A DNA stretch of 64,000 nt from positions 16,336 to 80,335 of the forward strand of contig CAZLJP010000004.1 of assembly GCA_964559915.1 (NCBI GenBank). The letters are read 5' to 3'. Under the pieces are notes generated by a model, which was not told the origin of the DNA, ran no database searches, and worked only from the letters and a program-made list of their open reading frames with translations. This DNA comes from an uncultured Candidatus Saccharibacteria bacterium (lineage in GTDB: Bacteria; Patescibacteriota; Saccharimonadia; Saccharimonadales; JALRHH01). Position numbers and translations under genes: made by a program. This document shows, in pieces, positions 1-64,000 of the stretch; positions within the stretch are counted from its first letter, which is position 1, and the number at the start of each line of letters is the position of its first letter.

Positions 1-76
1 AGATAGCCAACATTAGAGTGCATACTCATATCAATACTTTACATGTTAACTATTAACAAGTAAAGAGTGCAGGGGA

Positions 77-856
77 CTAAAGTTGCTGGTACAAAGCGTA
101 CCACTGCTCAAGAGATAACTCTTGGGGGCGTGTGGTGGGGTTAATATTGGCGGCGGCTAGAAGCTTGGTCACAGCCGGCTTATCTATCTGAAGCCCCCCA
201 CTCAAACTATTCAGCAGCGTCTTGCGACGATTACTAAAACCCGCCTTCACCAGTCTGAAGAATTGTTTTGTATCAATATCAGGAAACAGTGGGGTGTCAC
301 GGCGTTTTAGGATAAGTACACGAGAATCTACCTTTGGTGGAGGCGTAAACAGATGCGCTGGCACAATTAACCCTGGCAAAGCCTGCCAATAATACTGTGC
401 TGTCACTGATAATAGCGACATATCGCCCGGCTCGGCGCTTACACGGTCGGCAACCTCTTTCTGAACCAGCAAGACCGCACAAGCCGGCTGATTTGTACTC
501 TCTGACAGTACGCGAATCAGCTTACTGGTGAGATAGTACGGGATATTAGCAACGACTTTGTAGTTGGCCGGCAGGCTCGTTAAATCAAAACTAAGGATAT
601 CTTGGTGGACGACTTCTAAGTTGCTCTCTGGCACGCGGCGCGCCAGCTCAGCTGCGAGCTTGTCATCAAACTCTACAGCCACTACTCGCCCCGCCCGCTC
701 ACAGAGCAGCTCAGTAAGTGTGCCCACGCCAGGGCCAATTTCAAGCACCGTATCATTGTCAGTCAGCTCGGCAGCGTCACAAATGGCAGACAGCGTCACA
801 AAATCGGTCAGCCAATGCTGACCCAAAGACTTCTTAGCAAACGGTAAATCTTTCAT
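77..856 (-). CDS. rsmA: 16S rRNA (adenine1518/1519-N6)-dimethyltransferase RsmA/KsgA
   Basis: KKSLGQHWLTD and the SAM-binding motif VLEIGPGVGTLT are typical of KsgA. The ATG at 856 gives a normal N-terminus. The longer track ORF (to 949) starts with TTG. Confidence 0.9.
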   Translation of the reverse strand: MKDLPFAKKSLGQHWLTDFVTLSAICDAAELTDNDTVLEIGPGVGTLTELLCERAGRVVAVEFDDKLAAELARRVPESNLEVVHQDILSFDLTSLPANYKVVANIPYYLTSKLIRVLSESTNQPACAVLLVQKEVADRVSAEPGDMSLLSVTAQYYWQALPGLIVPAHLFTPPPKVDSRVLILKRRDTPLFPDIDTKQFFRLVKAGFSNRRKTLLNSLSGGLQIDKPAVTKLLAAANINPTTRPQELSLEQWYALYQQL

Positions 857-973
857 TACCCGTATTGTACCAGCTACACTATCAGACTCACACGCTTCAC
901 ACTTGAGCCAATTTGGATATTCTGGTGCGAATCGCAGATTTACGCCCAAAACGTGCCAAGATTGAAGTTCAGT

Positions 974-2194
974 CTACCACCAGTGGTGGGAAAGCCAGAA
1001 GTTGTAGGCCCCCGCCCAACCACCATAGCGTGATGCATAGCCACTACACCAACGCAGCTGGGTAACCGGATTAGTCTGCCAGTCGCTGCCGGCAGTGGCC
1101 ATCTTTGACCCAGGCAATGCCTGGCATAGACCCCAAGTTTTTCCATTTGAGGCATTTACGCGCCAGCCGCTCTCACGACTCACGATATAGTTCACGTATG
1201 GGTAGTCTGACTTTGCGATACCAGCAGCGGCCATTACTGCCTCTTTGTCCGCAGGAATAAATACCGTTTTTCCACGAGCCACAATGCGCTTGACGGGCTC
1301 AACCGCTACAACTGACTGGATAACCTGACGACTGACTTCACGACCGTTTTCGGTCTTGAGCTGATAAGTTACCAGGCGCTTGCCTGCGCTGCCTTCTTGA
1401 CGTACCGCCGTACTACCAAACGAAAGTCGAGCGTCCTCAACCGTTTCTGTTGGCATAGCAATTGGCTCCTCTGCGGTGACAATCTGCACACCGTTACGTA
1501 CAACAAATACTTGTGTTTGGTCTGTAAGCGGAGTGTCGATGGATGGCTGAACGCTGTCATCTTTAGCTAGCTTAATTTTCTTTTCTTTGAGCAAATCGCC
1601 AACAGTTTTGACATGGGTACGAATAGGCGCAGGCGTGCCATACAGGTTGAGGTTCACAAGCGTTGCTCTATCGATGATTACCCGTTCACCAATACTACTA
1701 TCTTTGACAAAATCAGTAGCCGCTTCGACGTTTAGTGTGTCTTCTGGATAGACGGTAATACCCGCCTGGCTGGCGACACTGCGCGCCGTAGTAGCCGCAC
1801 TGTATGCAAAAGTTTTCTTACCATTGTCTACAACGGTAACAGGGCGAGCACGGTATATATTGATGCGGAATTTTTCCTCGAGGATTTCTGTCTCTTTGCT
1901 AGGCTCTACTACATCACCATCATGTAACTGCACGCCTGTTCGATTCAAAAATTCACCGACCGTTTTAGCTCGTGTTGGAAGCGTCTCTTGCTTTTTATCA
2001 TGGTTGAAAATAACTAGGTGGGAATCAGACGCCGTAACACGTTGGCCACCAGACAGAATAAATACCGCCGCGCCGATGGCGAACAAAACAAACATCGTGA
2101 CAATAGGGAGTACGAAGGGGTGCTTATGCCAGTTGTGCTTAGCCAGCCAACTGGCGCTGCGCTTGAATAGAGATTTTTTCTTGGATTTCGTCAT
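974..2194 (-). CDS. RpfB-like cell-wall protein (N-terminal TM, DUF348-type repeats, G5-like region, C-terminal lysozyme-like/aggregation-promoting-factor-type domain)
   Basis: N-terminal TM (FVLPIVTMFVLFAIGAAVFIL). Repeated V..GD.L....I.L...D segments. C-terminus YIVSRESGW...GLCQALPGSKM...WLSHHWW. Confidence 0.7.
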   Translation of the reverse strand: MTKSKKKSLFKRSASWLAKHNWHKHPFVLPIVTMFVLFAIGAAVFILSGGQRVTASDSHLVIFNHDKKQETLPTRAKTVGEFLNRTGVQLHDGDVVEPSKETEILEEKFRINIYRARPVTVVDNGKKTFAYSAATTARSVASQAGITVYPEDTLNVEAATDFVKDSSIGERVIIDRATLVNLNLYGTPAPIRTHVKTVGDLLKEKKIKLAKDDSVQPSIDTPLTDQTQVFVVRNGVQIVTAEEPIAMPTETVEDARLSFGSTAVRQEGSAGKRLVTYQLKTENGREVSRQVIQSVVAVEPVKRIVARGKTVFIPADKEAVMAAAGIAKSDYPYVNYIVSRESGWRVNASNGKTWGLCQALPGSKMATAGSDWQTNPVTQLRWCSGYASRYGGWAGAYNFWLSHHWW

Positions 2195-2260
2195 AAAATA
2201 TTGCTGTCATGGATAATTTCACCTCTGTAGATAAAATTACCGCACATATGAAAACAGTTC

Positions 2261-2752
2261 TTATGATACCAAGTTTTGGGCCGCCGACCAAGCCGCCAGA
2301 GCATCACGGACACTCGCAGTAGTGCCATGTGCACGGCCATTTACTGAGGCTATCGGGAGCCAGGCAACTTGCATAATTTCATGCTCTGGGATGTGCAGTT
2401 TAGGCATTGTAGCGAGCTGCACTGCAAACAAATAATGCTTTGTTGGCAGCCAGCCAGCTTGTCGAGAATGCTGCAATCCCAAATCCTGTAGCATATCTGG
2501 CTTCAGCTCAAGCTCTAGTTCCTCACCCGATTCACGAATTGCCGCATCCAGTGCAGCTTCGGCTGGGTGTATGCCGCCGCCCGGCAATGTCCAGCTACCT
2601 GAACCAAGCCAACTTTTCACAACCAGAACGTGGTCCTGATGCATGATTAGCACCCGAGCACGCGGGCGACTGATGATAACAAACACATAAATTCCGGGGT
2701 AACCTACCCAGAAACAAATATTTCCCCAGATTCTCCAAAGTAGCTTTTTCAT
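2261..2752 (-). CDS. NUDIX hydrolase
   Basis: Nudix box LPGGGIHPAEAALDAAIRESGEELEL. 4-nt overlap with the helicase gene upstream. Confidence 0.8.
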   Translation of the reverse strand: MKKLLWRIWGNICFWVGYPGIYVFVIISRPRARVLIMHQDHVLVVKSWLGSGSWTLPGGGIHPAEAALDAAIRESGEELELELKPDMLQDLGLQHSRQAGWLPTKHYLFAVQLATMPKLHIPEHEIMQVAWLPIASVNGRAHGTTASVRDALAAWSAAQNLVS

Positions 2753-4896
2753 AGCTTTTTAAGAGGCGCGAAGGCCGTGTTGAGTTTTTTCGTCCCCTTG
2801 CCCTTAAAATAAATAACTGCTGTTTCGCCCTGCATTTCCATCACCGTACCCCGGCCAAATACATCGTGCTGCACTGCATCACCTTCGCTAAGCTCCAGTA
2901 CATAGCTCACATCCTGGTTAATGTCATAACTGGCTGATTGGTCGTACGTATTCTGCCAGCTTGAACCACCGAGACTCACACTATCGACATGGAACGAACT
3001 ATCAATTTCACTTAGAAAGCGTGATGGTGGATTGTGCTGCATGCCGCCATATAACAACCGACCCGTAGCATAGCTCAGATATAACTCACTCTTGGCGCGC
3101 GTCATGCCTACGTAGCATAGGCGACGTTCTTCTTCCATTTCTGCTTGGTCATATAGTGCCCGCGAATGAGGAAAAATTGTTTCTTCCATGCCCGTCATAA
3201 ACACCACCGGGAATTCCAGGCCCTTGGCAGCATGCAATGTCATCAGTGTCACAACGTTAACACCGTTTTCCATACTGTCGACATCGCTTACCAGCGAAAC
3301 TTCCTCGAGGAATCCATCCAAACCGAGGTCCTGGTAGCTCTTGGCTACACTAATAAGTTCACGGACGTTTTCTTGGCGAGATTCGCCCTGGATAGTTTTA
3401 TCATCAAGATAGCTAAAGTAATTGATTCGGCGCAGCAAGCTTTCAATCAACGCTGGCAGAGGTGCCTCATCCAATGTTTGGCGTGCGCTACGCAGTATGT
3501 CGCCCAGTTCATGTAGGCCAAGCTTGGCCTTGCCGGTCAGAGCAGCACATTGTTCTACGCCTTCGAGTGCTGCCTGCAAACCCAGACCATTTGCAGCTTG
3601 CCAGTCGTAGAAATTTTGCAAGGATTTAGTACCAATACCACGGGTCGGTACATTTACCACGCGTTCAAAGCTGACACGGTCCTCTGGCTGATACATCAGC
3701 CGCAGATATGCCAGTACGTCTTTGATTTCTTTGCGGTCGTAGAACCGCTGGCCACCTACGATACGGTAAGGCACACCATATCGTACAAATGCTTCTTCTA
3801 CAGAACGACTCTGGGCATTGGTGCGATACAACACCGCAAAATCCTGATAATTCCGAAAGCGCGCATCGACTGCATTTTTAACGCGGCGCACAATGCCCTC
3901 GGCTTCGGCCCGTTCGTTGGCAACTTGAATCACATCAACCGGTTTGCCACCGGTACTGTTGGTCCACAATTTTTTGTCAGAACGTTGGTCATTTTTGCTA
4001 ATTACTGCGTGTGCCGCATCAAGAATTTCTTTAGTGCTCCGGTAGTTCTGCTCTAGCTTCACAATGGTGGCTTTGGGATTATCTTTTTCGAAGTTCAAGA
4101 TATTACGGAAATCTGCCCCGCGCCAGCTATAGATACTTTGCCAGTCATCACCCACCACAGCGATGTTATTATTCTGATTGGTTAATAGTTTGACTAAGCG
4201 ATATTGCGCTGCGTTGGTGTCCTGGTACTCGTCAATCATGACGTAGTGGAACTGCCGGCGCCAGTTGTCGCGAATATCAGTATGGGTTTCTAGCAAATGA
4301 ACGGTGCGAGCAATCAAATCGTCAAAATCAAGCGCACCCGCGTTCTTTAGAATGGTTTGGTACAACGGATATACCTGAGCCGCGGCTTTCTGGACAGGGC
4401 TACTAGAGCCATATTCACCTGGTGTGACAAGCTCGTTCTTAGCGTTGCTAATGTAGGATGACAGAGTGCGGGCAGGAAAACTTTTTTCATCCAACATCAA
4501 TTGTTTACTAGCTTGTTTGATAGCAGTCTGACGGTCTGATTCGTCAAAGATTACAAAGTTTGAAGGGATGCCGATTGCTTGGCCATTCTGGCGCAGTAAC
4601 CGCACGCAAATACTATGGAAGGTACCCATGTATGGCATGAAGCTACGGTTATCAGGGTTTTGGCCCAGCAATGTAGCCACGCGTTCGCGCATTTCGCGGG
4701 CTGCCTTATTAGTAAACGTCACTGCCAAAATTTGTGGTGGCGCAGCTTTGCCGGTGGCAATGAGGTACGCAATACGGTGGGTTAGGGTTTTGGTTTTACC
4801 CGAACCAGCGCCGGCCAGAATTAAAAGAGGGCCTTCGGTAGCAGCCACAGCGCGTGCTTGCTCGTCGTTTAGCCCAGCGGTAAAGTCATCTATCAC
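2749..4896 (-). CDS. uvrD: ATP-dependent DNA helicase, UvrD/PcrA family
   Basis: Walker A AGAGSGKTKTL, DEYQDT, and QNYRST and VTLMTLHAAKGLEF motifs over 715 aa. Confidence 0.92.
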   Translation of the reverse strand: MIDDFTAGLNDEQARAVAATEGPLLILAGAGSGKTKTLTHRIAYLIATGKAAPPQILAVTFTNKAAREMRERVATLLGQNPDNRSFMPYMGTFHSICVRLLRQNGQAIGIPSNFVIFDESDRQTAIKQASKQLMLDEKSFPARTLSSYISNAKNELVTPGEYGSSSPVQKAAAQVYPLYQTILKNAGALDFDDLIARTVHLLETHTDIRDNWRRQFHYVMIDEYQDTNAAQYRLVKLLTNQNNNIAVVGDDWQSIYSWRGADFRNILNFEKDNPKATIVKLEQNYRSTKEILDAAHAVISKNDQRSDKKLWTNSTGGKPVDVIQVANERAEAEGIVRRVKNAVDARFRNYQDFAVLYRTNAQSRSVEEAFVRYGVPYRIVGGQRFYDRKEIKDVLAYLRLMYQPEDRVSFERVVNVPTRGIGTKSLQNFYDWQAANGLGLQAALEGVEQCAALTGKAKLGLHELGDILRSARQTLDEAPLPALIESLLRRINYFSYLDDKTIQGESRQENVRELISVAKSYQDLGLDGFLEEVSLVSDVDSMENGVNVVTLMTLHAAKGLEFPVVFMTGMEETIFPHSRALYDQAEMEEERRLCYVGMTRAKSELYLSYATGRLLYGGMQHNPPSRFLSEIDSSFHVDSVSLGGSSWQNTYDQSASYDINQDVSYVLELSEGDAVQHDVFGRGTVMEMQGETAVIYFKGKGTKKLNTAFAPLKKL

Positions 4897-5015
4897 TGGT
4901 TTATTATACGTGCATAATCTACGGCTGAAAAGGCGTAGATTTAATCTGCTTAAAGAGCGGATTGGCGAGCTTTAGCTCGGTAGCGCGGATATCCAGCAGC
5001 CTAGGGCTGTAAGCC

Positions 5016-5576
5016 CTAAGGCGCTGATTTTAGCAGGTCAAAAGGTAGTTGTATGTCTGTATTAATTACATCAGCATCAATGGCCAGTACCACGCCAACC
5101 AGCAAAATTAACAGTGCTACGAATAGACCTAGCTCAATACGGTGAGTCCGTTTTTTTGCAGCTACACCAATTGGTACAAAATATTTTTTAGACTGAACGA
5201 GTTGTTCAACAAGCTCAAGCCGTTTATGTAGGACATCAGCATCCTTTTCGGCCTGCTTTTTGTCACCCGCACGCTCAACTACCGCATCAACTACTGCCTG
5301 GTCACTGATTGCGGCATCTTCAACATCTTTCTTGGCCGGCTCAGGCTGGGTGCTCGCTACTGGAGCTTGCTCACTCAGCGGTTTAACCACTTTACTAGTA
5401 GGCCGGGTAAGTTTCTCTGCACTTTGCTGTTCGGCTGGTTTTGCTTCATCAGCAGCCATCATTGGGTCTTTGAGGGGTATGCCGTGGCCGACGATAATGG
5501 GACGTGAAGTAGCGGCAGCTGGTGTCTTACCTGGCTTCTGGATATCGGTAATTGGTTTTGCTGGTTTTTCTGCCAT
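5016..5576 (-). CDS. hypothetical tail-anchored membrane protein (Ala/Pro/Lys-rich)
   Basis: Low-complexity N-terminal part and a single C-terminal TM (LGLFVALLILLVGVVLAI). No recognisable domain. Confidence 0.5.
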   Translation of the reverse strand: MAEKPAKPITDIQKPGKTPAAATSRPIIVGHGIPLKDPMMAADEAKPAEQQSAEKLTRPTSKVVKPLSEQAPVASTQPEPAKKDVEDAAISDQAVVDAVVERAGDKKQAEKDADVLHKRLELVEQLVQSKKYFVPIGVAAKKRTHRIELGLFVALLILLVGVVLAIDADVINTDIQLPFDLLKSAP

Positions 5577-5581
5577 AGGAT

Positions 5582-6373
5582 TTAATCTTTTAATTCGTGT
5601 TGTAACTTGTCGGCAGCGGCTACGATGCCCGAGAACTTATGATAATTGAGACTAGCTCCGCCAACGAGGACACCATCACAGCCGTTGATTTCCATGTAGC
5701 CACGAGCCAATTGCTCATCAACACTGCCACCGTACAGTACACGAACTGCTTTAGCAGCCTTGGCACCGTATAGTTCGTGAACTTGGTGCCTAATAAAATC
5801 AAATTGTTTCTGGATATCACTTGGCTTGGCTAACTCACCACCAAAGGTACTAATTGCCCAAACGGGCTCATAGGCAATAACGATGTTCTCAATTTCACCG
5901 GCCGTGAGATTACTTAGTGCAGTGGTAATCTGATCATGAAGCACTTGTTTGGTCTCGCCATTATGACGCTCGTCATGGGTTTCGCCCACACATAACACGG
6001 GAGTTATCTCGTTGCGCACAGCAGCTGCTACTTTGTCGCGAATCGTATCCAGTGATTCATGAAAATGAATACGGCGCTCGGAGTGCCCAATAATAACGTA
6101 ATGTACGAGGTCGCGCAGCATCGTGAAGCTGACTTCGCCCGTATATGCACCTTCGTCCTTGTGAAAGGCGTTCTGCGCAGCCAGGCGGAATTTGCGTCGA
6201 TCAATCTGCATGCTCAGCGGCTGCAACACAAGTAGGCTTGGTGCTAATACTACTTCGATATCGCGGTGAATCTTAATACGCTCATGGAGACGGTGTAGTA
6301 ACAAACTAGCCTGGGAAGTATTAAGATGCATCTTCCAATTACCGATGATGAGTTTTTTACGTATGGTGTTCAT
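5582..6373 (-). CDS. tpiA: triosephosphate isomerase
   Basis: IIGNWKMH, GHSERR, AYEPVWAI and YGGSV motifs. The internal ATG at 6373 (MNTIRKKLIIGNWKMH) avoids a 47-nt overlap with pgk. Confidence 0.92.
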   Translation of the reverse strand: MNTIRKKLIIGNWKMHLNTSQASLLLHRLHERIKIHRDIEVVLAPSLLVLQPLSMQIDRRKFRLAAQNAFHKDEGAYTGEVSFTMLRDLVHYVIIGHSERRIHFHESLDTIRDKVAAAVRNEITPVLCVGETHDERHNGETKQVLHDQITTALSNLTAGEIENIVIAYEPVWAISTFGGELAKPSDIQKQFDFIRHQVHELYGAKAAKAVRVLYGGSVDEQLARGYMEINGCDGVLVGGASLNYHKFSGIVAAADKLQHELKD

Positions 6374-6389
6374 ATTGCTTATGGATATC

Positions 6390-7682
6390 CTACTCTTTAT
6401 TGCGCAGTGCTTCAACACCAGGTAGTTTTTTGCCACTCATGAGCTCCAGGCTCGCACCACCGCCAGTTGATACATGGTTGAAGCTATTGATGAGCCCCCG
6501 CTCCTGAATATAGCCCACAGTATCACCACCACCCAACAGCGTAAACGGCTTGTTACCAAATTGCCCAAGCATGGACTCAACAATCAGTTCCGTACCGTGC
6601 GAGAAGGGTCCAACCGGGCCTTGTAGGCCTGTCGTCTCGGTTACGCCCATGGCACCATTCCAAATAACCGTGCCAGCAAGCTGCATAGAGCCGGCAATGA
6701 ACGCACCGGAGAACGGGCCAACATCAAGAATCAACTCATCATCAGCCACAGTACCGGTTTGCGCAGATGGTGTTTTGGGATAGGCTTCTATGTTAGCAAT
6801 CACGTGGGCGCTATAATCTACGATTCTGGTTGGTTTTGTGCCATCCACAGCCGTGGATACGACAGCGTCTTGCGGCAGATAAAACACAAACTTTTGTTTG
6901 GCAGCTTTAGCCCTGGCCTTGGCCACAATATCCTTGGCCAGTGGCACATCATCAGGCTCGGCCTTACTTTTGCCAATTTCTATGCCCTCAGCCAATAAAA
7001 ATGTGTTGGCCATAGCACCGCCAACTACGACAATGTCAGCAATATCAATGAAGCGATTCAAAATACCAATCTTGTCAGCAATCTTGGCGCCGCCAATAAT
7101 AGCCATCAATGGCCGAGTAGGCTGTTCCATGGCACTGGTAATAGTATCGACTTCTTTTTCGAGCAGTAGGCCAGCCACACTTGGGATATACTTTGGGACT
7201 TCTGACACTGATACAGAACCGTGATGCACGACACCAAAGGCATCCTGCACAAATATATCGGCACACGATGCCAATTGCTTGGCAAATGCTTGATTGTTGG
7301 TTTCTTCGCCAGCGTTAAAACGAATATTTTCCAGCAGCAGCACGCCGCCAGGCTTCAGCTCACCAATATTTTTTTCTACTGCCGGACCTACGCAGTCATC
7401 CGCAAAGGCAACTGGTTTCTTAAGCAATTCACTCAGACGTTCGGCGCATGGTTTCAGGCTTAGCTTGCTGTCACGCTTGCCATCTGGGCGCCCCAAATGT
7501 GAGCAAAGAATAATTTTGCACTTTTGTTCTATCAGATATTCAAGTGTGGGCAGTGATTGCTTGATACGGTAGTCGTCAGTAATAGCGCCGTTGTCATCAA
7601 GTGGCACATTGTAATCAACTCGCACCAAAACTGTCTTGCCAGCTAGTTTGATGTCACGAATTGTCTGTTTAGTAAAACTCAT
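6390..7682 (-). CDS. pgk: phosphoglycerate kinase
   Basis: VRVDYNVPL, CSHLGRP, LLENIRFN and STGGGASLE motifs. Confidence 0.95.
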   Translation of the reverse strand: MSFTKQTIRDIKLAGKTVLVRVDYNVPLDDNGAITDDYRIKQSLPTLEYLIEQKCKIILCSHLGRPDGKRDSKLSLKPCAERLSELLKKPVAFADDCVGPAVEKNIGELKPGGVLLLENIRFNAGEETNNQAFAKQLASCADIFVQDAFGVVHHGSVSVSEVPKYIPSVAGLLLEKEVDTITSAMEQPTRPLMAIIGGAKIADKIGILNRFIDIADIVVVGGAMANTFLLAEGIEIGKSKAEPDDVPLAKDIVAKARAKAAKQKFVFYLPQDAVVSTAVDGTKPTRIVDYSAHVIANIEAYPKTPSAQTGTVADDELILDVGPFSGAFIAGSMQLAGTVIWNGAMGVTETTGLQGPVGPFSHGTELIVESMLGQFGNKPFTLLGGGDTVGYIQERGLINSFNHVSTGGGASLELMSGKKLPGVEALRNKE

Positions 7683-7699
7683 TTGCCCACCCTACTCTT

Positions 7700-9133
7700 C
7701 TAGTCTAGCGCCCGAACCTTGATGGTATCGGTAGTGCCTACTACTCCAGGATATTTACCAGAGGCAGTGATAATGATATCGCCTTTTTGGAACAGCTTAG
7801 CAGTACGCAGCCAATCAGTTAGCTTACTGGCGGCGTATTTTTCTACCGGGCGGACATAGCTTTTGGTGCCATACAATAATGCAAGTTGGTTGGCGGTTAG
7901 TTCGTCTGACGTCACCGCAATCAGTGGTATAGCCGAACGATGGGCTGCCACGCTACGTGCCGTGGCACCAGTTAATGTCTCTGCTACGATTGCCGTAGCG
8001 CCAAGGTTCTCGGCCAGGGCAATAACTGCCCCGCTAATTGCCGCTTGCTTGTCGGTTCGTTTGGTGTCTGGCAGTGTATCGGTTGTGTCGTTTTCTTGCG
8101 CATATAAAATAACTCGCTTCATAATATTGACTGCTTCTATAGGATACGAACCGTTGGCAGTCTCGTCACTCAGCATCACCGCATCAGTCCCCAGTATTAC
8201 GGCCGTTGCCACATCAGATACCTCTGCCCGGGTTGGCTCAGGCATATCGGTCATACTAGCGAGCATCTGGGTCGCAACAATCACTGGCTTGGCATGCTTA
8301 AGACCTAGTGCAATTATACGGCGCTGCACGATTGGTACGGATTCAGGTAATGTTTCGATAGCCAAATCGCCCCGTGCCACCATTACAGCATCTGTCTCTA
8401 GCATAATTCGTTCAATATTATCGACGGCTGCCTTGGTTTCTATTTTGGCTATGATTTTGGCACGACTACCCAGACCCTTGAGCAACGTCTTGAGCTTACG
8501 AATGTCTTGCTCTGTCTGCACAAAACTGAGTGCCACATAGTCAACGTCATGGGTCGAGCCAAACGCAATGTCTTTTTTATCTTTCAGCGTAATGATATCC
8601 CCGCCAAAATCAGTGTCAGGCAAGTTAATACCCTTACGTTTTACCAAAATACCAGCGTTTTCGGCACGAGCGTGCACTACACCATCGGTTACACTTGTGA
8701 CAGTAGTGCGGACCTTGCCGTCAAAGAGGTACAGTCGCTCACCGCGCTTCACCTTCTTACTCAAATCATACTGCGTAGGGATACAGCCCGAGCGTTCTAA
8801 GTCGGCGTTATATTTAAACTGTAGGTCTTGTCCGGTTTGAACATTGATAATGCCGTCAAAATCACCCAAGCGAATCTTTGGTCCCTGCAAATCTTGTACA
8901 ATCGCAATTGGTTTGCCGTATTCAGCACTGGCCTTGCGAATCCACTCAATCTGCTGCTCACGCTCCTCGAAGCTGCCATGGCTAAAGTTAAGCCGAATGC
9001 CGTTAGCACCAGCCGTAATCAGCTGCAGTATCTTTTCGTAATCATTAGTAGCTGGACCAACTGTGGCCAGAATCTTGGTACGTTTGAAATGGTCAATCGG
9101 CACATTGGGTGCCTGTGAGGTAGTCCGCTGCAT
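7700..9133 (-). CDS. pyk: pyruvate kinase
   Basis: KILATVGPAT, NFSHG, MVARGDL and DAVMLSDETANG motifs. Confidence 0.95.
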   Translation of the reverse strand: MQRTTSQAPNVPIDHFKRTKILATVGPATNDYEKILQLITAGANGIRLNFSHGSFEEREQQIEWIRKASAEYGKPIAIVQDLQGPKIRLGDFDGIINVQTGQDLQFKYNADLERSGCIPTQYDLSKKVKRGERLYLFDGKVRTTVTSVTDGVVHARAENAGILVKRKGINLPDTDFGGDIITLKDKKDIAFGSTHDVDYVALSFVQTEQDIRKLKTLLKGLGSRAKIIAKIETKAAVDNIERIMLETDAVMVARGDLAIETLPESVPIVQRRIIALGLKHAKPVIVATQMLASMTDMPEPTRAEVSDVATAVILGTDAVMLSDETANGSYPIEAVNIMKRVILYAQENDTTDTLPDTKRTDKQAAISGAVIALAENLGATAIVAETLTGATARSVAAHRSAIPLIAVTSDELTANQLALLYGTKSYVRPVEKYAASKLTDWLRTAKLFQKGDIIITASGKYPGVVGTTDTIKVRALD

Positions 9134-9378
9134 CTTACCTACTAGTGTAACTGTTTATGCTTGTTTTTGAAAGAAGTGGGACAGGGCTTACTACCAAATT
9201 AAAAAGCCCTACCTTTTGGGTAGAGCTTCTTAATTTGGTGAACCTTGAACCCTCGGTTTTTAACCCACTTGTGGCGGAGATAGTTCGTTGGAATGAGGTT
9301 ATACGCAATATCAGCGTAAAGGCTGAACTGTTAAAGGCTTGTTAGGACTTAGTTGTTATACTCCTGCAGGGAGTAGAA

Positions 9379-9825
9379 CTATCTTAGTTCCGAGATGCGA
9401 TTGTTAATGGCTTTCCTTACCTCTTGTATCCAGTCTGCAAACTCATCCCAACCATTTTGGCGTGCAGTGTATTCATCTTGGTCCAGCCAGTCATTGGCAA
9501 GTACATCTAAGTAATCAACACCCTCATTAAAGCCCGCATCCCAATATATGGTATATTTATCGAACTCGAATTGAGCCTTATTTTGCTCGGTAACTAACCT
9601 ACTTCCACTATAAAGCCATTCTTCCTGGTTCTTCTGCCACTCATTAGATAAACGAATTGCCTTTTGAATCTCAGGAATGTTGTCAAAATCAGTCTCCATA
9701 CCAAGATGACCTTCAAGACTTATCGGATCTTTTATGTCTTTTGGGGATACTACCTTGAATGCTGCCTCAAAGGCATCCACTACATCCTGTCGTACTACTA
9801 TGTCAGGTGTCGTTTCGTAAGTCAT
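9379..9825 (-). CDS. hypothetical acidic cytoplasmic protein
   Basis: 148-aa ORF with no TM and no recognisable motif. A hairpin (TACTCCCTGCAGGAGTA) follows the stop. Confidence 0.45.
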   Translation of the reverse strand: MTYETTPDIVVRQDVVDAFEAAFKVVSPKDIKDPISLEGHLGMETDFDNIPEIQKAIRLSNEWQKNQEEWLYSGSRLVTEQNKAQFEFDKYTIYWDAGFNEGVDYLDVLANDWLDQDEYTARQNGWDEFADWIQEVRKAINNRISELR

Positions 9826-9874
9826 GCCTAAATCATAGCACCTTATGTAGAAAATCGAACCCAGTTAACAGGTA

Positions 9875-9918
9875 CAAAAAAGCACCCTACTCCAAAACAT
9901 GGAATACGGGTGCTTTTT
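9875..9918 (-). terminator. intrinsic terminator after tRNA-Glu
   Basis: Minus strand has AAAAAGCACCC...GGGTGCTTTTTTGT (GCACCC/GGGTGC stem plus T tract). Confidence 0.6.
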
Positions 9919-9937
9919 CTAATCTGTAATTCTCTTC

Positions 9938-10012
9938 TGGTGATCTCGAGGGGAATCGAACCCCTGTTACCAGGATGAAAACCTGGTGTCCTAACCGTTA
10001 GACGACGAGACC
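9938..10012 (-). tRNA. tRNA-Glu (anticodon TTC), CCA encoded
   Basis: Hand-folded cloverleaf: GGTCTCG/CGAGATC acceptor, anticodon arm CCAGG-TTTTCAT-CCTGG, T-arm AGGGG-TTCGATT-CCCCT, then ACCA. Confidence 0.9.
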
Positions 10013-10211
10013 CTAAATATGCCGGTGGCATATTTTGTAGACACGAGCGAAGCGTCGTTAGTACAACTTTCTCGGACTATGATTTTCAAAAATCTAGACC
10101 GAAAAATTGTAACATAACAGGGGCCAAATGAAAACCCCTCCCGCATATAACGAGAGGGGTTTTTGGCAGAGGTTTGGCAGAAGCCAACTCCTAGAGTCGG
10201 TCAGTCAAACC

Positions 10212-11612
10212 TTAGCTTAGGCGTCGTGCAAGCACGAACTTGTGTGCAATAGCACCAGCTACTGATACAGCAGCGAAGATACCAAACACATCACCAGCAC
10301 CAGTGTTCACCAATGTAGTTGGTGTGCCACCAGTAAAGGTAACCTTTGCCTCACAAACACTTGTCTGCTCTGCACCGTTCACGTTAAAGCGAACAGTTGC
10401 ACGCTGAGTGTATTCACCGTCTTTAGCGTATGTATGTTCAACGCCAGATGTCTTGTTAGTCAAGAGTGGAGCTGAACCATCGCCAAATTCGTATGTAACA
10501 TTCTTTAGTGTTGCACCATTTGTAGCTGTGTACTGTACGCCCAGTGAAATACTGCGGCCGCCCAGTTTAGTTACATTTAATGCATCACATCGGTATGTAG
10601 GTGAAGTAGTCTGACATTCCTTAGTAACAGTCACAGTAGCGTTGTTGTTGTACTCACCAGTTTGGTCAGTATCTACAACTGCGATGTTCTTAAGAGTATT
10701 CAGGCCACACTGCAGCTTAGTTACACCTGCAACATCGGCAGAAAATGTGTAGTAGATTGTGGCACCTGGGCCAACACTACCACCATTCACACCACCGTGG
10801 AACAATAGGTCGTTATTGATAACAACACCATTTGGGTTTGCACCGTTGTACAGCTTAACTGTGCCGGGTACAAACGTCAGGTTAGCAGGCAGAGCATCGT
10901 GAACTTTAACGTTAGTCAAAGTTTCGTTGCCCAGGTTCTTAACAGTAATCAGGTACTCTACACGAGCGTTTGGCTGCGCAGACAGATTAGTTGTAGCACT
11001 GCCACCAGCAACACGAACTTGCTTAGTGATAGACACTGATGGAATCTTAACGCGTGCCATGAAGGTTACCGTTGCCTCGTATTCGTGGCAAGGCTTAACA
11101 TCTTCAATAACAGCACCGTTCAAGATAACACTGTCAGCAATATGTGTTGTGACAATAGTTGGGTTACTACGTGAACCTGTGTTGTGCTTCCAATAAGTGC
11201 TACCAGGAATAAATTCCAGACGAGCATCAGATCGGTTCAGCGTTACACTAGCAGTGTCAGTCACGGTGTTGGTATTAGTACCGGCAATCGTAGCTTTCAC
11301 AACTTGGTTTGTACCAGCAGCGGTTGGGAAATTAATCTTTATTTTTACGTCATTTGCCACACGGTTAGAGTCTGGCAATTCACGGTTGTGGTAGTACACA
11401 GAGAACTTTACGACTTCGTCGTATTTTGCACTGGTACTTGGCTTGTATGTAGTTTCGCCGGTAGTCTGGTTAGCAACACCGATAGAACCCTCAAGGAGGG
11501 CATCGACGGCCATAACAGAGTTAATCGGCAACGCGAGCAACGCGAATAGTACAACTAAAAATGCACCAACACGCTTAGGAGCTCGCTTGAAGTATGAAAA
11601 TAGTTTATTCAT
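10212..11612 (-). CDS. secreted surface protein with DUF11/PKD-like beta domains and C-terminal LVNTGA sortase-type sorting signal
   Basis: Signal peptide (ALLALPINSVMA|VD). VEYLITVKNLGNETLTNVKVHDALP resembles a DUF11 repeat. C-terminus is LVNTGAGDVFGIFAAVSVAGAIAHKFVLARRLS (motif, TM, basic tail). Confidence 0.75.
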   Translation of the reverse strand: MNKLFSYFKRAPKRVGAFLVVLFALLALPINSVMAVDALLEGSIGVANQTTGETTYKPSTSAKYDEVVKFSVYYHNRELPDSNRVANDVKIKINFPTAAGTNQVVKATIAGTNTNTVTDTASVTLNRSDARLEFIPGSTYWKHNTGSRSNPTIVTTHIADSVILNGAVIEDVKPCHEYEATVTFMARVKIPSVSITKQVRVAGGSATTNLSAQPNARVEYLITVKNLGNETLTNVKVHDALPANLTFVPGTVKLYNGANPNGVVINNDLLFHGGVNGGSVGPGATIYYTFSADVAGVTKLQCGLNTLKNIAVVDTDQTGEYNNNATVTVTKECQTTSPTYRCDALNVTKLGGRSISLGVQYTATNGATLKNVTYEFGDGSAPLLTNKTSGVEHTYAKDGEYTQRATVRFNVNGAEQTSVCEAKVTFTGGTPTTLVNTGAGDVFGIFAAVSVAGAIAHKFVLARRLS

Positions 11613-12018
11613 AACAACTCCTTCTAATAGTTCAGTTAATAATCCCCTTAATTGGGGTATGGTTCTAGGTTCTTTTTGATTACTTGCTGCTGTAGTTGTT
11701 AATGAACGCCACTCTTTCCGGGCACCAAGTCAAATCATTACAGGTTATATGGGGTGTTGCAGGAAAACTGGTCGCGTAAGCGATAAAAGAGGATTGGAGT
11801 CGTCAAATGACAACAACATCTCTTTCCAGTTTCCCTGCGGCGATACAATTACTGCTTATTCAATTTTGAAACCACGAGGGTCCCCGGTACAGACAGTGTC
11901 AACAATGACAAAATCTTTGCAATTAAATGCAGTACCGGGGAACCCTGAACCGTTACAATCGCAAAACGATTAGACGCACAGTGCGCACGGTTCTACCTCA
12001 GCCTCAGGCCAACTTATC

Positions 12019-13083
12019 CTACCAGCCGTCGGGCTTGGAGGGTTCGTTGTCCTTTTCGGTTTCATCGTCAGAGTGAGACTCGTCAGATTCACCTTCAGCT
12101 TCAGCACCGTCGTTGCCGGAGTTGCCGTGGTCGGAATCGTCGGAACGATCCTTCTTCGGCGGCTCAGACTTCTCGGCGTCCTTGGTCGGCTCCTGCTTGT
12201 GACTGCTGACCTTGTCGTGAGTGGGGATATCGCTACCTCCACCACTGCTGGTGCTGTCGTGTTGATCTTGCTTCTTCACACAGCGACCGTCGTAGCCAAC
12301 GTGCTCGTCGGACTTGCAGTCATGACCACCGCCACCACAGTTGTGGGTGCACTTGTGGTCACGATCATGATGCTTCTTTTCCCACACCTTGTAGGGGATG
12401 GGCAGTCTGTACTGCGGATTGGCGCAAGCACCACGCAGTGCAAACAAAGAAGTCACCTCGCCACGTTCCACCTGAGCCGGCGGGACAAAGATCAGCGCGA
12501 TGCTGCTCTTGTTGTCCACCTTCTCGCGATCAGCCCGCTGAGGTCCGTTGTAGTAGTAGGTGTTACCCTCCCACACGACGGATTCATTGAACTGAACCGC
12601 AACCCAGTTGTCCTCGTCGAGGAGCTGTGTCTTGGTGGTCTTCGCGTCGTCCTCGCTGGTCTGCTGGATGGCAGCCTTCAGGGCGGCGCGAGCCTGCGGT
12701 GTGTCACTGTCGAGGAACTCAACAGCGTCGGCGGGAGTACGAATCTCTTCGCCATACACACCAGTGCCGGGGTCGTTGGTGTTGTCCACAAACTCATCGA
12801 ACGTGAGGTCCGATTCGTTGTGTCCAACCTGCTCGAGCCCCTGCTTGGCGACGTCCACGACGACCTTGTGCTTTGCAGCAGTGGCAGCCGTGTTGACATC
12901 GGCTTTGGCCGTGTCTTCGTAGCTGGCATCGTTCAAGAAGGCACCCAAACCCATGAGGGCAAGAGCCAGAACGATGATGCCAACGATGATTACCGTCGGG
13001 CGCCAACGAGGTGAAGAAAGCCGAGCGCGGATGCGCTGGCCTCGAGTCATGACGACGGTGTCGTCATTGTTGTTGGTACTCAT
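12019..13083 (-). CDS. hypothetical single-pass membrane protein with Cys/His cluster and acidic tail, high-GC gene
   Basis: 354-aa ORF. N-terminal TM (VIIVGIIVLALALMGLGAF). HHDRDHKCTHNCGGGGHDCKSDEH cluster. G/C-ending codons dominate, and long ORFs appear in several frames, as expected for high GC. Confidence 0.6.
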   Translation of the reverse strand: MSTNNNDDTVVMTRGQRIRARLSSPRWRPTVIIVGIIVLALALMGLGAFLNDASYEDTAKADVNTAATAAKHKVVVDVAKQGLEQVGHNESDLTFDEFVDNTNDPGTGVYGEEIRTPADAVEFLDSDTPQARAALKAAIQQTSEDDAKTTKTQLLDEDNWVAVQFNESVVWEGNTYYYNGPQRADREKVDNKSSIALIFVPPAQVERGEVTSLFALRGACANPQYRLPIPYKVWEKKHHDRDHKCTHNCGGGGHDCKSDEHVGYDGRCVKKQDQHDSTSSGGGSDIPTHDKVSSHKQEPTKDAEKSEPPKKDRSDDSDHGNSGNDGAEAEGESDESHSDDETEKDNEPSKPDGW

Positions 13084-13872
13084 AGTTTTCCCCTTTCTTG
13101 GGAAAAGTAGTTTCGGTAGCGATTTGCTTCCGAAATGCCAGATTTCCCGTTAGGGTGGCGTCAGTGGCCACACGTATGTGAACACAGATACCACCCTAGC
13201 TTGAAAGGAGATAAAAATTGAATAGGTTACAGTATATGTATCATTCTGCATGGGAATAACCGGAGACCCCGAAAGGGCTCAACAGATACTGCAACCAATG
13301 CAGACCGTCCAGTACTAGCGTGTAGCGAAAGGAGTACTCATCCCCGAACACCCATCTGACTACAAAATGCCTCTGGCGCGCTAATTTGCCGTTTTGCTTC
13401 GCAGCATATACAGATATGCTTTGTCGCAATAACACCAAATTATCATCACCATATACATTTTTCGTCTCCAGATAAGGTCCAGGGATGAATACTAGCCACC
13501 TAATACCAATCAGCCTGCATTGCTTGCATCCCATAACAGATATATGAACTGTAATGATTTGACTTGTTAACGTACCCGATATGTATGGATTCCGGTTGGA
13601 CCCTGTAAGGCGCAAAAAACCAACAATATTGGCAAAAAGCCGCTATCGTCAGTCAATATTCCACCTCTAAAGTTCCTCCCGTAACGGGGTGTTCCCACAC
13701 CCACACATAAGGATGCTCTAAATATATCACAAAAAGCCATAAATGTCAATATATTTAGCAACATTTGTCAAATTAGCACAAGCGGCATCAACAGAGGCAG
13801 TCACGCTTCACTTACTACCTATAGTGCTACAGCTTAGGAATAGTTTCTGTATGTTTTTATACACTACGTAAA

Positions 13873-15303
13873 CTATTGCTCGGGCTGGCTGACAGGCAGT
13901 TTAAGCTTTTCCTTAGAGAAGCTAAAACCAAAGGTACTGCCCTTGCCCACCGTGCTCTTAAAGATAATTGCACCACCCTGTGCCGCAATCACCTTCTTGG
14001 CCATAAACAGGCCCAGCCCAGTACCGTCTGGACGCGCCTTTTGTGCATTCTTAGCCCGATAGAACTTACCAAACAGGTGGTGCTGCTCATCCTTTGGTAT
14101 ACCAATACCATTGTCATTAACTGTGAATCTGACTTCTTTAGCAGTTTCTTCCAGTTCCAGCTCAATCTTGCCACCCGATGGCGTGTAATAGATAGCATTA
14201 TCAGAGAAATTCATAATCACCTGACGAATCTTGGTCTCGTCCATCATCAGCATAGGGAATTTCTTGGGCTTTTTGTAAGTCAGGGTCAGATTACGACCAG
14301 CCGCGCTTGCCCTGAGCTGCTCAACCTCGCTCTCTATAACATCCGCCAGATTGGTTGGTTTAGCTTCAATAATGAACTTACCGGTACGCAAACGGGATAA
14401 ATTTAAAAGGTCAGATATCAAATACACCATACGCTGACTGCTGGCAAATGATTGTTCCAATAGCTTCTTCTGGGTAGAATTAATCTCGCCGGCGTCACCC
14501 TCTAGCACCATGCTCACATAGCCCTTTACACTTGTCAGCGGTGTACGCAGCTGATGCGATGCCATACTAATAAACTCGTCCTTGGTCTCATCCAGAGTCT
14601 TGAGCTTCTGGTTAGATAGCTCAAGCTGATGCAAAACGCGTTGATTTTCTTCAAACAGCAGTTTGTTATCCAGTGCCACGCCAATACTCTCGCCCAGACG
14701 ATTCAACAATGCGGTATCAGATGCCGTAACTTGCTCTGGTGGCTGAGTAAAACCTACTACCAGTAACCCCACTAAAGTCCGACGGGCATGTAGCTTCACT
14801 ATATATACAGAGCCGAGACCAATGAATTGGCGGAGCGTATGCACATCTTCAGCCGTACGATTTACTAGCTCACCTATCTGATGGTCGCTCAGACCATCTA
14901 GGCTAAATAACTTGGCACTCTGAAAATTATCAAACCATTCGTTTGCTATCTCTACATGTAGGGGCTGTTCGAACACTGCCGCCACGTCTGCCTGACCTTC
15001 TGAACCACTACTCCAACCGCTCAGCTTCAAATCCTTACGAGACTGCGTTAGTAACCCAACAAATGGATACCCAGTGGCCTGCGTAATCGCCTCAGCAATA
15101 TGCTCGCATACCATATTCAGGGATACTTGCGATTCCAAAGCTACCGAATCTATTACACTCAGTAACGACAATGTGCGGTTAGTATCGTGCAGCTCCTTGT
15201 TGCGAGCATACATCTGCTGCGATACTTCTTGTAGTGTCGCCTGTAGTGTCCGTTTACGAACAAAACCTTTGGTTGTGTCTTTGATTTTGGGAGTATCTTC
15301 CAC
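13873..15303 (-). CDS. cytoplasmic sensor histidine kinase (GAF-like N-terminal domain, HisKA, HATPase_c)
   Basis: H-box SMASHQLRTPLTSVKGY, N-box FSDNAIYYT, G-boxes DNGIGIP and GTGLGL. No TM segment. Confidence 0.88.
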   Translation of the reverse strand: MEDTPKIKDTTKGFVRKRTLQATLQEVSQQMYARNKELHDTNRTLSLLSVIDSVALESQVSLNMVCEHIAEAITQATGYPFVGLLTQSRKDLKLSGWSSGSEGQADVAAVFEQPLHVEIANEWFDNFQSAKLFSLDGLSDHQIGELVNRTAEDVHTLRQFIGLGSVYIVKLHARRTLVGLLVVGFTQPPEQVTASDTALLNRLGESIGVALDNKLLFEENQRVLHQLELSNQKLKTLDETKDEFISMASHQLRTPLTSVKGYVSMVLEGDAGEINSTQKKLLEQSFASSQRMVYLISDLLNLSRLRTGKFIIEAKPTNLADVIESEVEQLRASAAGRNLTLTYKKPKKFPMLMMDETKIRQVIMNFSDNAIYYTPSGGKIELELEETAKEVRFTVNDNGIGIPKDEQHHLFGKFYRAKNAQKARPDGTGLGLFMAKKVIAAQGGAIIFKSTVGKGSTFGFSFSKEKLKLPVSQPEQ

Positions 15304-15365
15304 CTAATAATCCTTACGCTTGTATATCAGTATACAGGGCCTCTGGGCGTATAGATAGATAAGGC

Positions 15366-15785
15366 TTAAATCTTCAGTGAAGATGGCTGCTGGTCAGCGG
15401 GTACCTGACTTAGCAAGTTAGCGACTGCTTCTCTACAGGTTTCTACAGCAATTTGACCAAAAAGTTCTTTATATTGGGCGACCAAATCATCTATAGCAAT
15501 TTGTGGGCTGCCTTCAATGTCCACTTCATGCTGCGGCCAGTTTATCTTAAGCTCACCTACTAGCTTAGCCTGGTCAACAGCAATTGGGCCAATAATAGCT
15601 TCTTGTTGTTCAATAATTCTCTCGGCAATCTGGTCAAATATACCATCAAGCGGGTTTGTTGTGGGAGCAGGAGCTGAATCAGCTACCTGGGGCTGGGTTA
15701 CTACAGTAGGAGTTATTGGATTTTCGCTAGGAGTAGTAGGCATCTGTACTGGCTGCTGACTATTCTGTGAATCTTCGCCTTCCAT
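15366..15785 (-). CDS. hypothetical protein (Pro/Gln/Thr-rich N-terminus)
   Basis: 139-aa ORF. ATGA overlap with the upstream membrane-protein gene suggests co-translation. Confidence 0.45.
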   Translation of the reverse strand: MEGEDSQNSQQPVQMPTTPSENPITPTVVTQPQVADSAPAPTTNPLDGIFDQIAERIIEQQEAIIGPIAVDQAKLVGELKINWPQHEVDIEGSPQIAIDDLVAQYKELFGQIAVETCREAVANLLSQVPADQQPSSLKI

Positions 15786-16612
15786 TATGACTCCTCCTTT
15801 ACTGTCTTCTGCTGTAGCTTCTTATAAATATTCAGGAATTGGATTAGCGCAGTAGCCATGACGAAATAAGATATTAGGTAAAGTAAATCGGCGTATTGCC
15901 CAGCAAGATATTTATCTCTACTACTTTCGTAGACAAAATTAAAGTCTGCAACATATTGTACGAAAAGTGCCAAAATCACTAACAAAATACCTCGTTTCAT
16001 CACACCTCCAAGTAACCTACGAGAGAGGAATAATGCAATTAACCCCAGAGAGATATATATTGCTTGACCCATCGGATATCCAAAATCAAGGAATACGGTT
16101 AAAGGGTGGCTAGTATCATATTCGTGGTTATGTAAAAAGACCGCATAAGATGCGACCAAGAGCAAAGCTGGTATTAAGAATGCTACTGCCTTGTATACAC
16201 CCTTCTTTAGTGAAAAGCCTACGCCCGCAGTACGGCTAAGTAGCAAAGCTGCGATAATATACAGTACAACGCTACCAAAATAAGCAACATCGCCCCATGA
16301 AGGGTATGGAATTTGAATTTTCGCACCATATATATAGTAGGTATATATGAGTTGCCCGGCTTCTTGTGCTAATAATCCAAGGGAGAAAAACATCAATGCC
16401 CGACCGAGCAGTGTTTTGAAGCCACCCCATTTAACGGCCGCAACAAGACCAATAACTGCACCTATCAACGCAACAACACCATAGGTGCCGCCAAACCACT
16501 GCACAGCCACGCCTTGGTTCTCTACAACATGTTGAAAAGTGAACCACCACGCTAGAAATCCCAAAAAGACTGCTGTTACGGCGATTTGTAATTTATTTTT
16601 TAGAAAGCTCAT
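15785..16612 (-). CDS. polytopic integral membrane protein
   Basis: About 8 hydrophobic segments across 275 aa. No recognisable family. Confidence 0.6.
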   Translation of the reverse strand: MSFLKNKLQIAVTAVFLGFLAWWFTFQHVVENQGVAVQWFGGTYGVVALIGAVIGLVAAVKWGGFKTLLGRALMFFSLGLLAQEAGQLIYTYYIYGAKIQIPYPSWGDVAYFGSVVLYIIAALLLSRTAGVGFSLKKGVYKAVAFLIPALLLVASYAVFLHNHEYDTSHPLTVFLDFGYPMGQAIYISLGLIALFLSRRLLGGVMKRGILLVILALFVQYVADFNFVYESSRDKYLAGQYADLLYLISYFVMATALIQFLNIYKKLQQKTVKEES

Positions 16613-16709
16613 TTACCTTTATTATCCTTAGGCTATTATATATGTCAAGCCTTAAGCATGATAGCCACTATTCTTTAGCATCAAAGGGTCGTGTATTATA
16701 CTTCTTGGT

Positions 16710-17645
16710 ATGTTTCCTACCTTTCCAAAATTTGAACCCTTGAAAATGACCCATAAGGACCATTATTCTAAGCTTATCGGTGAATATCCTGCGTATTCAG
16801 ATATTTCCTTCAGCACGTTGCAAATATGGTGGAATCTAAGTGATCAACTCCAGGTCTCCACCCTAAACAAAAACATTATCATTCACTATTTGTTGCCATT
16901 TGATGAGGAAAATTCCGGTTATTCCATAGTCGGTCAATATGAGCTAGACGAAAGCATACAGTCCATTTTTGACTATCAAGTTGCAAATAACCTGCCTGCA
17001 CGCCTGGTTCACGTACCTGAGTTTGCTATCAGCAATATTAAGAATAAACAAAATCTAAAAATAACCGAGGAACTTGATTACAACGAGTACCTACTAGACA
17101 GCAAGTTGCTCGCCACACTTGAAGGTCATGATTTGGGAAGAATACGCCGAAAAGTTGCAAGATTTTTACGTGAAACTGAAGGCATTGAAGTAAAGATTGA
17201 AAGCATGGACCTATCTGTAGCGAAAAATACCGAGACGCTTATGGAGAGTATAGTGTCCTGGGAAGAAGCAAGAGAAGCTCGGAATGACCCAGACCACACA
17301 GAGCACGATGCTATCCGAAAAACGCTAGGATACGCCAGCGATTTAGACACTAGAAACTTATGCATCTATCTAGATAGTGAACTACATGGAATCATACTCT
17401 ATGACCTGTCGTTTGATGGTAAATCCTACATTATTCATCACCTGAAAGTTAACTACAGTACCCCTTTTATTTTTGATTATGCCACCCAGGTTATTGCTGA
17501 ACATGCCACTAAAGACGAAATCCCATTAATAAACATGGAGATGGATTTGGGAATCGAGAATCTTCGTTATCACAAAATGAACCTCAAACCCGTTGATTTT
17601 TATAGAAAATATACCGTGGAACCACATGATTCAAATAGTAAATAA
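16710..17645 (+). CDS. DUF2156-like protein (lysyl-phosphatidylglycerol synthase C-terminal-domain fold)
   Basis: The N-terminal pattern F.PL....HY..L.GEYP.YSDISFSTLQIWWN resembles DUF2156 family starts. AT-rich gene. Confidence 0.5.
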   Translation: MFPTFPKFEPLKMTHKDHYSKLIGEYPAYSDISFSTLQIWWNLSDQLQVSTLNKNIIIHYLLPFDEENSGYSIVGQYELDESIQSIFDYQVANNLPARLVHVPEFAISNIKNKQNLKITEELDYNEYLLDSKLLATLEGHDLGRIRRKVARFLRETEGIEVKIESMDLSVAKNTETLMESIVSWEEAREARNDPDHTEHDAIRKTLGYASDLDTRNLCIYLDSELHGIILYDLSFDGKSYIIHHLKVNYSTPFIFDYATQVIAEHATKDEIPLINMEMDLGIENLRYHKMNLKPVDFYRKYTVEPHDSNSK

Positions 17646-17709
17646 TCTAACATGAAACCTCTTCTAACTTTCATTATGTGAAATAATGTTATAGTATTGG
17701 AAATAACTG

Positions 17710-18198
17710 ATGAAAATAAATATGACAGCCGGCACGGGCGTTGGGCCCACAGAATTATCAGCGTTTGACCATGCGCTGGTAAACGCAGGTGTTGCCAATT
17801 TTAACCTTATATACCTAAGCTCTGTACTCCCACCGAATAGTGATGTTCATGTAGGCAATCACAAAGTTAGCCCTACGGGTAACTGGGGTGATCGTTTGTA
17901 CGTAGTGGTGGCCCAGAAACGTACCAGCCAACGTAACCAAGAGGTATGGGCGGGTATTGGCTGGATGCAAGATCCAGAAACGAAAAAAGGCCTCCTCGTA
18001 GAGCACGAAGGCCACACCGAAGATGAAGTCCGAGCTGACATAAAAAACAGTCTTGAGGCACTTGCTCAAAACCGCGGCATGAAGTTTGGGCCAATCAATA
18101 TGCACGTAGTTGGCAAAAAATGCGTATCATTGCCTGTCTGTGCGCTTGTTGTGGCAGTATTCGAATCTGCAGAGTGGATTACCAACCAACAATCTTAG
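17710..18198 (+). CDS. pdaD: pyruvoyl-dependent arginine decarboxylase
   Basis: GTGVGPTELSAFDHALVNAGVANFNLIYLSSVLPP matches the PvlArgDC signature, including the Ser-Ser self-cleavage site. Length is 162 aa. Confidence 0.85.
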   Translation: MKINMTAGTGVGPTELSAFDHALVNAGVANFNLIYLSSVLPPNSDVHVGNHKVSPTGNWGDRLYVVVAQKRTSQRNQEVWAGIGWMQDPETKKGLLVEHEGHTEDEVRADIKNSLEALAQNRGMKFGPINMHVVGKKCVSLPVCALVVAVFESAEWITNQQS

Positions 18199-18204
18199 GG
18201 TTGC

Positions 18205-19155
18205 CTATCCCTCGATAATATTTGTGGCTGCCTTGTCTCTTTGAGTCTTCTGTTCGTGAAACTTTGCTATATTCCAACCTGAATTTGCCAAACCTAGCGC
18301 TATAGAACCCAGTAAAGCAATGCTTGCGGGGTTGTCGGGCGTGGTGAGCGTTTCAAACGTACTAGCTATAGCATCCATTGGAGGACGTAATATGGGAACG
18401 CCACGATATATCTCACGGACTCCTTCTGCAGTACCAACCCAGGTGGTCGCTATGAGTGCAGCAAGGTATGCATTGCGCTTGAGACTTGGGGGATTACCTG
18501 CTAATGTTTCCTGCAAAATAACACTACTCGTGCCAATTGCGTTTACTTTACCGGTATCCACGACAAGAGTACCCAAAACTCGTGCGGCACGTGTTTTACG
18601 GGCGGCTAGTTTTTCACCTAGTTTTTCAAACTTTTCGCTTATATAACCCAGTGCGGTATATGGTGCATTAGCAATCTGAGACAAAGCCTTTCGTGGCCGA
18701 GACATTTTAGAATAGCGCTCTTCCGTATATTCTTCCATATCAGCGAAGGCACCCTTTAATTTACGGCTACGGGTTATTGCTGCACCAAGCAGAATGCTCT
18801 CTAACCCCACGGTTAAGCTCACTATCCCATCTTCAATTAATCGTTCTTTGGCAGGAGAATCAACATGAACTATCTTTTGTGATTCTTGCAAAACTTTGAA
18901 AGTGGCTGCATCTGATAGTGCTAAGTCGGCTACAGGAATAGTACATACAGCCGCCATGACAGCACGGCCAGCAAATTGACGTGTCTTGAGAAATCGAGGG
19001 CTAGATTCGGCGCGGTGTTTTGCGCGTTCTTCACGGTCAAGAATTGGCTGCTCAACCACGGCAGGGAGAGATTGGATTTCACTATGTATATCCTCAGGCT
19101 GTAATGACTGAATATTTACATCTGTTGGATTTGGTTGTGATATGGGTGAATCCAT
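18205..19155 (-). CDS. hypothetical protein
   Basis: 316-aa ORF with amphipathic and weakly hydrophobic segments. No recognisable motif. Confidence 0.45.
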   Translation of the reverse strand: MDSPISQPNPTDVNIQSLQPEDIHSEIQSLPAVVEQPILDREERAKHRAESSPRFLKTRQFAGRAVMAAVCTIPVADLALSDAATFKVLQESQKIVHVDSPAKERLIEDGIVSLTVGLESILLGAAITRSRKLKGAFADMEEYTEERYSKMSRPRKALSQIANAPYTALGYISEKFEKLGEKLAARKTRAARVLGTLVVDTGKVNAIGTSSVILQETLAGNPPSLKRNAYLAALIATTWVGTAEGVREIYRGVPILRPPMDAIASTFETLTTPDNPASIALLGSIALGLANSGWNIAKFHEQKTQRDKAATNIIEG

Positions 19156-19207
19156 AATGAAAGTATTATAGCATAAACTTGATAAATAAGCAATACCTTT
19201 TTACTGA

Positions 19208-19819
19208 TTAGTCGTCGAAGAGTGCAGAATATTCAAGCATTTCTGATTTGGTTGGTGTCTTTTGGTCTCCAGAAACAGCCTTACCCTTTCCGAGCGGCAT
19301 ACTTCCTGTAGCCACATTGGTCGGTTTCATGGCTAGGCCCAAACCATATTTTGCGCGCAATTGGTTCATTTGAGTAAAATCTTCTATTGGGAACAAAAAT
19401 GGTCTACCAAGTTTAGATTGATACCACTGAGTGCCAAATAGCTGCTTCTCTCCTTTGAGAATCCTAACTCTATCTGTCAAACTCGGTATCGCCTCGGGGT
19501 GGACTGAGTGCCCCTCCTTGTGAGTGTCCTCAAAGACAGAAAGGATAGATTGCATAACGGAAAAATGAGCATGAAGACCAATGACTGATATTGCTTGAGA
19601 CCCGTCAAGGCCAACATTATCTATACTTGGCTCTTTTATTTCCTGGAGAATCTGGTACACTCTTTGCGTTCTCTGATAACCATTAAACTTTAGGTCTTTT
19701 TCTCGATTCTTAGCCTGTTTTGTAGTAAGCGAACTCAGCTCCCTAGAGAATGATATTATCTCACTTTGGTCTTCGGCGAGTATATCAATTAATTCTTGCC
19801 GTAGCTGAGGATACTTCAT
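19208..19819 (-). CDS. hypothetical protein (possibly DUF6624-like)
   Basis: 203-aa ORF. GLDGSQAISVIGLHAHF...LTDRVRILKGEKQLFGTQW loosely resembles the DUF6624 pattern. Confidence 0.4.
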   Translation of the reverse strand: MKYPQLRQELIDILAEDQSEIISFSRELSSLTTKQAKNREKDLKFNGYQRTQRVYQILQEIKEPSIDNVGLDGSQAISVIGLHAHFSVMQSILSVFEDTHKEGHSVHPEAIPSLTDRVRILKGEKQLFGTQWYQSKLGRPFLFPIEDFTQMNQLRAKYGLGLAMKPTNVATGSMPLGKGKAVSGDQKTPTKSEMLEYSALFDD

Positions 19820-20060
19820 AATTTATTATTATAGAGCAGCTTGGGGTGACTTAGAGCGCAGTGTAGAATTGGACTGGCTGCTCATTCGCAAGCGAATCCA
19901 GGAATTGCTCAGTTTGCAGGATATCAGGCAAAACATTCTGGGTTCTTGGGTCGACAAAGCCTACTACCGACCATCCTCCAAACCCCAGAGTTACTAGAAG
20001 CCCTCACCCAAGAAAAACCCCATTTTCTACACCCAACTGGGTAAGTAAGGTTAATCCTGT

Positions 20061-20672
20061 CTATACCAGGCCCACTACTACCACTGCTGCTGAGCTATTC
20101 TTGGTAATTTCTGCCAATGAAAATTCTTGGCCTGGATCTGAGCCGCCATACAGATTACCTTTGTATTTATTGGGTAAGATAAAGCCTCTTTCTAGTTCCA
20201 CACTTTCGTGGCTTGCTATTTTTTCTAACACTTTGGCTATGTCTTCGTTTGGTGCACGTTGGATAGTGTCATTGGATGAAAGATCGGGGAACATAGTTGA
20301 AGATACCGATGCAAATAATCTCATCACTGCAGGGTTGCGCGTAATACCACACACCGTTTTAGCACTTGTGTGGGTTATTGCTTCTTCTAGCATATCGTGT
20401 CCGATACCACGGCCGTGATAGCTGGGGTGTACGGCTATACCGTTTACGTATAACGAGTGATCGTCTGAGATTCTGTATAGACCAAAGGCCACCGCCTCTA
20501 ATCCAGAAAGGGCTATCTGGGCTATATCTGATGATTTAAAATTAGCATTCACTGCTTCTCCGAAATCCTGAATAGACCTACCGAATGCGCTGACACCGAT
20601 TTCCTGACACTGTGGGTATCTATCGAGTGCATAAGAAGGGTTATCATAGAACTCTATTTCAATATTTGCCAT
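20061..20672 (-). CDS. GNAT-family N-acetyltransferase
   Basis: Acetyl-CoA motif A: IAVHPSYHGRGIGHDMLEEAI. Confidence 0.75.
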   Translation of the reverse strand: MANIEIEFYDNPSYALDRYPQCQEIGVSAFGRSIQDFGEAVNANFKSSDIAQIALSGLEAVAFGLYRISDDHSLYVNGIAVHPSYHGRGIGHDMLEEAITHTSAKTVCGITRNPAVMRLFASVSSTMFPDLSSNDTIQRAPNEDIAKVLEKIASHESVELERGFILPNKYKGNLYGGSDPGQEFSLAEITKNSSAAVVVVGLV

Positions 20673-20692
20673 TGTCTATAGTCCTCAGGAAC

Positions 20693-21409
20693 TTAGTGAT
20701 TACTGTATTGTTTCTGCAAAAATTCAGTTGTTCTGCGAATAGCGAGCTCTGCCGCTTCTTTTACGCCCTTGCCCTTATATAAACCAGCAATAAAATGAGC
20801 AAAAAAGGTATCACCGGCTCCGACAGTACTAGATATGTTTGTTAATGAGTTCACTTTTAGAGTGAGTAGTTCACCTTGGCAATAAATCTTTACCTCATGG
20901 CTGCCGTCGGTAATGACAAGTAACCTGCTTTTCTGCGATTCTACAACTTCAGAAGGAAGATACTCTATCTCTTCTTTTGTGCCCTTCAAGCAGTAAATGT
21001 CATCATAATTTCTTGCATCACTCCAAATATGCTTAGTCCCGAATGTACCTGCTATTCTTGTGTAACCTTGTATATCTATGAACAGTCGTGCTGGTAGCTG
21101 TAGGGAAGGACTAAAGTGCCACTCGTCAAGAACGGATGAGACCACAGTCCATTCATTAAACATGCTCTGTGAGATCTCCTTAGAAGGCAGTTGCTCAACC
21201 TTACCAACCTGATCTCGGTTATCATTGACTATTGTAACTGAGGCCGTGTCGCTGCTATGAGTTTCAAACGGAACTTTCTCTTCAAGAAAAACATTACTGA
21301 TAAATAACGCTGGCCCACCTTCCTTCGTAAGCCACTCATTATCTGCACTTGATTGTATGCGATCAATCGCAAAGGTAGAGATTAGGGATATTTTATGCAT
21401 GTCAGACAT
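20693..21409 (-). CDS. PfkB-family carbohydrate/nucleoside kinase (short)
   Basis: C-terminal PfkB signature TVGAGDTFFAHFIAGL. Only 238 aa. Confidence 0.65.
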   Translation of the reverse strand: MSDMHKISLISTFAIDRIQSSADNEWLTKEGGPALFISNVFLEEKVPFETHSSDTASVTIVNDNRDQVGKVEQLPSKEISQSMFNEWTVVSSVLDEWHFSPSLQLPARLFIDIQGYTRIAGTFGTKHIWSDARNYDDIYCLKGTKEEIEYLPSEVVESQKSRLLVITDGSHEVKIYCQGELLTLKVNSLTNISSTVGAGDTFFAHFIAGLYKGKGVKEAAELAIRRTTEFLQKQYSNH

Positions 21410-21416
21410 TGACTAT

Positions 21417-22253
21417 TTATCGTCCTGAGCCCACGGATTTTTGAAAGTTATCAACAAACTGTTTAACCCTAATCCGGTCTATTCGTTGATCAGATGCTTT
21501 GATATTAATTTCATCATTTCTTGCAGCCCCTTCTTTGAGGGCCGTACTTACGATTACGCCAGTAATATACGGCGCTAGATGCTTGATGTTCTCTGCTGAT
21601 GCGCCGCTGCCAACAAATATCGGGGTGGTTGGTAGAGCATCCGAAAGCTGACTAAGCTGCATTATGTCCGGAGCATCACCAGTCCATTTTCCTGTGACAA
21701 TAAGACCATCAGAGCCATGTCTGTTAGCGAGTTTTGCAGTGCCTAGAATATCCAGATCAGTTAAGATTTGTGCATGCTTCACATGTATATCGGTTAACAA
21801 CAGGATATCTTCTGCTTCTATAAATTTACGGTATTTCAGAACATCTTGCGGGTTGCCAATGACTCGACCATAGGAGGTTTCAACTTCATCAACAAATACC
21901 GGTACACGGACAAACTTTGCCCCACAAATCTTGGCAATTGATAGGGCCGCCTCGTAATCATTCCAAAGAACAGACACTCCAAGTGGCAACTTAGTGTGTT
22001 TACTGATCTCGCTAAGGAGATACGTCATTGTAGCGACTGTTTCCGGACCAACTTTTATTTTGTGAGGTGTATCATAATTATTCTCAATCATGACAGCATC
22101 CACGCCACCCTTCTCTAGTGAAGCTAGATCAGCCAGTGCATCTTTCAGAACAATATCTACATTAAAGCTGGAGCTATAGCCAAGAAGTGGTCCAAAGTGA
22201 ATCATTCCAATGACTGGATACTCGGTATTAAATATATTCTTGATATTGCTCAT
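21417..22253 (-). CDS. BtpA/SgcQ-family TIM-barrel protein
   Basis: VIGMIHFGPLLGYS start and overall length typical of the BtpA family. GSGAS near the C-terminus resembles a phosphate-binding motif. Confidence 0.65.
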   Translation of the reverse strand: MSNIKNIFNTEYPVIGMIHFGPLLGYSSSFNVDIVLKDALADLASLEKGGVDAVMIENNYDTPHKIKVGPETVATMTYLLSEISKHTKLPLGVSVLWNDYEAALSIAKICGAKFVRVPVFVDEVETSYGRVIGNPQDVLKYRKFIEAEDILLLTDIHVKHAQILTDLDILGTAKLANRHGSDGLIVTGKWTGDAPDIMQLSQLSDALPTTPIFVGSGASAENIKHLAPYITGVIVSTALKEGAARNDEINIKASDQRIDRIRVKQFVDNFQKSVGSGR

Positions 22254-22283
22254 TAATTAAATCTTTCCACAATCATAACAGCC

Positions 22284-23054
22284 CTAAACTATGTCAAAGT
22301 TGTCGGGTGAGGTGTTCTTAGCTTCTATTAGTGCACTAACTATTGTATCAGTCTTCTCTGTTTGCATACCAGTGTAATCTGGGCTAAGAACACCGCTTAT
22401 CCAACAGGTTAACATACCAATTTTTCGCGCAGGTAGAATGTCTTGACTCAGCGAATCTCCTACAGAGATTACATGGTCAACCCCTATATTAAATTCCGAA
22501 GCGATTTCAGAGAATACCCTTGGACCATCCACTTTCTTAGGCGGGCCATTTTCACGAGTATACGCATGGAATCCATCAAAATTAGAACTGATATCATAGC
22601 CTGACTCAGCAAGAATTCTCATTGCCAGCAAGTCTGGGCTGCTAGTCAGTGCAACCGTCAGAACACCTGCATCCCGCAAGCTTGCTATGGATTGGCTCAG
22701 ATCAGACTTGTCATGAAATAATTCATCTGTTTTGATCTGCACCATCGTGTCATACAAAATATCAAAGTTTGGTGATTTTTTACTGATATCCGAGAAATGC
22801 TCAGTAACAGTACCACTAAATAATGCGTGCTCAGCACCATTGTAGTTTTCACGGTAGAAGCTTGCTAGATGCTCGGCTCGCTCATCATCTAGGCCAAAAT
22901 GTTGGGCAATTGCCAGCTTCACTGACAGGGAGTACTGCTCATAGAATGCTGGATCCTTTGGAAAAGCAAGTGTGTGGTCAACATCAAAGATAGCCATCTC
23001 AACACTAGACAGTAGCCCTGATTCAATTGGATTTATCGTAAACCGTTGATCCAT
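22284..23054 (-). CDS. HAD-superfamily hydrolase
   Basis: Motif I FDVDHTL and motif IV-like VGDSLSQD. Confidence 0.7.
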   Translation of the reverse strand: MDQRFTINPIESGLLSSVEMAIFDVDHTLAFPKDPAFYEQYSLSVKLAIAQHFGLDDERAEHLASFYRENYNGAEHALFSGTVTEHFSDISKKSPNFDILYDTMVQIKTDELFHDKSDLSQSIASLRDAGVLTVALTSSPDLLAMRILAESGYDISSNFDGFHAYTRENGPPKKVDGPRVFSEIASEFNIGVDHVISVGDSLSQDILPARKIGMLTCWISGVLSPDYTGMQTEKTDTIVSALIEAKNTSPDNFDIV

Positions 23055-24565
23055 TCAGCACCTTTGTCACCTGCATAGAGCTTGGTTGCTGCAACATAAT
23101 CTTGTAGCTTATCCAGAGCAAGCCCTGACTGGATTACTTCCAAGGCTTCTTTTGTGGCCGCACGTAAGTAACTTTGGTTAACTCGCCTAGAATCCACATC
23201 TAAAGCGTCAGGCTCTGTAAGATACTTTGTCGTAAATATGCCAAGCCCTGCCGTCATAGCAAGATACATAGACTTTGCTTCGTCTTCCCCGCTGAGGGCG
23301 GCACGATTATTACGGAGGATTTCTTCAGCATTATTAGGAATGAGGAGCTTCTTTAAACTCATTTTCTTAAGATCACGTGGGTCGTAAAAATCCTCTTGAT
23401 ACAATGCGTAGGTGCCTTTAGGTTTTCCGTCCACCGCAAAACCAACCAACGATGCATACGGGAACGGGGCAATCTCATCAATTCGTACTCTTTCCTTTAG
23501 TTTTGGATTTGCATAATACGTAGTGTCTTTGAGCATCTTAGGGTCAATCTTTTTAAGATTTGTACCACAATAGACTGCACTATTACCGTATTGCTGGTAG
23601 CCTTTCTCTGAAAGAATAGTTAATGCATCTAAGATTGTGTCTGGATGTACTTTCTCATTCACGCCAATAAATGCCTGAACTGGGCTCTCGGCTGAAACGG
23701 TAAATGCTAGTGGACCTATGATGTGGTTAATCGTCTCACCTTTGAGAATGTGAGATAGTGTATGTATAGTTCGTGTGTTGTGACAACTTGACATAAATAG
23801 GCCTGATTCTTTAAGTGTCAGATCATAGGCCTCAGGGCTATGGAAGTCGGAACGAGCACCTACTTTTTCAATGGCAGTCTGCCCGGCAAGCTTTGAGGTA
23901 TTTGGATATGAGTGGTGCTTGTGTACTGGCCCAACAGCGGAAAGAACAAGTGACCCAAGTGTTGAAAGGCTGAATAATTTTGAAGCCTCCCCGTTTTTGA
24001 TGTCATATCCCTTATCACCGCCCATACCACCAAATGACAGAATCGGAACTTTAGTCTCTGTTCTAACTACCGTATCCAAGTGAATGGTCCCAGCTACTAA
24101 ACCAGCAATCTCACTACTAGTAAGACCACGGTAGGCTTCCTTTACGGACATACCTTCCAGCAATGCCGTCGCCTGAAGCATGTGTGTCAGATCAAACTCC
24201 GATACATCATTAGTACCAGGTAGGCCTTTGATATCACCCTTAATTATTCGGGCAAGTGGACGATTCAGAGCGCTGCATACAAATGATGTTAAGCTAAAAG
24301 ACTCCTCAAAAGTGAGGTCTTTTCCGTGCTTTAAAGCATCGTCTATTGTGTAAAAACCTTGTTGTTCAAATAACGGGGCCATGTCTCTACGAGCAGCATC
24401 AACCTTTTCTGGCAAGCTAGCAGCATAGCCTGTTGAATGAGCAAGCTTATTAAGACTCTCGTTGCAATCAATTCGTATAGAGCCTCCATCTGCCTGAGGT
24501 AAATCCTGTATGTAAGGTTCGCCCCCTAATTGCATAGTGGCGACTTGTTCAATACCTGTATTCAT
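23033..24565 (-). CDS. divergent glycosyl-transferase family 3 protein (TrpD / nucleoside-phosphorylase fold), 510 aa
   Basis: FGGMGGDKGY...FSLSTL...HKHHSYPNTSKLAGQTAIEKVG...INHIIGPL parallels TrpD GTGGDG..NIST...KHGNR..SS.SGSAD.LE.LG...FN.LGPL. It has a roughly 130-aa N-terminal extension and altered substrate residues. Confidence 0.6.
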   Translation of the reverse strand: MNTGIEQVATMQLGGEPYIQDLPQADGGSIRIDCNESLNKLAHSTGYAASLPEKVDAARRDMAPLFEQQGFYTIDDALKHGKDLTFEESFSLTSFVCSALNRPLARIIKGDIKGLPGTNDVSEFDLTHMLQATALLEGMSVKEAYRGLTSSEIAGLVAGTIHLDTVVRTETKVPILSFGGMGGDKGYDIKNGEASKLFSLSTLGSLVLSAVGPVHKHHSYPNTSKLAGQTAIEKVGARSDFHSPEAYDLTLKESGLFMSSCHNTRTIHTLSHILKGETINHIIGPLAFTVSAESPVQAFIGVNEKVHPDTILDALTILSEKGYQQYGNSAVYCGTNLKKIDPKMLKDTTYYANPKLKERVRIDEIAPFPYASLVGFAVDGKPKGTYALYQEDFYDPRDLKKMSLKKLLIPNNAEEILRNNRAALSGEDEAKSMYLAMTAGLGIFTTKYLTEPDALDVDSRRVNQSYLRAATKEALEVIQSGLALDKLQDYVAATKLYAGDKGAEWINGLR

Positions 24566-24617
24566 AGTATGTGCCTTATAACCCAGAGGGTTTCATTTAA
24601 ATAGCTTAGTTTGAGGT

Positions 24618-25634
24618 CTAAAAGCCCATTGAGCTCTTCATTTTGCCCAATACTTCCGTTGCGTTCTGGTGGGCTTTGCTGGCGCCATCTTCTAACACTT
24701 TATCTACATATTCTTCCGAGATAGCTGCCTTGCGCGTCTGAAACTCCAAAAGCAAGTCTTCAGTGATGTCACCCCACAGGGCCTTGAAGCTCCCCATCAC
24801 GGCCTTACCTGCCATATGCGCCTTCTTTAAATCTTTCAATTCATCCAAGTGCCCTTCATCAGTCGTAGTCTCTTTTGCTACAAGAAAATGACTGTCAACT
24901 GTCTCGTTCCATTCACCTGAATTTGCTGTTGCAGCGCGCTTTATTTTGCGGCGTGCCAGGTCTGGTTCGTCGGTTAACAGAATGGCTTGGTTGGGGTTGG
25001 TCTTGCTCATTTTACCCTTACCATCGAGACTGAGAATCCTAAGTGACTCCACGGCCAAGATACGGGGTTCTACGAGAGCTTCATTGCCAAACCTACTATT
25101 AAATCTGCTCGCAAGTTTTCTGGCCAATTCAAGATGTGGCTCTTGGTCTTCACCAACTGCAACCAATGGAGTCTCTTGAGCAAAAATGTCTGCTGCCATG
25201 AGTACTGGATAGCCGAGTAATCCAAAGTTTGCCTTTAACTCATCGCCGCTTTCTAGGTCGCCTTTTCTAAGTGCCGTTTGCATCTTTTCCTTAAGATTTG
25301 GTGTACGCGCAAGTTCCGCAACACTCACATAAGGAGCAAGACGATTAGCAATCTGAGTAACCGGAGCTTCAATCTCACTTTGCAGATAAATGGTCGTCTT
25401 GTCTGGATCAACCCCAAGTGCTAAACAATCATGAACAACTTCACTTCTATATGGAGCAATCTCACGAGGATCGTGGTCTGTCAATCCGTGAAGGTCAGCA
25501 ACAAAAACATACAGGTCATTTTCTGGATTATTTTGTATTTCGAGTGTAGGCTTGATGCCGCCCAAATAGTTGCCAACCGTAAGATCACTTGTTGGCCTAA
25601 ATCCGCTAATAACTCTTGCTGCTTGCTCTGACAT
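24618..25634 (-). CDS. trpS: tryptophan--tRNA ligase
   Basis: Class I aaRS. GFRPTSDLTVGNYLG (HIGH-region equivalent), KMSKT loop (GKGKMSKTNP), 338 aa. Confidence 0.93.
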   Translation of the reverse strand: MSEQAARVISGFRPTSDLTVGNYLGGIKPTLEIQNNPENDLYVFVADLHGLTDHDPREIAPYRSEVVHDCLALGVDPDKTTIYLQSEIEAPVTQIANRLAPYVSVAELARTPNLKEKMQTALRKGDLESGDELKANFGLLGYPVLMAADIFAQETPLVAVGEDQEPHLELARKLASRFNSRFGNEALVEPRILAVESLRILSLDGKGKMSKTNPNQAILLTDEPDLARRKIKRAATANSGEWNETVDSHFLVAKETTTDEGHLDELKDLKKAHMAGKAVMGSFKALWGDITEDLLLEFQTRKAAISEEYVDKVLEDGASKAHQNATEVLGKMKSSMGF

Positions 25635-25684
25635 ACCCTTCTCCTAGCTTATTTTGCATATATTAGCAACTATTTACTAAAATT

Positions 25685-26308
25685 TCAACTATATTGTTTT
25701 ACAAAATTACGGATCATTTCTAACCCATATTCTGTGCCAAATGACTCTGGATGAAATTGAACGCCATGGATGGGGTAAGCTTTATGTCGTATAGCCATTA
25801 TCTCTTGGCCGTTTTCTTGGCTCGAGTCGTCGTCATCAGAAACTACAGCAGTGACAATAAGATGATCTGGTATAGGCTTATTTGTATCAACCATCAGCGA
25901 GTGATAGCGCATGACATCTATTGACTGAGGTATGCCGCGGAATAAAGCATCTTCAGCAAGAATGTGGATGCGGCTTGTTTTGCCATGTATTGGTATGTTT
26001 GATCTTTTTAGACTAGCTCCAAATATTGACGTGATTCCCTGGAAGCCTAAGCAAACGCCTAATATTGGCAGACCTTTCGTCCCGAAATCTTCAATAACCG
26101 CACGACACAATCCAAAATAGTTTGGATTATCAGGAGAACCCGGGCCGGGGCTGATAACAACAGCATCATACTTACCCTTCTCTATATCCTGAAGAAAGTC
26201 GTCATCATTCCTTTTTACATCTACGTTCTCTACGCCTTCACACTTCGCAAATAAGTGCTGTAAGTTATATGTAAATGAGTCGTAATTATCTACTATTAAA
26301 ATTCTCAT
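25685..26308 (-). CDS. class-I glutamine amidotransferase (anthranilate/aminodeoxychorismate synthase component II)
   Basis: Catalytic LGVCLGFQ and HGVQFHPES motifs. ATGA overlap with the component I gene. Confidence 0.9.
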   Translation of the reverse strand: MRILIVDNYDSFTYNLQHLFAKCEGVENVDVKRNDDDFLQDIEKGKYDAVVISPGPGSPDNPNYFGLCRAVIEDFGTKGLPILGVCLGFQGITSIFGASLKRSNIPIHGKTSRIHILAEDALFRGIPQSIDVMRYHSLMVDTNKPIPDHLIVTAVVSDDDDSSQENGQEIMAIRHKAYPIHGVQFHPESFGTEYGLEMIRNFVKQYS

Positions 26309-27750
26309 GACTCGTCCTTAAGTGACTGGAGCGTAGTTTCCATCGCTGCTAACTTATGCCCAATCTCTTCGTATTCCTTTTCTGGCACAGAATCATATAC
26401 TATGCCTCCTGAAGTTTGCGTGAAACACTCATCACCTGCACAGAATAAGCTACGTATCGGCAAACAAAAGATCGCATCGCCTGTCATGCTCAGCCTGCCA
26501 ACTGCGCCACCGTATGGGCCTCGAGGCTCAGACTCATTATTGCTTATTAACTTCATTGCTTCTATCTTAGGAGCACCAGTTAATACACCTCCGGGTAATA
26601 TACTGGCTAGCACGTCATATCCAGTAGTGTCTTTCTTTAAAACTCCACGTATATCACTCACAATATGCTGAACATGACTGTATCTAATAAGATATTTTAG
26701 GTCAGTGACCTTCACACTGCCTGGGACACAAATCTTAGATATATCATTTCTGTGAAGATCAACCAGCATATTATGCTCAGCAACTTCTTTAGGGTCATTC
26801 ATTAATTCTCTTACTAGACTCTTGTCTGCCCTTGGGTGCTTACTACGGCGCGTTGTGCCAGCCGTAGGCGTAGTCAACACATCGCCGTCAACTGCAGTAA
26901 TTAAAACCTCTGGGCTAGCACCCATTAACTCTTGGTTGTTAAATTTAACGTAGAACATGTAGGGGCTTGGGTTAACTTCCCTCAGCTTGGAGTAAACTGC
27001 GATTTTATCGCCCTGAATTTTATACTTGTTCTTGTAGCCCACTTCAATTTGAAAGATATTGCCCCTCTTAATCTCTTCCAGCATGTCATTTACGACTTTA
27101 TTGTGCTGATCCTTGCTTAGTGTATGGCCCTTAGATGAAAAACCATCTAATTTCATAGGAATTTCTACTTCATCAAGTCCAGAGATTAGATCGACAACCA
27201 TAGCAGAACGATCGTCGTGATATGAATAGTAGTACAGTTCGTCTGTGGTTGAGTCATAAAGTAGGCCGTCTAGGTATAGACCAAGATGAAAGTTATCAAA
27301 ATCTTTATGCTCTTCCAGGGATAGTATTGGTTCAAAATAATTTACTGCTTCGTAACTAAAATAACCTATCAGGCCACCAAGCCGAGGAGTTCCAGCATAG
27401 TCAAGCTTAATAGTATCTCTCAGATAGTTATACGGATTATTTGTTTCAAAACTAATGTTCTGATTATCGGTATTGCAAAGATTGCGCATAGTATCTTTAT
27501 CACCACGTATCTCTAAGTTATTGCCATTTGCGATTAGCTCTGCCGCAGGCTCAAAGCCGATGGCGAAATATCTATCCTCGTGTCGGGGTAATGCTAAAGA
27601 TTCAAAAAGATATGCCGAGTTGTATTTTTTCTTTAATAAATAAAATAGCTTATAGTAGTCAATTCCTACCGCAATAACCTTGCCTAGGGGTTTACGATTT
27701 ATCCAATCTAGATTCAAATTTGGGGGTGTTACTTTTTTGTGTGTATTCAT
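26305..27750 (-). CDS. chorismate-utilising enzyme, anthranilate synthase component I / ADC synthase family
   Basis: LFES, TPTAGTTRR, YGGAVG and SGGIVYDSVPEKEYEE motifs. Ala at the position of E. coli PabB Lys274. Confidence 0.85.
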   Translation of the reverse strand: MNTHKKVTPPNLNLDWINRKPLGKVIAVGIDYYKLFYLLKKKYNSAYLFESLALPRHEDRYFAIGFEPAAELIANGNNLEIRGDKDTMRNLCNTDNQNISFETNNPYNYLRDTIKLDYAGTPRLGGLIGYFSYEAVNYFEPILSLEEHKDFDNFHLGLYLDGLLYDSTTDELYYYSYHDDRSAMVVDLISGLDEVEIPMKLDGFSSKGHTLSKDQHNKVVNDMLEEIKRGNIFQIEVGYKNKYKIQGDKIAVYSKLREVNPSPYMFYVKFNNQELMGASPEVLITAVDGDVLTTPTAGTTRRSKHPRADKSLVRELMNDPKEVAEHNMLVDLHRNDISKICVPGSVKVTDLKYLIRYSHVQHIVSDIRGVLKKDTTGYDVLASILPGGVLTGAPKIEAMKLISNNESEPRGPYGGAVGRLSMTGDAIFCLPIRSLFCAGDECFTQTSGGIVYDSVPEKEYEEIGHKLAAMETTLQSLKDES

Positions 27751-27771
27751 AGGGAAGGTTCAGGCCTCGGC

Positions 27772-28164
27772 TTACCAGCCTCGCCCTTTCTTCCATGTTC
27801 TGTGCGGAGTACTGGCAGGATGTTCTCCTTGGATCTTTCTTGACTCGGACATAATTGCCTTGAAAATTACGTGTGCTGATGTTGGTTTTAATAAGTGACC
27901 GACGCTCGCCTCACCAACTTTACGTAATATATCCTTTTCTCTCTGCCCAGCATGTACAGGTATTTCATGCTCTTTTTTAATCTGGCCGACCTGATCGCTT
28001 AGTACTGCACGTTTCTGCAGTAAATCTAAAATTTGATCGTCAATTGTATCTATCTGTGTTCTTATGTCTGCTAGTTCAATAGGGGCAAAATTATCAGATA
28101 AACACTCCGAACTTGACCCAACAGAATCAGTAAACATTGGTGTACTATAATTCTCTACGTTCAT
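27772..28164 (-). CDS. AroQ-type chorismate mutase-like protein
   Basis: LADIRTQIDTIDDQILDLLQKRAVLSDQVGQIKK...REKDILRKV matches the AroQ helix pattern. The N- and C-terminal extensions are unassigned. Confidence 0.7.
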   Translation of the reverse strand: MNVENYSTPMFTDSVGSSSECLSDNFAPIELADIRTQIDTIDDQILDLLQKRAVLSDQVGQIKKEHEIPVHAGQREKDILRKVGEASVGHLLKPTSAHVIFKAIMSESRKIQGEHPASTPHRTWKKGRGW

Positions 28165-28227
28165 TACGTGTCCTCTTCTTTAACTTTTGGATAATTATAA
28201 AAGATTTGGAAGTATAATGCAAGATAT

Positions 28228-28584
28228 CTATGTCTTTCGGGAAACAAGAACGGGCTTATCGCCCTCAATCCTCGGGACGATATGTATATGAGCATGAAAT
28301 ACTGTTTGATTAGCCAGTTTACCGATGTTTGATATGACATGGAAATTCTTATAGTTATATTCTTCCTGTATCAGGTCACGTGCCTGCAATACCATGGTAT
28401 GAACCTCAAGCATCTCTTCAACCGAAAGGTCAAAATATGATTCAATATGTCGCTTGGGTATGACTAGCTTATGCCCAGGATTGTGGGGTTTGATATTTTC
28501 TATACCGTAAATCAAAGGTGTTTCTGCAAAAACTGTATGTTCAAATTCAAGCGGCTCGACACAAAATTTACACGCATCATTCAT
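28228..28584 (-). CDS. HIT-family nucleotide hydrolase/transferase
   Basis: Histidine triad HAHIHIVPR. Confidence 0.85.
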   Translation of the reverse strand: MNDACKFCVEPLEFEHTVFAETPLIYGIENIKPHNPGHKLVIPKRHIESYFDLSVEEMLEVHTMVLQARDLIQEEYNYKNFHVISNIGKLANQTVFHAHIHIVPRIEGDKPVLVSRKT

Positions 28585-28683
28585 GGCAAAGACCTCAAGC
28601 TAATGTTGTAGATTTAATAATACATATGGCAGGGCCGAAACACCACATGCATATTTGGTTTCTGGATTTTGTCTCTGCTATTT

Positions 28684-29193
28684 TTATTTCAGCAAATTTA
28701 GAGCGTTATTAACACATACATGCATACTCTCGGACATGTTAAGACCATCAATATTACTATTATCGACCCATGCATAATCGTCATGTTCCTTAGGATTGAG
28801 AATAACTTCTCCTGGCTCTGTTTCTACTAAGAAATTGACTTGTCGAACATGTGGCTTACGATCAGTAGAGTAATCAAAGCCTTCAAAATTCGTTATAACT
28901 CTAGCTACCGTCAGCCCAGTCTCTTCTTTTACTTCACGAAGAGCTCCTTCAACTATGGTCTCTCCTTGATTGACTCCACCCCCTGGTAACTCATAGACTC
29001 CACCTAAAAAGTCATTAGCAGATCGACGAGCCATGAGAATCTTGCCGTCACGAACTATTGCTACGCCAGTAGAAATATGTGTGACCCCGTCCTTTTTTGC
29101 CTGTTCTCGAAAATCGTCTTCTGAAAATGTTGCATCGCTCTGCATATCTACTCTCCTTATTCTGTGAAACAGAGTATATGAAGAGGTTGCCAT
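28684..29193 (-). CDS. NUDIX hydrolase
   Basis: Nudix box LPGGGVNQGETIVEGALREVKEETGL. Confidence 0.85.
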   Translation of the reverse strand: MATSSYTLFHRIRRVDMQSDATFSEDDFREQAKKDGVTHISTGVAIVRDGKILMARRSANDFLGGVYELPGGGVNQGETIVEGALREVKEETGLTVARVITNFEGFDYSTDRKPHVRQVNFLVETEPGEVILNPKEHDDYAWVDNSNIDGLNMSESMHVCVNNALNLLK

Positions 29194-29495
29194 TCACAAT
29201 TGATTACGTCTCGAAAATAAATATTCAGTTGAACTTGAGTAACTACCTAATCGAGTTCAATTCCTGGATTTTTTCTCTGTTTTCGGCTAGTACTGCCCCA
29301 TACGGCAATATTGAAAGACTAACGTGATGAGCGGCTACGCAAGCTAGAAGACCTGTAAAAAATTGGCGTGAATGGCTATTCTAGACTGACCTCGATTTAA
29401 CCAAACAGCAACTGTGTGCTTGTTTACTGCGTAGAAATACCTTAGGATTAGGGTATTCATCAGACAAATCTTTCGTACACGAAAGGGCCCCCAGT

Positions 29496-29867
29496 ATGAG
29501 CACTAAAATTGCGATCATCGAAGATGATCAGGCTATAAGCCAAATGTACCGCATGAAGTTTGAGGCGGAGCAATTTGAAGTGGAAACTGCCGAAAACGGT
29601 AAACTCGGCCTGGAGCTCGTCGACAAGATGCGTCCTGACATTGTGCTACTAGACCTTATGATGCCCGAAATGACCGGCGATGAAATGCTCGTGAAGCTAC
29701 GCGCCACTGAGTGGGGCAAAGAAATGAAAGTAATTATTCTGACAAATATGGGCGAGCAAGAAGCGCCTGAAATTATAAAGACACTGGGCGTACGACGCTT
29801 TATCGTAAAGGCCGAGATGACACCACGACAAGTTGCCGACATGGTAAAAACTGAGTTAGCTGCGTAG
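29496..29867 (+). CDS. single-domain response regulator (receiver only)
   Basis: Receiver domain: IEDD acidic pocket, phospho-acceptor DLMMPEMTG, and K in FIVKAE. No output domain. Confidence 0.88.
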   Translation: MSTKIAIIEDDQAISQMYRMKFEAEQFEVETAENGKLGLELVDKMRPDIVLLDLMMPEMTGDEMLVKLRATEWGKEMKVIILTNMGEQEAPEIIKTLGVRRFIVKAEMTPRQVADMVKTELAA

Positions 29868-29870
29868 GCC

Positions 29871-30251
29871 ATGGCAAAACATATCGTACTAATTGAAGAC
29901 GACAAGTTGCTCTCTGATATGTATCAACAAGCCCTGATTAACGAGGGTTTTCAGTGTTCTGTGGCGCTGGACGGCTCTACGGGGCTTGATTTGGTAGACC
30001 ATGTGCAACCCGACTTGGTATTGCTTGATTTGATGCTGCCCCAGATGAGCGGTGATGAAGTGCTGGAAAAAATGCGTATAGCAGACCGAACCAAAGACAC
30101 TCGAGTTATTATTATGACCAACATCAGCGAAGCAGAAGCCCCAGAGCGACTCAAAACTCTACAGTTTGACCGCTACATCGTAAAAGCCAATACCACCCTG
30201 CTGGAAGTCATAGACATCATCAAGCAAGCCCTCAACCCAGCTACTGTCTAG
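29871..30251 (+). CDS. single-domain response regulator (receiver only), tandem paralogue
   Basis: IEDD, DLMLPQMSG and YIVKAN motifs. 3-nt spacing from the preceding receiver gene. Confidence 0.88.
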   Translation: MAKHIVLIEDDKLLSDMYQQALINEGFQCSVALDGSTGLDLVDHVQPDLVLLDLMLPQMSGDEVLEKMRIADRTKDTRVIIMTNISEAEAPERLKTLQFDRYIVKANTTLLEVIDIIKQALNPATV

Positions 30252-30288
30252 GTAGGCAAAAACACCGTATCAAGCTACTATATAGACT

Positions 30289-31593
30289 ATGAAGATTGCT
30301 ATTTTAGGCTTTGCCGGACAGGGCACCTCTGCCTATGAATACTGGAATACCGCGGATAATCAAATAACTATTTGTGACCAAAATACCGCAACGGCTATTC
30401 CATCTGGTGCGGCCAGCCAATTGGGCCCCGACTATCTACAAAATCTCGACCAGTTTGACCTGATTGTTCGCACGCCAATACTGCACCCACGTGATATTGT
30501 GGCGGCAAATCCCAACGCACCAGACATCCTCGATAAGGTTACTACTAACACCAACGAGTTTTTCCGTGTCTGCCCCACCAAAAATATTATTGGCGTGACG
30601 GGTACCAAAGGCAAAGGTACTACCAGCACATTAATCACACGCATCTTAGAAGCTGCTGGCAAACGTGTTCACTTGGGCGGTAACATTGGTATTCCACCAC
30701 TGGAACTGCTCAAAGATAATATCCAGCCTGATGATTGGGTAGTGCTTGAACTAGCCAACTTCCAGCTCATTGACCTACACCATTCACCACATATTGCCGT
30801 GTGTCTGATGGTTATGCCCGAGCACTTGGATTGGCACGAAGATATGGAAGAATACATTGCCGCCAAGCAGCAGTTGTTCATCCACCAAACCGAACAAGAT
30901 ATTGCGGTTTACTATGCCAACAACGAAAATTCTGAAAGTATTGCCGATGCTAGCGAGGGCACACTAATCCCCTACTACGCCATACCGGGTGCAATCATCA
31001 AGGGTGATTCAGTTGTTATGCATAATCAGGAGATTTGCAAGACTAGTGAGCTGAAACTACTGGGCCAACACAACTGGCAAAATGTCTGTGCCGCCATCAC
31101 CGCTACCTGGCAAATTACCCAAGACACTGACGCCATTCGCCAAGTTCTAACCACATTTAGCGGGCTTGAACACAGGCTTGAACTAGTACGAGAACTACGT
31201 GGGGTGCTGTACTACGATGATTCTTTTGGCACCACCCCAGAAACGGCCATGGTTGCAATTGAATCTTTTAGCCAGCCAAAAGTAGTAATTCTGGGCGGCT
31301 CTGATAAGGGCGTGTTGTTTGATTCCTTGGCCAAAACCGTAAAGCAAAATGATGTCCGAGCAGTAATTGCCATAGGCAAAATGGGACCAGCTATTGCCAA
31401 ATCGCTACGTAGTGTAGGGTTTACTAATATCATTAATGGCGGACAAACCATGGCAGAAATTGTTGCCCAGGCAACTGATGCCGCAGAATCGGGTGACGTA
31501 GTTTTACTCTCTACTGCTTGCGCCAGTTTTGACATGTTCGCCAACTACAAAGACCGTGGTGAACAGTTCAGGGCGGCCGTTACCGCGCTGTAG
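30289..31593 (+). CDS. murD: UDP-N-acetylmuramoyl-L-alanine--D-glutamate ligase
   Basis: GVTGTKGKGTTSTLI P-loop, HNWQN, and Mur ligase middle and C-terminal domains. Confidence 0.88.
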   Translation: MKIAILGFAGQGTSAYEYWNTADNQITICDQNTATAIPSGAASQLGPDYLQNLDQFDLIVRTPILHPRDIVAANPNAPDILDKVTTNTNEFFRVCPTKNIIGVTGTKGKGTTSTLITRILEAAGKRVHLGGNIGIPPLELLKDNIQPDDWVVLELANFQLIDLHHSPHIAVCLMVMPEHLDWHEDMEEYIAAKQQLFIHQTEQDIAVYYANNENSESIADASEGTLIPYYAIPGAIIKGDSVVMHNQEICKTSELKLLGQHNWQNVCAAITATWQITQDTDAIRQVLTTFSGLEHRLELVRELRGVLYYDDSFGTTPETAMVAIESFSQPKVVILGGSDKGVLFDSLAKTVKQNDVRAVIAIGKMGPAIAKSLRSVGFTNIINGGQTMAEIVAQATDAAESGDVVLLSTACASFDMFANYKDRGEQFRAAVTAL

Positions 31594-32386
31594 CTTTGGC
31601 GGCACGGATGACGTTTTCGAATAGTGCACAGACGGTTAAGGGGCCAACGCCACCTTTAGCTGGCGTAATGGTTAGGTCTTCTCGTTCATAAAGCTCTGGC
31701 GCAACATCCCCTACTGTTTTTCCGTCTTCGCTTGCCACGCCAGCATCCACTACTACCGCACCCGCTTTAACCATGTCTGGATATAAAATTGCTGGACTGC
31801 CGGCAGCCGTGATGATGACATCTGCCTCTAGTGTCTGCTCTTTCAGATTGGTCGTGGAGCGGTCTGCCACACTAACATCTATTTCTGATTCTTTGAGTAT
31901 TTTTTCTAGGGGTGCGCCTACCAGCTTGCCCTTGCCAATGAGTAAGACTTTTTTGCCCTGTAAATCGATGTTATAGCCCGCTAGCAACCACATGATGGCC
32001 ATGGGTGTAGCTGGCTCGAAACCTGGTGTCTGCCCCAGAGCATCAACATCCTTATTCGAGGCGACTAAGTTTACAATCTCGTCAGTTTGGCTTGGGTCTG
32101 TCAGGGGCAGTTGAACAATAATGCCGTGTACGGAATTGTCTTGGTTGAGTTGCTCGATAATCTTTGGCACATCTGCTTGCTCAGGATGATGTGATTCTAC
32201 AATTACACCCAGGTCATCACCGTAGCGCTTCTTGAGTCGTACGTAGGTATTAATCACTGGGTCGTCTTTGACCTGAATAATTGCGAGTTTGGGCTGGACA
32301 CCGTGCGCCTGAATAAGCCCACGAACTTCATGTGCTTGACGCTGCTTGATATATCCAGCTAAGTCTCTGCCGTTGAGTAGTTTCAT
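31580..32386 (-). CDS. folD: bifunctional methylenetetrahydrofolate dehydrogenase/methenyl-THF cyclohydrolase
   Basis: YVRLKKR, GIIVQLPL, ATPMAIMWLL and PGGVGPLTV-like (KGGVGPLTV) motifs. Confidence 0.92.
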   Translation of the reverse strand: MKLLNGRDLAGYIKQRQAHEVRGLIQAHGVQPKLAIIQVKDDPVINTYVRLKKRYGDDLGVIVESHHPEQADVPKIIEQLNQDNSVHGIIVQLPLTDPSQTDEIVNLVASNKDVDALGQTPGFEPATPMAIMWLLAGYNIDLQGKKVLLIGKGKLVGAPLEKILKESEIDVSVADRSTTNLKEQTLEADVIITAAGSPAILYPDMVKAGAVVVDAGVASEDGKTVGDVAPELYEREDLTITPAKGGVGPLTVCALFENVIRAAKATAR

Positions 32387-32497
32387 CGATACTCATTGTA
32401 TCCTATCTGTTAGCTTTCTATAAATATTAGTTGTACTAGCAATAAATCATGCTATAGTTCAGCTAATACTACTTAAGTTTTTATTAAGGAACCTCTT

Positions 32498-33187
32498 ATG
32501 GACCAACAACCAGTCACACCCCAAGAGCCAGCACAGCAAACACCATTACCTCTCGTGCCCGAAACATGGCCAGGTGCATGGGGAGCTTATAAATACTCAA
32601 AAGAAGCTATTAAACGAAACTGGGTAGTACTGCTAGTACTGATTCTTATAAGCGGCATCGTATCAAGTATTTTAGAAAAAAGTCTGGGCCAGTCAGGACA
32701 ACTACTCAGCAGTTTATTTAGTATCTATATTAGCGTTGTTACGATGGTAGCCTACTTTATAACCGTACGTGGAGGAGCAATTTCTTGGGGCGATGTGCTA
32801 ACAAAGACTGCACCAGTGGTATATCTCAAATATTTTGTGAACATAATTGCTTTAGGGCTGTCACTAGCGGTGGCGTTTTTACTGCTAATCGTGCCGGGCA
32901 TCATCCTACTGCCACGACTTATCTTTGCACCATACCTGCTGGTTGATAAAAAGCTCGGGCCACTTGAAGCAATGTCAAAAAGCTGGGAAATCTCTAAGGG
33001 CCATAGCGGCAAAGTCTGGGGAGTTATTGGAGCAAATATTGCCATAGCTCTACTCTGTGTCACCATCATCGGCATACCGTTCTCGTTGTACTTCCTGTTT
33101 ATGTATAGCGCCACTTTCTATGTACTGTACGAATTTATTACTACTAAAACCTCTGTAGATATTGCAGCACCCGTTACTAATAAATAG
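32498..33187 (+). CDS. integral membrane protein (DUF975-like topology)
   Basis: Pro/Gln-rich N-terminus followed by about 5 TM segments. Confidence 0.55.
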   Translation: MDQQPVTPQEPAQQTPLPLVPETWPGAWGAYKYSKEAIKRNWVVLLVLILISGIVSSILEKSLGQSGQLLSSLFSIYISVVTMVAYFITVRGGAISWGDVLTKTAPVVYLKYFVNIIALGLSLAVAFLLLIVPGIILLPRLIFAPYLLVDKKLGPLEAMSKSWEISKGHSGKVWGVIGANIAIALLCVTIIGIPFSLYFLFMYSATFYVLYEFITTKTSVDIAAPVTNK

Positions 33188-33238
33188 AACAACTTAAAGA
33201 CCAAAGAAAATGCCTCAGACAAACTGAGACATTTTCTT

Positions 33239-33314
33239 TGGAGGGCCCACCGGGACTCGAACCCGGGACACGAGGCTTAAAAGGCCTCTGCTCTACCAAC
33301 TGAGCTATAGGCCC
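33239..33314 (-). tRNA. tRNA-Lys (anticodon TTT), CCA encoded
   Basis: GGGCCTA acceptor, anticodon arm GAGGC-CTTTTAA-GCCTC, T-arm CCGGG-TTCGAGT-CCCGG, then TCCA. Followed by a hairpin shared with the end of the convergent gene. Confidence 0.9.
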
Positions 33315-33367
33315 GTGGAGACCCAAGGATTGTAGCAAATCACCTCTGTTTTGGCAAGAATCATACC

Positions 33368-33910
33368 CTATTCAGTAATAAATCGCCAAAGCCTATCCTT
33401 CTCCCGACTAATACCAATCCGCCTAGTGGCAATAATGTCTAGTTTAGTGTTATCGGGGGGCAAAAGAACAAAACGACCTTCGCCTAGCTTAACTCCATTA
33501 TCATCTCTTGTGATATTCAATGCCTGACACACTTTTGCTGGACCGTTTGTTAGTTCTGAATCGGGCCGATTATTACGACGTTCACGTATAGTATCTAGCC
33601 CCTTGTCAGGTACTAATGCACGTATTAGTACAGCCTCACCGTCGCCTTGTTTGCCTGTAACAATATTCATGCAGTAGTGCATACCGTAGGTGAAGTAGGC
33701 ATAGATATAGCCTGCTGGGCCAAACATAATCTGATTGCGCCTGGTCTGGCCATTGTAGCTATGACTTGCTGCATCTTGTTGCGTATACGCCTCTGTTTCA
33801 ACAATCATCCCACCAACTAGGCCATCAGCCTCTTGGCTATATAGCCGCCAGCCGATAAGTTGGCGTGCAGCACTCACAGCCCCTGCTTCCAACAATTCCA
33901 GCTTATCCAT
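33368..33910 (-). CDS. mpg: DNA-3-methyladenine glycosylase (Mpg/AAG family)
   Basis: ETEAY....D.ASH and FGPAGYIYAYFTYGMHYCMNIV motifs. Confidence 0.88.
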   Translation of the reverse strand: MDKLELLEAGAVSAARQLIGWRLYSQEADGLVGGMIVETEAYTQQDAASHSYNGQTRRNQIMFGPAGYIYAYFTYGMHYCMNIVTGKQGDGEAVLIRALVPDKGLDTIRERRNNRPDSELTNGPAKVCQALNITRDDNGVKLGEGRFVLLPPDNTKLDIIATRRIGISREKDRLWRFITE

Positions 33911-33940
33911 GCACGAATTCTAACACTTTATGGGTGATGC

Positions 33941-34228
33941 TTATTCGCTAGCGTGTCTATGACCGACCCAATAGGGGCGCAAGACAGTTTCTATAATATA
34001 CTGCGCTTGTTTCTGGTTGATTCGGCCCTCTGCTAGGGCTACCATGACAGCTTCAGAATGCTGGTCGTGCTGCCACTCACTCTCGCGGTCGGCCATAAAC
34101 TGCTCTGGGCTAATCTCGTTATTCATACCTTCTACATAACGAACCTGGTATAGCTCAACCATATCCTGCGGCATAGAGGGATATGGTCCGTGCATCACGC
34201 CTTCTGTTGGTAATTTATGTTCAGCCAT
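33941..34228 (-). CDS. hypothetical protein
   Basis: 95-aa ORF on the same strand as its neighbours. No recognisable motif. Confidence 0.4.
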   Translation of the reverse strand: MAEHKLPTEGVMHGPYPSMPQDMVELYQVRYVEGMNNEISPEQFMADRESEWQHDQHSEAVMVALAEGRINQKQAQYIIETVLRPYWVGHRHASE

Positions 34229-34247
34229 TGTATACGTATTATAAGCC

Positions 34248-34547
34248 CTAGAAGCCAGCTTTGTGACGTTGGGCTAGGCGTACTTGAAAGAGATTAATCT
34301 CTTTCTCTAGGTCAACATCAAAACTATTCGAAAGTGTTGTTATGGAAATAATCAAATCTGCTAGTTCTGAACCAAGATTCACTTTTATATCTTTTCTGGC
34401 TTTTGCGCCACCAGTTTTCCTGATAGCCTCAGCAACCTCGCCAAGCTCTTCCAGAATGTACAGAAGTTGTAACTCTGTACTGGGCTGATGGTTTGAGCGC
34501 TTGGCCCAATCATCCCTTACCCATTGTTGTAGTTGTGTGATCGTCAT
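34248..34547 (-). CDS. MazG-like nucleotide pyrophosphohydrolase domain protein
   Basis: EELGEVAEAIRK....ELADLI matches the EExxE...D metal-binding pattern of small MazG proteins. Confidence 0.65.
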   Translation of the reverse strand: MTITQLQQWVRDDWAKRSNHQPSTELQLLYILEELGEVAEAIRKTGGAKARKDIKVNLGSELADLIISITTLSNSFDVDLEKEINLFQVRLAQRHKAGF

Positions 34548-34679
34548 AGTGTTCTCCTTTCAAATAAAAAACACCCGTGTTTATAAAACCCAGGTGCATT
34601 TTTCCAAGGACCCAACCAACCATCCATACCGTCTAAATTATGCTGATATTATAATACTACAAATAGATTATGTCAATGG

Positions 34680-34828
34680 TGGTACACCCGGCAAGAGACG
34701 CACATCTGTAGCCATGCTCGATGCAAGCATCTGCGCGTGGCCTGGATGACCGAACTTTAGCTCGAATCTTGTCTCGATAAATCGAGCAGAAATTAAAACC
34801 ACCCATAAAGGGTGGCTTGAATTTCTCC
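34680..34828 (-). repeat. tRNA-Arg-associated 3'-end-duplication module (terminator, conserved structured core 34699-34770, 17-nt copy of tRNA 3' end 34680-34696)
   Basis: TGGTACACCCGGCAAGA occurs at 34680-34696 and inside the tRNA at 34829-34845. The core is shared with modules at 46964-47025 and 49884-49957. The terminator AAGCCACCC-TTTAT-GGGTGGTTTTAATTT lies at 34790-34818. Confidence 0.75.
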
Positions 34829-34905
34829 TGGTACACCCGGCAAGATTCGAACTTGCGACACCTGGTTCCGAAGACCAGTGCTCTAATCCGCTGAGCTACG
34901 GGTGC
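34829..34905 (-). tRNA. tRNA-Arg (anticodon TCG), CCA encoded
   Basis: GCACCCG/CGGGTGT acceptor (G1-U72), anticodon arm CTGGT-CTTCGGA-ACCAG, T-arm GCAAG-TTCGAAT-CTTGC, then ACCA. Confidence 0.9.
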
Positions 34906-35033
34906 ATAAAGGCTTTTACAGATTAGCACATCTGTTAGAAACATGGTAGCAGCTTGGCTGTGGCTTATCTCACAGTCATAAGCAACTTACTACGGTACGA
35001 TGATACATGCCAATTAACGCCAAGGAGGTACGT

Positions 35034-35192
35034 ATGGCACAATCAGATCGTGGCTTTGCATCCATGGACCCGGATAAGCAACGGGCAATCGCCAGTAAGG
35101 GCGGCAAGGCTACTGCAGGTAAGAACCTTACTACAGCCGCCCGAGCCAAGGGTGGGCGAGCGAGTCGCCGTGGCAGCACCACTGCTATGTAG
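35034..35192 (+). CDS. small KGG-repeat general-stress-type protein
   Basis: GFASMDPDKQRAIASKGGKA...AKGGRAS matches the KGG stress-protein repeat. A strong AAGGAGG sits 6 nt upstream of the ATG at 35034. A terminator follows. Confidence 0.7.
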   Translation: MAQSDRGFASMDPDKQRAIASKGGKATAGKNLTTAARAKGGRASRRGSTTAM

Positions 35193-35221
35193 ACGCAGAC
35201 TTATAGCGCTAGTTTACCCTA

Positions 35222-35250
35222 AAAACCGCCCTATTTTGGGCGGTTTTGTT
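35222..35250. terminator. bidirectional intrinsic terminator
   Basis: AAAACCGCCC-TATTTT-GGGCGGTTTTGTT lies between convergent genes. Confidence 0.75.
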
Positions 35251-35824
35251 ATTGCTGAGATTTAAGATCGATGTCTTGTTCGGCCGTGGACTGTGGCAAC
35301 GACTTTGTTTCGTGTGAGCGGCTATGCTCTAATAATGTTTTTTGTAGCAAATCAACAACGCTCTGTGCGTGTTCACGGCTCATACCAAGACGTGAGATAG
35401 TAAGCGGCTGATTGTTGGGGCCAGCTGTCTGCATAAAATTCAGCACGACACCGTGGTCATTAACCACTACGTGTGCCATATCGGTGTAGCTGATGCGTGT
35501 ATCTAGTGGCATCACCATGACGGCATTCTTGATATCGCCGATTGCGTCAGCACTCATGCTAATAGTACCTGTATCGGTTTGCTCGTAGCCGGCCATCTCC
35601 CAGAGCTTGGTGGCTTCGTCTTCTTTGATTGCAAAATGACTAATCAGTAGCAGCAAGATGTCTTCGCTTGGTCGATTGGTGCCTTGCTCGAATTCAGACA
35701 ATACGGTTGGTTCAATTTCGACAGCGCCCGACACATCAGCCAGACTCTCGTGCAGCTTTTGCCGCGCACCCTTTAATCTCGCCCCCAAGTTTTTGTATGG
35801 AAAATCCTGTTTCATCTCTGCCAT
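35249..35824 (-). CDS. XRE-family HTH protein with DUF3467-like C-terminal domain
   Basis: N-terminal HTH (LGARLKGARQKLHESLADVSGAVEIEPTVLSEFEQG). C-terminal HVVVNDHGVVLNFMQ...ISRLGMSREHAQSVVDLL. Confidence 0.65.
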   Translation of the reverse strand: MAEMKQDFPYKNLGARLKGARQKLHESLADVSGAVEIEPTVLSEFEQGTNRPSEDILLLLISHFAIKEDEATKLWEMAGYEQTDTGTISMSADAIGDIKNAVMVMPLDTRISYTDMAHVVVNDHGVVLNFMQTAGPNNQPLTISRLGMSREHAQSVVDLLQKTLLEHSRSHETKSLPQSTAEQDIDLKSQQ

Positions 35825-35955
35825 TCACTATCCATGGTACGCCTGTCCGAACCCGCAATCAACCCCAAAGAAAAGGATTACAACATTCAGTAGGCCGTAT
35901 GTTTTAAGGGCAGGCCTGGCTGGACAGTAAGCTGTTGAGATGCGAGACTTATGGT

Positions 35956-36978
35956 ATGTATATATTAGAGAACGTACCCTTGAGTACCCACTCAACCATG
36001 CGACTCGGTGGTAATGCAGCCTATTTGACCGATATTTCTACCAGGCAAGAGATTGCGGAAGCCATTACTTGGGCAGAAGAGCGTCAATTACCCGTCATGA
36101 TGATTGGTGATGGCAGTAACATTGTCTGGGAAGATATTGGCTACCCTGGCTTGGTGCTGGTCAACAAAATTGAGGGTTATGAACTGACTGGCGACTACGA
36201 CGACAGCCAGTACATCACAGCCGGTGCGGGCATGAACTGGGATAATTTTGTGGCCAAAACTGTGGAAGCGGGACTGTCTGGTGTTGAGTTTATGTCATTA
36301 ATCCCTGGTACTGTTGGTGCAACTCCCGTACAAAACGTGGGCGCCTATGGCGGCGAAGTCTCAAACGTCATCACCACAATCGAAGCCTATGATAAGGAAC
36401 AAAAGCAATTCGTCACACTCCGTGGCAGTGACTGCGGCTTTGATTACCGCACTAGCATATTTAAGACAACTGAGCGCGGGCGGTATTTCATAATCAATGT
36501 CACCTTTTGCCTGCAAAAAACTGCACCGCAGCCGCCGTTTTACGCTTCACTACAAAGTTATTTTGACGAACACAAGGTTACAGACATAACCCCTGCTGCT
36601 ATTAGAGAAGCGGTGATTGCCATTCGCTCTGCTAAACTACCCGACCCGGCAGTCGTGGCCAATAATGGCTCATTCTTTGCTAATCCGATTATCTCCAACG
36701 CAGATGCCCTGCAATTAACCGCAGACTTCCCAGATGCACCTCACTGGCAAACAGCCGCTGGCGTCAAAGTTTCTGCAGCGTGGCTAATTGAAAAAGCAGG
36801 GTTCAAGGACCGCCACGACGCCGAAACCGGCATGGCAACCTGGGCAACTCAGCCCTTAGTCCTGGTTAACGAGCACGCCGAAAGCACTGCCCAACTCAAA
36901 GCTTTCAAAGCCAAACTCGTTAACACGGTACAGCAAAAATTCGGCATAACTCTCGAGCAAGAACCCGAACTGATTTAA
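35956..36978 (+). CDS. murB: UDP-N-acetylenolpyruvoylglucosamine reductase
   Basis: STMRLGGNA, FAD-binding GDGSNIV, and C-terminal GSFFANP. The ATG at 35956 is preferred over the TTG at 35935. Confidence 0.9.
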   Translation: MYILENVPLSTHSTMRLGGNAAYLTDISTRQEIAEAITWAEERQLPVMMIGDGSNIVWEDIGYPGLVLVNKIEGYELTGDYDDSQYITAGAGMNWDNFVAKTVEAGLSGVEFMSLIPGTVGATPVQNVGAYGGEVSNVITTIEAYDKEQKQFVTLRGSDCGFDYRTSIFKTTERGRYFIINVTFCLQKTAPQPPFYASLQSYFDEHKVTDITPAAIREAVIAIRSAKLPDPAVVANNGSFFANPIISNADALQLTADFPDAPHWQTAAGVKVSAAWLIEKAGFKDRHDAETGMATWATQPLVLVNEHAESTAQLKAFKAKLVNTVQQKFGITLEQEPELI

Positions 36979-37018
36979 GTTTGCAAAAAATTAATTCGGG
37001 CGCATAATCTCTATCATT

Positions 37019-37603
37019 ATGGAAGAACAGTATGCTGAGGGTGGTGTACAAGATTCCGAGTTTGGTATGTCAATTGAGGCAATTAGCCTGCTTGACATCG
37101 CCGAACGTGCCTATTTCGATGCCTGCGGAGATTATGCCGAGCGGCCAAGCCAAAATAATCTATCCAAGATTAAAGACTTTACGCTTGAACAGGCGCTCGC
37201 TTTCTCAAAAGCGCTCGCTAATATCTCGAACGAGAACAATATTGAAACATATGCGATTCAAAGTGAAGCGCTATTCAGTGGAACAGAAAGTCGTCGTGTC
37301 AGTTTCTTGAATGCCATTACTGACAGCGAGTCGTTTTGGGTAACTAACGTACAGATGCCCGAAAGTGAGGAGCTCCTGGACGAAATCATGGCAATGCAGA
37401 GTGTATTAAATTACTGGACGCAACGGAATTCCGGTTCCCTACAACACGATACGAATCAATTTATTGACCTAGTGCAAAAAAGTCCTGCGGCAGAACGCTT
37501 TAAGCGTCACGAAGAGCTCAAGCACCATGCTCTCGATGTGGCAAAGATAGCACTTGGTACTGGCGCTGCAATACTGTTCACTAACCGTTTTCGCCGCAGC
37601 TAG
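37019..37603 (+). CDS. hypothetical tail-anchored protein
   Basis: 194-aa ORF with a C-terminal hydrophobic segment (IALGTGAAILFTNRF). Confidence 0.45.
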   Translation: MEEQYAEGGVQDSEFGMSIEAISLLDIAERAYFDACGDYAERPSQNNLSKIKDFTLEQALAFSKALANISNENNIETYAIQSEALFSGTESRRVSFLNAITDSESFWVTNVQMPESEELLDEIMAMQSVLNYWTQRNSGSLQHDTNQFIDLVQKSPAAERFKRHEELKHHALDVAKIALGTGAAILFTNRFRRS

Positions 37604-37605
37604 TA

Positions 37606-38883
37606 CTAGTTGTCACTTGGCAGCGGGAATTGAAGCGCAAAGTCTTTCACATCAATACTTAACTTGTTAAGTATTTTTTCATCTTCGCGTGCATCGATGG
37701 CTTGCTTCATCCAATCCGCAATTTGATCCATGTGATTCTCCCGGAGGCCCCGAGTGGTGATGGCTGGTGTGCCAAGCCGTATACCACTGGGCCTAAAAGG
37801 TGGCAGTGGGTCATCTGCGACGGCGTTTTTATTGAGTGTCAGGCCAATGGCATCTAGCGCTGTCTCGGCTACGTTGCCATCAATACCAAAACTCTTGTGC
37901 ACATCAGCTAGGATGAGATGGTTGCTGGTGCCCCCTGTTACCAGTTGGAAGTCACGCGATTTCAGACCATCTGCCAGCGCAGCCGCATTTGTAACTATTT
38001 GCCGGGCATATGTTTTAAACTCTGGCTGAAGTGCTTCACCAAAACAGACTGCCTTGGCGGCAATCACATGCATATGCGGGCCGCCCTGCATGCCAGGGAA
38101 TATTGAGCGATCAATAAGTGTTGGAATGTTTTCTAGTGTTTTCTCTGGAGCTTTGAGTGGGTTACCTACTGTGCCCTTGCTCAAAATCAGACCACCACGT
38201 GGTCCACGTAGTGTCTTATGCGTGGTGGTAGTAATGACATGGAAGCCATAATCAAAGGGGTTTTTGGCCACGCCACCGGCGATTAAACCAGCAATATGTG
38301 CCATGTCAGCCATCAACAATGCGCCCACTTCGTTGCCAATTGCCGCAAACTTAGCATAATCCAACTCACGCGGATAAGCGCTAAAGCCAGCCAAAATAAT
38401 CTTGGGTTTGTGTTCCAGTGCTAACGCGCGCAGCTCGTCGTAATCAATCTCCCCTGTACTGATATCCTTCATCTTGTAACGAATGAAGTTGTATAGCTTG
38501 GCGCTGCGAGTAACGGGTGCACCGTGAGTTAGGTGGCCACCGTGACCCAAGTCCATTGCCAGCACGGTATCACCCGGCTCAAGCCATGCACTATAGACGG
38601 CTTCATTGGCAGGCGCACCGGAGTGTGGCTGCACATTGGCATGGTCGGCCTTAAAGAGTTGTTTGGCCCTATCAATTGCAAGCTGCTCGAGAGGGTCGGT
38701 AAATTCCTGGCCACCGTAATAACGCCTACCTGGATAGCCTTCGGAATATTTATTAGTAAAGACACTACCGAGTGCCGTCAACACGTCACGGCTAACATAG
38801 TTTTCTGATGGTATTAGCTCCAGGCCTTCGCGCTGGCGATGCTCCTCAGATTTGATTAAATCCCAAACAGTTTTGTCATTCAT
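37606..38883 (-). CDS. glyA: serine hydroxymethyltransferase
   Basis: LIPSENY, GYPGRRYYGG and the PLP-lysine motif TTTTHKTLRGPRGG. The ATG at 38883 gives a canonical N-terminus. Confidence 0.95.
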   Translation of the reverse strand: MNDKTVWDLIKSEEHRQREGLELIPSENYVSRDVLTALGSVFTNKYSEGYPGRRYYGGQEFTDPLEQLAIDRAKQLFKADHANVQPHSGAPANEAVYSAWLEPGDTVLAMDLGHGGHLTHGAPVTRSAKLYNFIRYKMKDISTGEIDYDELRALALEHKPKIILAGFSAYPRELDYAKFAAIGNEVGALLMADMAHIAGLIAGGVAKNPFDYGFHVITTTTHKTLRGPRGGLILSKGTVGNPLKAPEKTLENIPTLIDRSIFPGMQGGPHMHVIAAKAVCFGEALQPEFKTYARQIVTNAAALADGLKSRDFQLVTGGTSNHLILADVHKSFGIDGNVAETALDAIGLTLNKNAVADDPLPPFRPSGIRLGTPAITTRGLRENHMDQIADWMKQAIDAREDEKILNKLSIDVKDFALQFPLPSDN

Positions 38884-38968
38884 ACGTACATTGTACATGA
38901 GAAATAACAGAGTATAGTTGTAGATTTTATCGGTAGACATATATCAGAAAAGGTATAATATATAGATT

Positions 38969-40489
38969 ATGCCTACAACAAATGAGAAAATCGGACACCT
39001 TATTTACCAAGTAAGACAAGAGCGCAGCATGACGCAAGCGGAGTTTGCTCGCAAACTGGGGACCAGCCAGTCAGCCATTAATCGTATCGAGCATGGCAAA
39101 CAAAACCTGAGCTTGGAGACGCTTGGCCGTATCAGTGATGTGCTTAAAAAGCCGCTTATTAGCTTGGGTAGCAGCGCTGTGAACCTCCGTATCGAAGGTG
39201 GTCACGAGCTCAGCGGCAGCATCCAGACCAATGTTTCTAAGAATGCTGCTGTGTGTTTGTTATTTGCAGCCTTGCTTAATAAAGGTACGACTCGCCTAAA
39301 GCATATGCCCCGTATCGAAGAGGTCTATCGTATTATCGAAGTTCTGACCAGTATTGGCGTTAGCGTCAAGTGGCTGCCAGGCAACGACCTAGAAATCAAA
39401 CCTCCTGCAATAATTGACATGTCCAAAATGGATAAGACCGCTGCTCGCAAAACTCGTAGTGTCATCATGATGCTTGGCCCGCTTATGCACATCTTTAAAG
39501 AGTTTAAGATTCCGTATGCCGGTGGCTGTAAATTAGGCACACGCACCGTGCAGCCGCATCTGTTTGCACTGGAAGAGTTTGGTGTTGATATTGTGGCAAA
39601 AACCGGCCACTACCATGTTATTGTCCAGAAAAAATTACCCGAAGAAGTGGTGCTATACGAATCTGGCGATACCACCACAGAAAACGTCATCATGGCTGCC
39701 GCAAAGTTTGACGGCGAAGTCACAATCAAAATGGCCAGCGCCAATTACATGGTTCAGGACCTCTGTTTCTTCCTCAAGAAACTGGGAGTCAAGATTGAAG
39801 GCATCGGCACCAGCACTTTGCGTGTCCGCGGTGTCAAAGAAATCAAGAAGAACGTTACCTACTATCCCGGCGAAGACCCCATTGAGTCTATGACATTTGT
39901 GGCCGCAGCTGTTGCTACGAATTCCAAGCTCACCATCACCCGCTCTCCGATTGAGTTTTTGGAGCTGGAGCTACTAAAGCTCAAGAAAATGGGGCTCCGT
40001 ATTGATGTGTCAGAAAAATATAAAGCCAATAACGGACAGACCGATTTAGCAGACATCACCGTTCACAAGCACGATGGTGGTTTGCGGGCACTCGAAGAAA
40101 AGATTTATGCCCGTCCGTTCCCTGGTCTAAATATTGATAACTTGCCGTACTTTGTACCGGTAGCTGCCGTTGCCAAGGGGCGCACACTCATTCATGACTG
40201 GGTCTACGAAGAGCGAGCCCTCTATTACACAGAGATGCGCAAGCTCGGTGTTAACGTAACGCTCGCCGACCCACACCGTGCTTATATAGACGGACCAACC
40301 AAATGGAGCGCGGCTGATATTGTCTGTCCGCCCGCTTTGCGACCCGCCGTACTGCTACTCATTGGTATGCTTGCTGCCGACGGCGTATCAATCTTGCGTA
40401 ACATTTACTCTATCAATCGTGGGTATGAGGATTTGGCCGAGCGCTTAAATAGCATCGGTGCTCAAATCAGTCTTGTTCACGAGCTATAG
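38969..40489 (+). CDS. murA: XRE-type HTH domain fused to UDP-N-acetylglucosamine 1-carboxyvinyltransferase
   Basis: Residues 1-65 form a Cro/C1 HTH (MTQAEFARKLGTSQSAINRIEHGKQNLSLETL). The rest is full-length MurA (VSKNAAV, active-site loop YAGGCKLGTRTVQPH, RGYEDL) in one uninterrupted frame. Confidence 0.85.
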   Translation: MPTTNEKIGHLIYQVRQERSMTQAEFARKLGTSQSAINRIEHGKQNLSLETLGRISDVLKKPLISLGSSAVNLRIEGGHELSGSIQTNVSKNAAVCLLFAALLNKGTTRLKHMPRIEEVYRIIEVLTSIGVSVKWLPGNDLEIKPPAIIDMSKMDKTAARKTRSVIMMLGPLMHIFKEFKIPYAGGCKLGTRTVQPHLFALEEFGVDIVAKTGHYHVIVQKKLPEEVVLYESGDTTTENVIMAAAKFDGEVTIKMASANYMVQDLCFFLKKLGVKIEGIGTSTLRVRGVKEIKKNVTYYPGEDPIESMTFVAAAVATNSKLTITRSPIEFLELELLKLKKMGLRIDVSEKYKANNGQTDLADITVHKHDGGLRALEEKIYARPFPGLNIDNLPYFVPVAAVAKGRTLIHDWVYEERALYYTEMRKLGVNVTLADPHRAYIDGPTKWSAADIVCPPALRPAVLLLIGMLAADGVSILRNIYSINRGYEDLAERLNSIGAQISLVHEL

Positions 40490-40490
40490 A

Positions 40491-40604
40491 CTAACCCAAT
40501 AGCTCTTCTAGGCGCAGCTGATAACCCGTTCTGAGATAGATAATGTAGCCAACGGCTACTGCCAATAGCAGTATTAAAATAGCTGTCCGGTGCCACTCTT
40601 TCAT
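40491..40604 (-). CDS. 37-aa single-TM small protein, translationally coupled to sortase
   Basis: Hand translation gives MKEWHRTAILILLLAVAVGYIIYLRTGYQLRLEELLG. Its ATG overlaps the sortase TGA (CTATGAAA). Too short for the ORF track. Confidence 0.45.
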   Translation of the reverse strand: MKEWHRTAILILLLAVAVGYIIYLRTGYQLRLEELLG

Positions 40605-41188
40605 AGTTTTGGCTCCATTAATTCGGCAGTTATGACTAGACGATCCTTGGCCGACCACAGTGGCGTACAGGTATAGATTGTAAGTATTGAGTTGGTGGTT
40701 GGGGCTATCAAACTTGAGTCCGTTGGTGATACTACATGAACTCCAGTTACTACATAATCGTATCGCTTACCTTCCCAAAACAGCGTAATAGCATCGCCCT
40801 TCGACACTTTATCCAAATAGTAAAAAACTGCTTTGCCACTGTAGGTAAAACGATGCCCAGCGATAATAGTGTTACCACCCCTATCTGGCGTGCTATTCTT
40901 TGGCAGGTGCCATACGCCTTTGTTGAGTGTTTGTACATCAGGCCCATCATAGACCGCTTGCTTCATTTCAAGTTTTGGAATCAAGAGAGTGTTCTGTGTG
41001 GGTGTTGGCTCACTAGTAGCCACGACAGTCTCTGGTCTGCGTGACACTACAGGTGCTTCGTGTCGCACCCACCACGTCAGGCTAGGTAAAAATGGCCAAG
41101 TAAAAATATACAGCGCTAGAAAAATAACAAGTAAACCTAGGCCAGTATTAAAGTGACGCAACGTTATGTGACGCTTCATAATATACAT
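40601..41188 (-). CDS. sortase (membrane-anchored cysteine transpeptidase)
   Basis: N-terminal TM, catalytic His (IIAGHRF), TLxTC-type motif LTIYTCTP, and Arg (KDRLVITA). Confidence 0.88.
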   Translation of the reverse strand: MYIMKRHITLRHFNTGLGLLVIFLALYIFTWPFLPSLTWWVRHEAPVVSRRPETVVATSEPTPTQNTLLIPKLEMKQAVYDGPDVQTLNKGVWHLPKNSTPDRGGNTIIAGHRFTYSGKAVFYYLDKVSKGDAITLFWEGKRYDYVVTGVHVVSPTDSSLIAPTTNSILTIYTCTPLWSAKDRLVITAELMEPKL

Positions 41189-41390
41189 TGTACAGAAATC
41201 TATAGCATACTACTTTGCAAAACATCCTTGCATACTGTGAAGTAAAGTTGGATAATGCGTAATAGAACAAATATCTACAGACAAGCGACTAGGGGGCGGA
41301 GTGAGCAAAACCTGGCGATTGCTTTGGATAAACTCTCTTACTAAAACCTAATTACTTGCCTAATATACGATTACAGTGAAGGAGGTCGTT

Positions 41391-44300
41391 ATGAGAAAGT
41401 TTAGTTTTCGTACCATCAAACAAAGACTTGGTATGAGTCTTATTGCCGTACTATTTAGTGCGACGCAAATTTTGTTTCCAGTATTAGCCAGTAGCACTGT
41501 CTATGCAGCCGGGGCCACTATAAACTCGAGTAATCATCAGGGTAAAAATACTGATGGTACCTGGACGAGTGGCAATACCACTCTCTATAAGGAAGGTGAT
41601 TACGCTCACTTCCGCTTTACTCTCACGGCCAATCAAGCCGCTCAGGGCTCCATGCTTGTAGTATTCTCCAACGCAGCAAACGGCTGTGCTCAATTCTTCA
41701 CAAACTACTTTAGCATTGACTCCGTAACACCGGCTGGTACTGCAACTGTCACTCCAGCGGGTGCCCCAGTTAGCGTAGCGGGTGGTGGGGGTTCTTCTGA
41801 TTGGCAGCAGCAGCTTAACCTTAACTTCAGCGCCGGCGGTAATGTAACAGTCGAGTATGTTCTACAATTCTCGTTCACTGCTGGCGACTGTAATGGCTCA
41901 AGCACCCACAGTGCTCTTGCTGCAGCCCAGAACGCTGGTGACTACAAGAATACCGGAGCACAAACAATTCCTCTGCCCGGGTCTGGTATTCTGTACGCTC
42001 CAAGCATAACAATCAACAAGACTGTTAGCGGCGGAAGTGCAGTTCCTAGTGACTTTAGCTTTACCGTTTCACCTGCTATTGGCGGGCAAACCGTCTTCCA
42101 TATCCCCAGTGGGCAAACATCCGTAACCATCCCGAACATTAATCCAGATGGCGTCTTTACTATTACCGAAAGTGGTCCAGCTGGCTACACAATGATAAGT
42201 GGTAGCGGTACAAACTGTGTTGTTACCTCGCTCGCAGATGGCAAGATGACAGCCACCGTGACCGCTGGTCGACCTGCAGTAGATGCCATTTGTAACTTTG
42301 GCAATCAGCAACAAACGGGTAGCATCAAAGTCATTAAAGATGTTGTGAATGACAATGGCGGCAACAAAACGTACGCTGACTTCACATTCACCCTTAATGG
42401 CACCACTTATAACTTCGACGCTACCACGTCACCTGATGGAGCAAAAACCGTTACTCTACCAGTCGGTGGACCCTACAGTGTAGTCGAGCCAGAGGCCGAC
42501 ACTATGGGATATGCAACAGGCTACAACAACTGCGCGAACCTGGTAGTAGTGGCCGGACAAACCCAAACGTGTACCATTACCAATAATGACGTTGCACCAT
42601 CATTAACTTTGAATAAGATTGTTAACAATGCTTTTGGTGGCGACAATCCTGAGAGTGACTGGACGCTTACAGCTAACGGTGGAAATGCCGGTGTACTATC
42701 TGGCCCAGGCGCCAATACAAACACAGATGTTGTCAGTGGCGCTGGCTTCAAAGCTGGCACCTATGCCCTCAGTGAAAATGGCCCATCAGGCTACAGCGCC
42801 AGCAGCTGGACATGTACTGGTACCGGTACACAGAATGGCAGCAATATTACGCTTGCTGCTGGTCAATCTGCTGTATGTACCATCACGAACACTGCACAGC
42901 AGCCAACACTCACTATTGTCAAAAATGTCACCAATGCCTTCGGTGGCACACTAGTTGCAAGTGATTTTGGACTAAAGGTCAATAATACTAGTCTCAGCTT
43001 TATAGCTGGTGCTCCGGGTACAACTACCGCCTACACCGCCACACCTAGTGTCAATGCCAACACCTCCTATACACTCAGTGAAATTGATGTTGCCGGATAT
43101 TCAGAGGGCAACTGGAACTGTACAGGCGGCACCTCTGGAGTGTTTAGCGGCACCAGTGTCACCCTTGACGAGGGAGAAAACGTCACCTGTACTATTACCA
43201 ACAGTGACATAGCGCCAATTATCAATATCATAAAGCTAGCGCTTAACCCTTATGGTACCGCACTCTTACCTGATGCCTTTAGCCTAACGCTCGACGGCCA
43301 ACCAGTATCTAGTGGCGTAAACAATCCTGTTACTGCTGGGTTACACATTGTTGGAGAAACGCAGCAACCTGGCTACCAGTTTACTAGCTTTGCTGGCCAG
43401 AACTGTACAGTCGATCAGCAAGGTACCTGGACGGCCTTAGGTGTCATTGGGCAGACAACCACTTGTACCATTACCAACACCGCAATCCAACCAAAGTTGA
43501 TTATCAAAAAGCACGTTGTTAACGACAACGGCGGTGGCAAGTCAGCTGGCGACTTCAATATGACCGTTAGTGGGAACGCTGTTAGTGACACGAACTTCCC
43601 AGGCGAAGAAGCTGGTACGACGGTCTATCTCAGCGAAGGCACCTACAGTGTTGACGAACTTACCGACGGTGCATACGCAAAGACGCTCAGTGAAGACTGT
43701 AGTGGCACAATCAAGATTGGCGAGACCAAGACCTGTACAATCACGAATGATGACAAGCCAGGTACACTAATCGTTAACAAGGCTGTCAAGGGCGGCGACA
43801 GCGAAGCCGAAGACTTTAGTTTCAAGATTGATGGTAGTGACACAGATTATAGCTTTGTAAACGGCCAGACAACTACTGAGGGTAGCGCACCCGTCGAGCT
43901 TAACGCTGGTACATATTCTGTCACAGAGAACGACGCCTACGGCTACGACAAAGACGACAGTGACTGTAAGAACGTTCAGGTCAAGAATGGCGATGAAGCC
44001 AGCTGTACCATCACCAATACTGCACAGCGTAAGATTACTATCTGTCACGCCACTGCCGCAGTAAAGAACCCGTATGTAACCCTATCTGTACCCATCTCAG
44101 CCGTTGACGGCACTGCTGGCAACCAAGCAGGTAAAGGTGATCATTACGGCGAACACCAGGGTCCAATCTTCGACCCCGCAGTCAACCACAACGGTGACAA
44201 CTGGGGAGATATCATCCCACCGGTGCCGCCATACCACAATGGCCTTAACTGGGACGAGGACGGCCAAGCAGCCTACGAAAATGACTGTGTTCCTCCTGCT

Positions 44301-45293
44301 AAAGTAATTGTTACCAAGTACAACGACCTCAACCGTAACGACGTACAAGATCAGGATGAACCCACCCTACCCGACTGGGAGTTCAACCTAACCGACGGTC
44401 AGTGTGACCAAGAGTTCAATATCGAGGCGTTCCTATCAAAAGCCCTCAATGAGGCAACTTGTTACGACAAAACTCAGACCACCGGCCAAGACGGCACAAC
44501 TACTTTCAAAGGTGTCGTACTAGACAACACCTACCAGTTGTCAGAAAATATCCCCGCAGATAGTAACTGGCATCTCGGTAATATCAGCTGTGATGGCGAC
44601 CAAGCAGGTCTTGATGGTAACATCTTCTACCTCGACGACATCCAGCCTGGTGTTACTATCGACTGTACTGTTGGCAACTACCGTGACGCCGTACTCAATA
44701 TTGCTAAGTCAAATAATCGTCCTAACCCAACTACCGTAGGCGACACTGTCACCTACACTCTTACCGTAACTGTCCCAGAAGACAGTGGCATGGTGTTCGA
44801 TACTGAAGTAACCGATCTGCCACCAGAAGGTTTCGAGTATGTAACCGGCAGCTGGACAGCAGATTCAAGTGTACGTGGTGACATCAAGGGCGAACTGACT
44901 CCTGAGCCAACCTACGGTTCTCCGGGTATCTGGCTACTCCGAAACCTTGTCCCAGGAGAGATTGTCACTCTCACCTACAAGGCATTAATCAAATCAAGCG
45001 TTAGTGATGGCAAATACCCAGATATCGCATTTGCGCGCGGTTGTAGCACAAACCTCGGCTGTGTACCTCAGGGTAGTGGCAATGTCATCTTTGCCAATAT
45101 CAGCACTGGTAGCAATACGCCATTTGTCGGCACTACCGTTGCCATAACCTCACCTGCGGTCATACCTGCCAATATTATCCACTACGTTAATACTGGCGCA
45201 TCAAATGTATGGCTCAACACGATTGCAGCAATTACTCTTGCGGGAGCAGCCCTGATGACACTTGTTCGCCGTGAGCAGAAAGGAACAAAGTAA
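41391..45293 (+). CDS. giant modular surface adhesin-like protein with C-terminal YVNTGA sorting signal
   Basis: AAGGAGG RBS before the ATG at 41391. Signal peptide (VLASSTVYA|AG). Seven roughly 90-104-aa modules ending in CTITN. SdrD-B/DUF11-like distal domains. C-terminus is YVNTGASNVWLNTIAAITLAGAALMTLVRREQKGTK. Confidence 0.85.
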   Translation: MRKFSFRTIKQRLGMSLIAVLFSATQILFPVLASSTVYAAGATINSSNHQGKNTDGTWTSGNTTLYKEGDYAHFRFTLTANQAAQGSMLVVFSNAANGCAQFFTNYFSIDSVTPAGTATVTPAGAPVSVAGGGGSSDWQQQLNLNFSAGGNVTVEYVLQFSFTAGDCNGSSTHSALAAAQNAGDYKNTGAQTIPLPGSGILYAPSITINKTVSGGSAVPSDFSFTVSPAIGGQTVFHIPSGQTSVTIPNINPDGVFTITESGPAGYTMISGSGTNCVVTSLADGKMTATVTAGRPAVDAICNFGNQQQTGSIKVIKDVVNDNGGNKTYADFTFTLNGTTYNFDATTSPDGAKTVTLPVGGPYSVVEPEADTMGYATGYNNCANLVVVAGQTQTCTITNNDVAPSLTLNKIVNNAFGGDNPESDWTLTANGGNAGVLSGPGANTNTDVVSGAGFKAGTYALSENGPSGYSASSWTCTGTGTQNGSNITLAAGQSAVCTITNTAQQPTLTIVKNVTNAFGGTLVASDFGLKVNNTSLSFIAGAPGTTTAYTATPSVNANTSYTLSEIDVAGYSEGNWNCTGGTSGVFSGTSVTLDEGENVTCTITNSDIAPIINIIKLALNPYGTALLPDAFSLTLDGQPVSSGVNNPVTAGLHIVGETQQPGYQFTSFAGQNCTVDQQGTWTALGVIGQTTTCTITNTAIQPKLIIKKHVVNDNGGGKSAGDFNMTVSGNAVSDTNFPGEEAGTTVYLSEGTYSVDELTDGAYAKTLSEDCSGTIKIGETKTCTITNDDKPGTLIVNKAVKGGDSEAEDFSFKIDGSDTDYSFVNGQTTTEGSAPVELNAGTYSVTENDAYGYDKDDSDCKNVQVKNGDEASCTITNTAQRKITICHATAAVKNPYVTLSVPISAVDGTAGNQAGKGDHYGEHQGPIFDPAVNHNGDNWGDIIPPVPPYHNGLNWDEDGQAAYENDCVPPAKVIVTKYNDLNRNDVQDQDEPTLPDWEFNLTDGQCDQEFNIEAFLSKALNEATCYDKTQTTGQDGTTTFKGVVLDNTYQLSENIPADSNWHLGNISCDGDQAGLDGNIFYLDDIQPGVTIDCTVGNYRDAVLNIAKSNNRPNPTTVGDTVTYTLTVTVPEDSGMVFDTEVTDLPPEGFEYVTGSWTADSSVRGDIKGELTPEPTYGSPGIWLLRNLVPGEIVTLTYKALIKSSVSDGKYPDIAFARGCSTNLGCVPQGSGNVIFANISTGSNTPFVGTTVAITSPAVIPANIIHYVNTGASNVWLNTIAAITLAGAALMTLVRREQKGTK
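41990..44020 (+). repeat. tandem intragenic domain repeats (7 modules, period about 270-312 nt)
   Basis: The Cys-x-I/F-T/G-N module ends recur at about 42291, 42571, 42876, 43188, 43464, 43734 and 44004. Each is followed by a [IL]x[IV]xK...NxxGG start. Confidence 0.7.
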
Positions 45294-45964
45294 TGAAAAA
45301 GCTTTTAATTGCACTGACACTAACTGTTGTCCTTAGCCTTGGCTTGTCAGCACAGACATTGGCAGCCAGTCGCTATTGGGACGTACAAATCATGACTCCT
45401 GCTGCATCTAGTACTAACCATACGCTAAATGTCGCGTATAACGTCCTCTCAACGATTGAGGACGACATCTACGACGTCAGCTTATACCAAAATGAGATAC
45501 TCATTGGCTCACAGCACGTCGACCATCCACCTAAGGGCGGTGATTCAGGAGCATTCAACATTACGATGCCTGCTAATGGTACATACAAGTACCAGATTTC
45601 TGCCAACAACACGAGTGCTGGTGAAATAAAAATGACTGACGCTAAAACAGTTACTATTGTTAATGGCCCAAGTCCAACTGTTACGACTGTTACTACTGCT
45701 AGTGCAACTGGCAGCACTACCGGCACCGGCGCTAACGCGAGTCAGACGAATGGCATAGCAACTGCCGCCAATGGCACAAACAACGGGCAAGTTACCGATA
45801 ATGCAGCCAGCACCGAGAAAAAGGACGGTCAATCACTTGGCGCAAGCACCACCAAAGCAAGCGCATCACACAACAACAAAAAGTGGTACGCACTTGGTGC
45901 TGGGACTATCGTTCTCCTTGTGGCCGCCTACTACTGGGTTCGTCGTCGCAGCGAACAAGAATAA
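45293..45964 (+). CDS. secreted, C-terminally membrane-anchored Thr/Ala-rich protein
   Basis: TAATG junction with the adhesin gene. Signal peptide (LSAQTLA|AS). C-terminal TM plus RRRSEQE. No sorting motif. Confidence 0.6.
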   Translation: MKKLLIALTLTVVLSLGLSAQTLAASRYWDVQIMTPAASSTNHTLNVAYNVLSTIEDDIYDVSLYQNEILIGSQHVDHPPKGGDSGAFNITMPANGTYKYQISANNTSAGEIKMTDAKTVTIVNGPSPTVTTVTTASATGSTTGTGANASQTNGIATAANGTNNGQVTDNAASTEKKDGQSLGASTTKASASHNNKKWYALGAGTIVLLVAAYYWVRRRSEQE

Positions 45965-45982
45965 AAAAACTTTACTTTAAAT

Positions 45983-46012
45983 AAAAAGCCGGTCATCAGA
46001 CCGGCTTTTTAT
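45983..46012. terminator. bidirectional intrinsic terminator
   Basis: AAAAAGCCGGTC-ATCA-GACCGGCTTTTTATTT. Confidence 0.75.
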
Positions 46013-46192
46013 TTGGGGCGAACGATGGGGATTGGCCACATTCTGCAGCCCCAAAACTTCGCTCATGGCAACATAGTTGCCAGAGGAAGATTTTCTTGCA
46101 AACAGCCACAGGCTGTTTTCACCCACGACCTTAGGGTGGGTTCGATACACATGTGCCAAATAATAAGTCCCACAAAAGTGGGACTTATTATT
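46009..46192 (-). repeat. tRNA-His-associated 3'-end-duplication module
   Basis: 26 nt (TTATTTGGGGCGAACGATGGGGATTG) at 46009-46034 equals 46188-46213. 11 nt (ACCCACGACCT) at 46121-46131 equals tRNA 46215-46225. An 86-nt insert at 46035-46120 sits at the T-loop position of the copy. The hairpin AATAATAAGTCCCAC-TTTT-GTGGGACTTATTATT directly follows the tRNA. Confidence 0.7.
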
Positions 46193-46270
46193 TGGGGCGA
46201 ACGATGGGGATTGAACCCACGACCTCCGGAACCACAACCCGGCGCTCTAACCAACTGAGCTACATTCGCC
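46193..46270 (-). tRNA. tRNA-His (anticodon GTG) with encoded G-1 and CCA
   Basis: G-1 plus GCGAATG acceptor, anticodon arm CCGGG-TTGTGGT-TCCGG, T-arm GTGGG-TTCAATC-CCCAT, C73, CCA. Confidence 0.88.
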
Positions 46271-46325
46271 ATAGCTTTAAATAACAGAGGTAATTTTACT
46301 GCATTCGAGCAAAAATAACAATAAC

Positions 46326-46853
46326 TTATATCTGTTGGTAGTATTCTGATGATAGTAGTGCGTCTACTGCATCTGGTATATCTGATTTAGCCGGAACGCC
46401 AGACAGAATTTGAGCTTTTACTTCTTGTGGGTTAATCCAGCTAGCAGAAACAAAATCTTCTGGGTTAAACTGTGGTGTTTCATTGCTTCGATATGCGTAT
46501 AACATAGTGTAGTAACGAACATCGTCACGCCTGAACTTCTTGATAGAAACTAAGTCGGCAGGGCTAATTGTAATATTAATTTCTTCTTCGGCTTCTCGTA
46601 CAGCTGCGTCTAGATAATCTTCACCTGAATCAACGTGACCACCTACACTGAAGTCTAAACCGTTAGGCGCGATTGTCTTATCTGCCGTACGTTTAGGTAT
46701 CCAGAGTTGGCCTTGGTCGTTGATGATAAGTATGTTGGAGGCACGGATATATCCCAGTTTATCTGCTATTAATTTGCCGTAGTCTGCACGCAAAATAGTA
46801 CCGATTACGGCATCATTCTCGTCTGTCAAATCTAATAATTCTTCTTGGTGCAT
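46326..46853 (-). CDS. NUDIX hydrolase
   Basis: Nudix box GGHVDSGEDYLDAAVREAEEEINI. The start codon lies 9 nt after the tRNA-Arg(TCT) 3' end. Confidence 0.8.
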   Translation of the reverse strand: MHQEELLDLTDENDAVIGTILRADYGKLIADKLGYIRASNILIINDQGQLWIPKRTADKTIAPNGLDFSVGGHVDSGEDYLDAAVREAEEEINITISPADLVSIKKFRRDDVRYYTMLYAYRSNETPQFNPEDFVSASWINPQEVKAQILSGVPAKSDIPDAVDALLSSEYYQQI

Positions 46854-46862
46854 ACGTTTTCT

Positions 46863-46939
46863 TGGTGCCCCCGGAATGATTCGAACATTCGACCTTAGGC
46901 TTAGAAGTCCTCTGCTCTGTCCAGCTGAGCTACGGGGGC
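46863..46939 (-). tRNA. tRNA-Arg (anticodon TCT), CCA encoded, atypical anticodon stem
   Basis: Perfect acceptor GCCCCCG/CGGGGGC, D-arm, and T-arm GAATG-TTCGAAT-CATTC. The anticodon arm GAGGA-CTTCTAA-GCCTA has only 3 Watson-Crick pairs. Confidence 0.72.
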
Positions 46940-47106
46940 ATTGGTGCGGGTGCGGAGAATATAGATATAATCTTGCGGCGTGCTCGGTGCAAGCACCTGT
47001 GCGCGTCCTCGATTATCGAACTCTCGCTCGCTTTGGCTCGCTGACCGAGTTCAATCTCAGTCAATCAAACCAATTTCTAACTCTTTGCAAGCAAAGAATC
47101 AGAAAT
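46940..47106 (-). repeat. tRNA-Gly-associated 3'-end-duplication module (core 46964-47025)
   Basis: 21 nt (ATTGGTGCGGGTGCGGAGAAT) at 46940-46960 equals 47105-47125. The core is related to the Arg and Pro modules. The copy abuts the 5' end of tRNA-Arg(TCT). Confidence 0.75.
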
Positions 47107-47181
47107 TGGTGCGGGTGCGGAGAATCGAACTCCGATCTCGAGTTTGGAAAACTCATATACTAGCCGTTGTACTACACCCGC
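47107..47181 (-). tRNA. tRNA-Gly (anticodon TCC), CCA encoded
   Basis: GCGGGTG/CACCCGC acceptor, anticodon arm TGAGT-TTTCCAA-ACTCG, T-arm CGGAG-TTCGATT-CTCCG, then ACCA. Confidence 0.9.
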
Positions 47182-47252
47182 TGAACCAGCATATTATACC
47201 AGTTTACATCTGTTATAATAAGCCTAACTTAATCATCTAATGAGGGACCCCC

Positions 47253-49094
47253 ATGTTGCGACGCGTTAAACGGTTTTTAAAAGATTATCGCCAACTGAGT
47301 TTTGCAATTGTAATTGCCATAACAGGAGCAGCACTTGATTTGGCGAGCAGAGATTTAGCCGCACACTGGATTCTCGCCAGTGGCGCACTTTTAGTGACAA
47401 TTCCATTACTTATCGACATGATAAAAACTTTGCGTTCAGGTCAATTTGGTATTGATTTACTTGCACTTGTAGCAATAGTTACCTCAGTTATTTTGCAGCA
47501 ATACTGGGCGGCCCTGGTTATTGTATTGATGCTAACCGGCGGTGAATCTTTAGAAAAATATGCTGAAGGACGGGCCAAAAACGAGCTGAATAGCCTTCTC
47601 AACCATCGACCAAAAATTGCCCACCTTATCAAGAAACAAGCACGTGTGGATATCAAAGTTTCAGATATAGTAATCGGTGATGAATTAGAAATTTTGGCTG
47701 GTGAAGTCATACCCGTAGACGCTGTAATTCTTGAGGGTGAGTCAAGTGTCGACGAATCAAGTATTACCGGCGAGAGCGTTCCTATTATAAAAAGGGCTGG
47801 CGAAAACGTCCTAAGCGGATCAATTAATATTGAAGGTGTGCTTATTATCCGTGCCCATCATGCAGCAGCTGACAGCCAGTACGAGCAAATCATCAAATTG
47901 GTACGTGGAGCTTTGGCCAGTAAATCACCTTTTGTGCGACTGGCTGATACCTACAGCATACCGTTCACGGCTGTATCATTCTTTATAGCTGGGGCGACAT
48001 GGATTGTAACAGGTGAAGCAATACGATTTCTCGAGGTACTAGTAGTGGCTACGCCTTGTCCACTCTTACTCGGCGCACCCATTGCACTGATTTCTGGCAT
48101 GAGCCGCGCCGCAAAGCATGGCATTATTATCAAATCGGGTGTTCGTTTAGAGCAATTGGCTGACATTGAAACTGTGGCGTTTGATAAAACAGGCACACTC
48201 ACCCAAGGCCGGCCAGTGGTGAACACCGTTACCAGTTACGGGAAATTCAGTAAAGAAGATGTCGTTCAGGCGGCGGCTGCCCTGGAACAAAGCTCCTCTC
48301 ATATCCTGGCACAAGCCATTGTTGGCTATGCTGGTGACCATAAGATATCGTACCAACGCGCAAAACAGGTCAAAGAAACTGCCGGCCATGGGCTCAGCGG
48401 CAGGCTGATGGGCAAACACATCCTGGTAGGCCACCGCAGCCTGATAATCGAGTCGGGTATAGATATGCCCAAAACTCTGCAGGGTAAGGCACCTAAACAG
48501 ACTGTGACATACGTAGCAATTGGGGGTGTATTAGCTGGCACGATTACGTTCAAGGATAGTATCCGACCCGAAGCAGCTCTCACCCTCAAAAACCTAAGAA
48601 GCCTCGGCATCAAAAATTTTGCCTTGGTGACTGGTGATAATGAAGCATCAGCTATTTCTATTGCACAGGAGTTAGACATTCGTGATGTGTATCCCGACTG
48701 CTTACCTGCGGACAAAATTCATGCCGTAGAGGCTATGAGTGCACCAATTGCATTCGTTGGTGATGGCGTCAACGATGCACCGGTACTGACTGCTGCTGAT
48801 GTTGGTATCGCGTTAGGCGCACGCGGTTCGACCGCCGCCAGCGAAACAGCTGATGTCGTAATTATGCACGACGACATCTCGCGCGTGGCCACAAGCATAG
48901 CCATAGCCAAGCGTACTTTATTCATTGCAAAACAAAGCGTGTTGATAGGTATCCTTATTAGCCTGGGACTGATGGTAATATTTGCTACGGGCAAATTCAC
49001 CGCCGTTCAAGGCGCCCTGGTACAAGAAGTAGTGGATGTGATTGTTATTATCAACGCTCTGCGTGCGCACGGCGGCAAGCTTACAGTCGGTTAA
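47253..49094 (+). CDS. P1B-type (heavy-metal) P-type ATPase without N-terminal metal-binding domain
   Basis: DKTGTLT, TGDN and GDGVNDAP motifs. The TM6 motif is ATPCPLL. About 6-8 TM segments. Confidence 0.85.
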   Translation: MLRRVKRFLKDYRQLSFAIVIAITGAALDLASRDLAAHWILASGALLVTIPLLIDMIKTLRSGQFGIDLLALVAIVTSVILQQYWAALVIVLMLTGGESLEKYAEGRAKNELNSLLNHRPKIAHLIKKQARVDIKVSDIVIGDELEILAGEVIPVDAVILEGESSVDESSITGESVPIIKRAGENVLSGSINIEGVLIIRAHHAAADSQYEQIIKLVRGALASKSPFVRLADTYSIPFTAVSFFIAGATWIVTGEAIRFLEVLVVATPCPLLLGAPIALISGMSRAAKHGIIIKSGVRLEQLADIETVAFDKTGTLTQGRPVVNTVTSYGKFSKEDVVQAAAALEQSSSHILAQAIVGYAGDHKISYQRAKQVKETAGHGLSGRLMGKHILVGHRSLIIESGIDMPKTLQGKAPKQTVTYVAIGGVLAGTITFKDSIRPEAALTLKNLRSLGIKNFALVTGDNEASAISIAQELDIRDVYPDCLPADKIHAVEAMSAPIAFVGDGVNDAPVLTAADVGIALGARGSTAASETADVVIMHDDISRVATSIAIAKRTLFIAKQSVLIGILISLGLMVIFATGKFTAVQGALVQEVVDVIVIINALRAHGGKLTVG

Positions 49095-49755
49095 GTAATA
49101 CTACTGCTACCACTGGGATGAGTAGGTTATCACTACCGTACACGCCCAGATTCTCTGTAATAGTCAGTGCTAGGGTAACCCACAGTAAACTCCCCAGGCC
49201 AATTTCAGAGGAGACGTCCGCTCCACTAATCAGAATAAATACACCGATGATTGCATAGGAAACCACATAAAAGGCCGCTGACCCAACAAGTGACTTTTTC
49301 TGACCCAGAACAGGATAGGTTGTGGACTTACCAAATCGCTTGCCTGCTATTGCCGCCGCAGAATCAGCCAGTGCCAATATCAGAATAGCTGCTGCAAACT
49401 CCCAGCGTGAATCAGCCAAGAATAGTGCAACAATAACACTTATAGGATAGAAGAATTCGCCGTATGAAATACGCCCAACACGGTATACTTTGCCGAAGTA
49501 TTTAATCCAAGGGATGAAGCTAAAGTGCTCCTGCAAGTATCGCGCAACGAACATCGATGCCAAAAAGATAATTTCTATACCAAGCAACACACTAAACGGC
49601 GCGATAAACGCCAATATGGCAATGCCGATGCCATGGCAAACATGCACCAGTTTACGTAGCAGTTCGTTATCCCTGCTGTACTTGTTAATCAACCATTGGG
49701 CAGCCATAGCGAAAACAAGGATTACCAAAGTGACAAATAATATCTTGCCAAGCAT
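49081..49755 (-). CDS. polytopic membrane protein, dolichol/phytol-kinase (CTP-dependent kinase)-like
   Basis: The LRKLVHVCHGIGI motif and 6-7 TM segments resemble the DUF92/dolichol kinase/VTE5 family. Weak assignment. Confidence 0.45.
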   Translation of the reverse strand: MLGKILFVTLVILVFAMAAQWLINKYSRDNELLRKLVHVCHGIGIAILAFIAPFSVLLGIEIIFLASMFVARYLQEHFSFIPWIKYFGKVYRVGRISYGEFFYPISVIVALFLADSRWEFAAAILILALADSAAAIAGKRFGKSTTYPVLGQKKSLVGSAAFYVVSYAIIGVFILISGADVSSEIGLGSLLWVTLALTITENLGVYGSDNLLIPVVAVVLLNRL

Positions 49756-49866
49756 GATTTGTATTATAGCGTAGGAACGGAGAAATAAACGTGTTCACAT
49801 GTTTATTTTGAGTACCGCCCGCTTCAGCAATACGAAGTATTGCTCAAGCCAACCCAGTCCACTCAT

Positions 49867-50043
49867 AGAGCACGAAAGGACAATGCACATCTACGGCCAT
49901 GCTCGAAGTAAACTTCTGTGCCTGGCCTTGATGACCGAACCTTCGACCTACAATCTTTTTCACTAGCGAAAAATCTTGGGTCGAAGGTTCGAGGACTGAG
50001 CACTGACCAAACAAAAAGCCCATCTTTCGATGGACTTTTTGTT
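49867..50043 (-). repeat. tRNA-Pro-associated module (terminator 50013-50040, inverted T-arm copies, core 49884-49957, diverged 3' copy)
   Basis: CGAACCTTCGACCT at 49936-49949 equals tRNA 50063-50076. GAAAGGAC at 49874-49881 equals 50054-50061. An opposite-orientation copy GGTCGAAGGTTCGAG lies at 49979-49993. The core is near-identical to the Arg module. Confidence 0.7.
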
Positions 50044-50120
50044 TGGTCGGGGTGAAAGGACTCGAACCTTCGACCTGACGGTCCCAAACCGTCCGCGCTA
50101 GCCAACTGCGCCACACCCCG
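50044..50120 (-). tRNA. tRNA-Pro (anticodon TGG), CCA encoded
   Basis: CGGGGTG/CACCCCG acceptor, anticodon arm GACGG-TTTGGGA-CCGTC, T-arm GAAGG-TTCGAGT-CCTTT, then ACCA. Confidence 0.9.
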
Positions 50121-50177
50121 GTGTCTTAGACAACTGGGTAATTCTAACAGATTAGACGGTGGATTTCCAGAGGTTTG

Positions 50178-50744
50178 TTAGGCTCGTACGCCCAACGCTT
50201 CGAGGGCTATGAGGGCAGCGAGCTTAGCATCATCAAATGGATGGTGCTGCACAAAGCTGGCCGACTTGCGAACATTTTTTCGTAACTGGTTTTTATATGC
50301 ACTCGATTCTTGCCCATTAGCAACTAGAATTGACGCTAAATCCAAGATTGGGAATGGGTGCTGCCAATACCGTTCTTCTAGATTTGCCTGCTGGCAATCC
50401 AGCAAGAAGCGATACTCTACCGGGTAGCCATTGCTAACAAGTACATAGTCAGATGCTTGTTCTGCTGCCAGGTACCAACGCCAGAATGCTTCACGCATAT
50501 CTTCATAGGTAGCGTGTGTTTCTGCCATATCTTTGATGACTGGTAGCACATTGGCTTTCACCCATGGGTCGACATCACCTTTAATTGGGCAACGAGCCGT
50601 AAAGCTATCGTGGACCTTACCATGTCCATCAACCACCACAGCACCAATAGCAAATGGTTCACCGTGCAGATTATTTGTCTCTAAATCGAAACTCAATATC
50701 TTGGTATCACGAGTTACTGTTGGTGTCTTAGAGACTTTATTCAT
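50178..50744 (-). CDS. DEDD-family 3'-5' exonuclease (DnaQ-like)
   Basis: Exo I ILSFDLETNN and Exo III-like HHPFDDAKLAA (H-x4-D). Confidence 0.65.
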   Translation of the reverse strand: MNKVSKTPTVTRDTKILSFDLETNNLHGEPFAIGAVVVDGHGKVHDSFTARCPIKGDVDPWVKANVLPVIKDMAETHATYEDMREAFWRWYLAAEQASDYVLVSNGYPVEYRFLLDCQQANLEERYWQHPFPILDLASILVANGQESSAYKNQLRKNVRKSASFVQHHPFDDAKLAALIALEALGVRA

Positions 50745-50759
50745 AAGTGTCTCGTTAGA

Positions 50760-52274
50760 CTACTTAGCAAATTCAGTGGCACGAGTTTCGCGGATAACAT
50801 TAACCTTAATTGTACCTGGGTACTGCATAGTACTTTCAATCTTGGTTGCGATATCACGGGCTAGCTTGATAGCACTCAAATCATCAATCTGTGACGGTTT
50901 CACGAATACGCGTATTTCACGACCAGCGCTGATAGCATATGACTTCTCGATACCACTAAAGCCGTTAGCCACGTTTTCGAGGTCTTTCATGCGTTCGGCA
51001 AAGTTCTCTGCTGAAACATTACGTGCGCCAGGACGGGCTGCGCTAATAGCATCAACGACACGTACGATGACTGCTTCCGTACTTGTTGTGTCGACATCAT
51101 CGTGGTGCTGTTCGGCTGCCAACGCAACCTCTTCAGGAGCACCGTACTTCCGTAACATTTCACCGCTAATGTGGTGGTGCTTACCTTCAACTTTGTGTGT
51201 CAGTGCTTTACCAAGATCATGTACCAAGGCGGCATATTTAGCAATTTTCACATTGGCACCGACTTCTTCGGCAATGATGCCAGCAATATGTGCCATTTCA
51301 GTGCTGTGCTTGAGCACATTCTGGCCGTAACTAGTGCGGTATTTTAGCTCACCCAAAAGATGCAATATCTCTTTGGGAATACCAATGATGCCGACTTCAC
51401 GGGCAGCATCTTCACCGGCATGCATAACGTCTTTTTCTACATTCTTTTGTGCTTTCTCTACGACCTCTTCGATGCGGCCTGGGTGCACACGACCGTCTTT
51501 GAGCAGAAGCTCAAGCGCCTGGCGGGCAACTTCACGACGAACCGGGTCAAAGCTACTAAGAATAATCATGCCTGGTGTATCATCTACCATGATGTCCACT
51601 CCAGTAGCACGCTGCAAGGCCTGGATGTTGCGGCCTTCTTTGCCAATAATACGGCCCTTCATTTCTTCGTCTTCTAGCTTGACGGCAGTTACGGTACGCT
51701 CGGCAGTGACTTCACTGGCCATACGCTCCATAGCCTCTACGATAATTGCGCCAGCCTTCTCTTCGGCTAGCTCCTTAGCTTCATTTTGCAATTTGCTAAC
51801 AAGACCTAATAAATCGCCTCTGATATCACGCTCAGTCATTTGCATGAGCTTATCGGCGGCATCCGTCTTGCTCAGCTTGGCAATCTTTTCTAGCTTATCC
51901 TGCTGTTTAGTACGGATTTCACGAATCTCGTTCTTGAGGCCTTCGACTTCATCTTCGCCCTTACGCAGTGCTTCACTGCGCTTGTCGAGTTCATCTAGTT
52001 TTTTATCAAGTGTTTCTTCGCGGCCAAGCAGTCTCTGCTCAATATCTTTGAGTTCTTTACGGCGTGTTTTCTCCAACTCGCGAGCTTCCTCACTAGCCTG
52101 TAGGACTGCCTCTTGAGCCTCTTCTTTGAGCTTTATAGCCTCTTTTTTAGCTTTGGCTAATTCTTTATCAGCCTGATTTTGAGCCGTGCCGAGTTTGCGC
52201 TTAGCAGTAACATTGCTCGCGCCAAACCCTGCAGCAACGCCAGCTAACGCCAGCACTAGGGTAATTGGTTCCAT
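50760..52274 (-). CDS. rny: ribonuclease Y
   Basis: N-terminal TM, Lys/Glu coiled coil, KH domain (GRIIGKEGRNI), HD domain (ALVHDLGKA). Confidence 0.95.
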   Translation of the reverse strand: MEPITLVLALAGVAAGFGASNVTAKRKLGTAQNQADKELAKAKKEAIKLKEEAQEAVLQASEEARELEKTRRKELKDIEQRLLGREETLDKKLDELDKRSEALRKGEDEVEGLKNEIREIRTKQQDKLEKIAKLSKTDAADKLMQMTERDIRGDLLGLVSKLQNEAKELAEEKAGAIIVEAMERMASEVTAERTVTAVKLEDEEMKGRIIGKEGRNIQALQRATGVDIMVDDTPGMIILSSFDPVRREVARQALELLLKDGRVHPGRIEEVVEKAQKNVEKDVMHAGEDAAREVGIIGIPKEILHLLGELKYRTSYGQNVLKHSTEMAHIAGIIAEEVGANVKIAKYAALVHDLGKALTHKVEGKHHHISGEMLRKYGAPEEVALAAEQHHDDVDTTSTEAVIVRVVDAISAARPGARNVSAENFAERMKDLENVANGFSGIEKSYAISAGREIRVFVKPSQIDDLSAIKLARDIATKIESTMQYPGTIKVNVIRETRATEFAK

Positions 52275-52442
52275 ATAACACCTCTTTAGTTACTAGAGCC
52301 GCTCCCAAACAATCACTATCACTTCATTAGTTTGGATACGTTCTAGAATCAAATCAAAATTTTACAAAATGGACGGTAACGTATCAGTTAAACAATCCTA
52401 CATCTAATATACGGCTATTGACTAGCACTGGTCAATTAAAAA

Positions 52443-53396
52443 CTACAGGTTTTGTAGTACGGTAAAGACAACTTGGCGTTTGGCTGTGACAGTCTCTTCC
52501 GCATTGTACTTGTTTGGGGTTGTCATCAGGTTTAGCCCCTGTTTGCCTGGCTCAATTGATTGTAACGCCGCCGTCATATCAATCTGATTGGCAGGATAGT
52601 CTTGCACTTTGTGCACAATATATGTCAGACGAGTGCCGTTACCACGCTCTAGTACTACCACATCTCCTGGCACAAGGTCCTTGAGATTAGCAAAGACGCC
52701 TGCCTTGGTAGGGCCATGACTATGGCCGTTGAGCAGCACTGCAGCAGAATTGCCTGGCTTACCACTGGCTTCAAACCAGCCAACATCATAGATATTATTT
52801 GGGGCGATAGGCTCGCTATCCAACGACACGCCCACCCGCAAGATACGCGCCTGAATATCTAGCTTAGGTATACTAAGCGACCGTGGCTCATCTGCGGCCA
52901 TCTTGTGGCCAATAATATCCGTACTACTAATAGGCGTTTCGTCCAGCGAGCTACTTAAACTCGTAGTACGTACGATTGCCGGTTCTTTTGTAGTTGTTTG
53001 CGCGTGGTGCCAAAAATCAAGTTTCACTGGTATTAAATCCCTAAAGCCCCACACAATAACACCGAGTGCCGCAATCACAATAAGACCAATCAGCACGCCA
53101 ACAATATGTCCGCCATACTTCTTGCGAACTTTGCGACGATATTCCTGAGCATGCTCCTCTACCATTTCACGGCGCAACACAAATGAGCGAGTCAAACGAG
53201 GTAATGCAGGGTTTGTTGCCTTGTGAACGCGCGCCGTTTTGGCTTTTTGCCCTGGGGCAAGGGTGTCGACAGCTTCGGTTTCTGGCGCAGGCAGAACATC
53301 ACTACTTGTGCGTGGCGCAATACGTTCCGGCCGCTGGTAGCGATAATGCTGCGCCCGCCTGAGCGGGTTATTTCTCTCGTGGGGTGATTTTTCCAT
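52443..53396 (-). CDS. sortase-fold homologue lacking the catalytic cysteine (no Cys in the whole protein)
   Basis: It aligns to the sortase at 40601-41188 through SIPKLDI, LNGHSHG (His) and AKRQVVF (Arg). LTIYTCTP is replaced by LNLMTTPN. It has a long basic N-terminus and one TM. Confidence 0.7.
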   Translation of the reverse strand: MEKSPHERNNPLRRAQHYRYQRPERIAPRTSSDVLPAPETEAVDTLAPGQKAKTARVHKATNPALPRLTRSFVLRREMVEEHAQEYRRKVRKKYGGHIVGVLIGLIVIAALGVIVWGFRDLIPVKLDFWHHAQTTTKEPAIVRTTSLSSSLDETPISSTDIIGHKMAADEPRSLSIPKLDIQARILRVGVSLDSEPIAPNNIYDVGWFEASGKPGNSAAVLLNGHSHGPTKAGVFANLKDLVPGDVVVLERGNGTRLTYIVHKVQDYPANQIDMTAALQSIEPGKQGLNLMTTPNKYNAEETVTAKRQVVFTVLQNL

Positions 53397-53489
53397 GTTT
53401 GTTATTCCACCATGCTGCTATGAATCTTACGCAGTATCTACACTACTGACTATAACCACTACCGGTGTTTTGTCAACCTGCGACCGAAG

Positions 53490-53882
53490 TTATTTTTTAG
53501 GGGTTGTGATGTGGACAGGAGCACCGTATTCAGGTATCACGGCAGTGGTGCCCTTGCCCAAAGCAAGTAGTCCTAGGCCGTCTGCTACCCATGTATCACC
53601 AGTAGTTGCCACAATTGGCGCACCATTCGCGTTGGCGATGGCATTGGACACAGACAGACCAATACGCAGCCCTGTAAAGCTACCTGGGCCTTGGTACGCT
53701 ACCACGCCAGAAATATCCACCCAGTCTTTTCCTTGGACTTTAAGCAACTCGTTAATCTTGGTGTGGAGCGTCTCGGCAAGTTGTCGATGGCCTTGCCATG
53801 TTTCATAGGCAAGCTGCTGGCTGTCATCGTAGAGGCCAACTTCGGCCTGGGGGTTATCGGTTCGTATTATAAGTATAATCAT
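53490..53882 (-). CDS. tsaB: tRNA t6A37 biosynthesis protein TsaB (short, N-terminal-domain-only form)
   Basis: IL.I.T......VGLYD...GPGSFTGLRIG signature. 130 aa. 4-nt overlap with tsaE. Confidence 0.75.
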   Translation of the reverse strand: MIILIIRTDNPQAEVGLYDDSQQLAYETWQGHRQLAETLHTKINELLKVQGKDWVDISGVVAYQGPGSFTGLRIGLSVSNAIANANGAPIVATTGDTWVADGLGLLALGKGTTAVIPEYGAPVHITTPKK

Positions 53883-54334
53883 AAATCCTCTACTAGATAT
53901 TCTAATGAATCAGGATACGTCAGTGTGAGTGTGCGTGATTCATCACCCGTACTCGTAATTACAATCTTTAGACGATTCTCTGGCAACACATGCGCTACCA
54001 CATCGCTCCACTCTACAATTATCACTATCTCTGGGTCGTTAATAATATCGTGGAGCTCGTGGGCGGCCAGTCCGGCATCTGGCAGGCGATAAAAATCAAA
54101 ATGATGAATAGCGAACTTCGGCGCTGTGTATACCCGGCTAATTGTAAATGTAGGACTAGACACCGCATCTGTGCTGCCACTGCCGCGTACTAAGCCGCGG
54201 CTAAAAGTGGTTTTGCCGCCGCCCAAATCGCTGATTAGCTCAATAGTCTCGCCGCCACGTAGCCGCGCACCAATAGCTGCCGCAAACTCTTCCGTCGCCG
54301 CCGCATTATCTGTAACTATCGTTTGCTGTGCCAT
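53879..54334 (-). CDS. tsaE: tRNA t6A37 biosynthesis ATPase TsaE
   Basis: P-loop SDLGGGKTTFSRGL, SPTFTI and HFDFYRL motifs. Confidence 0.88.
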   Translation of the reverse strand: MAQQTIVTDNAAATEEFAAAIGARLRGGETIELISDLGGGKTTFSRGLVRGSGSTDAVSSPTFTISRVYTAPKFAIHHFDFYRLPDAGLAAHELHDIINDPEIVIIVEWSDVVAHVLPENRLKIVITSTGDESRTLTLTYPDSLEYLVEDL

Positions 54335-54414
54335 GTCTGCTCTATGCTACATCAGTCTGACCTCTTGCGGCAAGGTGTCGTGTAGTAATACTATCCTGCG
54401 TTATACTATATATA

Positions 54415-54936
54415 ATGCTTAGACTTTCGGCCGCCCTACTAGACCAACCTATTATGAGCCTGCGCACAGGGGCGGCGGTGGGTGCCAGCCAGACAGCCAT
54501 CATCAACCCAAATAATCTCAAAATTGAGGGGTTCTACTGTAGTGATAGGTTCAGCAAGGAGCGAACCGTGCTGCTGACACAAGATATCCGTGATATCACC
54601 AAACAAGGTCTTATTGTGGACGACCATGATGTCATGACAAACCCCGACGATTTAATACGGCTCAAGTCCATCCTCGAGCTTAATTTTGCGCTGATAGATA
54701 AACCCGTCTACACCGAGAACAAACGAAAAGTCGGCAAGATTACCGACTTTGCTGCCGATGAAGCAACTCTGTATGTCCAAAAGTTGTATGTTGCACAATC
54801 GTTGGTGAAGAATTTCAGCACTGGCCAGCTGAGTATTGACCGTAACCAAATCGTAGAAATCACTAATAAGCGTGTGGTAATTAAAGAGCTAGAAAAACCA
54901 GCCAAAGCCGGCCTGACCGCCCCAGCTCCCGCCTAA
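54415..54936 (+). CDS. PRC-barrel-like domain protein (two repeats)
   Basis: Two similar segments (L.DQPIMSLRTGAAVG... and LIDKPVYTENKRKVGKITDF...) resemble PRC-barrel repeats. Weak assignment. Confidence 0.45.
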   Translation: MLRLSAALLDQPIMSLRTGAAVGASQTAIINPNNLKIEGFYCSDRFSKERTVLLTQDIRDITKQGLIVDDHDVMTNPDDLIRLKSILELNFALIDKPVYTENKRKVGKITDFAADEATLYVQKLYVAQSLVKNFSTGQLSIDRNQIVEITNKRVVIKELEKPAKAGLTAPAPA

Positions 54937-55535
54937 GTAGTTTCGTTTAATACAGATTTGATGTCGTCGTAGTTGTAGCCTTGGCGGGCCAGGTATTGCA
55001 TGAGTTTGAGTTGGTCGGGGTAGCGAGTACGTTTTTTCTCGACTAGTTGGCGCAGCACCTCACGTTCGTCGGTATCTTCTTTATCTTCTGCCAAAACTCT
55101 GTCGATGACGTCCGTAGGGATACGCTTTTGTCTGAGCTCCTGGGACAAGCGTCGTCGACTGGTTGCTTTCAGCAGGCGGCGGTTCTCTACCCACCTCTGG
55201 GCAAACTGTTCATCATTGACATACCCATTAATACTTAACTTGTTAAGTATTTTATCGGCAATCTCTGGCGGGCAATCTTTGCGATGTAAGTAATCACGTA
55301 GCTCCCACTCACTCCGCAACCTAAAGCTTAACGAGTTAAGTATTTTATCAAACCACTTCCCGTAACTTGATTCATCTTTGTATTCCGCCAGAATCTCATC
55401 TGTTATTTCTTGCCCAGAATGCAGTCCTAGCTTCAAAAATTCATTTTCACCAAGCGAAAAAGAATATTTCCCGTCAACATAAATAGAATACCGGTCTGCC
55501 CGCTTTACCTGCTGCTTAATCTGCGTGATTTTCAT
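54933..55535 (-). CDS. recX: recombination regulator RecX
   Basis: MKITQIKQQVKRADRYSIYVDG start and three-helix repeats (LRQKRIP, LARQGYNYDDI). The ATG at 55535 is preferred, because the longer ORF adds an unlikely Cys-rich leader. Confidence 0.85.
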   Translation of the reverse strand: MKITQIKQQVKRADRYSIYVDGKYSFSLGENEFLKLGLHSGQEITDEILAEYKDESSYGKWFDKILNSLSFRLRSEWELRDYLHRKDCPPEIADKILNKLSINGYVNDEQFAQRWVENRRLLKATSRRRLSQELRQKRIPTDVIDRVLAEDKEDTDEREVLRQLVEKKRTRYPDQLKLMQYLARQGYNYDDIKSVLNETT

Positions 55536-55815
55536 CGTACTGAAGCATGAGTTGCTGAGTAGCCAGGCTCTTGGGCACTGTCTTGGTTTCACCGTGCAAA
55601 GAACCGTCAGCGTTGACGAGAGGCACAACACGCATACCATCCCTTATATGACCATGTGTGCTTAGCTGACCAAGTGCACTACGTAGGTGTGGGTCAGTAA
55701 TTTGAGAAATCTGTTCAGGACCGACTGTCACATACCTTGGGGACACATCTTCTTGGTCAGAATACTGCCAGTATGTAACATCGTGGACTAGTGGACCATG
55801 GTCAGCATGTGTCAT
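55516..55815 (-). CDS. hypothetical 99-aa protein between recA and recX
   Basis: The ORF starts 3 nt after the recA stop and overlaps the recX start by 20 nt. No recognisable motif. Confidence 0.45.
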   Translation of the reverse strand: MTHADHGPLVHDVTYWQYSDQEDVSPRYVTVGPEQISQITDPHLRSALGQLSTHGHIRDGMRVVPLVNADGSLHGETKTVPKSLATQQLMLQYDENHAD

Positions 55816-55817
55816 TA

Positions 55818-56849
55818 CTACTCTGCTGCGGCGAGGTCGCGGACTTTTTTGTCTAGTTCTTTGAGGACTTTGGGATTCTCGGCTAGGTAGGTTTTAGTGG
55901 CTTCGCGGCCCTGGCCAATGGTCTCGCCGTTGTACTTATAGAATGCACCAGATTTCTCGACAATGTCTCTGGCGGTAGCGAGGTCTAACACGTCTCCAGG
56001 AATGCTGATGCCTTCGTTATACATGATGTCGAACTCGGCTTCACGGAACGGTGGCGCAATCTTATTCTTGACCACCTTTACCCTGGTACGGTTACCTACC
56101 ACGGCATCACCTGCTTTGATCTGAGCAATGCGGCGGATATCCATACGGAGTGATGCATAGAATTTCAGTGCATTACCACCAGTAGTAGTCTCTGGGTTAC
56201 CAAACATCACACCAATCTTCATACGAATTTGGTTAATAAAGATAACTGTGGCTTTTGACCTGCTAATAACACTGGTGAGCTTACGTAGTGCTTGGCTCAT
56301 TAGACGAGCTTGCAAGCCAGGCAGGCTATCGCCCATATCGCCTTCAATTTCAGCACGTGGTACTAGCGCAGCTACCGAGTCAACGACAATCAAATCAACT
56401 GCATTACTACGCACCAATGTCTCTACGATTTCTAGCGCCTGTTCGCCGTTATCTGGCTGACTGAGCAGTAGATTCTCGATATCTACCCCAATGCGCTTGG
56501 CATACTGTGGATCAAGCGCGTGCTCAGCATCAATAAAGGCTGCTGTGCCACCATTACGCTGCACCTCTGCGATAGCATGCAGTGTCAGTGTCGTTTTACC
56601 AGAGCTTTCTGGTCCATAAATCTCGATAACACGACCCTTAGGGATACCGCCGCCCAGTGCTAAATCTAAACTCAGCGCACCGGTGGAAACTGTTTCTACG
56701 TTTTGCTTGTGCCCTTCGCCCAATTTCATGATTGAACCCTTGCCAAACTGCTTTTCAATGCTCTCGAGTGCTAAGCCTAGTGCCTTAGTCTTTCCGTCAG
56801 CTGCACTGGTATCAGTCATTGTCTTAGCTGGTTTATCTTTTTTGGCCAC
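55818..56849 (-). CDS. recA: recombinase RecA
   Basis: [10 protein letters not shown] Walker [11 protein letters not shown] and the L2 loop region over 343 aa. Confidence 0.97.
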
Positions 56850-56915
56850 GATAAAATCCCCTCTTCTTTAGTTGCCCCACGTTTAGACATAATTATAGCA
56901 AAGGAACGGAGCATA

Positions 56916-56933
56916 AGCGAAACAGCTTTCGCT
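56916..56933. promoter_or_regulatory. 7-4-7 palindrome in the recA/pilB divergent intergenic region (candidate operator)
   Basis: AGCGAAA-CAGC-TTTCGCT lies about 70 nt upstream of the recA start and resembles the CGAAC-N4-GTTCG SOS-box geometry. A second hairpin-palindrome, GCTATATG..CATATAGC, lies at 56954-56983. Confidence 0.3.
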
Positions 56934-57031
56934 TGATGCGAGTACCCGCCGCTATATGTCCAACCCACTTGGCATATAGCAAGGATTACCTATGTTATAC
57001 ATAAGCCTTTTGCATTATACTAACCCTAACT

Positions 57032-58843
57032 ATGCGTATCTCTGACGCTCTGGTGGAAAAACTCTTGGTGGGGGCTAAAAAAGTAGGCGCCGATCAGTTG
57101 ACGACGCTCAAAGAAGCCAAAAAAGCCGACAAGAAGCCTTTACAAGACCTGGTCATTGCCGAAAACCTAGTGACCGAAAAAGACCTGACTCAGCTCTATG
57201 CTAAAGAAATTGATATCCCGTATGTAGAGCTGAACCCCAAGGAAATCAAGCGTGAAGTACTCAAGCTCGTACCTGAGCGCATCGCCCGGCAATATGGTGT
57301 AGTGCTGTTTGGCATCGACAAGGACGAGACCAGCCTACTGGCTATGGAAGACCCCGACGACGTCTTGGCACTGAACTTTTTGCAAAAGCATCTTGGCAAC
57401 AAAATTAAAGTTCATATTGCGCCGGCCAGTGTCATTCAGGCAGCGCTGGACCAGTACCGTGGCAACATCAGCGGCGAGATTACTGAAGTTATTACCACCG
57501 AGGCGGAAGACGATACAGTCGACGAAGAGGTAAGCGAAGAGGATGTTGCCGAAGATTCGCCAGTCGCCCAGACAGTGAATCTGCTCATTGAGTACGCGAT
57601 TCGCAGCGGTGCCAGTGATATTCATATTGAGCCACGTGATGGTTATGTGTCGGTACGCTACCGTATTGACGGTATTTTGCGTGAGGCGAACAAGCTGCCC
57701 AAGAAGGTTCACAATGCCCTGATATCTCGTATTAAAATCTTGTCTAATCTCAAGATTGACGAACGACGCGTGCCGCAAGATGGCCGTTTTAAAATCCAAA
57801 TTGGCAGTGGCCTGTACGCACTCCGTGTTTCGACCCTCCCTATTACCGAGGGCGAAAAATGTGTGATGCGTATCCTCAACGAGTCCGGCAAAGCTACGTC
57901 GCTCGAAGACCTTGGCTATTGGGGCCGCTCATTAGAGTCTGTGAATGACTCTATTCGTCAGCCACACGGCATGGTGCTGGTGACGGGACCGACTGGCTCT
58001 GGTAAATCGACTAGTTTGTTTAGTGTATTGAGTATCCTTAATAAACCAAGTGTTAATATCTCTACCGTTGAAGACCCTGTGGAGTACAAAATCCCGGGCG
58101 CTAATCAGACCCAGGTTAACCCCAAGGCAGGCATGACCTTTGCTGCTGGTCTGCGTGCCCTACTACGCCAAGACCCCAACATCATCATGGTGGGTGAGAT
58201 TCGCGATACCGAAACCGCTGACCTTGCTGTGCAGGCTGCCCTGACGGGACACTTGGTATTTGCCACGTTGCACACCAACAACGCCGCAACGTGTCTGCCA
58301 CGTTTACTAGACATGGGTATTGAACCGTTCTTAATCGCCAGCACTGTGCGAGCCGTGGTCGGTCAGCGTTTGGTGCGAAAATTATGTCTCGACTGCCGTG
58401 AAGAAGTGGTTCCTGATGCCACGAGCCTCAAACAAATTGCCCAAATTTATCACACCGATGATGCCGCCGCGATGCGGCGTATCAATGAACTAGAGAAAGC
58501 AGCGCTTGAGGGTGGTATTGGCAAGACAAATACCGGCAAAGCAAAGGTTGATACCACCAAACTTTCCACCACAGAGTCTAAGATTACTCGCATATTCAAG
58601 GCTCATGATGATGGCTGTGACAGCTGTGGGCACTCAGGCTACCGTGGCCGTATGGGTATCTACGAAGTGTTAGGCAACTCTAGTGATGTCCAGAAACTGA
58701 TTGTGGGCAACAGCACTAGTGACGTTATCCAAAACCAAGCAATGAAAGAAGGCATGGTCACTATGCAGCTGGATGGGTTTATAAAGGCACTGCGTGGCCA
58801 AACAACTATTGAAGAAATCCTAAGAGTCACGGCTGAGAAGTAA
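57032..58843 (+). CDS. pilB: type IV pilus assembly ATPase PilB (GspE family)
   Basis: N-terminal MshEN-type domain, Walker A GPTGSGKST, Asp and His boxes, and a tetracysteine motif (CLDC...CDSCGHSGYRGR). Confidence 0.92.
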   Translation: MRISDALVEKLLVGAKKVGADQLTTLKEAKKADKKPLQDLVIAENLVTEKDLTQLYAKEIDIPYVELNPKEIKREVLKLVPERIARQYGVVLFGIDKDETSLLAMEDPDDVLALNFLQKHLGNKIKVHIAPASVIQAALDQYRGNISGEITEVITTEAEDDTVDEEVSEEDVAEDSPVAQTVNLLIEYAIRSGASDIHIEPRDGYVSVRYRIDGILREANKLPKKVHNALISRIKILSNLKIDERRVPQDGRFKIQIGSGLYALRVSTLPITEGEKCVMRILNESGKATSLEDLGYWGRSLESVNDSIRQPHGMVLVTGPTGSGKSTSLFSVLSILNKPSVNISTVEDPVEYKIPGANQTQVNPKAGMTFAAGLRALLRQDPNIIMVGEIRDTETADLAVQAALTGHLVFATLHTNNAATCLPRLLDMGIEPFLIASTVRAVVGQRLVRKLCLDCREEVVPDATSLKQIAQIYHTDDAAAMRRINELEKAALEGGIGKTNTGKAKVDTTKLSTTESKITRIFKAHDDGCDSCGHSGYRGRMGIYEVLGNSSDVQKLIVGNSTSDVIQNQAMKEGMVTMQLDGFIKALRGQTTIEEILRVTAEK

Positions 58844-60060
58844 TGAAATTTACCTACACTGCCGTTGATAAATCAGGCAAGCGCGTAACCGGTGCTATTG
58901 AAGCATCGAGCGAACATGCCGCAAATGAATCACTCAAGCTACGAGATATTCGCCCGTTGGGGCTTAGGGCTGTTAGCGGCCGGGGTGCGAGCAACCCCTT
59001 CTCTGCCAAGAACCGAAAGGTCAAGAGCAAGGAGTTGATGGTATTTACACGTCAGCTCTCTACCATGATTAACGCTGGTGTACCACTTGTACGGTCGCTC
59101 AACACCTTGCAGTTACAAACCGAAAATCCTTCATTCAAAACTACTATTGCTAGCATCGGCAAAGATGTTGAAGGTGGTATGTCGTTTGCCGACGCCCTGG
59201 ACAAGCAGCCCAAGGTCTTCACGACTATTTACGTCAACATGGTGCGAGCTGGTGAAGCTGGCGGTATCCTAGACGAGATTTTACTAAAACTCGCCATACA
59301 GCAAGAGAAGGACGCGCACATCCGTGCCAAATTCAAGGGCGCCATGACGTATCCGATTATTCTGTTGTCGATTACCTTCTTGGTGTTCATCGCACTGATG
59401 GTGTTTGTGATGCCCAAACTGGGCAAAATTATTAAAGAGTTAGCGGGGCCCAATACGGAGCTGCCGCCATTGACACAGGCACTACTAGGCATCAGCCACT
59501 TCATGACCTCCAATGCTATCCTTCTGCTGGTTGGCGGCTTTGTGGGCACATATTTCTTGCGACGCTACATCAAGACCCCTCCAGGGCGACGTAAAAAAGA
59601 CGAATTGATGATGAAAATACCAATCATTAACGAGATTATCAAAAAAGTAGCCATTGCCCGCTTTGCACGCATCTTCGCCAGTCTCATGGGGGCTGGCGTT
59701 AATGTAGTGGATTCGCTGACGATTACTTCCAAAGCAATCGGTAATGCCGTAATCGAAGACGAGCTGATAGCGGCGAGCAAGGCTGTGGTTAATGGCCAGC
59801 AATTATCTGTGCCACTGTCGGAAAGCAAGGTCTTACCGCCAATTGTGAGCCAAATGCTGGCCATCGGCGAAGAAACTGGCCAGACTGACGAAATTCTGCT
59901 CAAAGTAGCTGACTTCTATGAAGAAGAGGTTGATACGGTAGTGGAAAGTCTCAGTTCTATCCTGGAACCAATCATGATTGTAGTGATGGGCGCCATGGTG
60001 GGATTAATCGCAGCTAGTGTGATTGGCCCAATCAGTAAATTGTCGACGCAAATTCAGTAG
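58843..60060 (+). CDS. pilC: type IV pilus platform protein PilC (GspF family)
   Basis: Duplicated GspF domains and 3 TM segments. ATGA-type junction with pilB. Confidence 0.9.
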   Translation: MKFTYTAVDKSGKRVTGAIEASSEHAANESLKLRDIRPLGLRAVSGRGASNPFSAKNRKVKSKELMVFTRQLSTMINAGVPLVRSLNTLQLQTENPSFKTTIASIGKDVEGGMSFADALDKQPKVFTTIYVNMVRAGEAGGILDEILLKLAIQQEKDAHIRAKFKGAMTYPIILLSITFLVFIALMVFVMPKLGKIIKELAGPNTELPPLTQALLGISHFMTSNAILLLVGGFVGTYFLRRYIKTPPGRRKKDELMMKIPIINEIIKKVAIARFARIFASLMGAGVNVVDSLTITSKAIGNAVIEDELIAASKAVVNGQQLSVPLSESKVLPPIVSQMLAIGEETGQTDEILLKVADFYEEEVDTVVESLSSILEPIMIVVMGAMVGLIAASVIGPISKLSTQIQ

Positions 60061-60179
60061 TTCACCTGTGTAAAACTGCTTGCATATCATCATGCTTATG
60101 CTAGTGTATAAACATACGCATCGCAGTATTATCCGCGGGCGGTCTATAAGTAAATACGTAATATAAGGGTGGGCATTAT

Positions 60180-60665
60180 ATGTTCAAAACAATTAAAAAA
60201 GCACAAAAAGGCTTCACGATTATCGAGCTTCTAATCGTAATCGCTATCATCGCAATCTTGGCATTGCTTGTTATTAACAACATTGTTGGCGCAAATGCTA
60301 AGGCACGTGACACGCAACGTCTTACAGACCTGAAGTCAATCGCGACTAAGCTTGAAGAAGCCTACAACGACAACGGCAGCTACCCAAGTACGTTCAACAA
60401 CACTACCTTGGCAGGACTGGACGAACAGGCTTTGCTTGATCCAAACGGTGGTAACTCAATCACTATCAACACTGGCGTAGCTGATGCTACTGCTGCTGAC
60501 GGTGTGGCAGCTCCAACCAGCGACCCTGGTAACGGTTCGTCATACATCTACATTCCATTCAACTGTAATGGTACTGCATGTACTGGCTTCCGCTTGAAGA
60601 CATTCATCGAGAAACCAAACACAACTATTCAGAACCCTCACGTTATCAAGAGCCTGAATAACTAG
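60180..60665 (+). CDS. pilA: type IV major pilin
   Basis: Class III signal KKAQKGFTIIELLIVIAIIAILA (G|FTxxE) and a C-terminal Cys pair (CNGTAC). Confidence 0.88.
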   Translation: MFKTIKKAQKGFTIIELLIVIAIIAILALLVINNIVGANAKARDTQRLTDLKSIATKLEEAYNDNGSYPSTFNNTTLAGLDEQALLDPNGGNSITINTGVADATAADGVAAPTSDPGNGSSYIYIPFNCNGTACTGFRLKTFIEKPNTTIQNPHVIKSLNN

Positions 60666-60687
60666 TAGCAATCGCTACACAATAAAA

Positions 60688-60713
60688 ACGCCCCTTCCAC
60701 AGGGGTGTTTTTA
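60688..60713 (+). terminator. intrinsic terminator after pilA
   Basis: ACGCCCCT-TCCAC-AGGGGTGTTTTTAT. Confidence 0.75.
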
Positions 60714-60756
60714 TATTGCTTATGGTATACTCTGAGTAAGAATACGCGGAGAAACA

Positions 60757-61152
60757 GTGGTACTAAAATCACAAAACGGCTTCACTATAATTGAGCTTTT
60801 GATAGCCATTTCGGTGGTTGGAATTCTAGTGCCCACACTTGGTGGTCTAATCACCACTATGAACGGTCTCAACGACCGCGCTCGTGATATGTCACTGATT
60901 AATTCACTGGCAGAGAACAAAGTCGAAAGCCTGCGTAGCCAGGGGTTCGCAGCAGTTAGTAATGGTACGTATGATTTTAGTAGCGAGCTTCCAGCCACCA
61001 TTACGGGCCCAAAATCAGCTAACTATGTAGTCACCACTCCAAACACCGGCATGCGCCGTGTTGAATTGACGTTCACCTACAGAGATAAAGGTGCGCAGCA
61101 TACCTACAAATACTATACCTACGTCGGAGAAGTCGGTGTTGGGCAATATTAA
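60757..61152 (+). CDS. minor pilin / pseudopilin
   Basis: GTG start. Prepilin motif QNGFTIIELLIAISVVGIL. Confidence 0.8.
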   Translation: MVLKSQNGFTIIELLIAISVVGILVPTLGGLITTMNGLNDRARDMSLINSLAENKVESLRSQGFAAVSNGTYDFSSELPATITGPKSANYVVTTPNTGMRRVELTFTYRDKGAQHTYKYYTYVGEVGVGQY

Positions 61153-61831
61153 GCAAAAAGTATCACTCGCCAGGCAGCAGGCTGGCTTTACAGTCACCGA
61201 GCTGACCATTGCTATAGCTATAGCTAGCATGCTGATACTCAGCTTTGTGACGGTTAGCTTGTACATGTACGGCGATACCGTCAGGTCGACACTGTATGCA
61301 CAGCTGGCAACCGAATCTCAAAATATCCTGCGCTCTGTGGTAGAGGAACTGCGACAGAGCTCGTCAATCCGTTCAAGTAACGCAAACCCCGACCCCAATG
61401 CACCTGGCGGCACCTGGTCAACCAGCAACAGTAGTCTTATCCTCATTATTTCTACGCCGGCTCTAGATGGCAGCAATAACTTTATTATGAATAGTGATAC
61501 GGGTTACCCATACCAGAATGAGATTGTCTACTTTGTGTCTGGTAATACGCTGTATAAACGAACACTTGTTGATACAAACGCCGCCGGCAATGCCGAAAAA
61601 CGATCGTGTCCAATATCCTTACAAACAGCTTCGTGCCCGGCAGACATCGTAATGAGTCGTAACTTCAGCGATATGAATTTTGTGTTTTATGACCAGGACG
61701 ATGCTATCACTACCAATATTCCCAATGCCCGGTCAATTAAGCTGATATTGCAGATGCAACGGCAATCATTTGGCAAAACCCTCCATTTTGACAATACTAT
61801 TCGTATAACCATAAGGAACACCTCGTCATGA
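61136..61831 (+). CDS. minor pilin / pseudopilin
   Basis: Prepilin motif QQAGFTVTELTIAIAIASMLIL. The probable GTG start at 61136 overlaps the preceding gene. The track ORF begins at 61091. Confidence 0.75.
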   Translation: MLGNIKQKVSLARQQAGFTVTELTIAIAIASMLILSFVTVSLYMYGDTVRSTLYAQLATESQNILRSVVEELRQSSSIRSSNANPDPNAPGGTWSTSNSSLILIISTPALDGSNNFIMNSDTGYPYQNEIVYFVSGNTLYKRTLVDTNAAGNAEKRSCPISLQTASCPADIVMSRNFSDMNFVFYDQDDAITTNIPNARSIKLILQMQRQSFGKTLHFDNTIRITIRNTSS

Positions 61832-63207
61832 AGCGACAATCTCAAGACGGCTATATTCTCTTATCAATACTTGTAACTACTTCGTTCATCATGCTTATTG
61901 GCGTCATATCTTTGCAGTTGATTAGCGCTAATTTAAAGTCAGCCAAGAAAGAACGCTATACAGTAAATGCGCAGTTTGCCGCAGATGCCGGCCTTGATGA
62001 CGCTGTACGCCAGCTGAACATTGACGGTGATTGGGCGGGCAGTGGCAGCGAGGTGACACTGGCAACCAGCACAGATTTTAAGACGACGTATCAAACTACT
62101 GTAGTAGACGGCAGTACTGATTTTCAGAAGTTTATTAATGTCACTGCCAGGACATATAGCCCGGCATCGTCCAGTACTGTTGCCTCAACCAGAAAATACC
62201 AAGTAGAAATGAGAGGTGTTGGCAGTGGATCATACTCCATCGTTGGTGGTGTGGGCGGTTTAATACTCAAGAACAACGCCAAGATTGTGAACGGCAAAGT
62301 ATTCGTGAACGGCAACATCACCCTACAAAACAACAGTCAGATTGGCTTAGATTTGCTCGGCATACCAATTACACCCGTAGACGTACAAGCTGCCCATCAA
62401 TCATGTCCCGTGGCTGGTGGAGCAACCTATCCCCGTCTGTGCGTGGCAGCCGATAATGCTGGCCAGCCAATTTCAATAAGCACTAATGGGCGCATTTATG
62501 GCCAAGTTACGGCAAATGACCAAACTGACGGCAGTCGTATGTCAGCCCCAGGGTTGGTAGCTGGCGATGTATCACCGAGCCCTTTGCCAGAACATGACCG
62601 AGAGGCTCAGAAAGCAGCTATTACCAACAATATGACAGGGGCAGCTGCTGGCTGTACATTGCTAGGTGCAAAAACGTGGCCAGCGAATACCAAAATTACA
62701 GGCGATGTCACCATATCGGGTGTCTGCATCATAACCATAGAAGGTGATATATGGATTACTGGCAATCTGACTATTAGTAATACCGCAATCATTGTAGTAA
62801 AGTCGGGTCTTTCAACTCGACCACAAATTATGGTTGATGGGGCCAGTGGCGTAACGATACGCAACGGTGCAGCACTCAATGCCAACCTGGGTGGTACAGG
62901 ATTACGATTTATCACCTATGCCAGTGCCGCAGCGTGCTCGCCTGATTGCATAAACGTTACTGGTAACGATTTGTTCAATAGCAGAAACACTACAACCATC
63001 AGCCTAGAAAACAGTGCATCGGCCGGATCAACAGAATTTTACGCCAAATGGTCAAAAGTAAGCATATCTAATAACGGTAACATTGGTGCCCTTGCCGGCC
63101 AGACAGTTGAGCTGAGCAATTCCTCTGCGATAACGTTTGGTGCTAGTGTAAGTGGTTTTAGCGGTCCAATAGCCTGGGTAGTGAAGTCGTATAAACGCAC
63201 GTTTTAG
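61828..63207 (+). CDS. PilX-N-like large pilus-associated protein with beta-helix-like repeats
   Basis: N-terminus QDGYILLSILVTTSFIMLIGVISLQL, then repeated ITGDVTISG / ITGNLTISN / VTIRNG beta-strand motifs. ATGA overlap with the preceding pilin gene. Confidence 0.65.
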   Translation: MKRQSQDGYILLSILVTTSFIMLIGVISLQLISANLKSAKKERYTVNAQFAADAGLDDAVRQLNIDGDWAGSGSEVTLATSTDFKTTYQTTVVDGSTDFQKFINVTARTYSPASSSTVASTRKYQVEMRGVGSGSYSIVGGVGGLILKNNAKIVNGKVFVNGNITLQNNSQIGLDLLGIPITPVDVQAAHQSCPVAGGATYPRLCVAADNAGQPISISTNGRIYGQVTANDQTDGSRMSAPGLVAGDVSPSPLPEHDREAQKAAITNNMTGAAAGCTLLGAKTWPANTKITGDVTISGVCIITIEGDIWITGNLTISNTAIIVVKSGLSTRPQIMVDGASGVTIRNGAALNANLGGTGLRFITYASAAACSPDCINVTGNDLFNSRNTTTISLENSASAGSTEFYAKWSKVSISNNGNIGALAGQTVELSNSSAITFGASVSGFSGPIAWVVKSYKRTF

Positions 63208-63333
63208 TTAGGGTCTGTTATATCTTTGATGTAACAGGATGTACGCCGTAACAATTACTACGAGACCAGTGATTATTACCTACGTTCTTGTGTTATACTT
63301 ATGCTAATCATACCTCTTATGGTGGGCAAATAA

Positions 63334-64000
63334 ATGACGAGTAACGAAACACTGTTTTTCAAAGACAAACCACTCTTCGGAGTTGATGTTGGCTTTGGAA
63401 GCTTGAAAGTCATGCAAGTTGGGCCGCCAAGCGGCAAAAAACAGCCGGTATTAGGTTACGGCGCCACTACCTTTGACCCCAAAGCAATTATTGACGGAGT
63501 GATTGTCGACCCAGAAGCAGTTGCCAAGGCTGCCTACGATTTATTTAAAAACGATGTCATTGGCAATATAGGCACTCGTCGTGTCGTTTTCTCTATCCCG
63601 GTTTCTCGTTCTTATAATCGCAATGTACAACTCCCAAAGCTCAGCAGCAAAGAGCTCAAAGATGCCATACGCCAGGAGGTTGAACAGTACATACCTGTAC
63701 CAGTTGATGATTTATACATTGACTACGCACCATTGCACCAAACCAAAGAAGGCATTGATTATATTATCGTGGCTGTGCCCAAACATATCGTTGATTCATA
63801 TACTGACCTGGCACGAATTCTGGACCTTGATGTAGTTGGCATAGAGACCACGATTGCCGCAAGTGCCCGTCTGTTTTTACAGGCGGAGAATAACGATGTA
63901 CCGACTGTATTGATTGATTTTGGCTCACTATCAGCTGATTTAAGCATCTACGACAAAGGCTTAGTCGTGAGTAGTACTATTTCTGGCGGCGGTGACAATT
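63334..64000 (+). CDS. pilM: type IV pilus assembly protein PilM (actin-like ATPase), 5' part, runs off the window
   Basis: Hand translation gives MTSNETLFFKDKPLFGVDVGFGSLKVMQV...RRVVFSIPVS...AVPKHIVDSY...VLIDFGSLSADLSIYDKG, typical of PilM. There is no stop before 64000, so it is absent from the ORF track. Confidence 0.8.
   Translation, partial: MTSNETLFFKDKPLFGVDVGFGSLKVMQVGPPSGKKQPVLGYGATTFDPKAIIDGVIVDPEAVAKAAYDLFKNDVIGNIGTRRVVFSIPVSRSYNRNVQLPKLSSKELKDAIRQEVEQYIPVPVDDLYIDYAPLHQTKEGIDYIIVAVPKHIVDSYTDLARILDLDVVGIETTIAASARLFLQAENNDVPTVLIDFGSLSADLSIYDKGLVVSSTISGGGDN

Follow-up and report, generated by a model that had tools for sequence, protein, structure and literature searches.

Elements that use tRNA genes as att sites are said, in the work of Reiter in 1989 and Williams in 2002, to duplicate the 3' end of the gene, and one class of such sites reportedly has its sublocation in the T loop. 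The module described here, which lies directly behind a tRNA-His gene, resembles these att sites in its direct duplication of the tRNA 3' end, in the intact gene upstream, in a breakpoint within the T loop, and in a displaced copy that keeps the ancestral downstream terminator. It differs from them in that only 153 nt lie between the repeats, without an integrase or cargo, and in that an antisense copy is present. Unlike tRNA-gene att sites, moreover, modules of this kind have a conserved hairpin in the displaced T loop and form a family common to many tRNAs.

CTX-phage attP(+) and integron attC sites offer a second comparison. As in those sites, two inverted target-like copies in the modules can fold to a hairpin resembling the duplex target, with the central part unpaired or bulged, and a few of the loci collected here show cassette-like variable content and tandem copies. 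The modules differ, however, in lacking Xer and IntI sites as well as phage genes; their target is a tRNA gene, and the bulge is a conserved hairpin of 56 to 86 nt. With tRNA-like RNAs (the tRNA-like domain of tmRNA, YrlA/Y-RNA, viral TLS, minihelices, and external guide sequences) the modules share a T-arm stem, a TTCGA loop, the acceptor 3' strand, and an NCCA end, and they are also alike in that the module would come from tRNA transcripts. In contrast to these RNAs, most modules have no acceptor 5' strand, a large insertion is present at position 59/60, and there is no Rfam match; the sequence of each module is matched to the neighboring tRNA and is not generic.

Some archaeal non-canonical tRNA introns lie at position 59/60. 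The modules resemble tRNA introns in that tRNA-derived sequence carries an insertion, and canonical modules share the archaeal 59/60 position. The interrupted copy, however, does not have the 5' two-thirds of the tRNA and cannot yield a tRNA, whereas the adjoining intact tRNA is uninterrupted. Group I introns have been described in Patescibacteria at tRNA position 35/36 (PMC13011429), and a group I intron was rejected as an account of the modules on the grounds that this position differs, that 56 to 86 nt is too small, and that no group I match was found in Rfam. The last comparison is with DUP-TRP/INV-DUP rearrangements and quasipalindrome correction, in which the direct-inverted-direct order and junctions at palindromes (here the trailer hairpin and the T arm) are the same as in the modules. 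Template-switch triplications are sporadic and unconserved, whereas the modules embed a common structured core and persist across genera.

The tRNA-His locus lies in a window (the whole stretch of DNA that was analyzed, 64,000 nucleotides in length) that carries genes for RNase Y, SHMT, and an HTH-fused MurA, a NUDIX gene, and a sortase/SpaA pilin operon, as in a Saccharibacteria-type chromosome, and whose closest database relatives are Saccharimonadales MAGs. All seven tRNA genes of the window are on the minus strand. A promoter scan placed a promoter-like site for tRNA-His at 46321-46293. Read along the tRNA strand, the locus has the following features.

46193 to 46269, minus strand: intact tRNA-His(GTG) gene with encoded G-1 and CCA (ARAGORN; Rfam tRNA, 64.7 bits).
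46158 to 46192, minus strand: proximal trailer palindrome or terminator-like hairpin, AATAATAAGUCCCAC-UUUU-GUGGGACUUAUUAUU (repeat family D1; from sequence).
46136 to 46152, minus strand: antisense degenerate copy of the tRNA-His T arm, ATGTGTATCGAACCCAC (14 of 17 positions against the expected ATGGGGATTGAACCCAC by local alignment).
46121 to 46135, minus strand: sense variable loop, T-stem 5' strand, and T54, CCTAAGGTCGTGGGT (46121-46131 is the exact 11-mer).
46100 to 46119, minus strand: insert hairpin 1, AAACAGCC-UGU-GGCUGUUU (from the fold and the alignment with the relative L068).
46057 to 46089, minus strand: insert hairpin 2, CUUCCUC-UGGCAAC-UAU-GUUGCCA-U-GAG-C-GAAG (from the fold).
46035 to 46056, minus strand: insert 3' segment, UUUUGGGGCUGCAGAAUGUGGC (from sequence).
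46009 to 46034, minus strand: tail of the His module, identical to 46188-46213.
45979 to 46013, minus strand: distal terminator-like hairpin, AAAUAAAAAGCCGGUC-UGAU-GACCGGCUUUUUAUUU (from sequence).

A sequence-only reading of this stretch had described two repeats that link the tRNA-His gene to a second, interrupted copy of its 3' end, and both proved to be exact, on the minus strand, and beyond chance. The 26-mer CAATCCCCATCGTTCGCCCCAAATAA occurs in exactly two copies, at 46009-46034 and 46188-46213 (0 expected in 100 shuffles), and comprises the 3' part of the T loop, the 3' strands of the T stem and the acceptor stem, C73, CCA, and 5 nt of trailer. The 11-mer AGGTCGTGGGT also occurs in exactly two copies, at 46121-46131 and 46215-46225 (shuffle expectation, 0.04), and comprises the variable loop, the T-stem 5' strand, and T54. 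The 26-mer repeats are 179 nt apart, with 153 nt between them. Since an independent Logan assembly from another sequencing run (L112, SRR8931236) is 100% identical over window positions 45687-47746, the repeats and the insert are not an assembly artifact.

Neither Rfam RF00005 nor ARAGORN called a cloverleaf tRNA in 46009-46192, the only call being the gene at 46193-46269, and the only pieces of tRNA in the His module are variable-loop, T-stem, and acceptor 3' parts. The second copy is, as had been read, a tRNA-His 3' fragment with an interruption in its T loop. That the break falls after T54 is literally so in the window, but this boundary looks like a secondary small deletion because the His module of L068 still has part of the T-loop 5' side (GTCAT) and canonical inserts, described below, follow TTCGAT.

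The terminator-like hairpins reported on both sides of the module were recovered as A/T-flanked G+C hairpins at 46158-46192 and 45979-46013. By eye, their stems and U tracts are GUCCCAC/GUGGGAC with CUUAUUAUUU and GCCGGUC/GACCGGC with UUUUUAUUU. A consensus terminator scan reported neither, and we suspect that they escaped it through the A/T arms that extend the stems. The arms of the proximal palindrome pair CCA with UGG; this palindrome resembles that of the His site in L078 and is not present at the empty His sites of L058, L063, and L067. The distal hairpin would also terminate, from the opposite direction, the pilin gene ending at 45964, and it resembles the terminator found directly after tRNA-His at the empty site of L058.

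Two components had been absent from the earlier description, the trailer palindrome and the antisense copy of the T arm, and because of them the unit is a sense-antisense-sense arrangement and not a simple direct duplication. The antisense alignment scores 22, compared to 12 to 14 in control tRNAs, which is modest alone. The 3' part of the antisense arm pairs with the sense T-stem piece (the 11-mer) and this hairpin is present in minimum free energy (MFE) folds, and the TGTGT deviation of the arm recurs in L078.

The 86 nt of the insert (46035-46120) fold on the minus strand into the two hairpins that had been named, with an MFE of -32.5 kcal/mol and z = -3.1, and the folding of the insert exceeds that of shuffled sequence (z = -3.1 and -4.5). 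Hairpin 1 is common only to the His modules of the window and L068, with a compensatory change from C-G to U-A in the latter. The apical stem-loop of hairpin 2 is CUUCCUCUGGCAAC-UAU-GUUGCCAUGAGCGAAG, and the hairpin was compared with the cores of L068 (CUU-C-UCGC-GCAGC..GCUG-AA-GCGA-AAG) and L078; it occupies the place of hairpin P3 of the canonical core and is thus its positional counterpart, to which we infer that it is homologous. Within the insert 3' segment, CAGAAUGUGGC resembles the YAGAUGUGC that ends type-2 cores, a likeness that alone is not significant (p = 0.19).

The layout of the His module recurs behind other tRNA genes. On the tRNA strand, the order is tRNA, palindromic trailer hairpin, antisense copy of the tRNA 3' part, a short loop or hairpin, and then the interrupted sense copy, which itself runs from the variable loop, T-stem 5' strand, and T-loop 5' part through the core to the T-stem and acceptor 3' strands, often with CCA. 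The core hairpin is inserted at T-loop position 59/60, and a small second hairpin is present in some modules. We found the sense-antisense-sense order in at least four modules of the window (His, Arg(tcg), Pro, and Gly), so that the shared architecture proposed for these loci held up, and also outside the window at L017, L038, L060, L068, L070, L072, L073, L075, L078, and L080. By this layout the His unit belongs to the module family, with 14 of 17 antisense positions matching and both the sense 11-mer and the 26-mer exact.

Several details tie the arms of a module to the tRNA beside it. In the Gly and Pro modules, the antisense arm starts with the bases complementary to CCA. The antisense arm of L075 complements the acceptor 3' strand (GCCCCGG) exactly and does not copy the 5' strand (GCCTCGG), and with the acceptor 3' strand it makes a perfect 28-bp palindrome. 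Tails match the local tRNA, the acceptor part being CGTTCGCC in both the tRNA-His and the module of the window and CATTCGCC in the corresponding pair of L068, and the Thr modules of L038 and L060 each carry their own genome's T stem in both the sense and the antisense arms. The module helices contain G.U wobbles on the tRNA strand.

A helix between the antisense arm and the tail that closes the module as a three-way junction is found in L060, L070, and the His module of L068, and few modules have a strong one. As a general feature of the family, this helix was rejected since it does not hold across the modules in general, and in the His module of the window it is weakened or eroded. Truncated tails are frequent, and decay is plain in some modules, the Pro module of L068 among them. 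We found no MITE- or IS-type terminal inverted repeats that would be the element's own, and the length of the duplicated target segment differs among modules (8 to 26 nt), unlike that of a fixed-length target-site duplication.

The Arg, Pro, and Gly modules of the window have a common 56-nt sequence at the interruption. A degenerate pattern of this core, searched in 185,579 species genomes, matched 56 loci; 5 of them were in Saccharibacteria/Saccharimonadales MAGs and were counted as real, and the other 51, in other, mostly G+C-rich, phyla, were treated as chance on taxonomy alone. The pattern gave six further modules in JGI metagenomes, and additional loci were fetched via neighboring genes. 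Altogether, the 56-nt hairpin interruption was observed in about 15 loci from other Saccharimonadia. The module follows at least nine tRNA species, namely, Gly(tcc), Arg(tcg), Arg(cct), Pro, Lys, Thr(cgt), Leu(caa), Asp, and His, and the canonical insertion point is after TTCGAT, which corresponds to T-loop position 59/60.

In structure, the core is a single nested hairpin; its RCA/GA internal loop is invariant, and its apical stem varies. Across 14 sequences, 89.7% of the cells are paired, and six pairs changed on both sides, giving 29 such cells. None of 500 shuffles reached so high a value, and sliding the partners left 21 to 37% paired. A covariance model of the core (R1) gives 61 to 82 bits for canonical copies and 18 to 33 bits for divergent or truncated ones. 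The Gly, Pro, and Arg modules of the window score 73 to 81 bits, while at the His locus R1 found no match with filters off and E ≤ 10, bearing out the earlier statement that the His insert differs from the core of these three.

The orthologous Gly cores of the window and L068 are identical at 49 of 56 positions and show compensatory G-C/A-U changes, while their flanks have diverged and the ATPases of the two are only 59% identical. Such a pattern is the mark that selection for a structure leaves on sequence passed on vertically.

We found no Rfam match for the core or the module at gathering thresholds or at E ≤ 10 when the module region and related loci were searched; only tRNAs and weak chance matches were returned. 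In particular, no self-cleaving ribozyme (HDV-like/theta) or group I intron was matched at either threshold. HDV-like ribozymes are hard to detect by sequence, and the exclusion of this class is therefore soft. Two structural readings of the core were set aside. An HDV-like pseudoknot was dropped because the nested hairpin explains all conserved pairings and covaries, and a K-turn in the RCA/GA loop is at odds with G25-C36, which on inspection is an invariant Watson-Crick pair. Core patterns gave either no match or coding sequence only in the viral contigs of IMG/VR, and no prior description of the module family was found in the searchable literature.

Loci syntenic with the His site were fetched via the neighboring NUDIX and pilin genes. 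The orthologous position beside the pilin operon is occupied by canonical modules in some relatives, and the presence of modules at orthologous sites is patchy, with three states of the His site.

Empty, with a terminator directly after tRNA-His: L058, L063-65, and L067.
Filled, with a canonical core: L078 (61.5 bits), L080/L081 (61 bits), and L066 (32.5 bits, a copy cut by the contig end).
Filled, with a non-canonical two-hairpin insert: L068 and the window.

L068 is syntenic for the His-Arg(tct)-Gly cluster, and it has the modules of Gly and Pro as well. The His modules of L068 and the window are homologous, with the antisense arm, a CCTAAG loop, hairpin 1, and the AGCGAA(A)G motif in common. 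R1 found no canonical core in the His module of L068 either, and its insert is bounded by core-type motifs: GGTCATGAA, right after the T-stem piece, is the 5' boundary motif of type-2 cores (p = 0.015), and GTAGATATGCA, right before the tail, matches their 3' boundary motif at 10 of 11 positions. Hairpin 2 of L068 is also core-like, with GCGCAG followed by an apical hairpin. In alignments, the similarity of the window insert to type-2 cores is not significant (p = 0.1 to 0.4). Exact-pattern scans of viral and metagenome contigs for a disrupted tRNA-His 3' end gave no matches.

The sequence-only reading had concluded that the cargo is variable within a shared architecture. Taken to mean that unrelated cargoes share one frame, this is not supported, as relatives carry the canonical core at the His site and the L068 insert, a homologue of that of the window, has core-type boundary motifs. 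Given its position, the intermediates L068 and L078, and the boundary motifs, the insert of the window is most likely a remodeled or decayed core with an extra hairpin and not an independent cargo. The core of this insert would now be hairpin 2, with hairpin 1 added later and a few nucleotides deleted at the T-loop boundary.

Our tentative preference, which stops short of calling it probable, is that 46009-46192 is a diverged module copy of an apparently undescribed Saccharimonadia tRNA-trailer family and encodes a T-arm-derived structured RNA that is co-transcribed with the tRNA. Membership of the His unit in the family is well supported by architecture and position, and the window copy may be decaying or losing its function. 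The module would be transcribed together with its tRNA; in the Gly-to-Arg(tct) and Thr-to-Gly operons, the module lies between co-transcribed tRNAs. As the Gly module is located 2 nt upstream of tRNA-Arg(tct), with no promoter-like site found between them, it must be transcribed through on the tRNA strand. In relatives without the Gly module, the tRNA-Gly and tRNA-Arg(tct) genes abut.

The transcript would then fold on itself, the antisense arm pairing with the sense T-arm halves and the core projecting from the T-loop position, and normal tRNA-processing cuts would release an RNA of ∼140 nt with a tRNA-like 3' end. The core would be the functional and selected part, presumably a platform to which one shared partner, protein or RNA, binds. 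The arms, specific to each tRNA, could have arisen by local sense-antisense-sense duplication and could be kept matched to the neighboring tRNA by gene conversion or palindrome correction. In the His copy, the canonical core would have been remodeled into hairpin 2, hairpin 1 gained, and the closing helix weakened.

We favor this RNA reading because the tails track the tRNA, the Gly cores are conserved with compensatory changes, and the Gly module, by its position, must be transcribed through. The tRNA-His gene and its module are separated by a terminator-like hairpin that ends in a U-rich tail, and the scan found no promoter of the module's own, so the His module RNA would exist only by read-through. 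The patchy occupancy counts against the RNA reading, since an element that is mobile or neutral would fit it too.

It is possible, if rather doubtful, that the modules constitute a previously undescribed tRNA-gene-specific element in one of two forms, either (a) a DNA cassette with sense and antisense arms that would fold to imitate the T-arm/acceptor duplex of the tRNA gene and recombine with it, the core being a recombinase or accessory site, or (b) a set of tRNA-matched "T-arm expansion" RNAs. In form (b), there could be one RNA per tRNA, with the common hairpin leading to a shared partner, and each RNA could act or report on its cognate tRNA. Under either form, the His copy would be a variant showing how the core can be replaced.

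A purely DNA-level explanation, which we consider unlikely, is that of an integrative mini-element or cassette that recombines into the T-loop-to-acceptor segment and brings a replacement 3' end and a trailer hairpin, its arms folding in single-stranded DNA to mimic the duplex target by the logic of CTX-phage attP(+) and integron attC, with the core as an accessory site. Of the models considered, this is the only one that needs the target to be present in antisense as well as in sense, and it accommodates the direct repeats of the tRNA 3' end (8 to 26 nt) that flank the inserted segment, the orthologous His sites that have no module in L058, L063-65, and L067 but have one elsewhere, and the observation that in L066 and L078 the distal, and not the proximal, hairpin resembles the empty-site terminator. 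Tandem modules in L047 and variable content between the tRNA and the antisense arm are also in line with a cassette; in L072, a 123-aa ORF lies between tRNA-Arg(cct) and the antisense arm, and two Asp-type modules enclose a 1.7-kb island that contains a GIY-YIG nuclease and a fragment of IS1595.

Inverted arms and presence/absence polymorphism are both seen, but no recombinase was identified, and no recombinase, reverse transcriptase, or nuclease is consistently linked to the modules, the GIY-YIG nuclease being rejected as the linked enzyme because it was found in L072 only. Most such elements would measure just 150 to 180 bp, nothing was found in IMG/VR, and the empty sites could equally result from deletion between the direct repeats. 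The compensatory conservation of the core in vertically inherited orthologues points to selection in place and not to recent spread, and it is hard to see how, on moving to another tRNA, such an element would come by the matching 3' end.

Quite unlikely, in our judgment, is a neutral origin, in which template switching or fold-back at the trailer and T-arm palindromes left a direct-inverted-direct triplication, the His copy is decaying junk, and the hairpins it contains are incidental. Two template switches classically yield the sense-antisense-sense order, and the perfect palindrome extension in L075, the core-less mirror-image units on the 5' side in L063, L067, L068, and L078, and the bare partial copy at tRNA-Glu would all follow from such events, as would a His insert without the conserved core and an eroded closing helix. 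What a scar leaves unexplained is one covarying 56-nt sequence at the same T-loop position behind at least nine tRNAs. Nor does it predict that L068, a relative so diverged in its ATPase, still has the His module, with hairpin 1 altered in a compensatory manner, or that the insert folds better than its shuffled versions, as reported above.

Finally, that the repeats are attL and attR of a degraded prophage or island in tRNA-His, the island being the pilin/sortase region at 40.6 to 46.0 kb, is very improbable and largely refuted: direct repeats of a tRNA 3' end are a hallmark of such integrations and the sortase-pilin operon is not at this position in L058, but the repeats are 179 nt apart with no plausible gene in between (the listed ORFs overlap the tRNA and the hairpins), no third tRNA-His fragment is present in the window, the far side of the pilin operon included, the operon sits beside tRNA-His in many relatives whether the module is present or not, no integrase was seen near the module, and, with no ORF between the repeats and no viral-contig match, the att sites of a known element that the sequence-only reading had raised as an alternative were not recovered.

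Saccharibacteria genomes are tiny and have little spare DNA, yet ∼150 nt behind each of four of the seven tRNA genes of the window are given over to modules. Between genomes with proteins only 55 to 70% identical, the conservation of the core is as strong as that of a functional RNA. With its empty, canonical, and remodeled states, the His locus provides a natural series that can be used to date the gain, loss, and decay of modules. If the modules act as RNAs, they would represent a new tRNA-linked RNA class in a phylum of the uncultivated majority; if they are DNA elements, they would represent a new mode of tRNA-gene targeting with regeneration of the target.

Three canonical modules lie on the minus strand of the window, two of them with a core of the type-2 subtype (scores are in bits of R1, the covariance model of the core):

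46940-47106, minus strand: canonical module of tRNA-Gly(tcc); core 46966-47021, R1 81 bits
49870-50043, minus strand: canonical type-2 module of tRNA-Pro(tgg); core 49885-49940, 73 bits
34683-34828, minus strand: canonical type-2 module of tRNA-Arg(tcg); core 34700-34755, 73 bits

The tRNA-Gly(tcc) module carries a 21-nt tail repeat (46940-46960 is identical to 47105-47125), and since tRNA-Arg(tct) begins only 2 nt past its end, the module sits within a tRNA operon. The tRNA-Pro(tgg) module has an antisense/sense T-arm hairpin of 13 bp and a truncated tail; the tRNA-Arg(tcg) module retains a 17-nt tail running through CCA. The window also holds a shorter copy with neither core nor tail, which may be the remnant of a module; it spans the anticodon-stem 3' strand to the T-loop and lies ∼66 nt downstream of tRNA-Glu:

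∼9853-9872, minus strand: sense partial copy of tRNA-Glu, 20 nt, CTGTTAACTGGGTTCGATT

Related arrangements were found at compared loci outside the window:

L067 ∼5135-5260, L078 ∼2410-2535, L063 ∼3597-3700 and L068 ∼2950-3080, tRNA strand: mirror-image 5'-side units
L072 8991-10974, minus strand: module-bounded island
L075 ∼455-530, minus strand: perfect palindrome with arms of ∼28 bp

In the four mirror-image units, nucleotides 1 to 19 of tRNA-His or tRNA-Arg(tct) are copied with the D-loop region interrupted by an insertion, the 5' part of the tRNA then recurs in antisense, and the intact tRNA lies directly downstream; the R1 core is absent from all four. The L072 segment is a small island with modules at its bounds. 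In strand order, tRNA-Asp and a divergent module come first; next are a gene for a GIY-YIG nuclease (PF01541, E = 6e-16), an open reading frame of 275 aa and a fragment of an IS1595 transposase, and after these a second Asp-type module (R1 32.9 bits) and a YafQ-type toxin pair. The L075 palindrome joins the acceptor 3' strand of tRNA-Arg(cct), together with CCA and the trailer hairpin, to the exact antisense copy.

The following genes lie around tRNA-His in the window and in relatives:

38969-40489, plus strand: MurA (EPSP_synthase fold) with an N-terminal Cro/C1-type HTH domain
40601-45964: operon of a sortase, a 1305-aa SpaA-like pilin and a 223-aa protein
L057 650-1450 and L080 4131-4895: Exo_endo_phos-family gene next to tRNA-His

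The sortase/pilin operon is flanked by the HTH-MurA gene and the noncanonical module behind tRNA-His. The HTH-MurA fusion is kept in the compared locus L058, and because MurA there comes straight after tRNA-His, the position of the operon is lineage-specific. In L057 the Exo_endo_phos-family gene separates NUDIX from tRNA-His, and in L080 it separates tRNA-Arg(tct) from tRNA-His. Its presence in these two loci and its absence from the corresponding place by tRNA-His in the window show rapid turnover of the genes around the tRNA-His cluster.

Follow-up and report, generated by a model that had tools for sequence, protein, structure and literature searches.

Tyrosine-integrase islands and prophages insert in the 3' part of a tRNA gene, regenerate an intact tRNA, leave a displaced copy of its 3' segment at their far end, and can be stacked at a single tRNA; a sublocation scheme for integrative elements in tRNA genes was reportedly drawn up by Williams in 2002. 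Folded single-stranded recombination sites are represented by integron attC and by the CTX-phi attP(+) hairpin, which is used by XerCD. The attC consensus comprises the R''/R' boxes (RYYYAAC/GTTRRRY) together with L boxes that have extrahelical bases; such sites stand in cassette arrays next to intI. Short, gene-less repeats such as REP/BIME, the IS200/IS605-derived palindromic elements, Correia, and RPE are dispersed, hairpin-forming, intergenic, and often transcribed by read-through. Elements of the IS200/IS605 hairpin type insert 3' of a fixed short target without duplicating it, carry subterminal hairpins, and go with a Y1 transposase in the genome. Also, in plant mitochondrial t-elements, mascRNA/MALAT1, and the tRNA-linked viral miRNA precursors, an acceptor/T-arm-like helix lies beside another RNA.

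The locus compared here with these systems is in a stretch of 64,000 nucleotides from an uncultured Candidatus Saccharibacteria bacterium, the whole of which is called the window. Behind its tRNA-Gly(TCC) gene is a member of an undescribed family of gene-less, tRNA-linked modules of ∼165 bases. A full-text literature search returned no account of the module; the one paper found deals with group I introns in patescibacterial tRNA anticodon loops (PMC13011429) and is unrelated to it.

As in an island, a direct repeat of a tRNA 3' segment bounds the insert, and the proximal tRNA is intact according to ARAGORN and Rfam. Unlike an island, the module is only ∼165 nt long, encodes no integrase, recombinase, or other gene, carries an antisense copy of the T-arm, has a structured core in the distal T-loop, and has no phage or plasmid form that we could find. 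With attC and CTX-phi attP(+) it shares, as a likeness only, a structure kept over sequence, a variable terminal hairpin, conserved unpaired or bulged bases, inverted target copies that can fold into a mimic of the double-stranded target, and a GTT triplet at the junction, but it has neither integron integrase nor cassette array, and its target is a tRNA T-arm instead of attI or dif. When the attC consensus was applied, GTTCGRT/CGAAC resembled R'/R'' with one or two mismatches, and stem P2 of the core has a bulged A; an integron attC site was rejected, as the R and L boxes are off consensus and in a different order and the loci have no cassette ORFs and no intI. Compared with REP-like and other short repeats, the module is found strictly at tRNA 3' ends, and its flanks consist of sense and antisense copies of the local tRNA. 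A helix of the t-element type would let RNase P or 3' processing enzymes set the RNA ends, and the Gly module does adjoin a tRNA 5' end; t-element-type signals, however, are not repeats of the neighboring tRNA, have no conserved T-loop rod, and are not patchy insertions.

Anatomy of the tRNA-Gly module

All features of this locus are on the minus strand. The 21-mer ATTGGTGCGGGTGCGGAGAAT occurs in exactly two exact copies, one proximal (S_prox, 47105–47125) and one distal (S_dist, 46940–46960). No third copy was detected on either strand of the window with up to three mismatches, and none of 100 dinucleotide-preserving shuffles contained any match. S_prox consists of T-loop nucleotides 58–60, the 3' strands of the T-stem and of the acceptor, ACCA, and two further nucleotides, and it overlaps the intact tRNA-Gly(TCC) (47107–47181; ARAGORN; 64.6 bits with the Rfam tRNA model). 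The final base of S_dist adjoins tRNA-Arg(TCT) (46863–46939; ARAGORN and Rfam), exactly as the first-pass annotation had placed it, and 9 nt 3' of this second tRNA is a NUDIX hydrolase gene (46326–46853; Pfam PF00293, E = 5e-17), the protein homologues of which are from Saccharimonadales. The neighbors of the locus are this gene and a P-type ATPase.

The segments between the two copies follow a definite order. A 19-bp tRNA trailer hairpin, HP1 (47069–47110), starts at the ACCA end of tRNA-Gly in the predicted folds. Next comes S' (47041–47069), in which the acceptor and T-arm of tRNA-Gly recur in antisense, in decayed form; its own predicted hairpin has a U-G pair when read on the tRNA-sense strand. 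Alignment of GAGATTGAACTC to GAGAATCGAACTC in antisense is weak at this locus (p ∼0.16 in the shuffle control). The pre-rod segment CGAGCCAAAGCGAGCGAGA (47022–47040) has AGCGA motifs along with a version of the T-stem 5' strand that has diverged, and it leads into the core, a type-1 rod (46965–47021) recognized by covariance model R1 with 76.9 bits (E = 2e-18). The linker ATCTAT, read from the sequence at 46961–46966, lies between the rod and S_dist. The layout is therefore sense, hairpin, antisense, rod, sense, and the core is a rod of ∼57 nt directly after T-loop G57, within a second, partial copy of the tRNA 3' region. Although the 21-nt copy had been described correctly as exact, it is not isolated, being the 3' piece of that partial copy with the core in its T-loop. 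The only ORFs in the 165-nt insert are spurious and overlap the tRNAs. Folding of the whole Gly spacer gave −65.2 kcal/mol, with a z-score of −5.8 relative to shuffles.

The long hairpin between the copies, which the first-pass annotation had included in the module, is predicted at the expected place, but hairpins of 17–21 bp starting from the NCCA end were found behind nearly every tRNA examined in the Saccharimonadales loci, with or without a rod. Because the same type of hairpin also follows tRNAs that have no core, HP1 is not module-specific; it is an ordinary tRNA trailer hairpin, outside the module proper.

Modules were found behind 4 of the 7 tRNAs of the window. The one behind tRNA-Arg(TCG) (34829–34905) occupies 34680–34828 on the minus strand and was delimited by repeats D2 and D16, the covariance model, and antisense alignment; it has a trailer hairpin, the antisense T-arm CAAGATTCGAGCT, a rod at 34699–34755, and an exact 17-nt copy of the tRNA 3' end at 34680–34696. 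Behind tRNA-Pro(TGG) (50044–50120), repeat, covariance model, and antisense alignment placed a module at 49874–50043 (minus strand), composed of a trailer hairpin, an exact 15-nt antisense copy (49979–49993), an exact 14-nt sense copy of the variable loop and T-stem (49936–49949), a rod (49884–49940), and a decayed 3' copy (49874–49881). The module behind tRNA-His (46193–46269), at 45979–46192 on the minus strand, was found through repeat D3 and is of a second type: on the same scaffold it carries an unrelated 86-nt core (46035–46120) inserted after T54, and 3' of this core the tRNA 3' end is repeated, terminator included (45979–46034). A remnant of tRNA-Glu in the window is a partial tRNA copy without a rod.

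Structure and conservation of the rod

As the first reading of the sequence had noticed, the window has three copies of the conserved core (repeat family D2: 34700–34758, 46966–47024, and 49885–49943). The three copies scored 70–77 bits against the covariance model, with E-values of ∼1e-16 to 1e-18. The Gly core is indeed the most diverged, with 69% identity to the reference core copy, compared with 81% for the Pro core, and it differs from the other two by paired changes: A-T versus C-G at 8-70, G-C versus A-T at 18-59, and others in the P3 stem.

The rod consists of GTTCG (T-loop nucleotides 53–57), stem P1 (ATAATC/GATTAT in the Gly rod), an internal loop, stem P2 (in the Gly rod, GG-A-CG/CGCC plus GC/GC), a conserved CACAG/GA loop, and a variable hairpin P3 of 4 to 12 bp. 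Across the family, 83% of the cells at paired positions are paired, versus 73% in shuffles and 28%–40% in slid controls, and double changes that keep pairing occupy 44 cells versus 15 expected, a number reached by none of 500 shuffles. The rod is under structural constraint, and the compensatory changes claimed for it hold up. The test of which strand carries the structure is weak, with 14 G-U versus 15 A-C cells, or 13 versus 3 when position 16-61 is left out.

Comparison of the orthologous Gly module of L084 with that of the window showed 87% identity in the rod and 89% in the pre-rod segment, versus 69%–75% in the tRNA, 51% in the hairpin, and 48% in the antisense region. The T-stem copy and the distal T-stem strand change together, being A-T in the window and G-C in L084. 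In the predicted folds, S' and the distal S form a closing helix, and Y-shaped folds with a free acceptor-CCA tail were predicted for L090, L062, and L097.

At the gathering score, Rfam (release 15) matched only the tRNAs of the window and not the rod. When two module regions were searched at E ≤ 10, only sub-threshold chance matches appeared, to miRNA models, YrlA (16.7 of 69 bits), and permuted tmRNA (11 of 47 bits). Kink-turn, loop E, the hammerhead, twister, pistol, hatchet, and hairpin ribozyme cores, and SRP domain IV, compared with the rod by eye, did not fit. Likenesses seen in the same manner to AAV ITR Rep-binding repeats, ssoA CS-6/RSB, and relaxase nic sites are likely coincidental. 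A tRNA intron, group I or archaeal BHB, was also rejected: the interrupted copy is without the whole tRNA 5' half, a group I core would not fit into 57 nt, no Rfam intron was matched, and the predicted folds have no 3-nt bulges flanking a 4-bp helix at the junctions.

Transcription of the Gly locus

An extended −10-like promoter element, TGGTATAAT, was read directly from the sequence 5' of tRNA-Gly (47193–47201, minus strand); the consensus promoter scan did not call it, because it has no good −35. The scan found no promoter-like site between this element and the nudix gene and no terminator-like site at HP1, and neither scan nor inspection by eye found a promoter between tRNA-Gly and tRNA-Arg(TCT). 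As tRNA-Arg(TCT) has no promoter of its own that the scan could see, it is probably reached by read-through of the module. To judge from these signals, the Gly module almost certainly lies inside a transcript; it would be transcribed additionally because tRNA-Arg(TCT) and the nudix gene sit behind it.

The co-transcription with tRNAs that the first-pass annotation proposed thus agrees with the signals at this locus, but it does not extend to the family. In most members, the module is 3' of a hairpin with a G+C-rich stem and a T-tract, resembling an intrinsic terminator; co-transcription is therefore not general, and this arrangement argues against a dependence of the modules on tRNA transcription.

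Distribution, variants, and decay of the family

The same architecture was found at ∼20 further loci, behind at least 11 different tRNA species, all of them in Saccharibacteria or Saccharimonadales where the genome is named. Two divergent rods came from the contigs of nudix homologues. Every module is on the strand of its tRNA. The S' and S segments are copies of the local tRNA and differ at each locus, and the rod is the sole part common to modules at different tRNAs of one genome; rod, antisense copy, and small hairpin almost always occur together. The antisense copy was assessed by alignment to the antisense tRNA with a shuffle control, in place of an ungapped search for sense/antisense pairing that was too noisy, and was significant (p ≤ 0.01) in 10 of the 17 members tested. 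The acceptor 5' strand, which the idea of a minihelix would require in every module, is present only in the Gly modules.

An exact copy of the 15-nt tRNA tail is present at 9 of the 18 tRNAs with a type-1 rod and is truncated or decayed at the other nine. The cleanest case is L033, in which the rod splits an exact 46-nt tRNA copy precisely between G57 and A58; L033 and the Pro module of the window have exact left flanks of 14–15 nt. The direct repeat ranges from 8 to ∼56 nt and runs beyond CCA into the trailer hairpin in the window His module, L033, L069, and L089, and it is therefore a displaced gene end rather than a target duplication of fixed length. A classical MITE was rejected on the same variability of the direct repeat and because there are no element-specific terminal inverted repeats, S' and S being locus-specific. 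Linkers in other members measure 0–30 nt and may carry an extra hairpin or the motif CCCAAAGGAGCGTyAGCGACGACGG. Three unrelated cores occur on the one scaffold: type 1, the His/Lys(CTT) type, and the Asp type.

The distribution is patchy. A module follows tRNA-Lys(TTT) in L020, L024, and L092, tRNA-His in the window and L084, and Thr(CGT) in L062 and L114; none follows the Lys(TTT) gene of the window, the His gene of L112, or the Thr(CGT) gene of L091. The genomes with such module-free counterparts (His in L112, Thr-Gly in L091, and Lys in the window) are too diverged to define junctions. A synteny search through the contigs of nudix homologues showed that the order of the tRNA cluster is lost beyond close relatives, and it returned no near-identical empty site.

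Tandem and gene-carrying versions were also found. L069 contains two near-identical modules, head to tail, at the contig start, and ∼10 of the ∼20 family contigs end within ∼450 nt of a rod. At L091, a 123-aa membrane-like ORF lies between tRNA-Arg(CCT) and its rod, and tRNA-Asp is followed by S three times over, with a GIY-YIG gene, a 275-aa ORF, and an IS1595 fragment lying between the copies. These longer versions are bounded by the same rod and S copy, and no integrase was found in them. Partial tRNA copies without a rod were noted at L091 (Asp copy 2) and L084 (a 5' copy of tRNA-Arg).

Members are seen in different states of decay. The Pro module of L084 has lost the conserved parts of the rod, and that of the window has kept the rod with a decayed S copy. 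The type-2 core of the window His module shares 78% identity with a copy at a different tRNA in L096 and just 59% with its His ortholog in L084. Gly, His, and Pro modules are present at the same tRNAs in the window and L084, the other tRNAs of which are 87%–91% identical.

The rod was not found in GenBank phages, in which only the tRNA-Gly part was matched. Scans of 2.9 million viral contigs in IMG/VR with a strict rod pattern and with the rod without GTTCG gave only chance matches, which the covariance model rejected, and chance matches alone were obtained with the type-2 signature. Therefore, no extrachromosomal form is known.

Origin and possible function

We tentatively read the Gly spacer as a non-autonomous insertion module, recombining at the 3' end of the tRNA and having in its rod a cis-acting structure under selection. 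The order of parts in each module is an intact tRNA ending in S (nucleotide 58 to CCA), a CCA-pairing hairpin, the antisense T-arm/acceptor S', and a small G+C hairpin, followed by the sense T-stem 5' strand with GTTCG, the rod, a linker, and the second sense S. An element bearing its own S copy would recombine with the chromosomal tRNA gene inside S, leaving one S to complete the tRNA and moving the other downstream, by the logic of integrative islands at tRNA genes. In single-stranded nucleic acid, the rod, the S':S helix, and the neighboring hairpin would adopt a Y-shaped fold, which would be the selected cis-acting part of the element, presumably recognized by a trans-acting recombinase or nuclease. 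Anatomy, family, covariation, patchiness, the tandem copy, and the gene-carrying versions were observed; that recombination takes place, that the nucleic acid is single-stranded when it folds, and that such an enzyme exists is what we infer.

Patchiness, the tandem array, the gene-carrying versions, the decayed copies, and the two other core types point to a mobile origin and speak against a dedicated tRNA-operon RNA. Several results count against the favored insertion module. The minimal modules and their immediate neighborhoods yielded no recombinase, transposase, or reverse transcriptase; at 165 nt the module is, to our knowledge, far smaller than any autonomous element; and neither an excised circle nor an empty site close enough to define the junctions was recovered. 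The weak strand test of the rod also counts against it. An ordinary tyrosine-integrase model does not explain S' or the position of the rod in the T-loop. Because Gly, His, and Pro modules occupy the same tRNAs in two genomes, stable vertical inheritance is possible, and this, together with the high conservation of the rod, fits an RNA beneficial to the host as well.

Such a host RNA is the main rival, and we consider it somewhat doubtful. The module would be a structured non-coding RNA, a rod on a mimic of the acceptor/T-arm minihelix ending in the tRNA 3' strand and CCA, produced by read-through from the tRNA promoter and trimmed by tRNA-processing enzymes; it could, for instance, bind a protein as a decoy, signal processing, or switch between two states as S' pairs with one S copy or the other. 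The covariation and the U-G pair in S' favor a single-stranded fold on the tRNA-sense strand, which every module shares with its tRNA, and the Y-folds of L090, L062, and L097 leave the acceptor-CCA tail free. The Gly module, moreover, has to be transcribed if tRNA-Arg(TCT) and nudix are to be expressed, its rod and pre-rod are 87%–89% kept where tRNA-Gly is 69%–75% identical, and its T-stem copy tracks the distal T-stem strand. On the other side, most modules lie behind a terminator-like hairpin with no promoter seen, their presence varies by genome and by tRNA, copies decay, and tandem and gene-carrying versions are unexpected for a housekeeping RNA. Each new locus also needs tRNA-specific sense and antisense segments; these are not supplied by point mutation, and therefore a copying mechanism would be needed anyway.

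It is unlikely, in our estimation, that the rod by itself is a tiny T-loop-specific insertion sequence of the single-stranded DNA hairpin type (IS200/IS605-derived palindromic or REP-like), which would insert 3' of GTTCG without duplication and survive only in redundant partial tRNA copies, the sense and antisense copies having been made by other processes, e.g., fold-back repair or template switching at the trailer hairpin. The clean insertion after GTTCG, between G57 and A58 in the L033 copy, would be explained in this way, as would the exact left flanks in L033 and the window Pro module, the rod as the only part common to different tRNAs of one genome, the structural constraint in a single-stranded form, and the existence of rod-free partial copies, namely Asp copy 2 of L091, the 5' copy of tRNA-Arg in L084, and what is left of tRNA-Glu in the window. 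A second hairpin is seen in some members. However, rod, antisense copy, and small hairpin are nearly always together, a single hairpin of 57 nt is smaller than the known derivatives of this type, and two unrelated cores are inserted after T54 instead, on the same scaffold.

Passive scars, i.e., leftover attL/attR junctions of deleted prophages or islands in which the core is a conserved phage attachment piece with no present function, are very improbable: direct repeats of a tRNA 3' end are the classic signature of integrase insertion and foreign genes are stacked at the L091 tRNA-Asp, but a minimal form of ∼150–200 nt is the rule at ∼20 loci, compensatory changes keep a rod that is more conserved than its tRNA, the viral contigs and phages searched yielded no rod, and the core breaks the T-loop, whereas an att overlap region would be expected to run through it unbroken.

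Guide functions were rejected as well. For a CRISPR or homing-spacer guide there is no nearby protein or array; for a TnpB-type guide RNA there is no nearby protein and the target would be the cell's own intact tRNA gene; and for a bridge RNA there is, again, no nearby protein, and the internal loops of the rod are conserved rather than programmable.

The insertion module that we favor could be specified further as a new class of miniature element, an extension we regard as speculative and rather improbable. In such elements, the S':S stem of the Y-fold would mimic the double-stranded 3' end of a specific tRNA gene and the rod would recruit a trans-acting recombinase or nuclease, allowing insertion at the T-loop/3' end although the element encodes no protein. 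Recombination of the attC or CTX-phi hairpin kind would then have a counterpart directed at tRNA genes, in a phylum of minimal genomes and with at least three unrelated cores on one scaffold.

Significance for the Saccharimonadales

The Saccharimonadales and other Patescibacteria have tiny genomes in which intergenic bases are under pressure, yet 4 of the 7 tRNAs of the window bear a structured appendage of 150–200 nt, and the core of one of these is better kept between genomes than its own tRNA. If the modules are mobile, they represent a route by which gene-less DNA can colonize tRNA genes without destroying them, and they would point to further recombination activity in an uncultured phylum. 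If they act as RNA, they form a new structured class on a tRNA-like scaffold. Under either reading, the partial tRNA copies can confuse tRNA annotation, contig ends are often close to modules, and the modules may speed the evolution of the tRNA stems that they copy.

Repeat and core at the tRNA-Gly locus

Seven tRNA genes were located in the window with ARAGORN and Rfam, among them tRNA-Gly(TCC) at 47107–47181 and tRNA-Arg(TCT) at 46863–46939; all features described here for the window modules are on the minus strand. The first-pass annotation had reported a repeated tRNA 3' end and a structured core behind tRNA-Gly, and this observation was confirmed, because an exact 21-mer pair, a strong fold, and three occurrences of the core were recovered. 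The first copy of the 21-mer (47105–47125) spans nt 58–60 of the T-loop, the 3' strands of the T-stem and acceptor, ACCA, and two further bases, and the second (46940–46960) runs up to the base just before tRNA-Arg(TCT). No near-matches were found elsewhere, and the repeat occurred in 0/100 shuffles. The 165-nt Gly spacer folded at −65.2 kcal/mol (z = −5.8 against shuffled sequence), and the conserved core follows tRNA-Arg(TCG), tRNA-Gly(TCC), and tRNA-Pro(TGG).

Module anatomy

When the three window modules were compared, the core was seen to be preceded by a copy of the T-stem 5' strand of the local tRNA and GTTCG (T-loop nt 53–57), and followed by what remains of the T-loop, by the 3' strand of the T-stem, and by the acceptor strand with CCA. 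Part of the tRNA 3' region is present a second time, and the core lies within the T-loop of this partial copy, a position that had been missed. Upstream of the partial copy is an antisense copy of the T-arm of the same tRNA (S'), which in the Pro module is an exact 15-mer, CTCGAACCTTCGACC, and in L097 (the prefix L denotes loci collected from other genomes and metagenomes) an exact 14-mer reaching through the acceptor and CCA. Of 17 modules tested against shuffles, 10 reached significance for this antisense copy (p ≤ 0.01). Between the antisense and sense copies is a small G+C hairpin, whose loop reads AAA, GAA, TTT, or GCA. With S as the tRNA 3' segment from nt 58 to CCA and the core as the rod, the order is: tRNA ending in S, trailer hairpin, S', small hairpin, T-stem 5' copy with GTTCG, rod, linker, S. 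In four cases (window His, L033, L069, and L089), the second S is followed by a repeat of the trailer hairpin or at least of its beginning.

L089 (1700–2000, minus strand) contains a module without an intact tRNA partner: upstream of it, no tRNA is recognised and the 3' end copy is degenerate, in contrast to the distal copy, which has the 3' end of tRNA-Glu in good form and a terminator after it. Many modules also repeat short AGCGA/GAGCG motifs on both sides of the rod, as at window 47022–47040 and L033 494–518. Sequences of this kind include CAGCGAGCCAAAGCGAGCGAG, GAGCGAAGCGAA, and GGAGCGTyAGCGACGACGG, and the motifs may be iterated protein-binding sites.

Trailer hairpins and transcription

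The long hairpin noted earlier in the Gly spacer does not belong to the module. Nearly every tRNA in the collected Saccharimonadales loci is trailed by a similar hairpin of 17–21 bp, whether or not the core is present, with a stem that starts at the NCCA end (window 33190–33242, 46155–46196, and 50005–50047, and most tRNAs in L020–L117). The layout is an A-tract, a G+C stem, a T-tract, and then TGG pairing with CCA, so that the encoded CCA end is base-paired with the trailer.

The proposed co-transcription of the module with the tRNAs held for the Gly copy and not for the family. An extended −10, TGGTATAAT, lies upstream of tRNA-Gly; the stretch from tRNA-Gly to tRNA-Arg yielded no promoter-like site and the hairpin of this locus no terminator-like one, and tRNA-Arg(TCT) begins right behind the repeat, with a nudix gene 9 nt further on. 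It follows that the Gly copy must be transcribed by read-through, and its 3' end would be set by RNase P cleavage at tRNA-Arg. Co-transcription is not a family property, since most other members are preceded by a hairpin in which a T-tract accompanies a G+C-rich stem.

Rod structure and covariation

The 23 cores of alignment A2 aligned without difficulty, and a rod of three stems (P1, P2, and P3) with conserved internal loops between them is proposed. Paired cells made up 83% of the predicted pairs, against 73% in shuffled alignments and 28–40% with slid partners. Double-change cells numbered 44, against 15 expected, a value reached by 0/500 shuffles; pairs 8–70 and 18–59 and the three inner pairs of P3, a stem of 4 to 12 bp, covary, and the covariation that counts falls outside the positions fixed by the search pattern. 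A covariance model built from A2 recovered exactly the three window copies (70–77 bits) and, elsewhere, weaker, divergent copies as well. The strand test was weak (14 G-U against 15 A-C cells); 12 of the A-C cells are at one subtype-specific position, and with this position excluded the tRNA-sense strand is favored by 13 to 3.

Distribution of the family

A search of 185,579 species genomes with a pattern derived from the three window cores returned 75 loci. Seven of them are real, all from assemblies of Saccharibacteria or Saccharimonadales, and the remaining 68 were chance matches in G+C-rich coding DNA. About 13 further distinct copies came from a metagenome scan, giving a sample of ~20 loci picked by a pattern in which GTTCG and several bases of the loops are fixed. 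Every real match has the same architecture, and at least eleven different tRNA species are followed, including Lys-TTT, Pro-TGG, Glu-CTC, Glu-TTC, Thr-CGT, Leu-CAA, Gly-TCC, Arg-CCT, and Arg-TCG, with a divergent version at Asp. No Rfam family matched the rod.

The window proteins, among them RNase Y and a SpaA-type pilin, confirm this lineage, and the homologues of the nudix protein are named Saccharimonadales. A 1305-aa protein (41376–45293, plus strand) has several prealbumin-fold domains of the SpaA type, as is typical of pilins or adhesins from Gram-positive bacteria, and its gene contains internal DNA repeats 270 nt apart (43464–44028).

Two further cores, unrelated to the rod, were found on the same scaffold. 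The structured 86-nt core of the window His module (46035–46120, minus strand, in a scaffold at 45979–46192) starts with GAAAACAGCCTGTGGCTGTTTGCAAG, ends with CTGCAGAATGTGGC, and interrupts a partial tRNA-His copy after T54. The same core also occurs at tRNA-His in L084 and at tRNA-Lys(CTT) in L096; no copy was found in IMG/VR. The window His core is nearer to the Lys(CTT) copy (78% identity) than to the orthologous His copy of L084 (59%), which suggests movement between loci. The third core, the Asp type, is in L091.

Conservation and decay

L084 is a syntenic relative in which Gly, Arg(TCT), His, and Pro are arranged as in the window. Between the two Gly modules, identity was 51% in the trailer hairpin and 48% in the antisense region, against 89% in the 19 nt just before the rod and 87% in the rod itself, where the changes are mostly compensatory; the sense and antisense copies match the tRNA of their own genome in each case. 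The rod is therefore either under selection or was exchanged recently, and the parts derived from the tRNA evolve in concert with it.

The Arg(TCT), His, and Pro tRNAs are 87–91% identical between window and L084. tRNA-Gly(TCC) (window 47107–47181, L084 3265–3339) carries the best-conserved module yet is only 69–75% identical, with compensatory differences in the acceptor, anticodon, and T stems, and may either have been replaced or have faster-evolving stems. Also in L084 (2950–3090, minus strand), a partial copy of the tRNA-Arg(TCT) 5' end up to the D-loop, GCCCTGGTAGCTCAGCTGG, lies upstream of that tRNA, and behind it come a small hairpin and a D-arm segment that looks antisense. The whole resembles the sense/antisense/sense order mirrored onto the 5' side.

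The module is dispensable and patchy. At tRNA-Lys(TTT), His, and Thr(CGT), it is present in some genomes and absent in others; the conserved parts of the rod are gone from the L084 Pro module, and the S copy has decayed in that of the window. L069 has two nearly identical tandem modules at the contig start, and ~10 of ~20 family contigs end within ~450 nt of the rod or in the adjacent tRNA (contig ends near the rod in L028, L051, L069, L081, L090, L094, L097, L099, and L110), which fits assembly breaks from tandem copies or strain heterogeneity.

L091 has a 123-aa ORF between tRNA-Arg(CCT) and the rod with its S copy. At 8960–10975 (minus strand) of this locus, the 3' end of tRNA-Asp recurs three times in succession behind the gene. 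The copies are spaced by the third core type, a gene for a GIY-YIG nuclease, a 275-aa ORF, a fragment of an IS1595 transposase, and a weak copy of the rod (33 bits), and immediately past these insertions comes a gene for a YafQ/ParE-type toxin. In the window, tRNA-Glu(TTC) and its hairpin are followed by a T-arm-like remnant without a rod, CTGGGTTCGATTTTC (9850–9864, minus strand), which may be the relic of a partial tRNA copy.

Nature of the module

We tentatively favor a non-autonomous insertion module, of which the rod and the Y-fold would be the cis-acting part. Insertion would take place at the 3' end of the tRNA gene through recombination within S, and the features seen in the family are those expected from such a process: exact direct repeats of variable length, with the intact tRNA proximal and the displaced end distal, as well as stacked successive insertions, gene-carrying versions, tandem copies, decay, and patchiness. 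For a tRNA 3'-end insertion, the module is unusual in having no gene, an antisense S', and a conserved single-strand structure at the junction. For L090, L062, and L097, a Y shape is predicted, closed by a helix of S' with the distal S; its two arms are the rod and the second hairpin, and the acceptor strand with CCA is left over as a 3' tail. Integron attC sites and the CTX-phi attP hairpin are folded single-stranded recombination sites, in which inverted target copies fold to mimic the target. The predicted Y fold is similar, a likeness that may serve as a lead. No recombinase partner, empty site, or circular form was obtained from the ~20 loci.

Less probable, and in our judgment doubtful, is a host structured RNA built on a tRNA-minihelix scaffold. 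A T-loop-specific hairpin insertion sequence, persisting in redundant partial tRNA copies, is unlikely, and passive att scars are the least credible account, with very little chance of being correct. The insertion module that we favor and a host structured RNA are not mutually exclusive.

Follow-up and report, generated by a model that had tools for sequence, protein, structure and literature searches.

Structured, non-coding insertion modules behind tRNA-Pro and other tRNA genes of Candidatus Saccharibacteria

The tiny genomes of Saccharibacteria and other CPR bacteria contain few mobile elements that can be recognised as such, it is poorly understood how these bacteria gain genes, and Saccharibacteria have become genetically tractable only recently. 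The closest described systems include the islands and prophages of tyrosine integrases, which reportedly target tRNA genes with a crossover in the T-loop, and CIMEs or other att-flanked, integrase-less derivatives, which carry att-type repeats, lack recombination genes and receive their enzyme from another element. Systems with a folded DNA strand are also relevant: integron cassettes are small non-autonomous units whose attC site forms an imperfect hairpin with a structure better conserved than its sequence, and IMEX of the CTX-phage type have no recombinase of their own and present a folded single-stranded attP that mimics a duplex dif site and is used by the host XerCD. Finally, REPINs, which depend on RAYT, and PATEs derived from IS200/IS605 are hairpin-only, non-autonomous, multi-copy elements of ~100-200 nt that are mobilised in trans on ssDNA. 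Here, we analysed 64 kb of sequence from a Candidatus Saccharibacteria (TM7) genome (the window) and describe a feature behind tRNA-Pro that is one copy of a family of tRNA-targeting, non-coding insertion modules of this group.

All elements of the tRNA-Pro module are read on the minus strand, which is the sense strand of the tRNA. The intact tRNA-Pro(TGG) gene (50044-50120; ARAGORN; Rfam tRNA, 64.4 bits) is followed by ~170 bases of module, beginning with a terminator-type hairpin (50005-50048; inverted repeat with 20-nt arms, 95% complementary, and fold) that directly abuts the CCA end and pairs with it. Further downstream lie an inverted T-arm copy (49979-49993), complementary to 50061-50075 in tRNA-Pro at 15/15 positions, and a direct T-arm copy (49936-49949), identical to 50063-50076 in 14/14 nt. 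These copies, which comprise the 5' strand of variable loop and T-stem plus TTCG, pair with each other as the outer stem of hairpin A (49936-49991; 13 uninterrupted bp, or 23-nt arms at 83%), and the 13-bp hairpin suggested in the preliminary description of this DNA was therewith confirmed (fold z = -7.1 for this stem). The inner stem, TTTTTC/GAAAAA, has undergone compensatory changes among four orthologues. Next follows hairpin B (49886-49935; pair counts in alignment A1; CM R1, 72.6 bits), which represents the conserved core; over 49885-49943 this core is 81% identical to 34700-34758 behind tRNA-Arg(TCG), and the tRNA-Gly core copy (46966-47024) shares 69% identity with the same tRNA-Arg(TCG) copy. 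The module ends with the 4-nt linker CATT and a shortened copy of the tRNA 3' end (together 49874-49885), in which GTCCTTTC at 49874-49881 repeats 50054-50061 and is then followed by GTGCTCT, not by ACCCCGA as in tRNA-Pro. Both this divergence of the acceptor copy and the complete series of tRNA, terminator, inverted and direct T-arm copies, core and copied T-stem 3' strand had been correctly recognised before. The insertion point in tRNA-Pro is T-loop position 57/58, and the last ~19 nt of the gene (A58 to CCA) constitute the upstream copy of the direct repeat. This arrangement is not due to chance: the core pattern has two exact matches in the window with 0.00 expected, GGTTCGNNNATCNAGG has three with 0.22 expected, and the 175-nt module folds as ssDNA with -52.5 kcal/mol (z = -11.8 versus dinucleotide shuffles).

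In the window, modules stand behind four tRNA genes, tRNA-Pro, tRNA-Gly(TCC), tRNA-Arg(TCG) and tRNA-His, the other three also on the minus strand. The tRNA-Gly(TCC) module (46940-47106; direct and inverted repeats; CM R1, 83.8 bits) consists of a hairpin after the CCA (47069-47110), hairpin A (47017-47053), hairpin B (46967-47016) and a perfect 19-nt repeat of the 3' end (46942-46960). Behind tRNA-Arg(TCG), the module (34680-34828; repeats; CM R1, 72.6 bits) comprises the terminator (34789-34825), the T-arm copies (34751-34771), hairpin B (34701-34750) and a perfect 17-nt 3'-end repeat (34680-34696). The tRNA-His module (45979-46192) also shows direct and inverted repeats and is divergent, without a match to CM R1; it contains a first terminator (46156-46195), hairpin A (46121-46144), two hairpins at 46101-46117 and 46066-46082, a perfect 21-nt 3'-end repeat (46014-46034) and a second terminator (45979-46014).

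Altogether, ~40 module copies of ~150-200 bp were found 3' of 13 different tRNA isoacceptors, with a constant layout that runs from the tRNA through a terminator-type hairpin, hairpin A, hairpin B and a short linker to a repetition of the tRNA 3' end beginning at T-loop position 58. Among 185,579 species searched, the 22-base core pattern matched seven genomes, each time immediately behind a tRNA gene (Lys, Glu, Trp, Thr and others), and all genuine matches in this genome collection belong to Saccharibacteria. The same pattern retrieved 14 genuine metagenome loci, to which CM R1 added further ones, while high-GC matches of the pattern in L001, L009, L010, L012, L020, L022, L024, L028 and L029 (L numbers denote retrieved loci) lie inside coding sequence and are due to chance. 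Two pattern scans of viral contigs gave no match apart from one false positive in coding sequence, and a BLAST search of GenBank phages and PLSDB plasmids with the Gly module returned nothing relevant. At the gathering threshold, Rfam recognised only tRNAs in the whole window, and a permissive scan of the Pro module (E <= 10) yielded tRNAs and noise and nothing credible besides. Judged by eye against their consensus features, hairpin B is unlike a K-turn, group II intron domain V, a hammerhead or a twister. A full-text literature search, including tRNA introns in Patescibacteria, produced no description of such modules, which does not prove that none exists.

A comparison with syntenic relatives shows the same sites with and without modules. 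The distance from tRNA-Gly to tRNA-Arg(TCT) is 167 nt in the window versus 1-37 nt in L033, L038 and L039, and the Gly module is inserted into a former Gly-Arg(TCT) operon. The tRNA-His site is empty in L033 and L037 and the tRNA-Arg(TCT) site everywhere but in L038. At tRNA-Pro, for which a look at related genomes had been proposed, L037 is empty and L038, L035 and L039 carry orthologous modules; in the syntenic region sampled, ~40% of the tRNA genes have a module. Besides, there are tandem copies in L005 and L007, the second L005 copy being without the left terminator hairpin, and arrays that carry genes: the one in L038 is ordered as tRNA-Arg(TCG), ORF, relic module, repeat copy, cupin ORF, module and repeat copy, further cargo arrays occur at L019 Asp and Arg(CCT), and in some arrays small genes lie between tRNA and module. 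Based on these empty sites, tandem copies and gene-carrying arrays, the modules are inserted DNA and not the product of segmental duplication. Moreover, the Arg, Gly and Pro modules resemble each other only over ~60 nt and have unrelated flanks, and the recent segmental duplication that the preliminary description had named as the refutation of independent copies is therefore not what we find.

This also bears on a purely local origin without any mobility, in which template switching at the terminator palindrome or segmental duplication would have created the pattern as a replication artefact. The direct-inverted-direct order of the tRNA 3' region does resemble an inverted triplication, and in W_Gly and L026 the inverted copy runs through the entire acceptor strand. 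However, core and spacer motifs that do not derive from tRNA are common to different tRNAs and genomes, the flanks differ, and sites are either empty or filled with identical boundaries each time. We consider such an artefact highly improbable, and the shared core at unrelated loci already largely refutes it.

With tyrosine-integrase islands the modules share the target in the 3' part of the tRNA, the repeat from the T-loop to the 3' end, the restored tRNA, tandem accretion, decay of the displaced copy and the presence/absence polymorphism at the same site, seen here at Gly, His, Pro and Arg(TCT). Since this combination, including the T-loop crossover, is classic and the total size is near that of a typical attP, the modules could be scars, i.e. 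attL/attR and arm regions of tyrosine-integrase prophages or genomic islands that had entered tRNA genes and were later deleted. In contrast to such islands, the modules measure ~150-200 bp, encode neither an integrase nor any other gene, have no recognisable arm-type repeats and consist of covarying hairpins, one of which is built from target sequence. Random deletions are an unlikely source of the same architecture and length in ~40 copies at 13 tRNAs, the cargo-bearing versions in L019, L035 and L038 contain no ORF for a tyrosine or serine integrase, the core is absent from the phages and plasmids searched, and stem covariation would be unexpected for arm-type sites that are bound as duplex, all of which makes scars quite unlikely. 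CIMEs match the modules in their att-type repeats, their lack of recombination genes and their borrowed enzyme, but they are kilobase-sized deletion derivatives without a conserved hairpin architecture. The insertion itself can be described either as entry between G57 and A58 together with a replacement 3' end, or as entry after the tRNA with duplication of this 3' segment; whichever description holds, the tRNA is left intact, and comparisons of the terminators point both ways as to which of the two repeat copies arrived with the element.

Starting at A58, the direct repeats comprise 17-21 nt behind tRNA-Arg, tRNA-Gly and tRNA-His and 8 nt behind tRNA-Pro, with intact tRNA targets and a repeat that reaches the tRNA 3' end. 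The downstream copy is decayed in the window, L002, L004 and L033 and retained in L038 and L035; in the orthologous Pro modules it reads GTCCTTTCACCCCAACCA in L038 (17/18), GTCCTTTATCCCACGCCA in L035 (15/18) and GCCCTTTCACCCC in L039 (12/13). Judged from these sequences, the divergence of the acceptor copy at tRNA-Pro of the window is a late, lineage-specific secondary loss. The downstream copy is the redundant half of a target duplication and decays, while the copy within the tRNA is under selection. The gradient from a preserved T-arm and core to a lost acceptor copy, which had been put forward from the window, is thus not a general property, as L038, L035 and L039 keep the copy, nor is the core more strongly kept everywhere, as it has itself decayed in L015 and L033. 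The idea of the core as the conserved unit stands insofar as the core is common to modules behind 13 isoacceptors and covaries; the unit is, however, larger and includes hairpin A.

The tRNA-matching segments also raise the question of guide-based targeting, in which they would serve as programmable guides in the manner of IS110 bridge RNA/seekRNA or the omega-RNA of IS605 TnpB. In a variant with a nuclease guide, the scaffold would be followed by a guide of ~20 nt, represented by the downstream 3'-end copy, and TTCGA would act as the adjacent motif. It fits that each module holds sense and antisense copies of the left side of the target and, directly 3' of the scaffold, a 17-21-nt sense copy of the right side, and that the target-matching parts vary with the tRNA while the scaffold is constant. 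Both versions are nevertheless very unlikely: the target-matching parts pair mutually in a stem and are not displayed in internal loops, which are invariant, the hairpins outlast the putative guide, which decays, and no DEDD, TnpB or IscB gene was seen among the ORFs of the window. Since an occupied locus regenerates the full target, a nuclease guide would also be self-targeting. IS110/IS1111 elements, by comparison, have their guides in internal loops and a DEDD gene inside, whereas the modules have invariant loops, a stem that matches the tRNA and no ORF.

The stem of hairpin A pairs an inverted and a direct copy of a segment of the module's own tRNA (T-stem 5' strand plus TTCG), is closed by (C/T)GAAC...GTTCG over at least 6 bp in 17/24 modules, and its upper part is kept via compensatory changes. 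In hairpin B, an outer stem NATC/GATN is followed by an internal loop, GGCCA/TGGCC, a C.A mismatch, GC/GC, a conserved RCA/GA internal loop and a variable top stem, frequently with a top loop of the G(CTTG)C type. Most loci were retrieved with a pattern derived from the window, so that the estimates of conservation are biased, which the CM-only set partly offsets; with this reservation, 84-85% of the cells of hairpin B are paired versus 25-40% when the register is slid (84.7% versus 25-38% in alignment A1), and its top helix is 100% paired with compensatory changes in 4/5 pairs. In a set with 9/11 loci non-ascertained, 15/18 pairs show changes on both sides, while the internal loops are invariant. 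The four orthologous Pro modules, which span a deep divergence (~57% protein identity of the neighbouring gene), keep all three hairpins with 19 compensated pairs, including compensatory changes in the terminator stem.

In this respect the modules come close to attC sites, with which they share an imperfect hairpin of more constant structure than sequence, conserved unpaired bases, a variable terminal stem and a strand-specific fold, and, as with integron cassettes, small non-autonomous units, both empty and ORF-carrying, form stacked arrays at a single fixed site. The attC boxes R''/R' follow RYYYAAC...GTTRRRY and hairpin A is closed by (A)GCGAAC...GTTCG(A/G)N, which agrees with them in AAC/GTT and departs from them in the purine/pyrimidine pattern on either side. 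Unlike integrons, the modules use a tRNA T-loop as acceptor, have two hairpins, one of them target-specific, together with a long direct repeat of the target, and have no IntI, attI or Pc nearby; neither an intI gene nor an attI site or cassette promoter occurs in the window or any locus, and the arrays begin at the tRNA gene. With IMEX of the CTX type they have in common the lack of a recombinase and perhaps the principle of a single-stranded hairpin that mimics the duplex target for a host recombinase: the paired strands of hairpin A match the cognate tRNA gene in its duplex form over the T-stem 5' strand and TTCG, and the GNA loops give a hint of ssDNA. In contrast to these IMEX, the target is a tRNA and not dif, there is no similarity to Xer sites and there are no phage genes, and only the left half-site is mimicked.

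We give a probability of about 0.5 to the reading that the feature is a miniature, non-autonomous integrative module that targets tRNA genes and in which the hairpins, folded from a single strand, serve an enzyme with its gene at another place. The hairpins would be cis-acting signals for recombination or transposition by this hypothetical enzyme and would work as folded strands, most likely as ssDNA of the tRNA-sense strand, in a way comparable to integron attC sites or the attP hairpin of CTX phage. Hairpin B would be the common element for protein recognition, and hairpin A, as a mimic of the target's left half, may provide the specificity for the tRNA.

A hint at ssDNA comes from GNA loops in 14/23 triloop hairpins of the sense strand with 0.44 expected, from the AGCGA motif with 21 occurrences on the sense and one on the antisense strand, and from the position of the module sense strand as lagging-strand template. 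Minihairpins of the d(GNA) type, e.g. GCGAAGC, are exceptionally stable as DNA and are present at origins of ssDNA phages (PMC13037366, PMC3201870). As evidence for the strand, wobble pairs are ambiguous (9 G.T versus 19 A.C). An RNA role is conceivable as well, since tRNA-Arg(TCT) in the window has no promoter of its own and has to be transcribed through the Gly module, and a sense RNA of at least this module must exist. This need for read-through, together with the terminator-type hairpin brought by every module and the common G(CTTG)C-type top loops, is in line with a domesticated, host-functional element that acts as co-transcribed RNA or as DNA structure and for which insertion was only the historical route; possible roles are a unit for termination, processing or insulation of tRNA operons, or a decoy for factors that bind tRNA 3' halves. 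Compensatory change has kept the structure in place in the four orthologous Pro modules and between L002 and L021, and such maintenance in the Pro modules, which a dead insertion would not show, points either to a function at host level or to gene conversion between copies. On the other hand, close relatives differ in their modules, one and the same tRNA being empty, filled or followed by a decayed module, and the modules are therefore dispensable. The tandem copies and arrays give the impression of selfish DNA, GNA triloops are typical of DNA rather than RNA (PMC13037366), and no Rfam family matches. A host function is possible, but we hold it to be the less probable explanation.

Alternatively, the modules might be passive hitch-hikers on natural transformation that spread from strain to strain, with the highly conserved tRNA gene on the left and the repeated 3' end on the right as homology arms for RecA, no dedicated enzyme, and hairpins that merely stabilise or prime the incoming ssDNA. 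Natural competence and recombination of linear DNA are established for Saccharibacteria (PMC10633639), and genes for RecA, RecX and type IV pili lie in the window. In L038, the whole tRNA-Arg(TCG) and the downstream repeat copy represent different alleles, as expected after allele replacement of the resident gene; some modules are mosaic, L014 and L023 having common right halves, unrelated left halves and a swapped top stem; and the GNA minihairpins are nuclease-resistant. Hitch-hiking alone does not explain the spread to 13 tRNAs with a tailored hairpin A, the constant junction at T-loop 57/58 or the conservation of hairpin B, and RecA would have very little homology to work with in a right arm of 17-21 nt, so that we regard hitch-hiking as unlikely.

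For the preferred reading of an integrative module with an enzyme in trans, candidates for this enzyme were sought near the modules. Neither the window (translations read, Pfam applied to unclear ORFs) nor the sequence adjoining any module encodes a recombinase, transposase or integrase, the 64-kb window contains no Y1 HUH transposase (TnpA/RAYT), and the sequences examined showed neither an excised form nor a circle junction. A GIY-YIG ORF in L019 is the sole gene close to a module that resembles a nuclease, and a motif scan detected no further copy of it in any locus. The modules resemble REPINs and PATEs in size, in their hairpin-only, non-autonomous and multi-copy nature, in insertion by a short fixed motif (TTCG in the modules) and in the mobilisation in trans on ssDNA proposed here. 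REPINs and PATEs, however, carry related subterminal hairpins at either end, insert 3' of a fixed tetra- or pentanucleotide without duplicating the target and lack specificity for tRNA genes, whereas the left hairpin of the modules is an unconserved terminator and a target repeat of 17-21 nt is present. A geometry as in IS608 was rejected as well: the left nick would lie ~19 nt from the hairpin, but left hairpins are unconserved and the right linker varies from 4 to ~35 nt. An apparent cassette swap 3' of the Lys module (L002 versus L021) turned out to be simply a fast-evolving gene, and AAGCGAAC shows no genome-wide enrichment as would be required of a DNA-uptake sequence.

A more far-reaching and tentative version, which we think is probably not correct in full, would be a programmable mobile element made of hairpins only: a two-hairpin cassette of ~110 nt with its specificity in the stem of hairpin A, which could be rewritten to any tRNA T-arm, and which a host or unlinked enzyme, so far not associated with transposition, would insert as folded ssDNA at T-loop 57/58. 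It would form the 3' boundary of integrase-less cassettes stacked behind tRNA genes and thus a kind of "tRNA-anchored integron" of the reduced Saccharibacteria genomes. If the modules are cis-signals of an unrecognised insertion system, insertion hot spots at tRNA clusters would be explained, a minimal member with its own target mimic would join the site-specific elements, and a compact, retargetable insertion signal might become available for Saccharibacteria. Under the more mundane readings, the modules still matter for annotation, as they produce pseudo-hits to tRNA 3' fragments and place terminators inside tRNA operons, and they may feed gene conversion into tRNA T-loops. Even at one and the same tRNA, module variants differ among relatives, and the divergent type of the tRNA-His module is also present in L015.

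The seven tRNA genes of the window are all located on the minus strand, and the layout claimed for tRNA-Pro(TGG) (50044-50120, minus) in the preliminary description, namely inverted and direct T-arm copies and a core followed by a copy of the T-stem 3' strand, is indeed present. On the same strand, the gene is followed by i) a 20-bp hairpin including the CCA end with a T-tract at its end (50005-50048), ii) an inverted copy of the variable-loop/T-stem/T-loop segment (49979-49993; 15/15 complementary), iii) a 29-nt spacer that itself contains a 6-bp stem, iv) a direct T-arm copy (49936-49949; 14/14 identical), v) the core of about 50 nt, termed hairpin B (49886-49935), and vi) CATT and GTCCTTTC (49874-49881), which repeats the tRNA-Pro sequence from the T-loop on and is followed by unrelated sequence. 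As single-stranded DNA, this module of 175 nt folds into three consecutive hairpins (z = -11.8). T-arm matches as long as 14 and 15 nt in a stretch of 130 nt, together with a core common to two other tRNA flanks, are not due to chance; the core pattern was found twice in the window compared to 0.00 expected. Modules of the same layout stand behind tRNA-Arg(TCG) (34680-34828) and tRNA-Gly (46940-47106) and a more divergent one behind tRNA-His (45979-46192), and at the end of each, 17-21 nt perfectly repeat the tRNA 3' end from T-loop position 58 onward. The window tRNA-Glu, tRNA-Lys and tRNA-Arg(TCT) have no module. Since the similarity between the modules is confined to about 60 nt and their flanks are unrelated, segmental duplication, named beforehand as the opposing explanation, is ruled out.

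The module is one of a family, and the window organism is a Saccharibacterium. Using a 22-base pattern derived from three window cores in one genome each of 185,579 species, we found nine matches, seven of them in Candidatus Saccharibacteria/Saccharimonadales genomes; the other two fell into high-GC coding sequences and were rejected. Six of the seven are directly 3' of a tRNA (Lys, Glu twice, Trp twice, Thr), and the seventh lies at the edge of its locus (L007) with a tandem copy upstream. A metagenome scan with the core pattern added 14 real loci, and a covariance model from 24 cores detected further copies. The 13 occupied tRNAs are Pro(TGG), Gly(TCC), Arg(TCG), Arg(TCT), Arg(CCT), His, Lys(TTT), Glu(CTC), Glu(TTC), Trp, Thr(CGT), Leu(CAA) and Asp. 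In a sample not picked for module presence, comprising the window and the syntenic loci L033, L035, L037, L038 and L039, 12/28 tRNA genes carry a module. Viral contigs, GenBank phages, plasmids and Rfam contained no module match, and full-text literature searches yielded no description of these modules.

Besides, at least three module types occur at tRNA-His: a canonical core (L035), a divergent three-hairpin form (window 46036-46155, L015 2440-2560) and a third with two partial 3'-end copies (L039 13019-13200). Therefore, the superfamily is broader than the hairpin B covariance model CM R1 detects. In L017 (1900-1990, minus), the upstream "tRNA" is not recognised by ARAGORN and has ATTAGGTTC twice plus a degenerate 3' end, and the downstream repeat consists of an intact 3' end of the Glu type and a terminator. 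Possible relics are a tRNA-Arg(TCT) terminator containing GGTTCGGTCATAAGGC (L035 19498-19540; about 15/17 like the core start, counted by hand) and AAAGTTCGTGCATCAAGC...GGGCACC after tRNA-His (L038 13150-13190), which resembles a remnant of the Arg type. A perfect sigma-70-type promoter (TTGACA, 17 nt, TATAAT) directly follows the downstream repeat of the Arg(TCG) module (34640-34680, minus), and similar -10 boxes follow module repeats in L002, L008 and L021, placing these modules just upstream of the next gene's promoter.

Comparison with relatives, retrieved via homologues of the gene adjoining tRNA-Pro, identifies the modules as inserted DNA. These relatives retain the tRNA order Pro ... 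Gly-Arg(TCT)-His, with 1-37 nt between tRNA-Gly and tRNA-Arg(TCT) in L033, L038 and L039; in the window and L015 a module of about 165 nt separates the two, and its downstream repeat occupies the exact place of the original tRNA 3' end relative to tRNA-Arg. tRNA-His is without a module in L033 and L037, as is tRNA-Pro in L037, and among the syntenic loci compared tRNA-Arg(TCT) has one only in L038. Tandem copies are found in L005 and L007. An array in L038 (18253-19410) comprises tRNA-Arg(TCG), a small membrane ORF, TGTACCA plus terminator, a relic module, a 3'-end copy, a cupin ORF, an intact module, a second 3'-end copy and a terminator, whereby the first 3'-end copy represents a different tRNA allele, that of the window. 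Two Asp-type modules of L019 (8980-10900) enclose a 275-aa ORF and the gene of a 93-aa GIY-YIG nuclease (Pfam 7e-16), the only one seen near a module, and a 123-aa ORF lies inside the Arg(CCT) unit of this locus. An apparent C-terminal fragment of an IS1595-type transposase, judged by eye from the translation, is also located between the Asp-type modules, and a RelE/ParE-like pair comes next.

Hairpin B has NATC/GATN as its outer stem and, beyond an internal loop, continues as a helix GGCCA/TGGCC (or GGaCG/CGCC); a C.A mismatch then leads to GC/GC, a conserved RCA/GA internal loop and a top stem that is variable. In 24 pattern-ascertained copies, 84.7% of cells are paired compared to 25-38% with slid partners, and in the top helix, which was unconstrained, 100% are paired and 4/5 pairs show compensatory changes; a further set of 11 copies, nine found only by the model, has both-side changes at 15/18 pairs. 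Hairpin A, formed by the inverted and direct T-arm copies, is located 3 nt before hairpin B. Its closing stem (C/T)GAAC..../....GTTCG (at least 6 bp in 17/24 modules) is the T-stem 5' strand of the cognate tRNA plus TTCG, paired to its complement, and encloses a 2-3-nt bulge and a variable stem of 4-5 bp. Upstream, the inverted copy often runs on into the T-stem 3' strand or through the entire acceptor strand (window Gly module, L026, L018). It is therefore able to pair with the downstream repeat as well; this would create a three-way junction from which hairpin B emerges precisely at position 57/58. AGCGA(A/G) occurs 21 times on the sense strand versus once on the antisense strand (1,032 nt), and GNA loops, several within a literal GCGAAGC, close 14/23 triloop hairpins versus 0.44 expected.

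Based on these data, we observe site-specific insertion that recurs at one fixed position in the T-loop of many tRNAs, where the target is duplicated or replaced in such a way that the tRNA is preserved. The inserted module is non-coding and contains two hairpins under structural constraint, one of which matches the target. Neither the window nor any module locus encodes a recombinase. We favour the reading that the hairpins would be folded ssDNA signals for a putative enzyme encoded elsewhere, because the covariation speaks for pairing within one strand, minihairpins of the GNA and GCGAAGC type are characteristic of DNA, the module sense strand is the lagging-strand template, and the arrangement resembles CTX-phage attP and integron cassettes. 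Such minihairpins are unusually stable, nuclease-resistant and known at ssDNA-phage origins (PMC13037366, PMC3201870). Since Saccharibacteria undergo natural transformation (PMC10633639), the modules could also spread by homologous recombination on the conserved tRNA, without a dedicated enzyme.

The history of the Pro module suggests another alternative to ssDNA signals, namely a function for the host or conversion between copies. In the window, L035, L038 and L039, the Pro modules align over their whole length and are thus orthologous, and all three hairpins are kept via 19 compensated base pairs, so that the structure was maintained in place long-term. In addition, the Gly module must be transcribed for tRNA-Arg(TCT) expression, which counts against ssDNA signals. 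The proposed gradient at tRNA-Pro, with T-arm and core kept and the acceptor copy diverged, did not hold up as a general rule: L038 (GTCCTTTCACCCCAACCA) and L035 (GTCCTTTATCCCACGCCA) retain this copy, and its absence in the window is therefore a later loss. L015 and L033 have other module variants with partly decayed cores at this site. C56 is near-universal in tRNA T-loops; a T replaces it in tRNA-Pro (TTTGAGT) of L015 (9791-9866), L033 (2235-2310) and L039 (8094-8169), and the T-arm copies of their modules carry the same T, suggesting that gene conversion between tRNA and module may take place. Mosaicism is also seen between L014 and L023, whose right halves are identical but for a fully swapped top stem and whose left halves are unrelated.

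Returning to the favoured ssDNA signals, the module behaves like tRNA-targeting integrative elements but lacks their defining integrase. It is similar in logic to integron attC cassettes, which also form stacked units ending in a structured hairpin as in the module arrays, but is without IntI and attI; hairpin A has the AAC/GTT of the integron boxes, with a flanking purine/pyrimidine pattern that departs from their consensus. A hairpin reproducing a duplex half-site recalls CTX-phage attP. Neither IS200/IS605 derivatives nor IS110 bridge-RNA elements fit. We class it as a tRNA integrative module that is miniature, consists of hairpins only and mimics its target; a new, programmable mechanism of insertion is rather unlikely, with about one chance in five.

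The Gly-Arg(TCT)-His cluster is a general hot spot of insertion (window 46326-46853, minus; L033, L035, L037), with no integrase in its insertions at these four loci. A NUDIX gene lies between tRNA-Arg(TCT) and tRNA-His of the window, two tRNAs that are about 50 nt apart in L033 (5255-5309) and L037; at this place, L035 carries an Exo_endo_phos gene (19561-20325), and a 6.5-kb island separates its tRNA-Gly from tRNA-Arg (12870-19421), and in L037 a LOR gene follows tRNA-Gly (12748-13332). In L015 (3000-3090, minus), a partial 5' duplicate of tRNA-Arg(TCT), broken by unrelated sequence, precedes the real gene and is a different kind of tRNA-linked rearrangement. The window also encodes a surface protein of 1305 aa (41376-45293, plus) that contains internal sequence repeats and whose L037 homologue has SpaA-type domains; a 223-aa secreted protein comes after it, and sortase genes are on the flanks.
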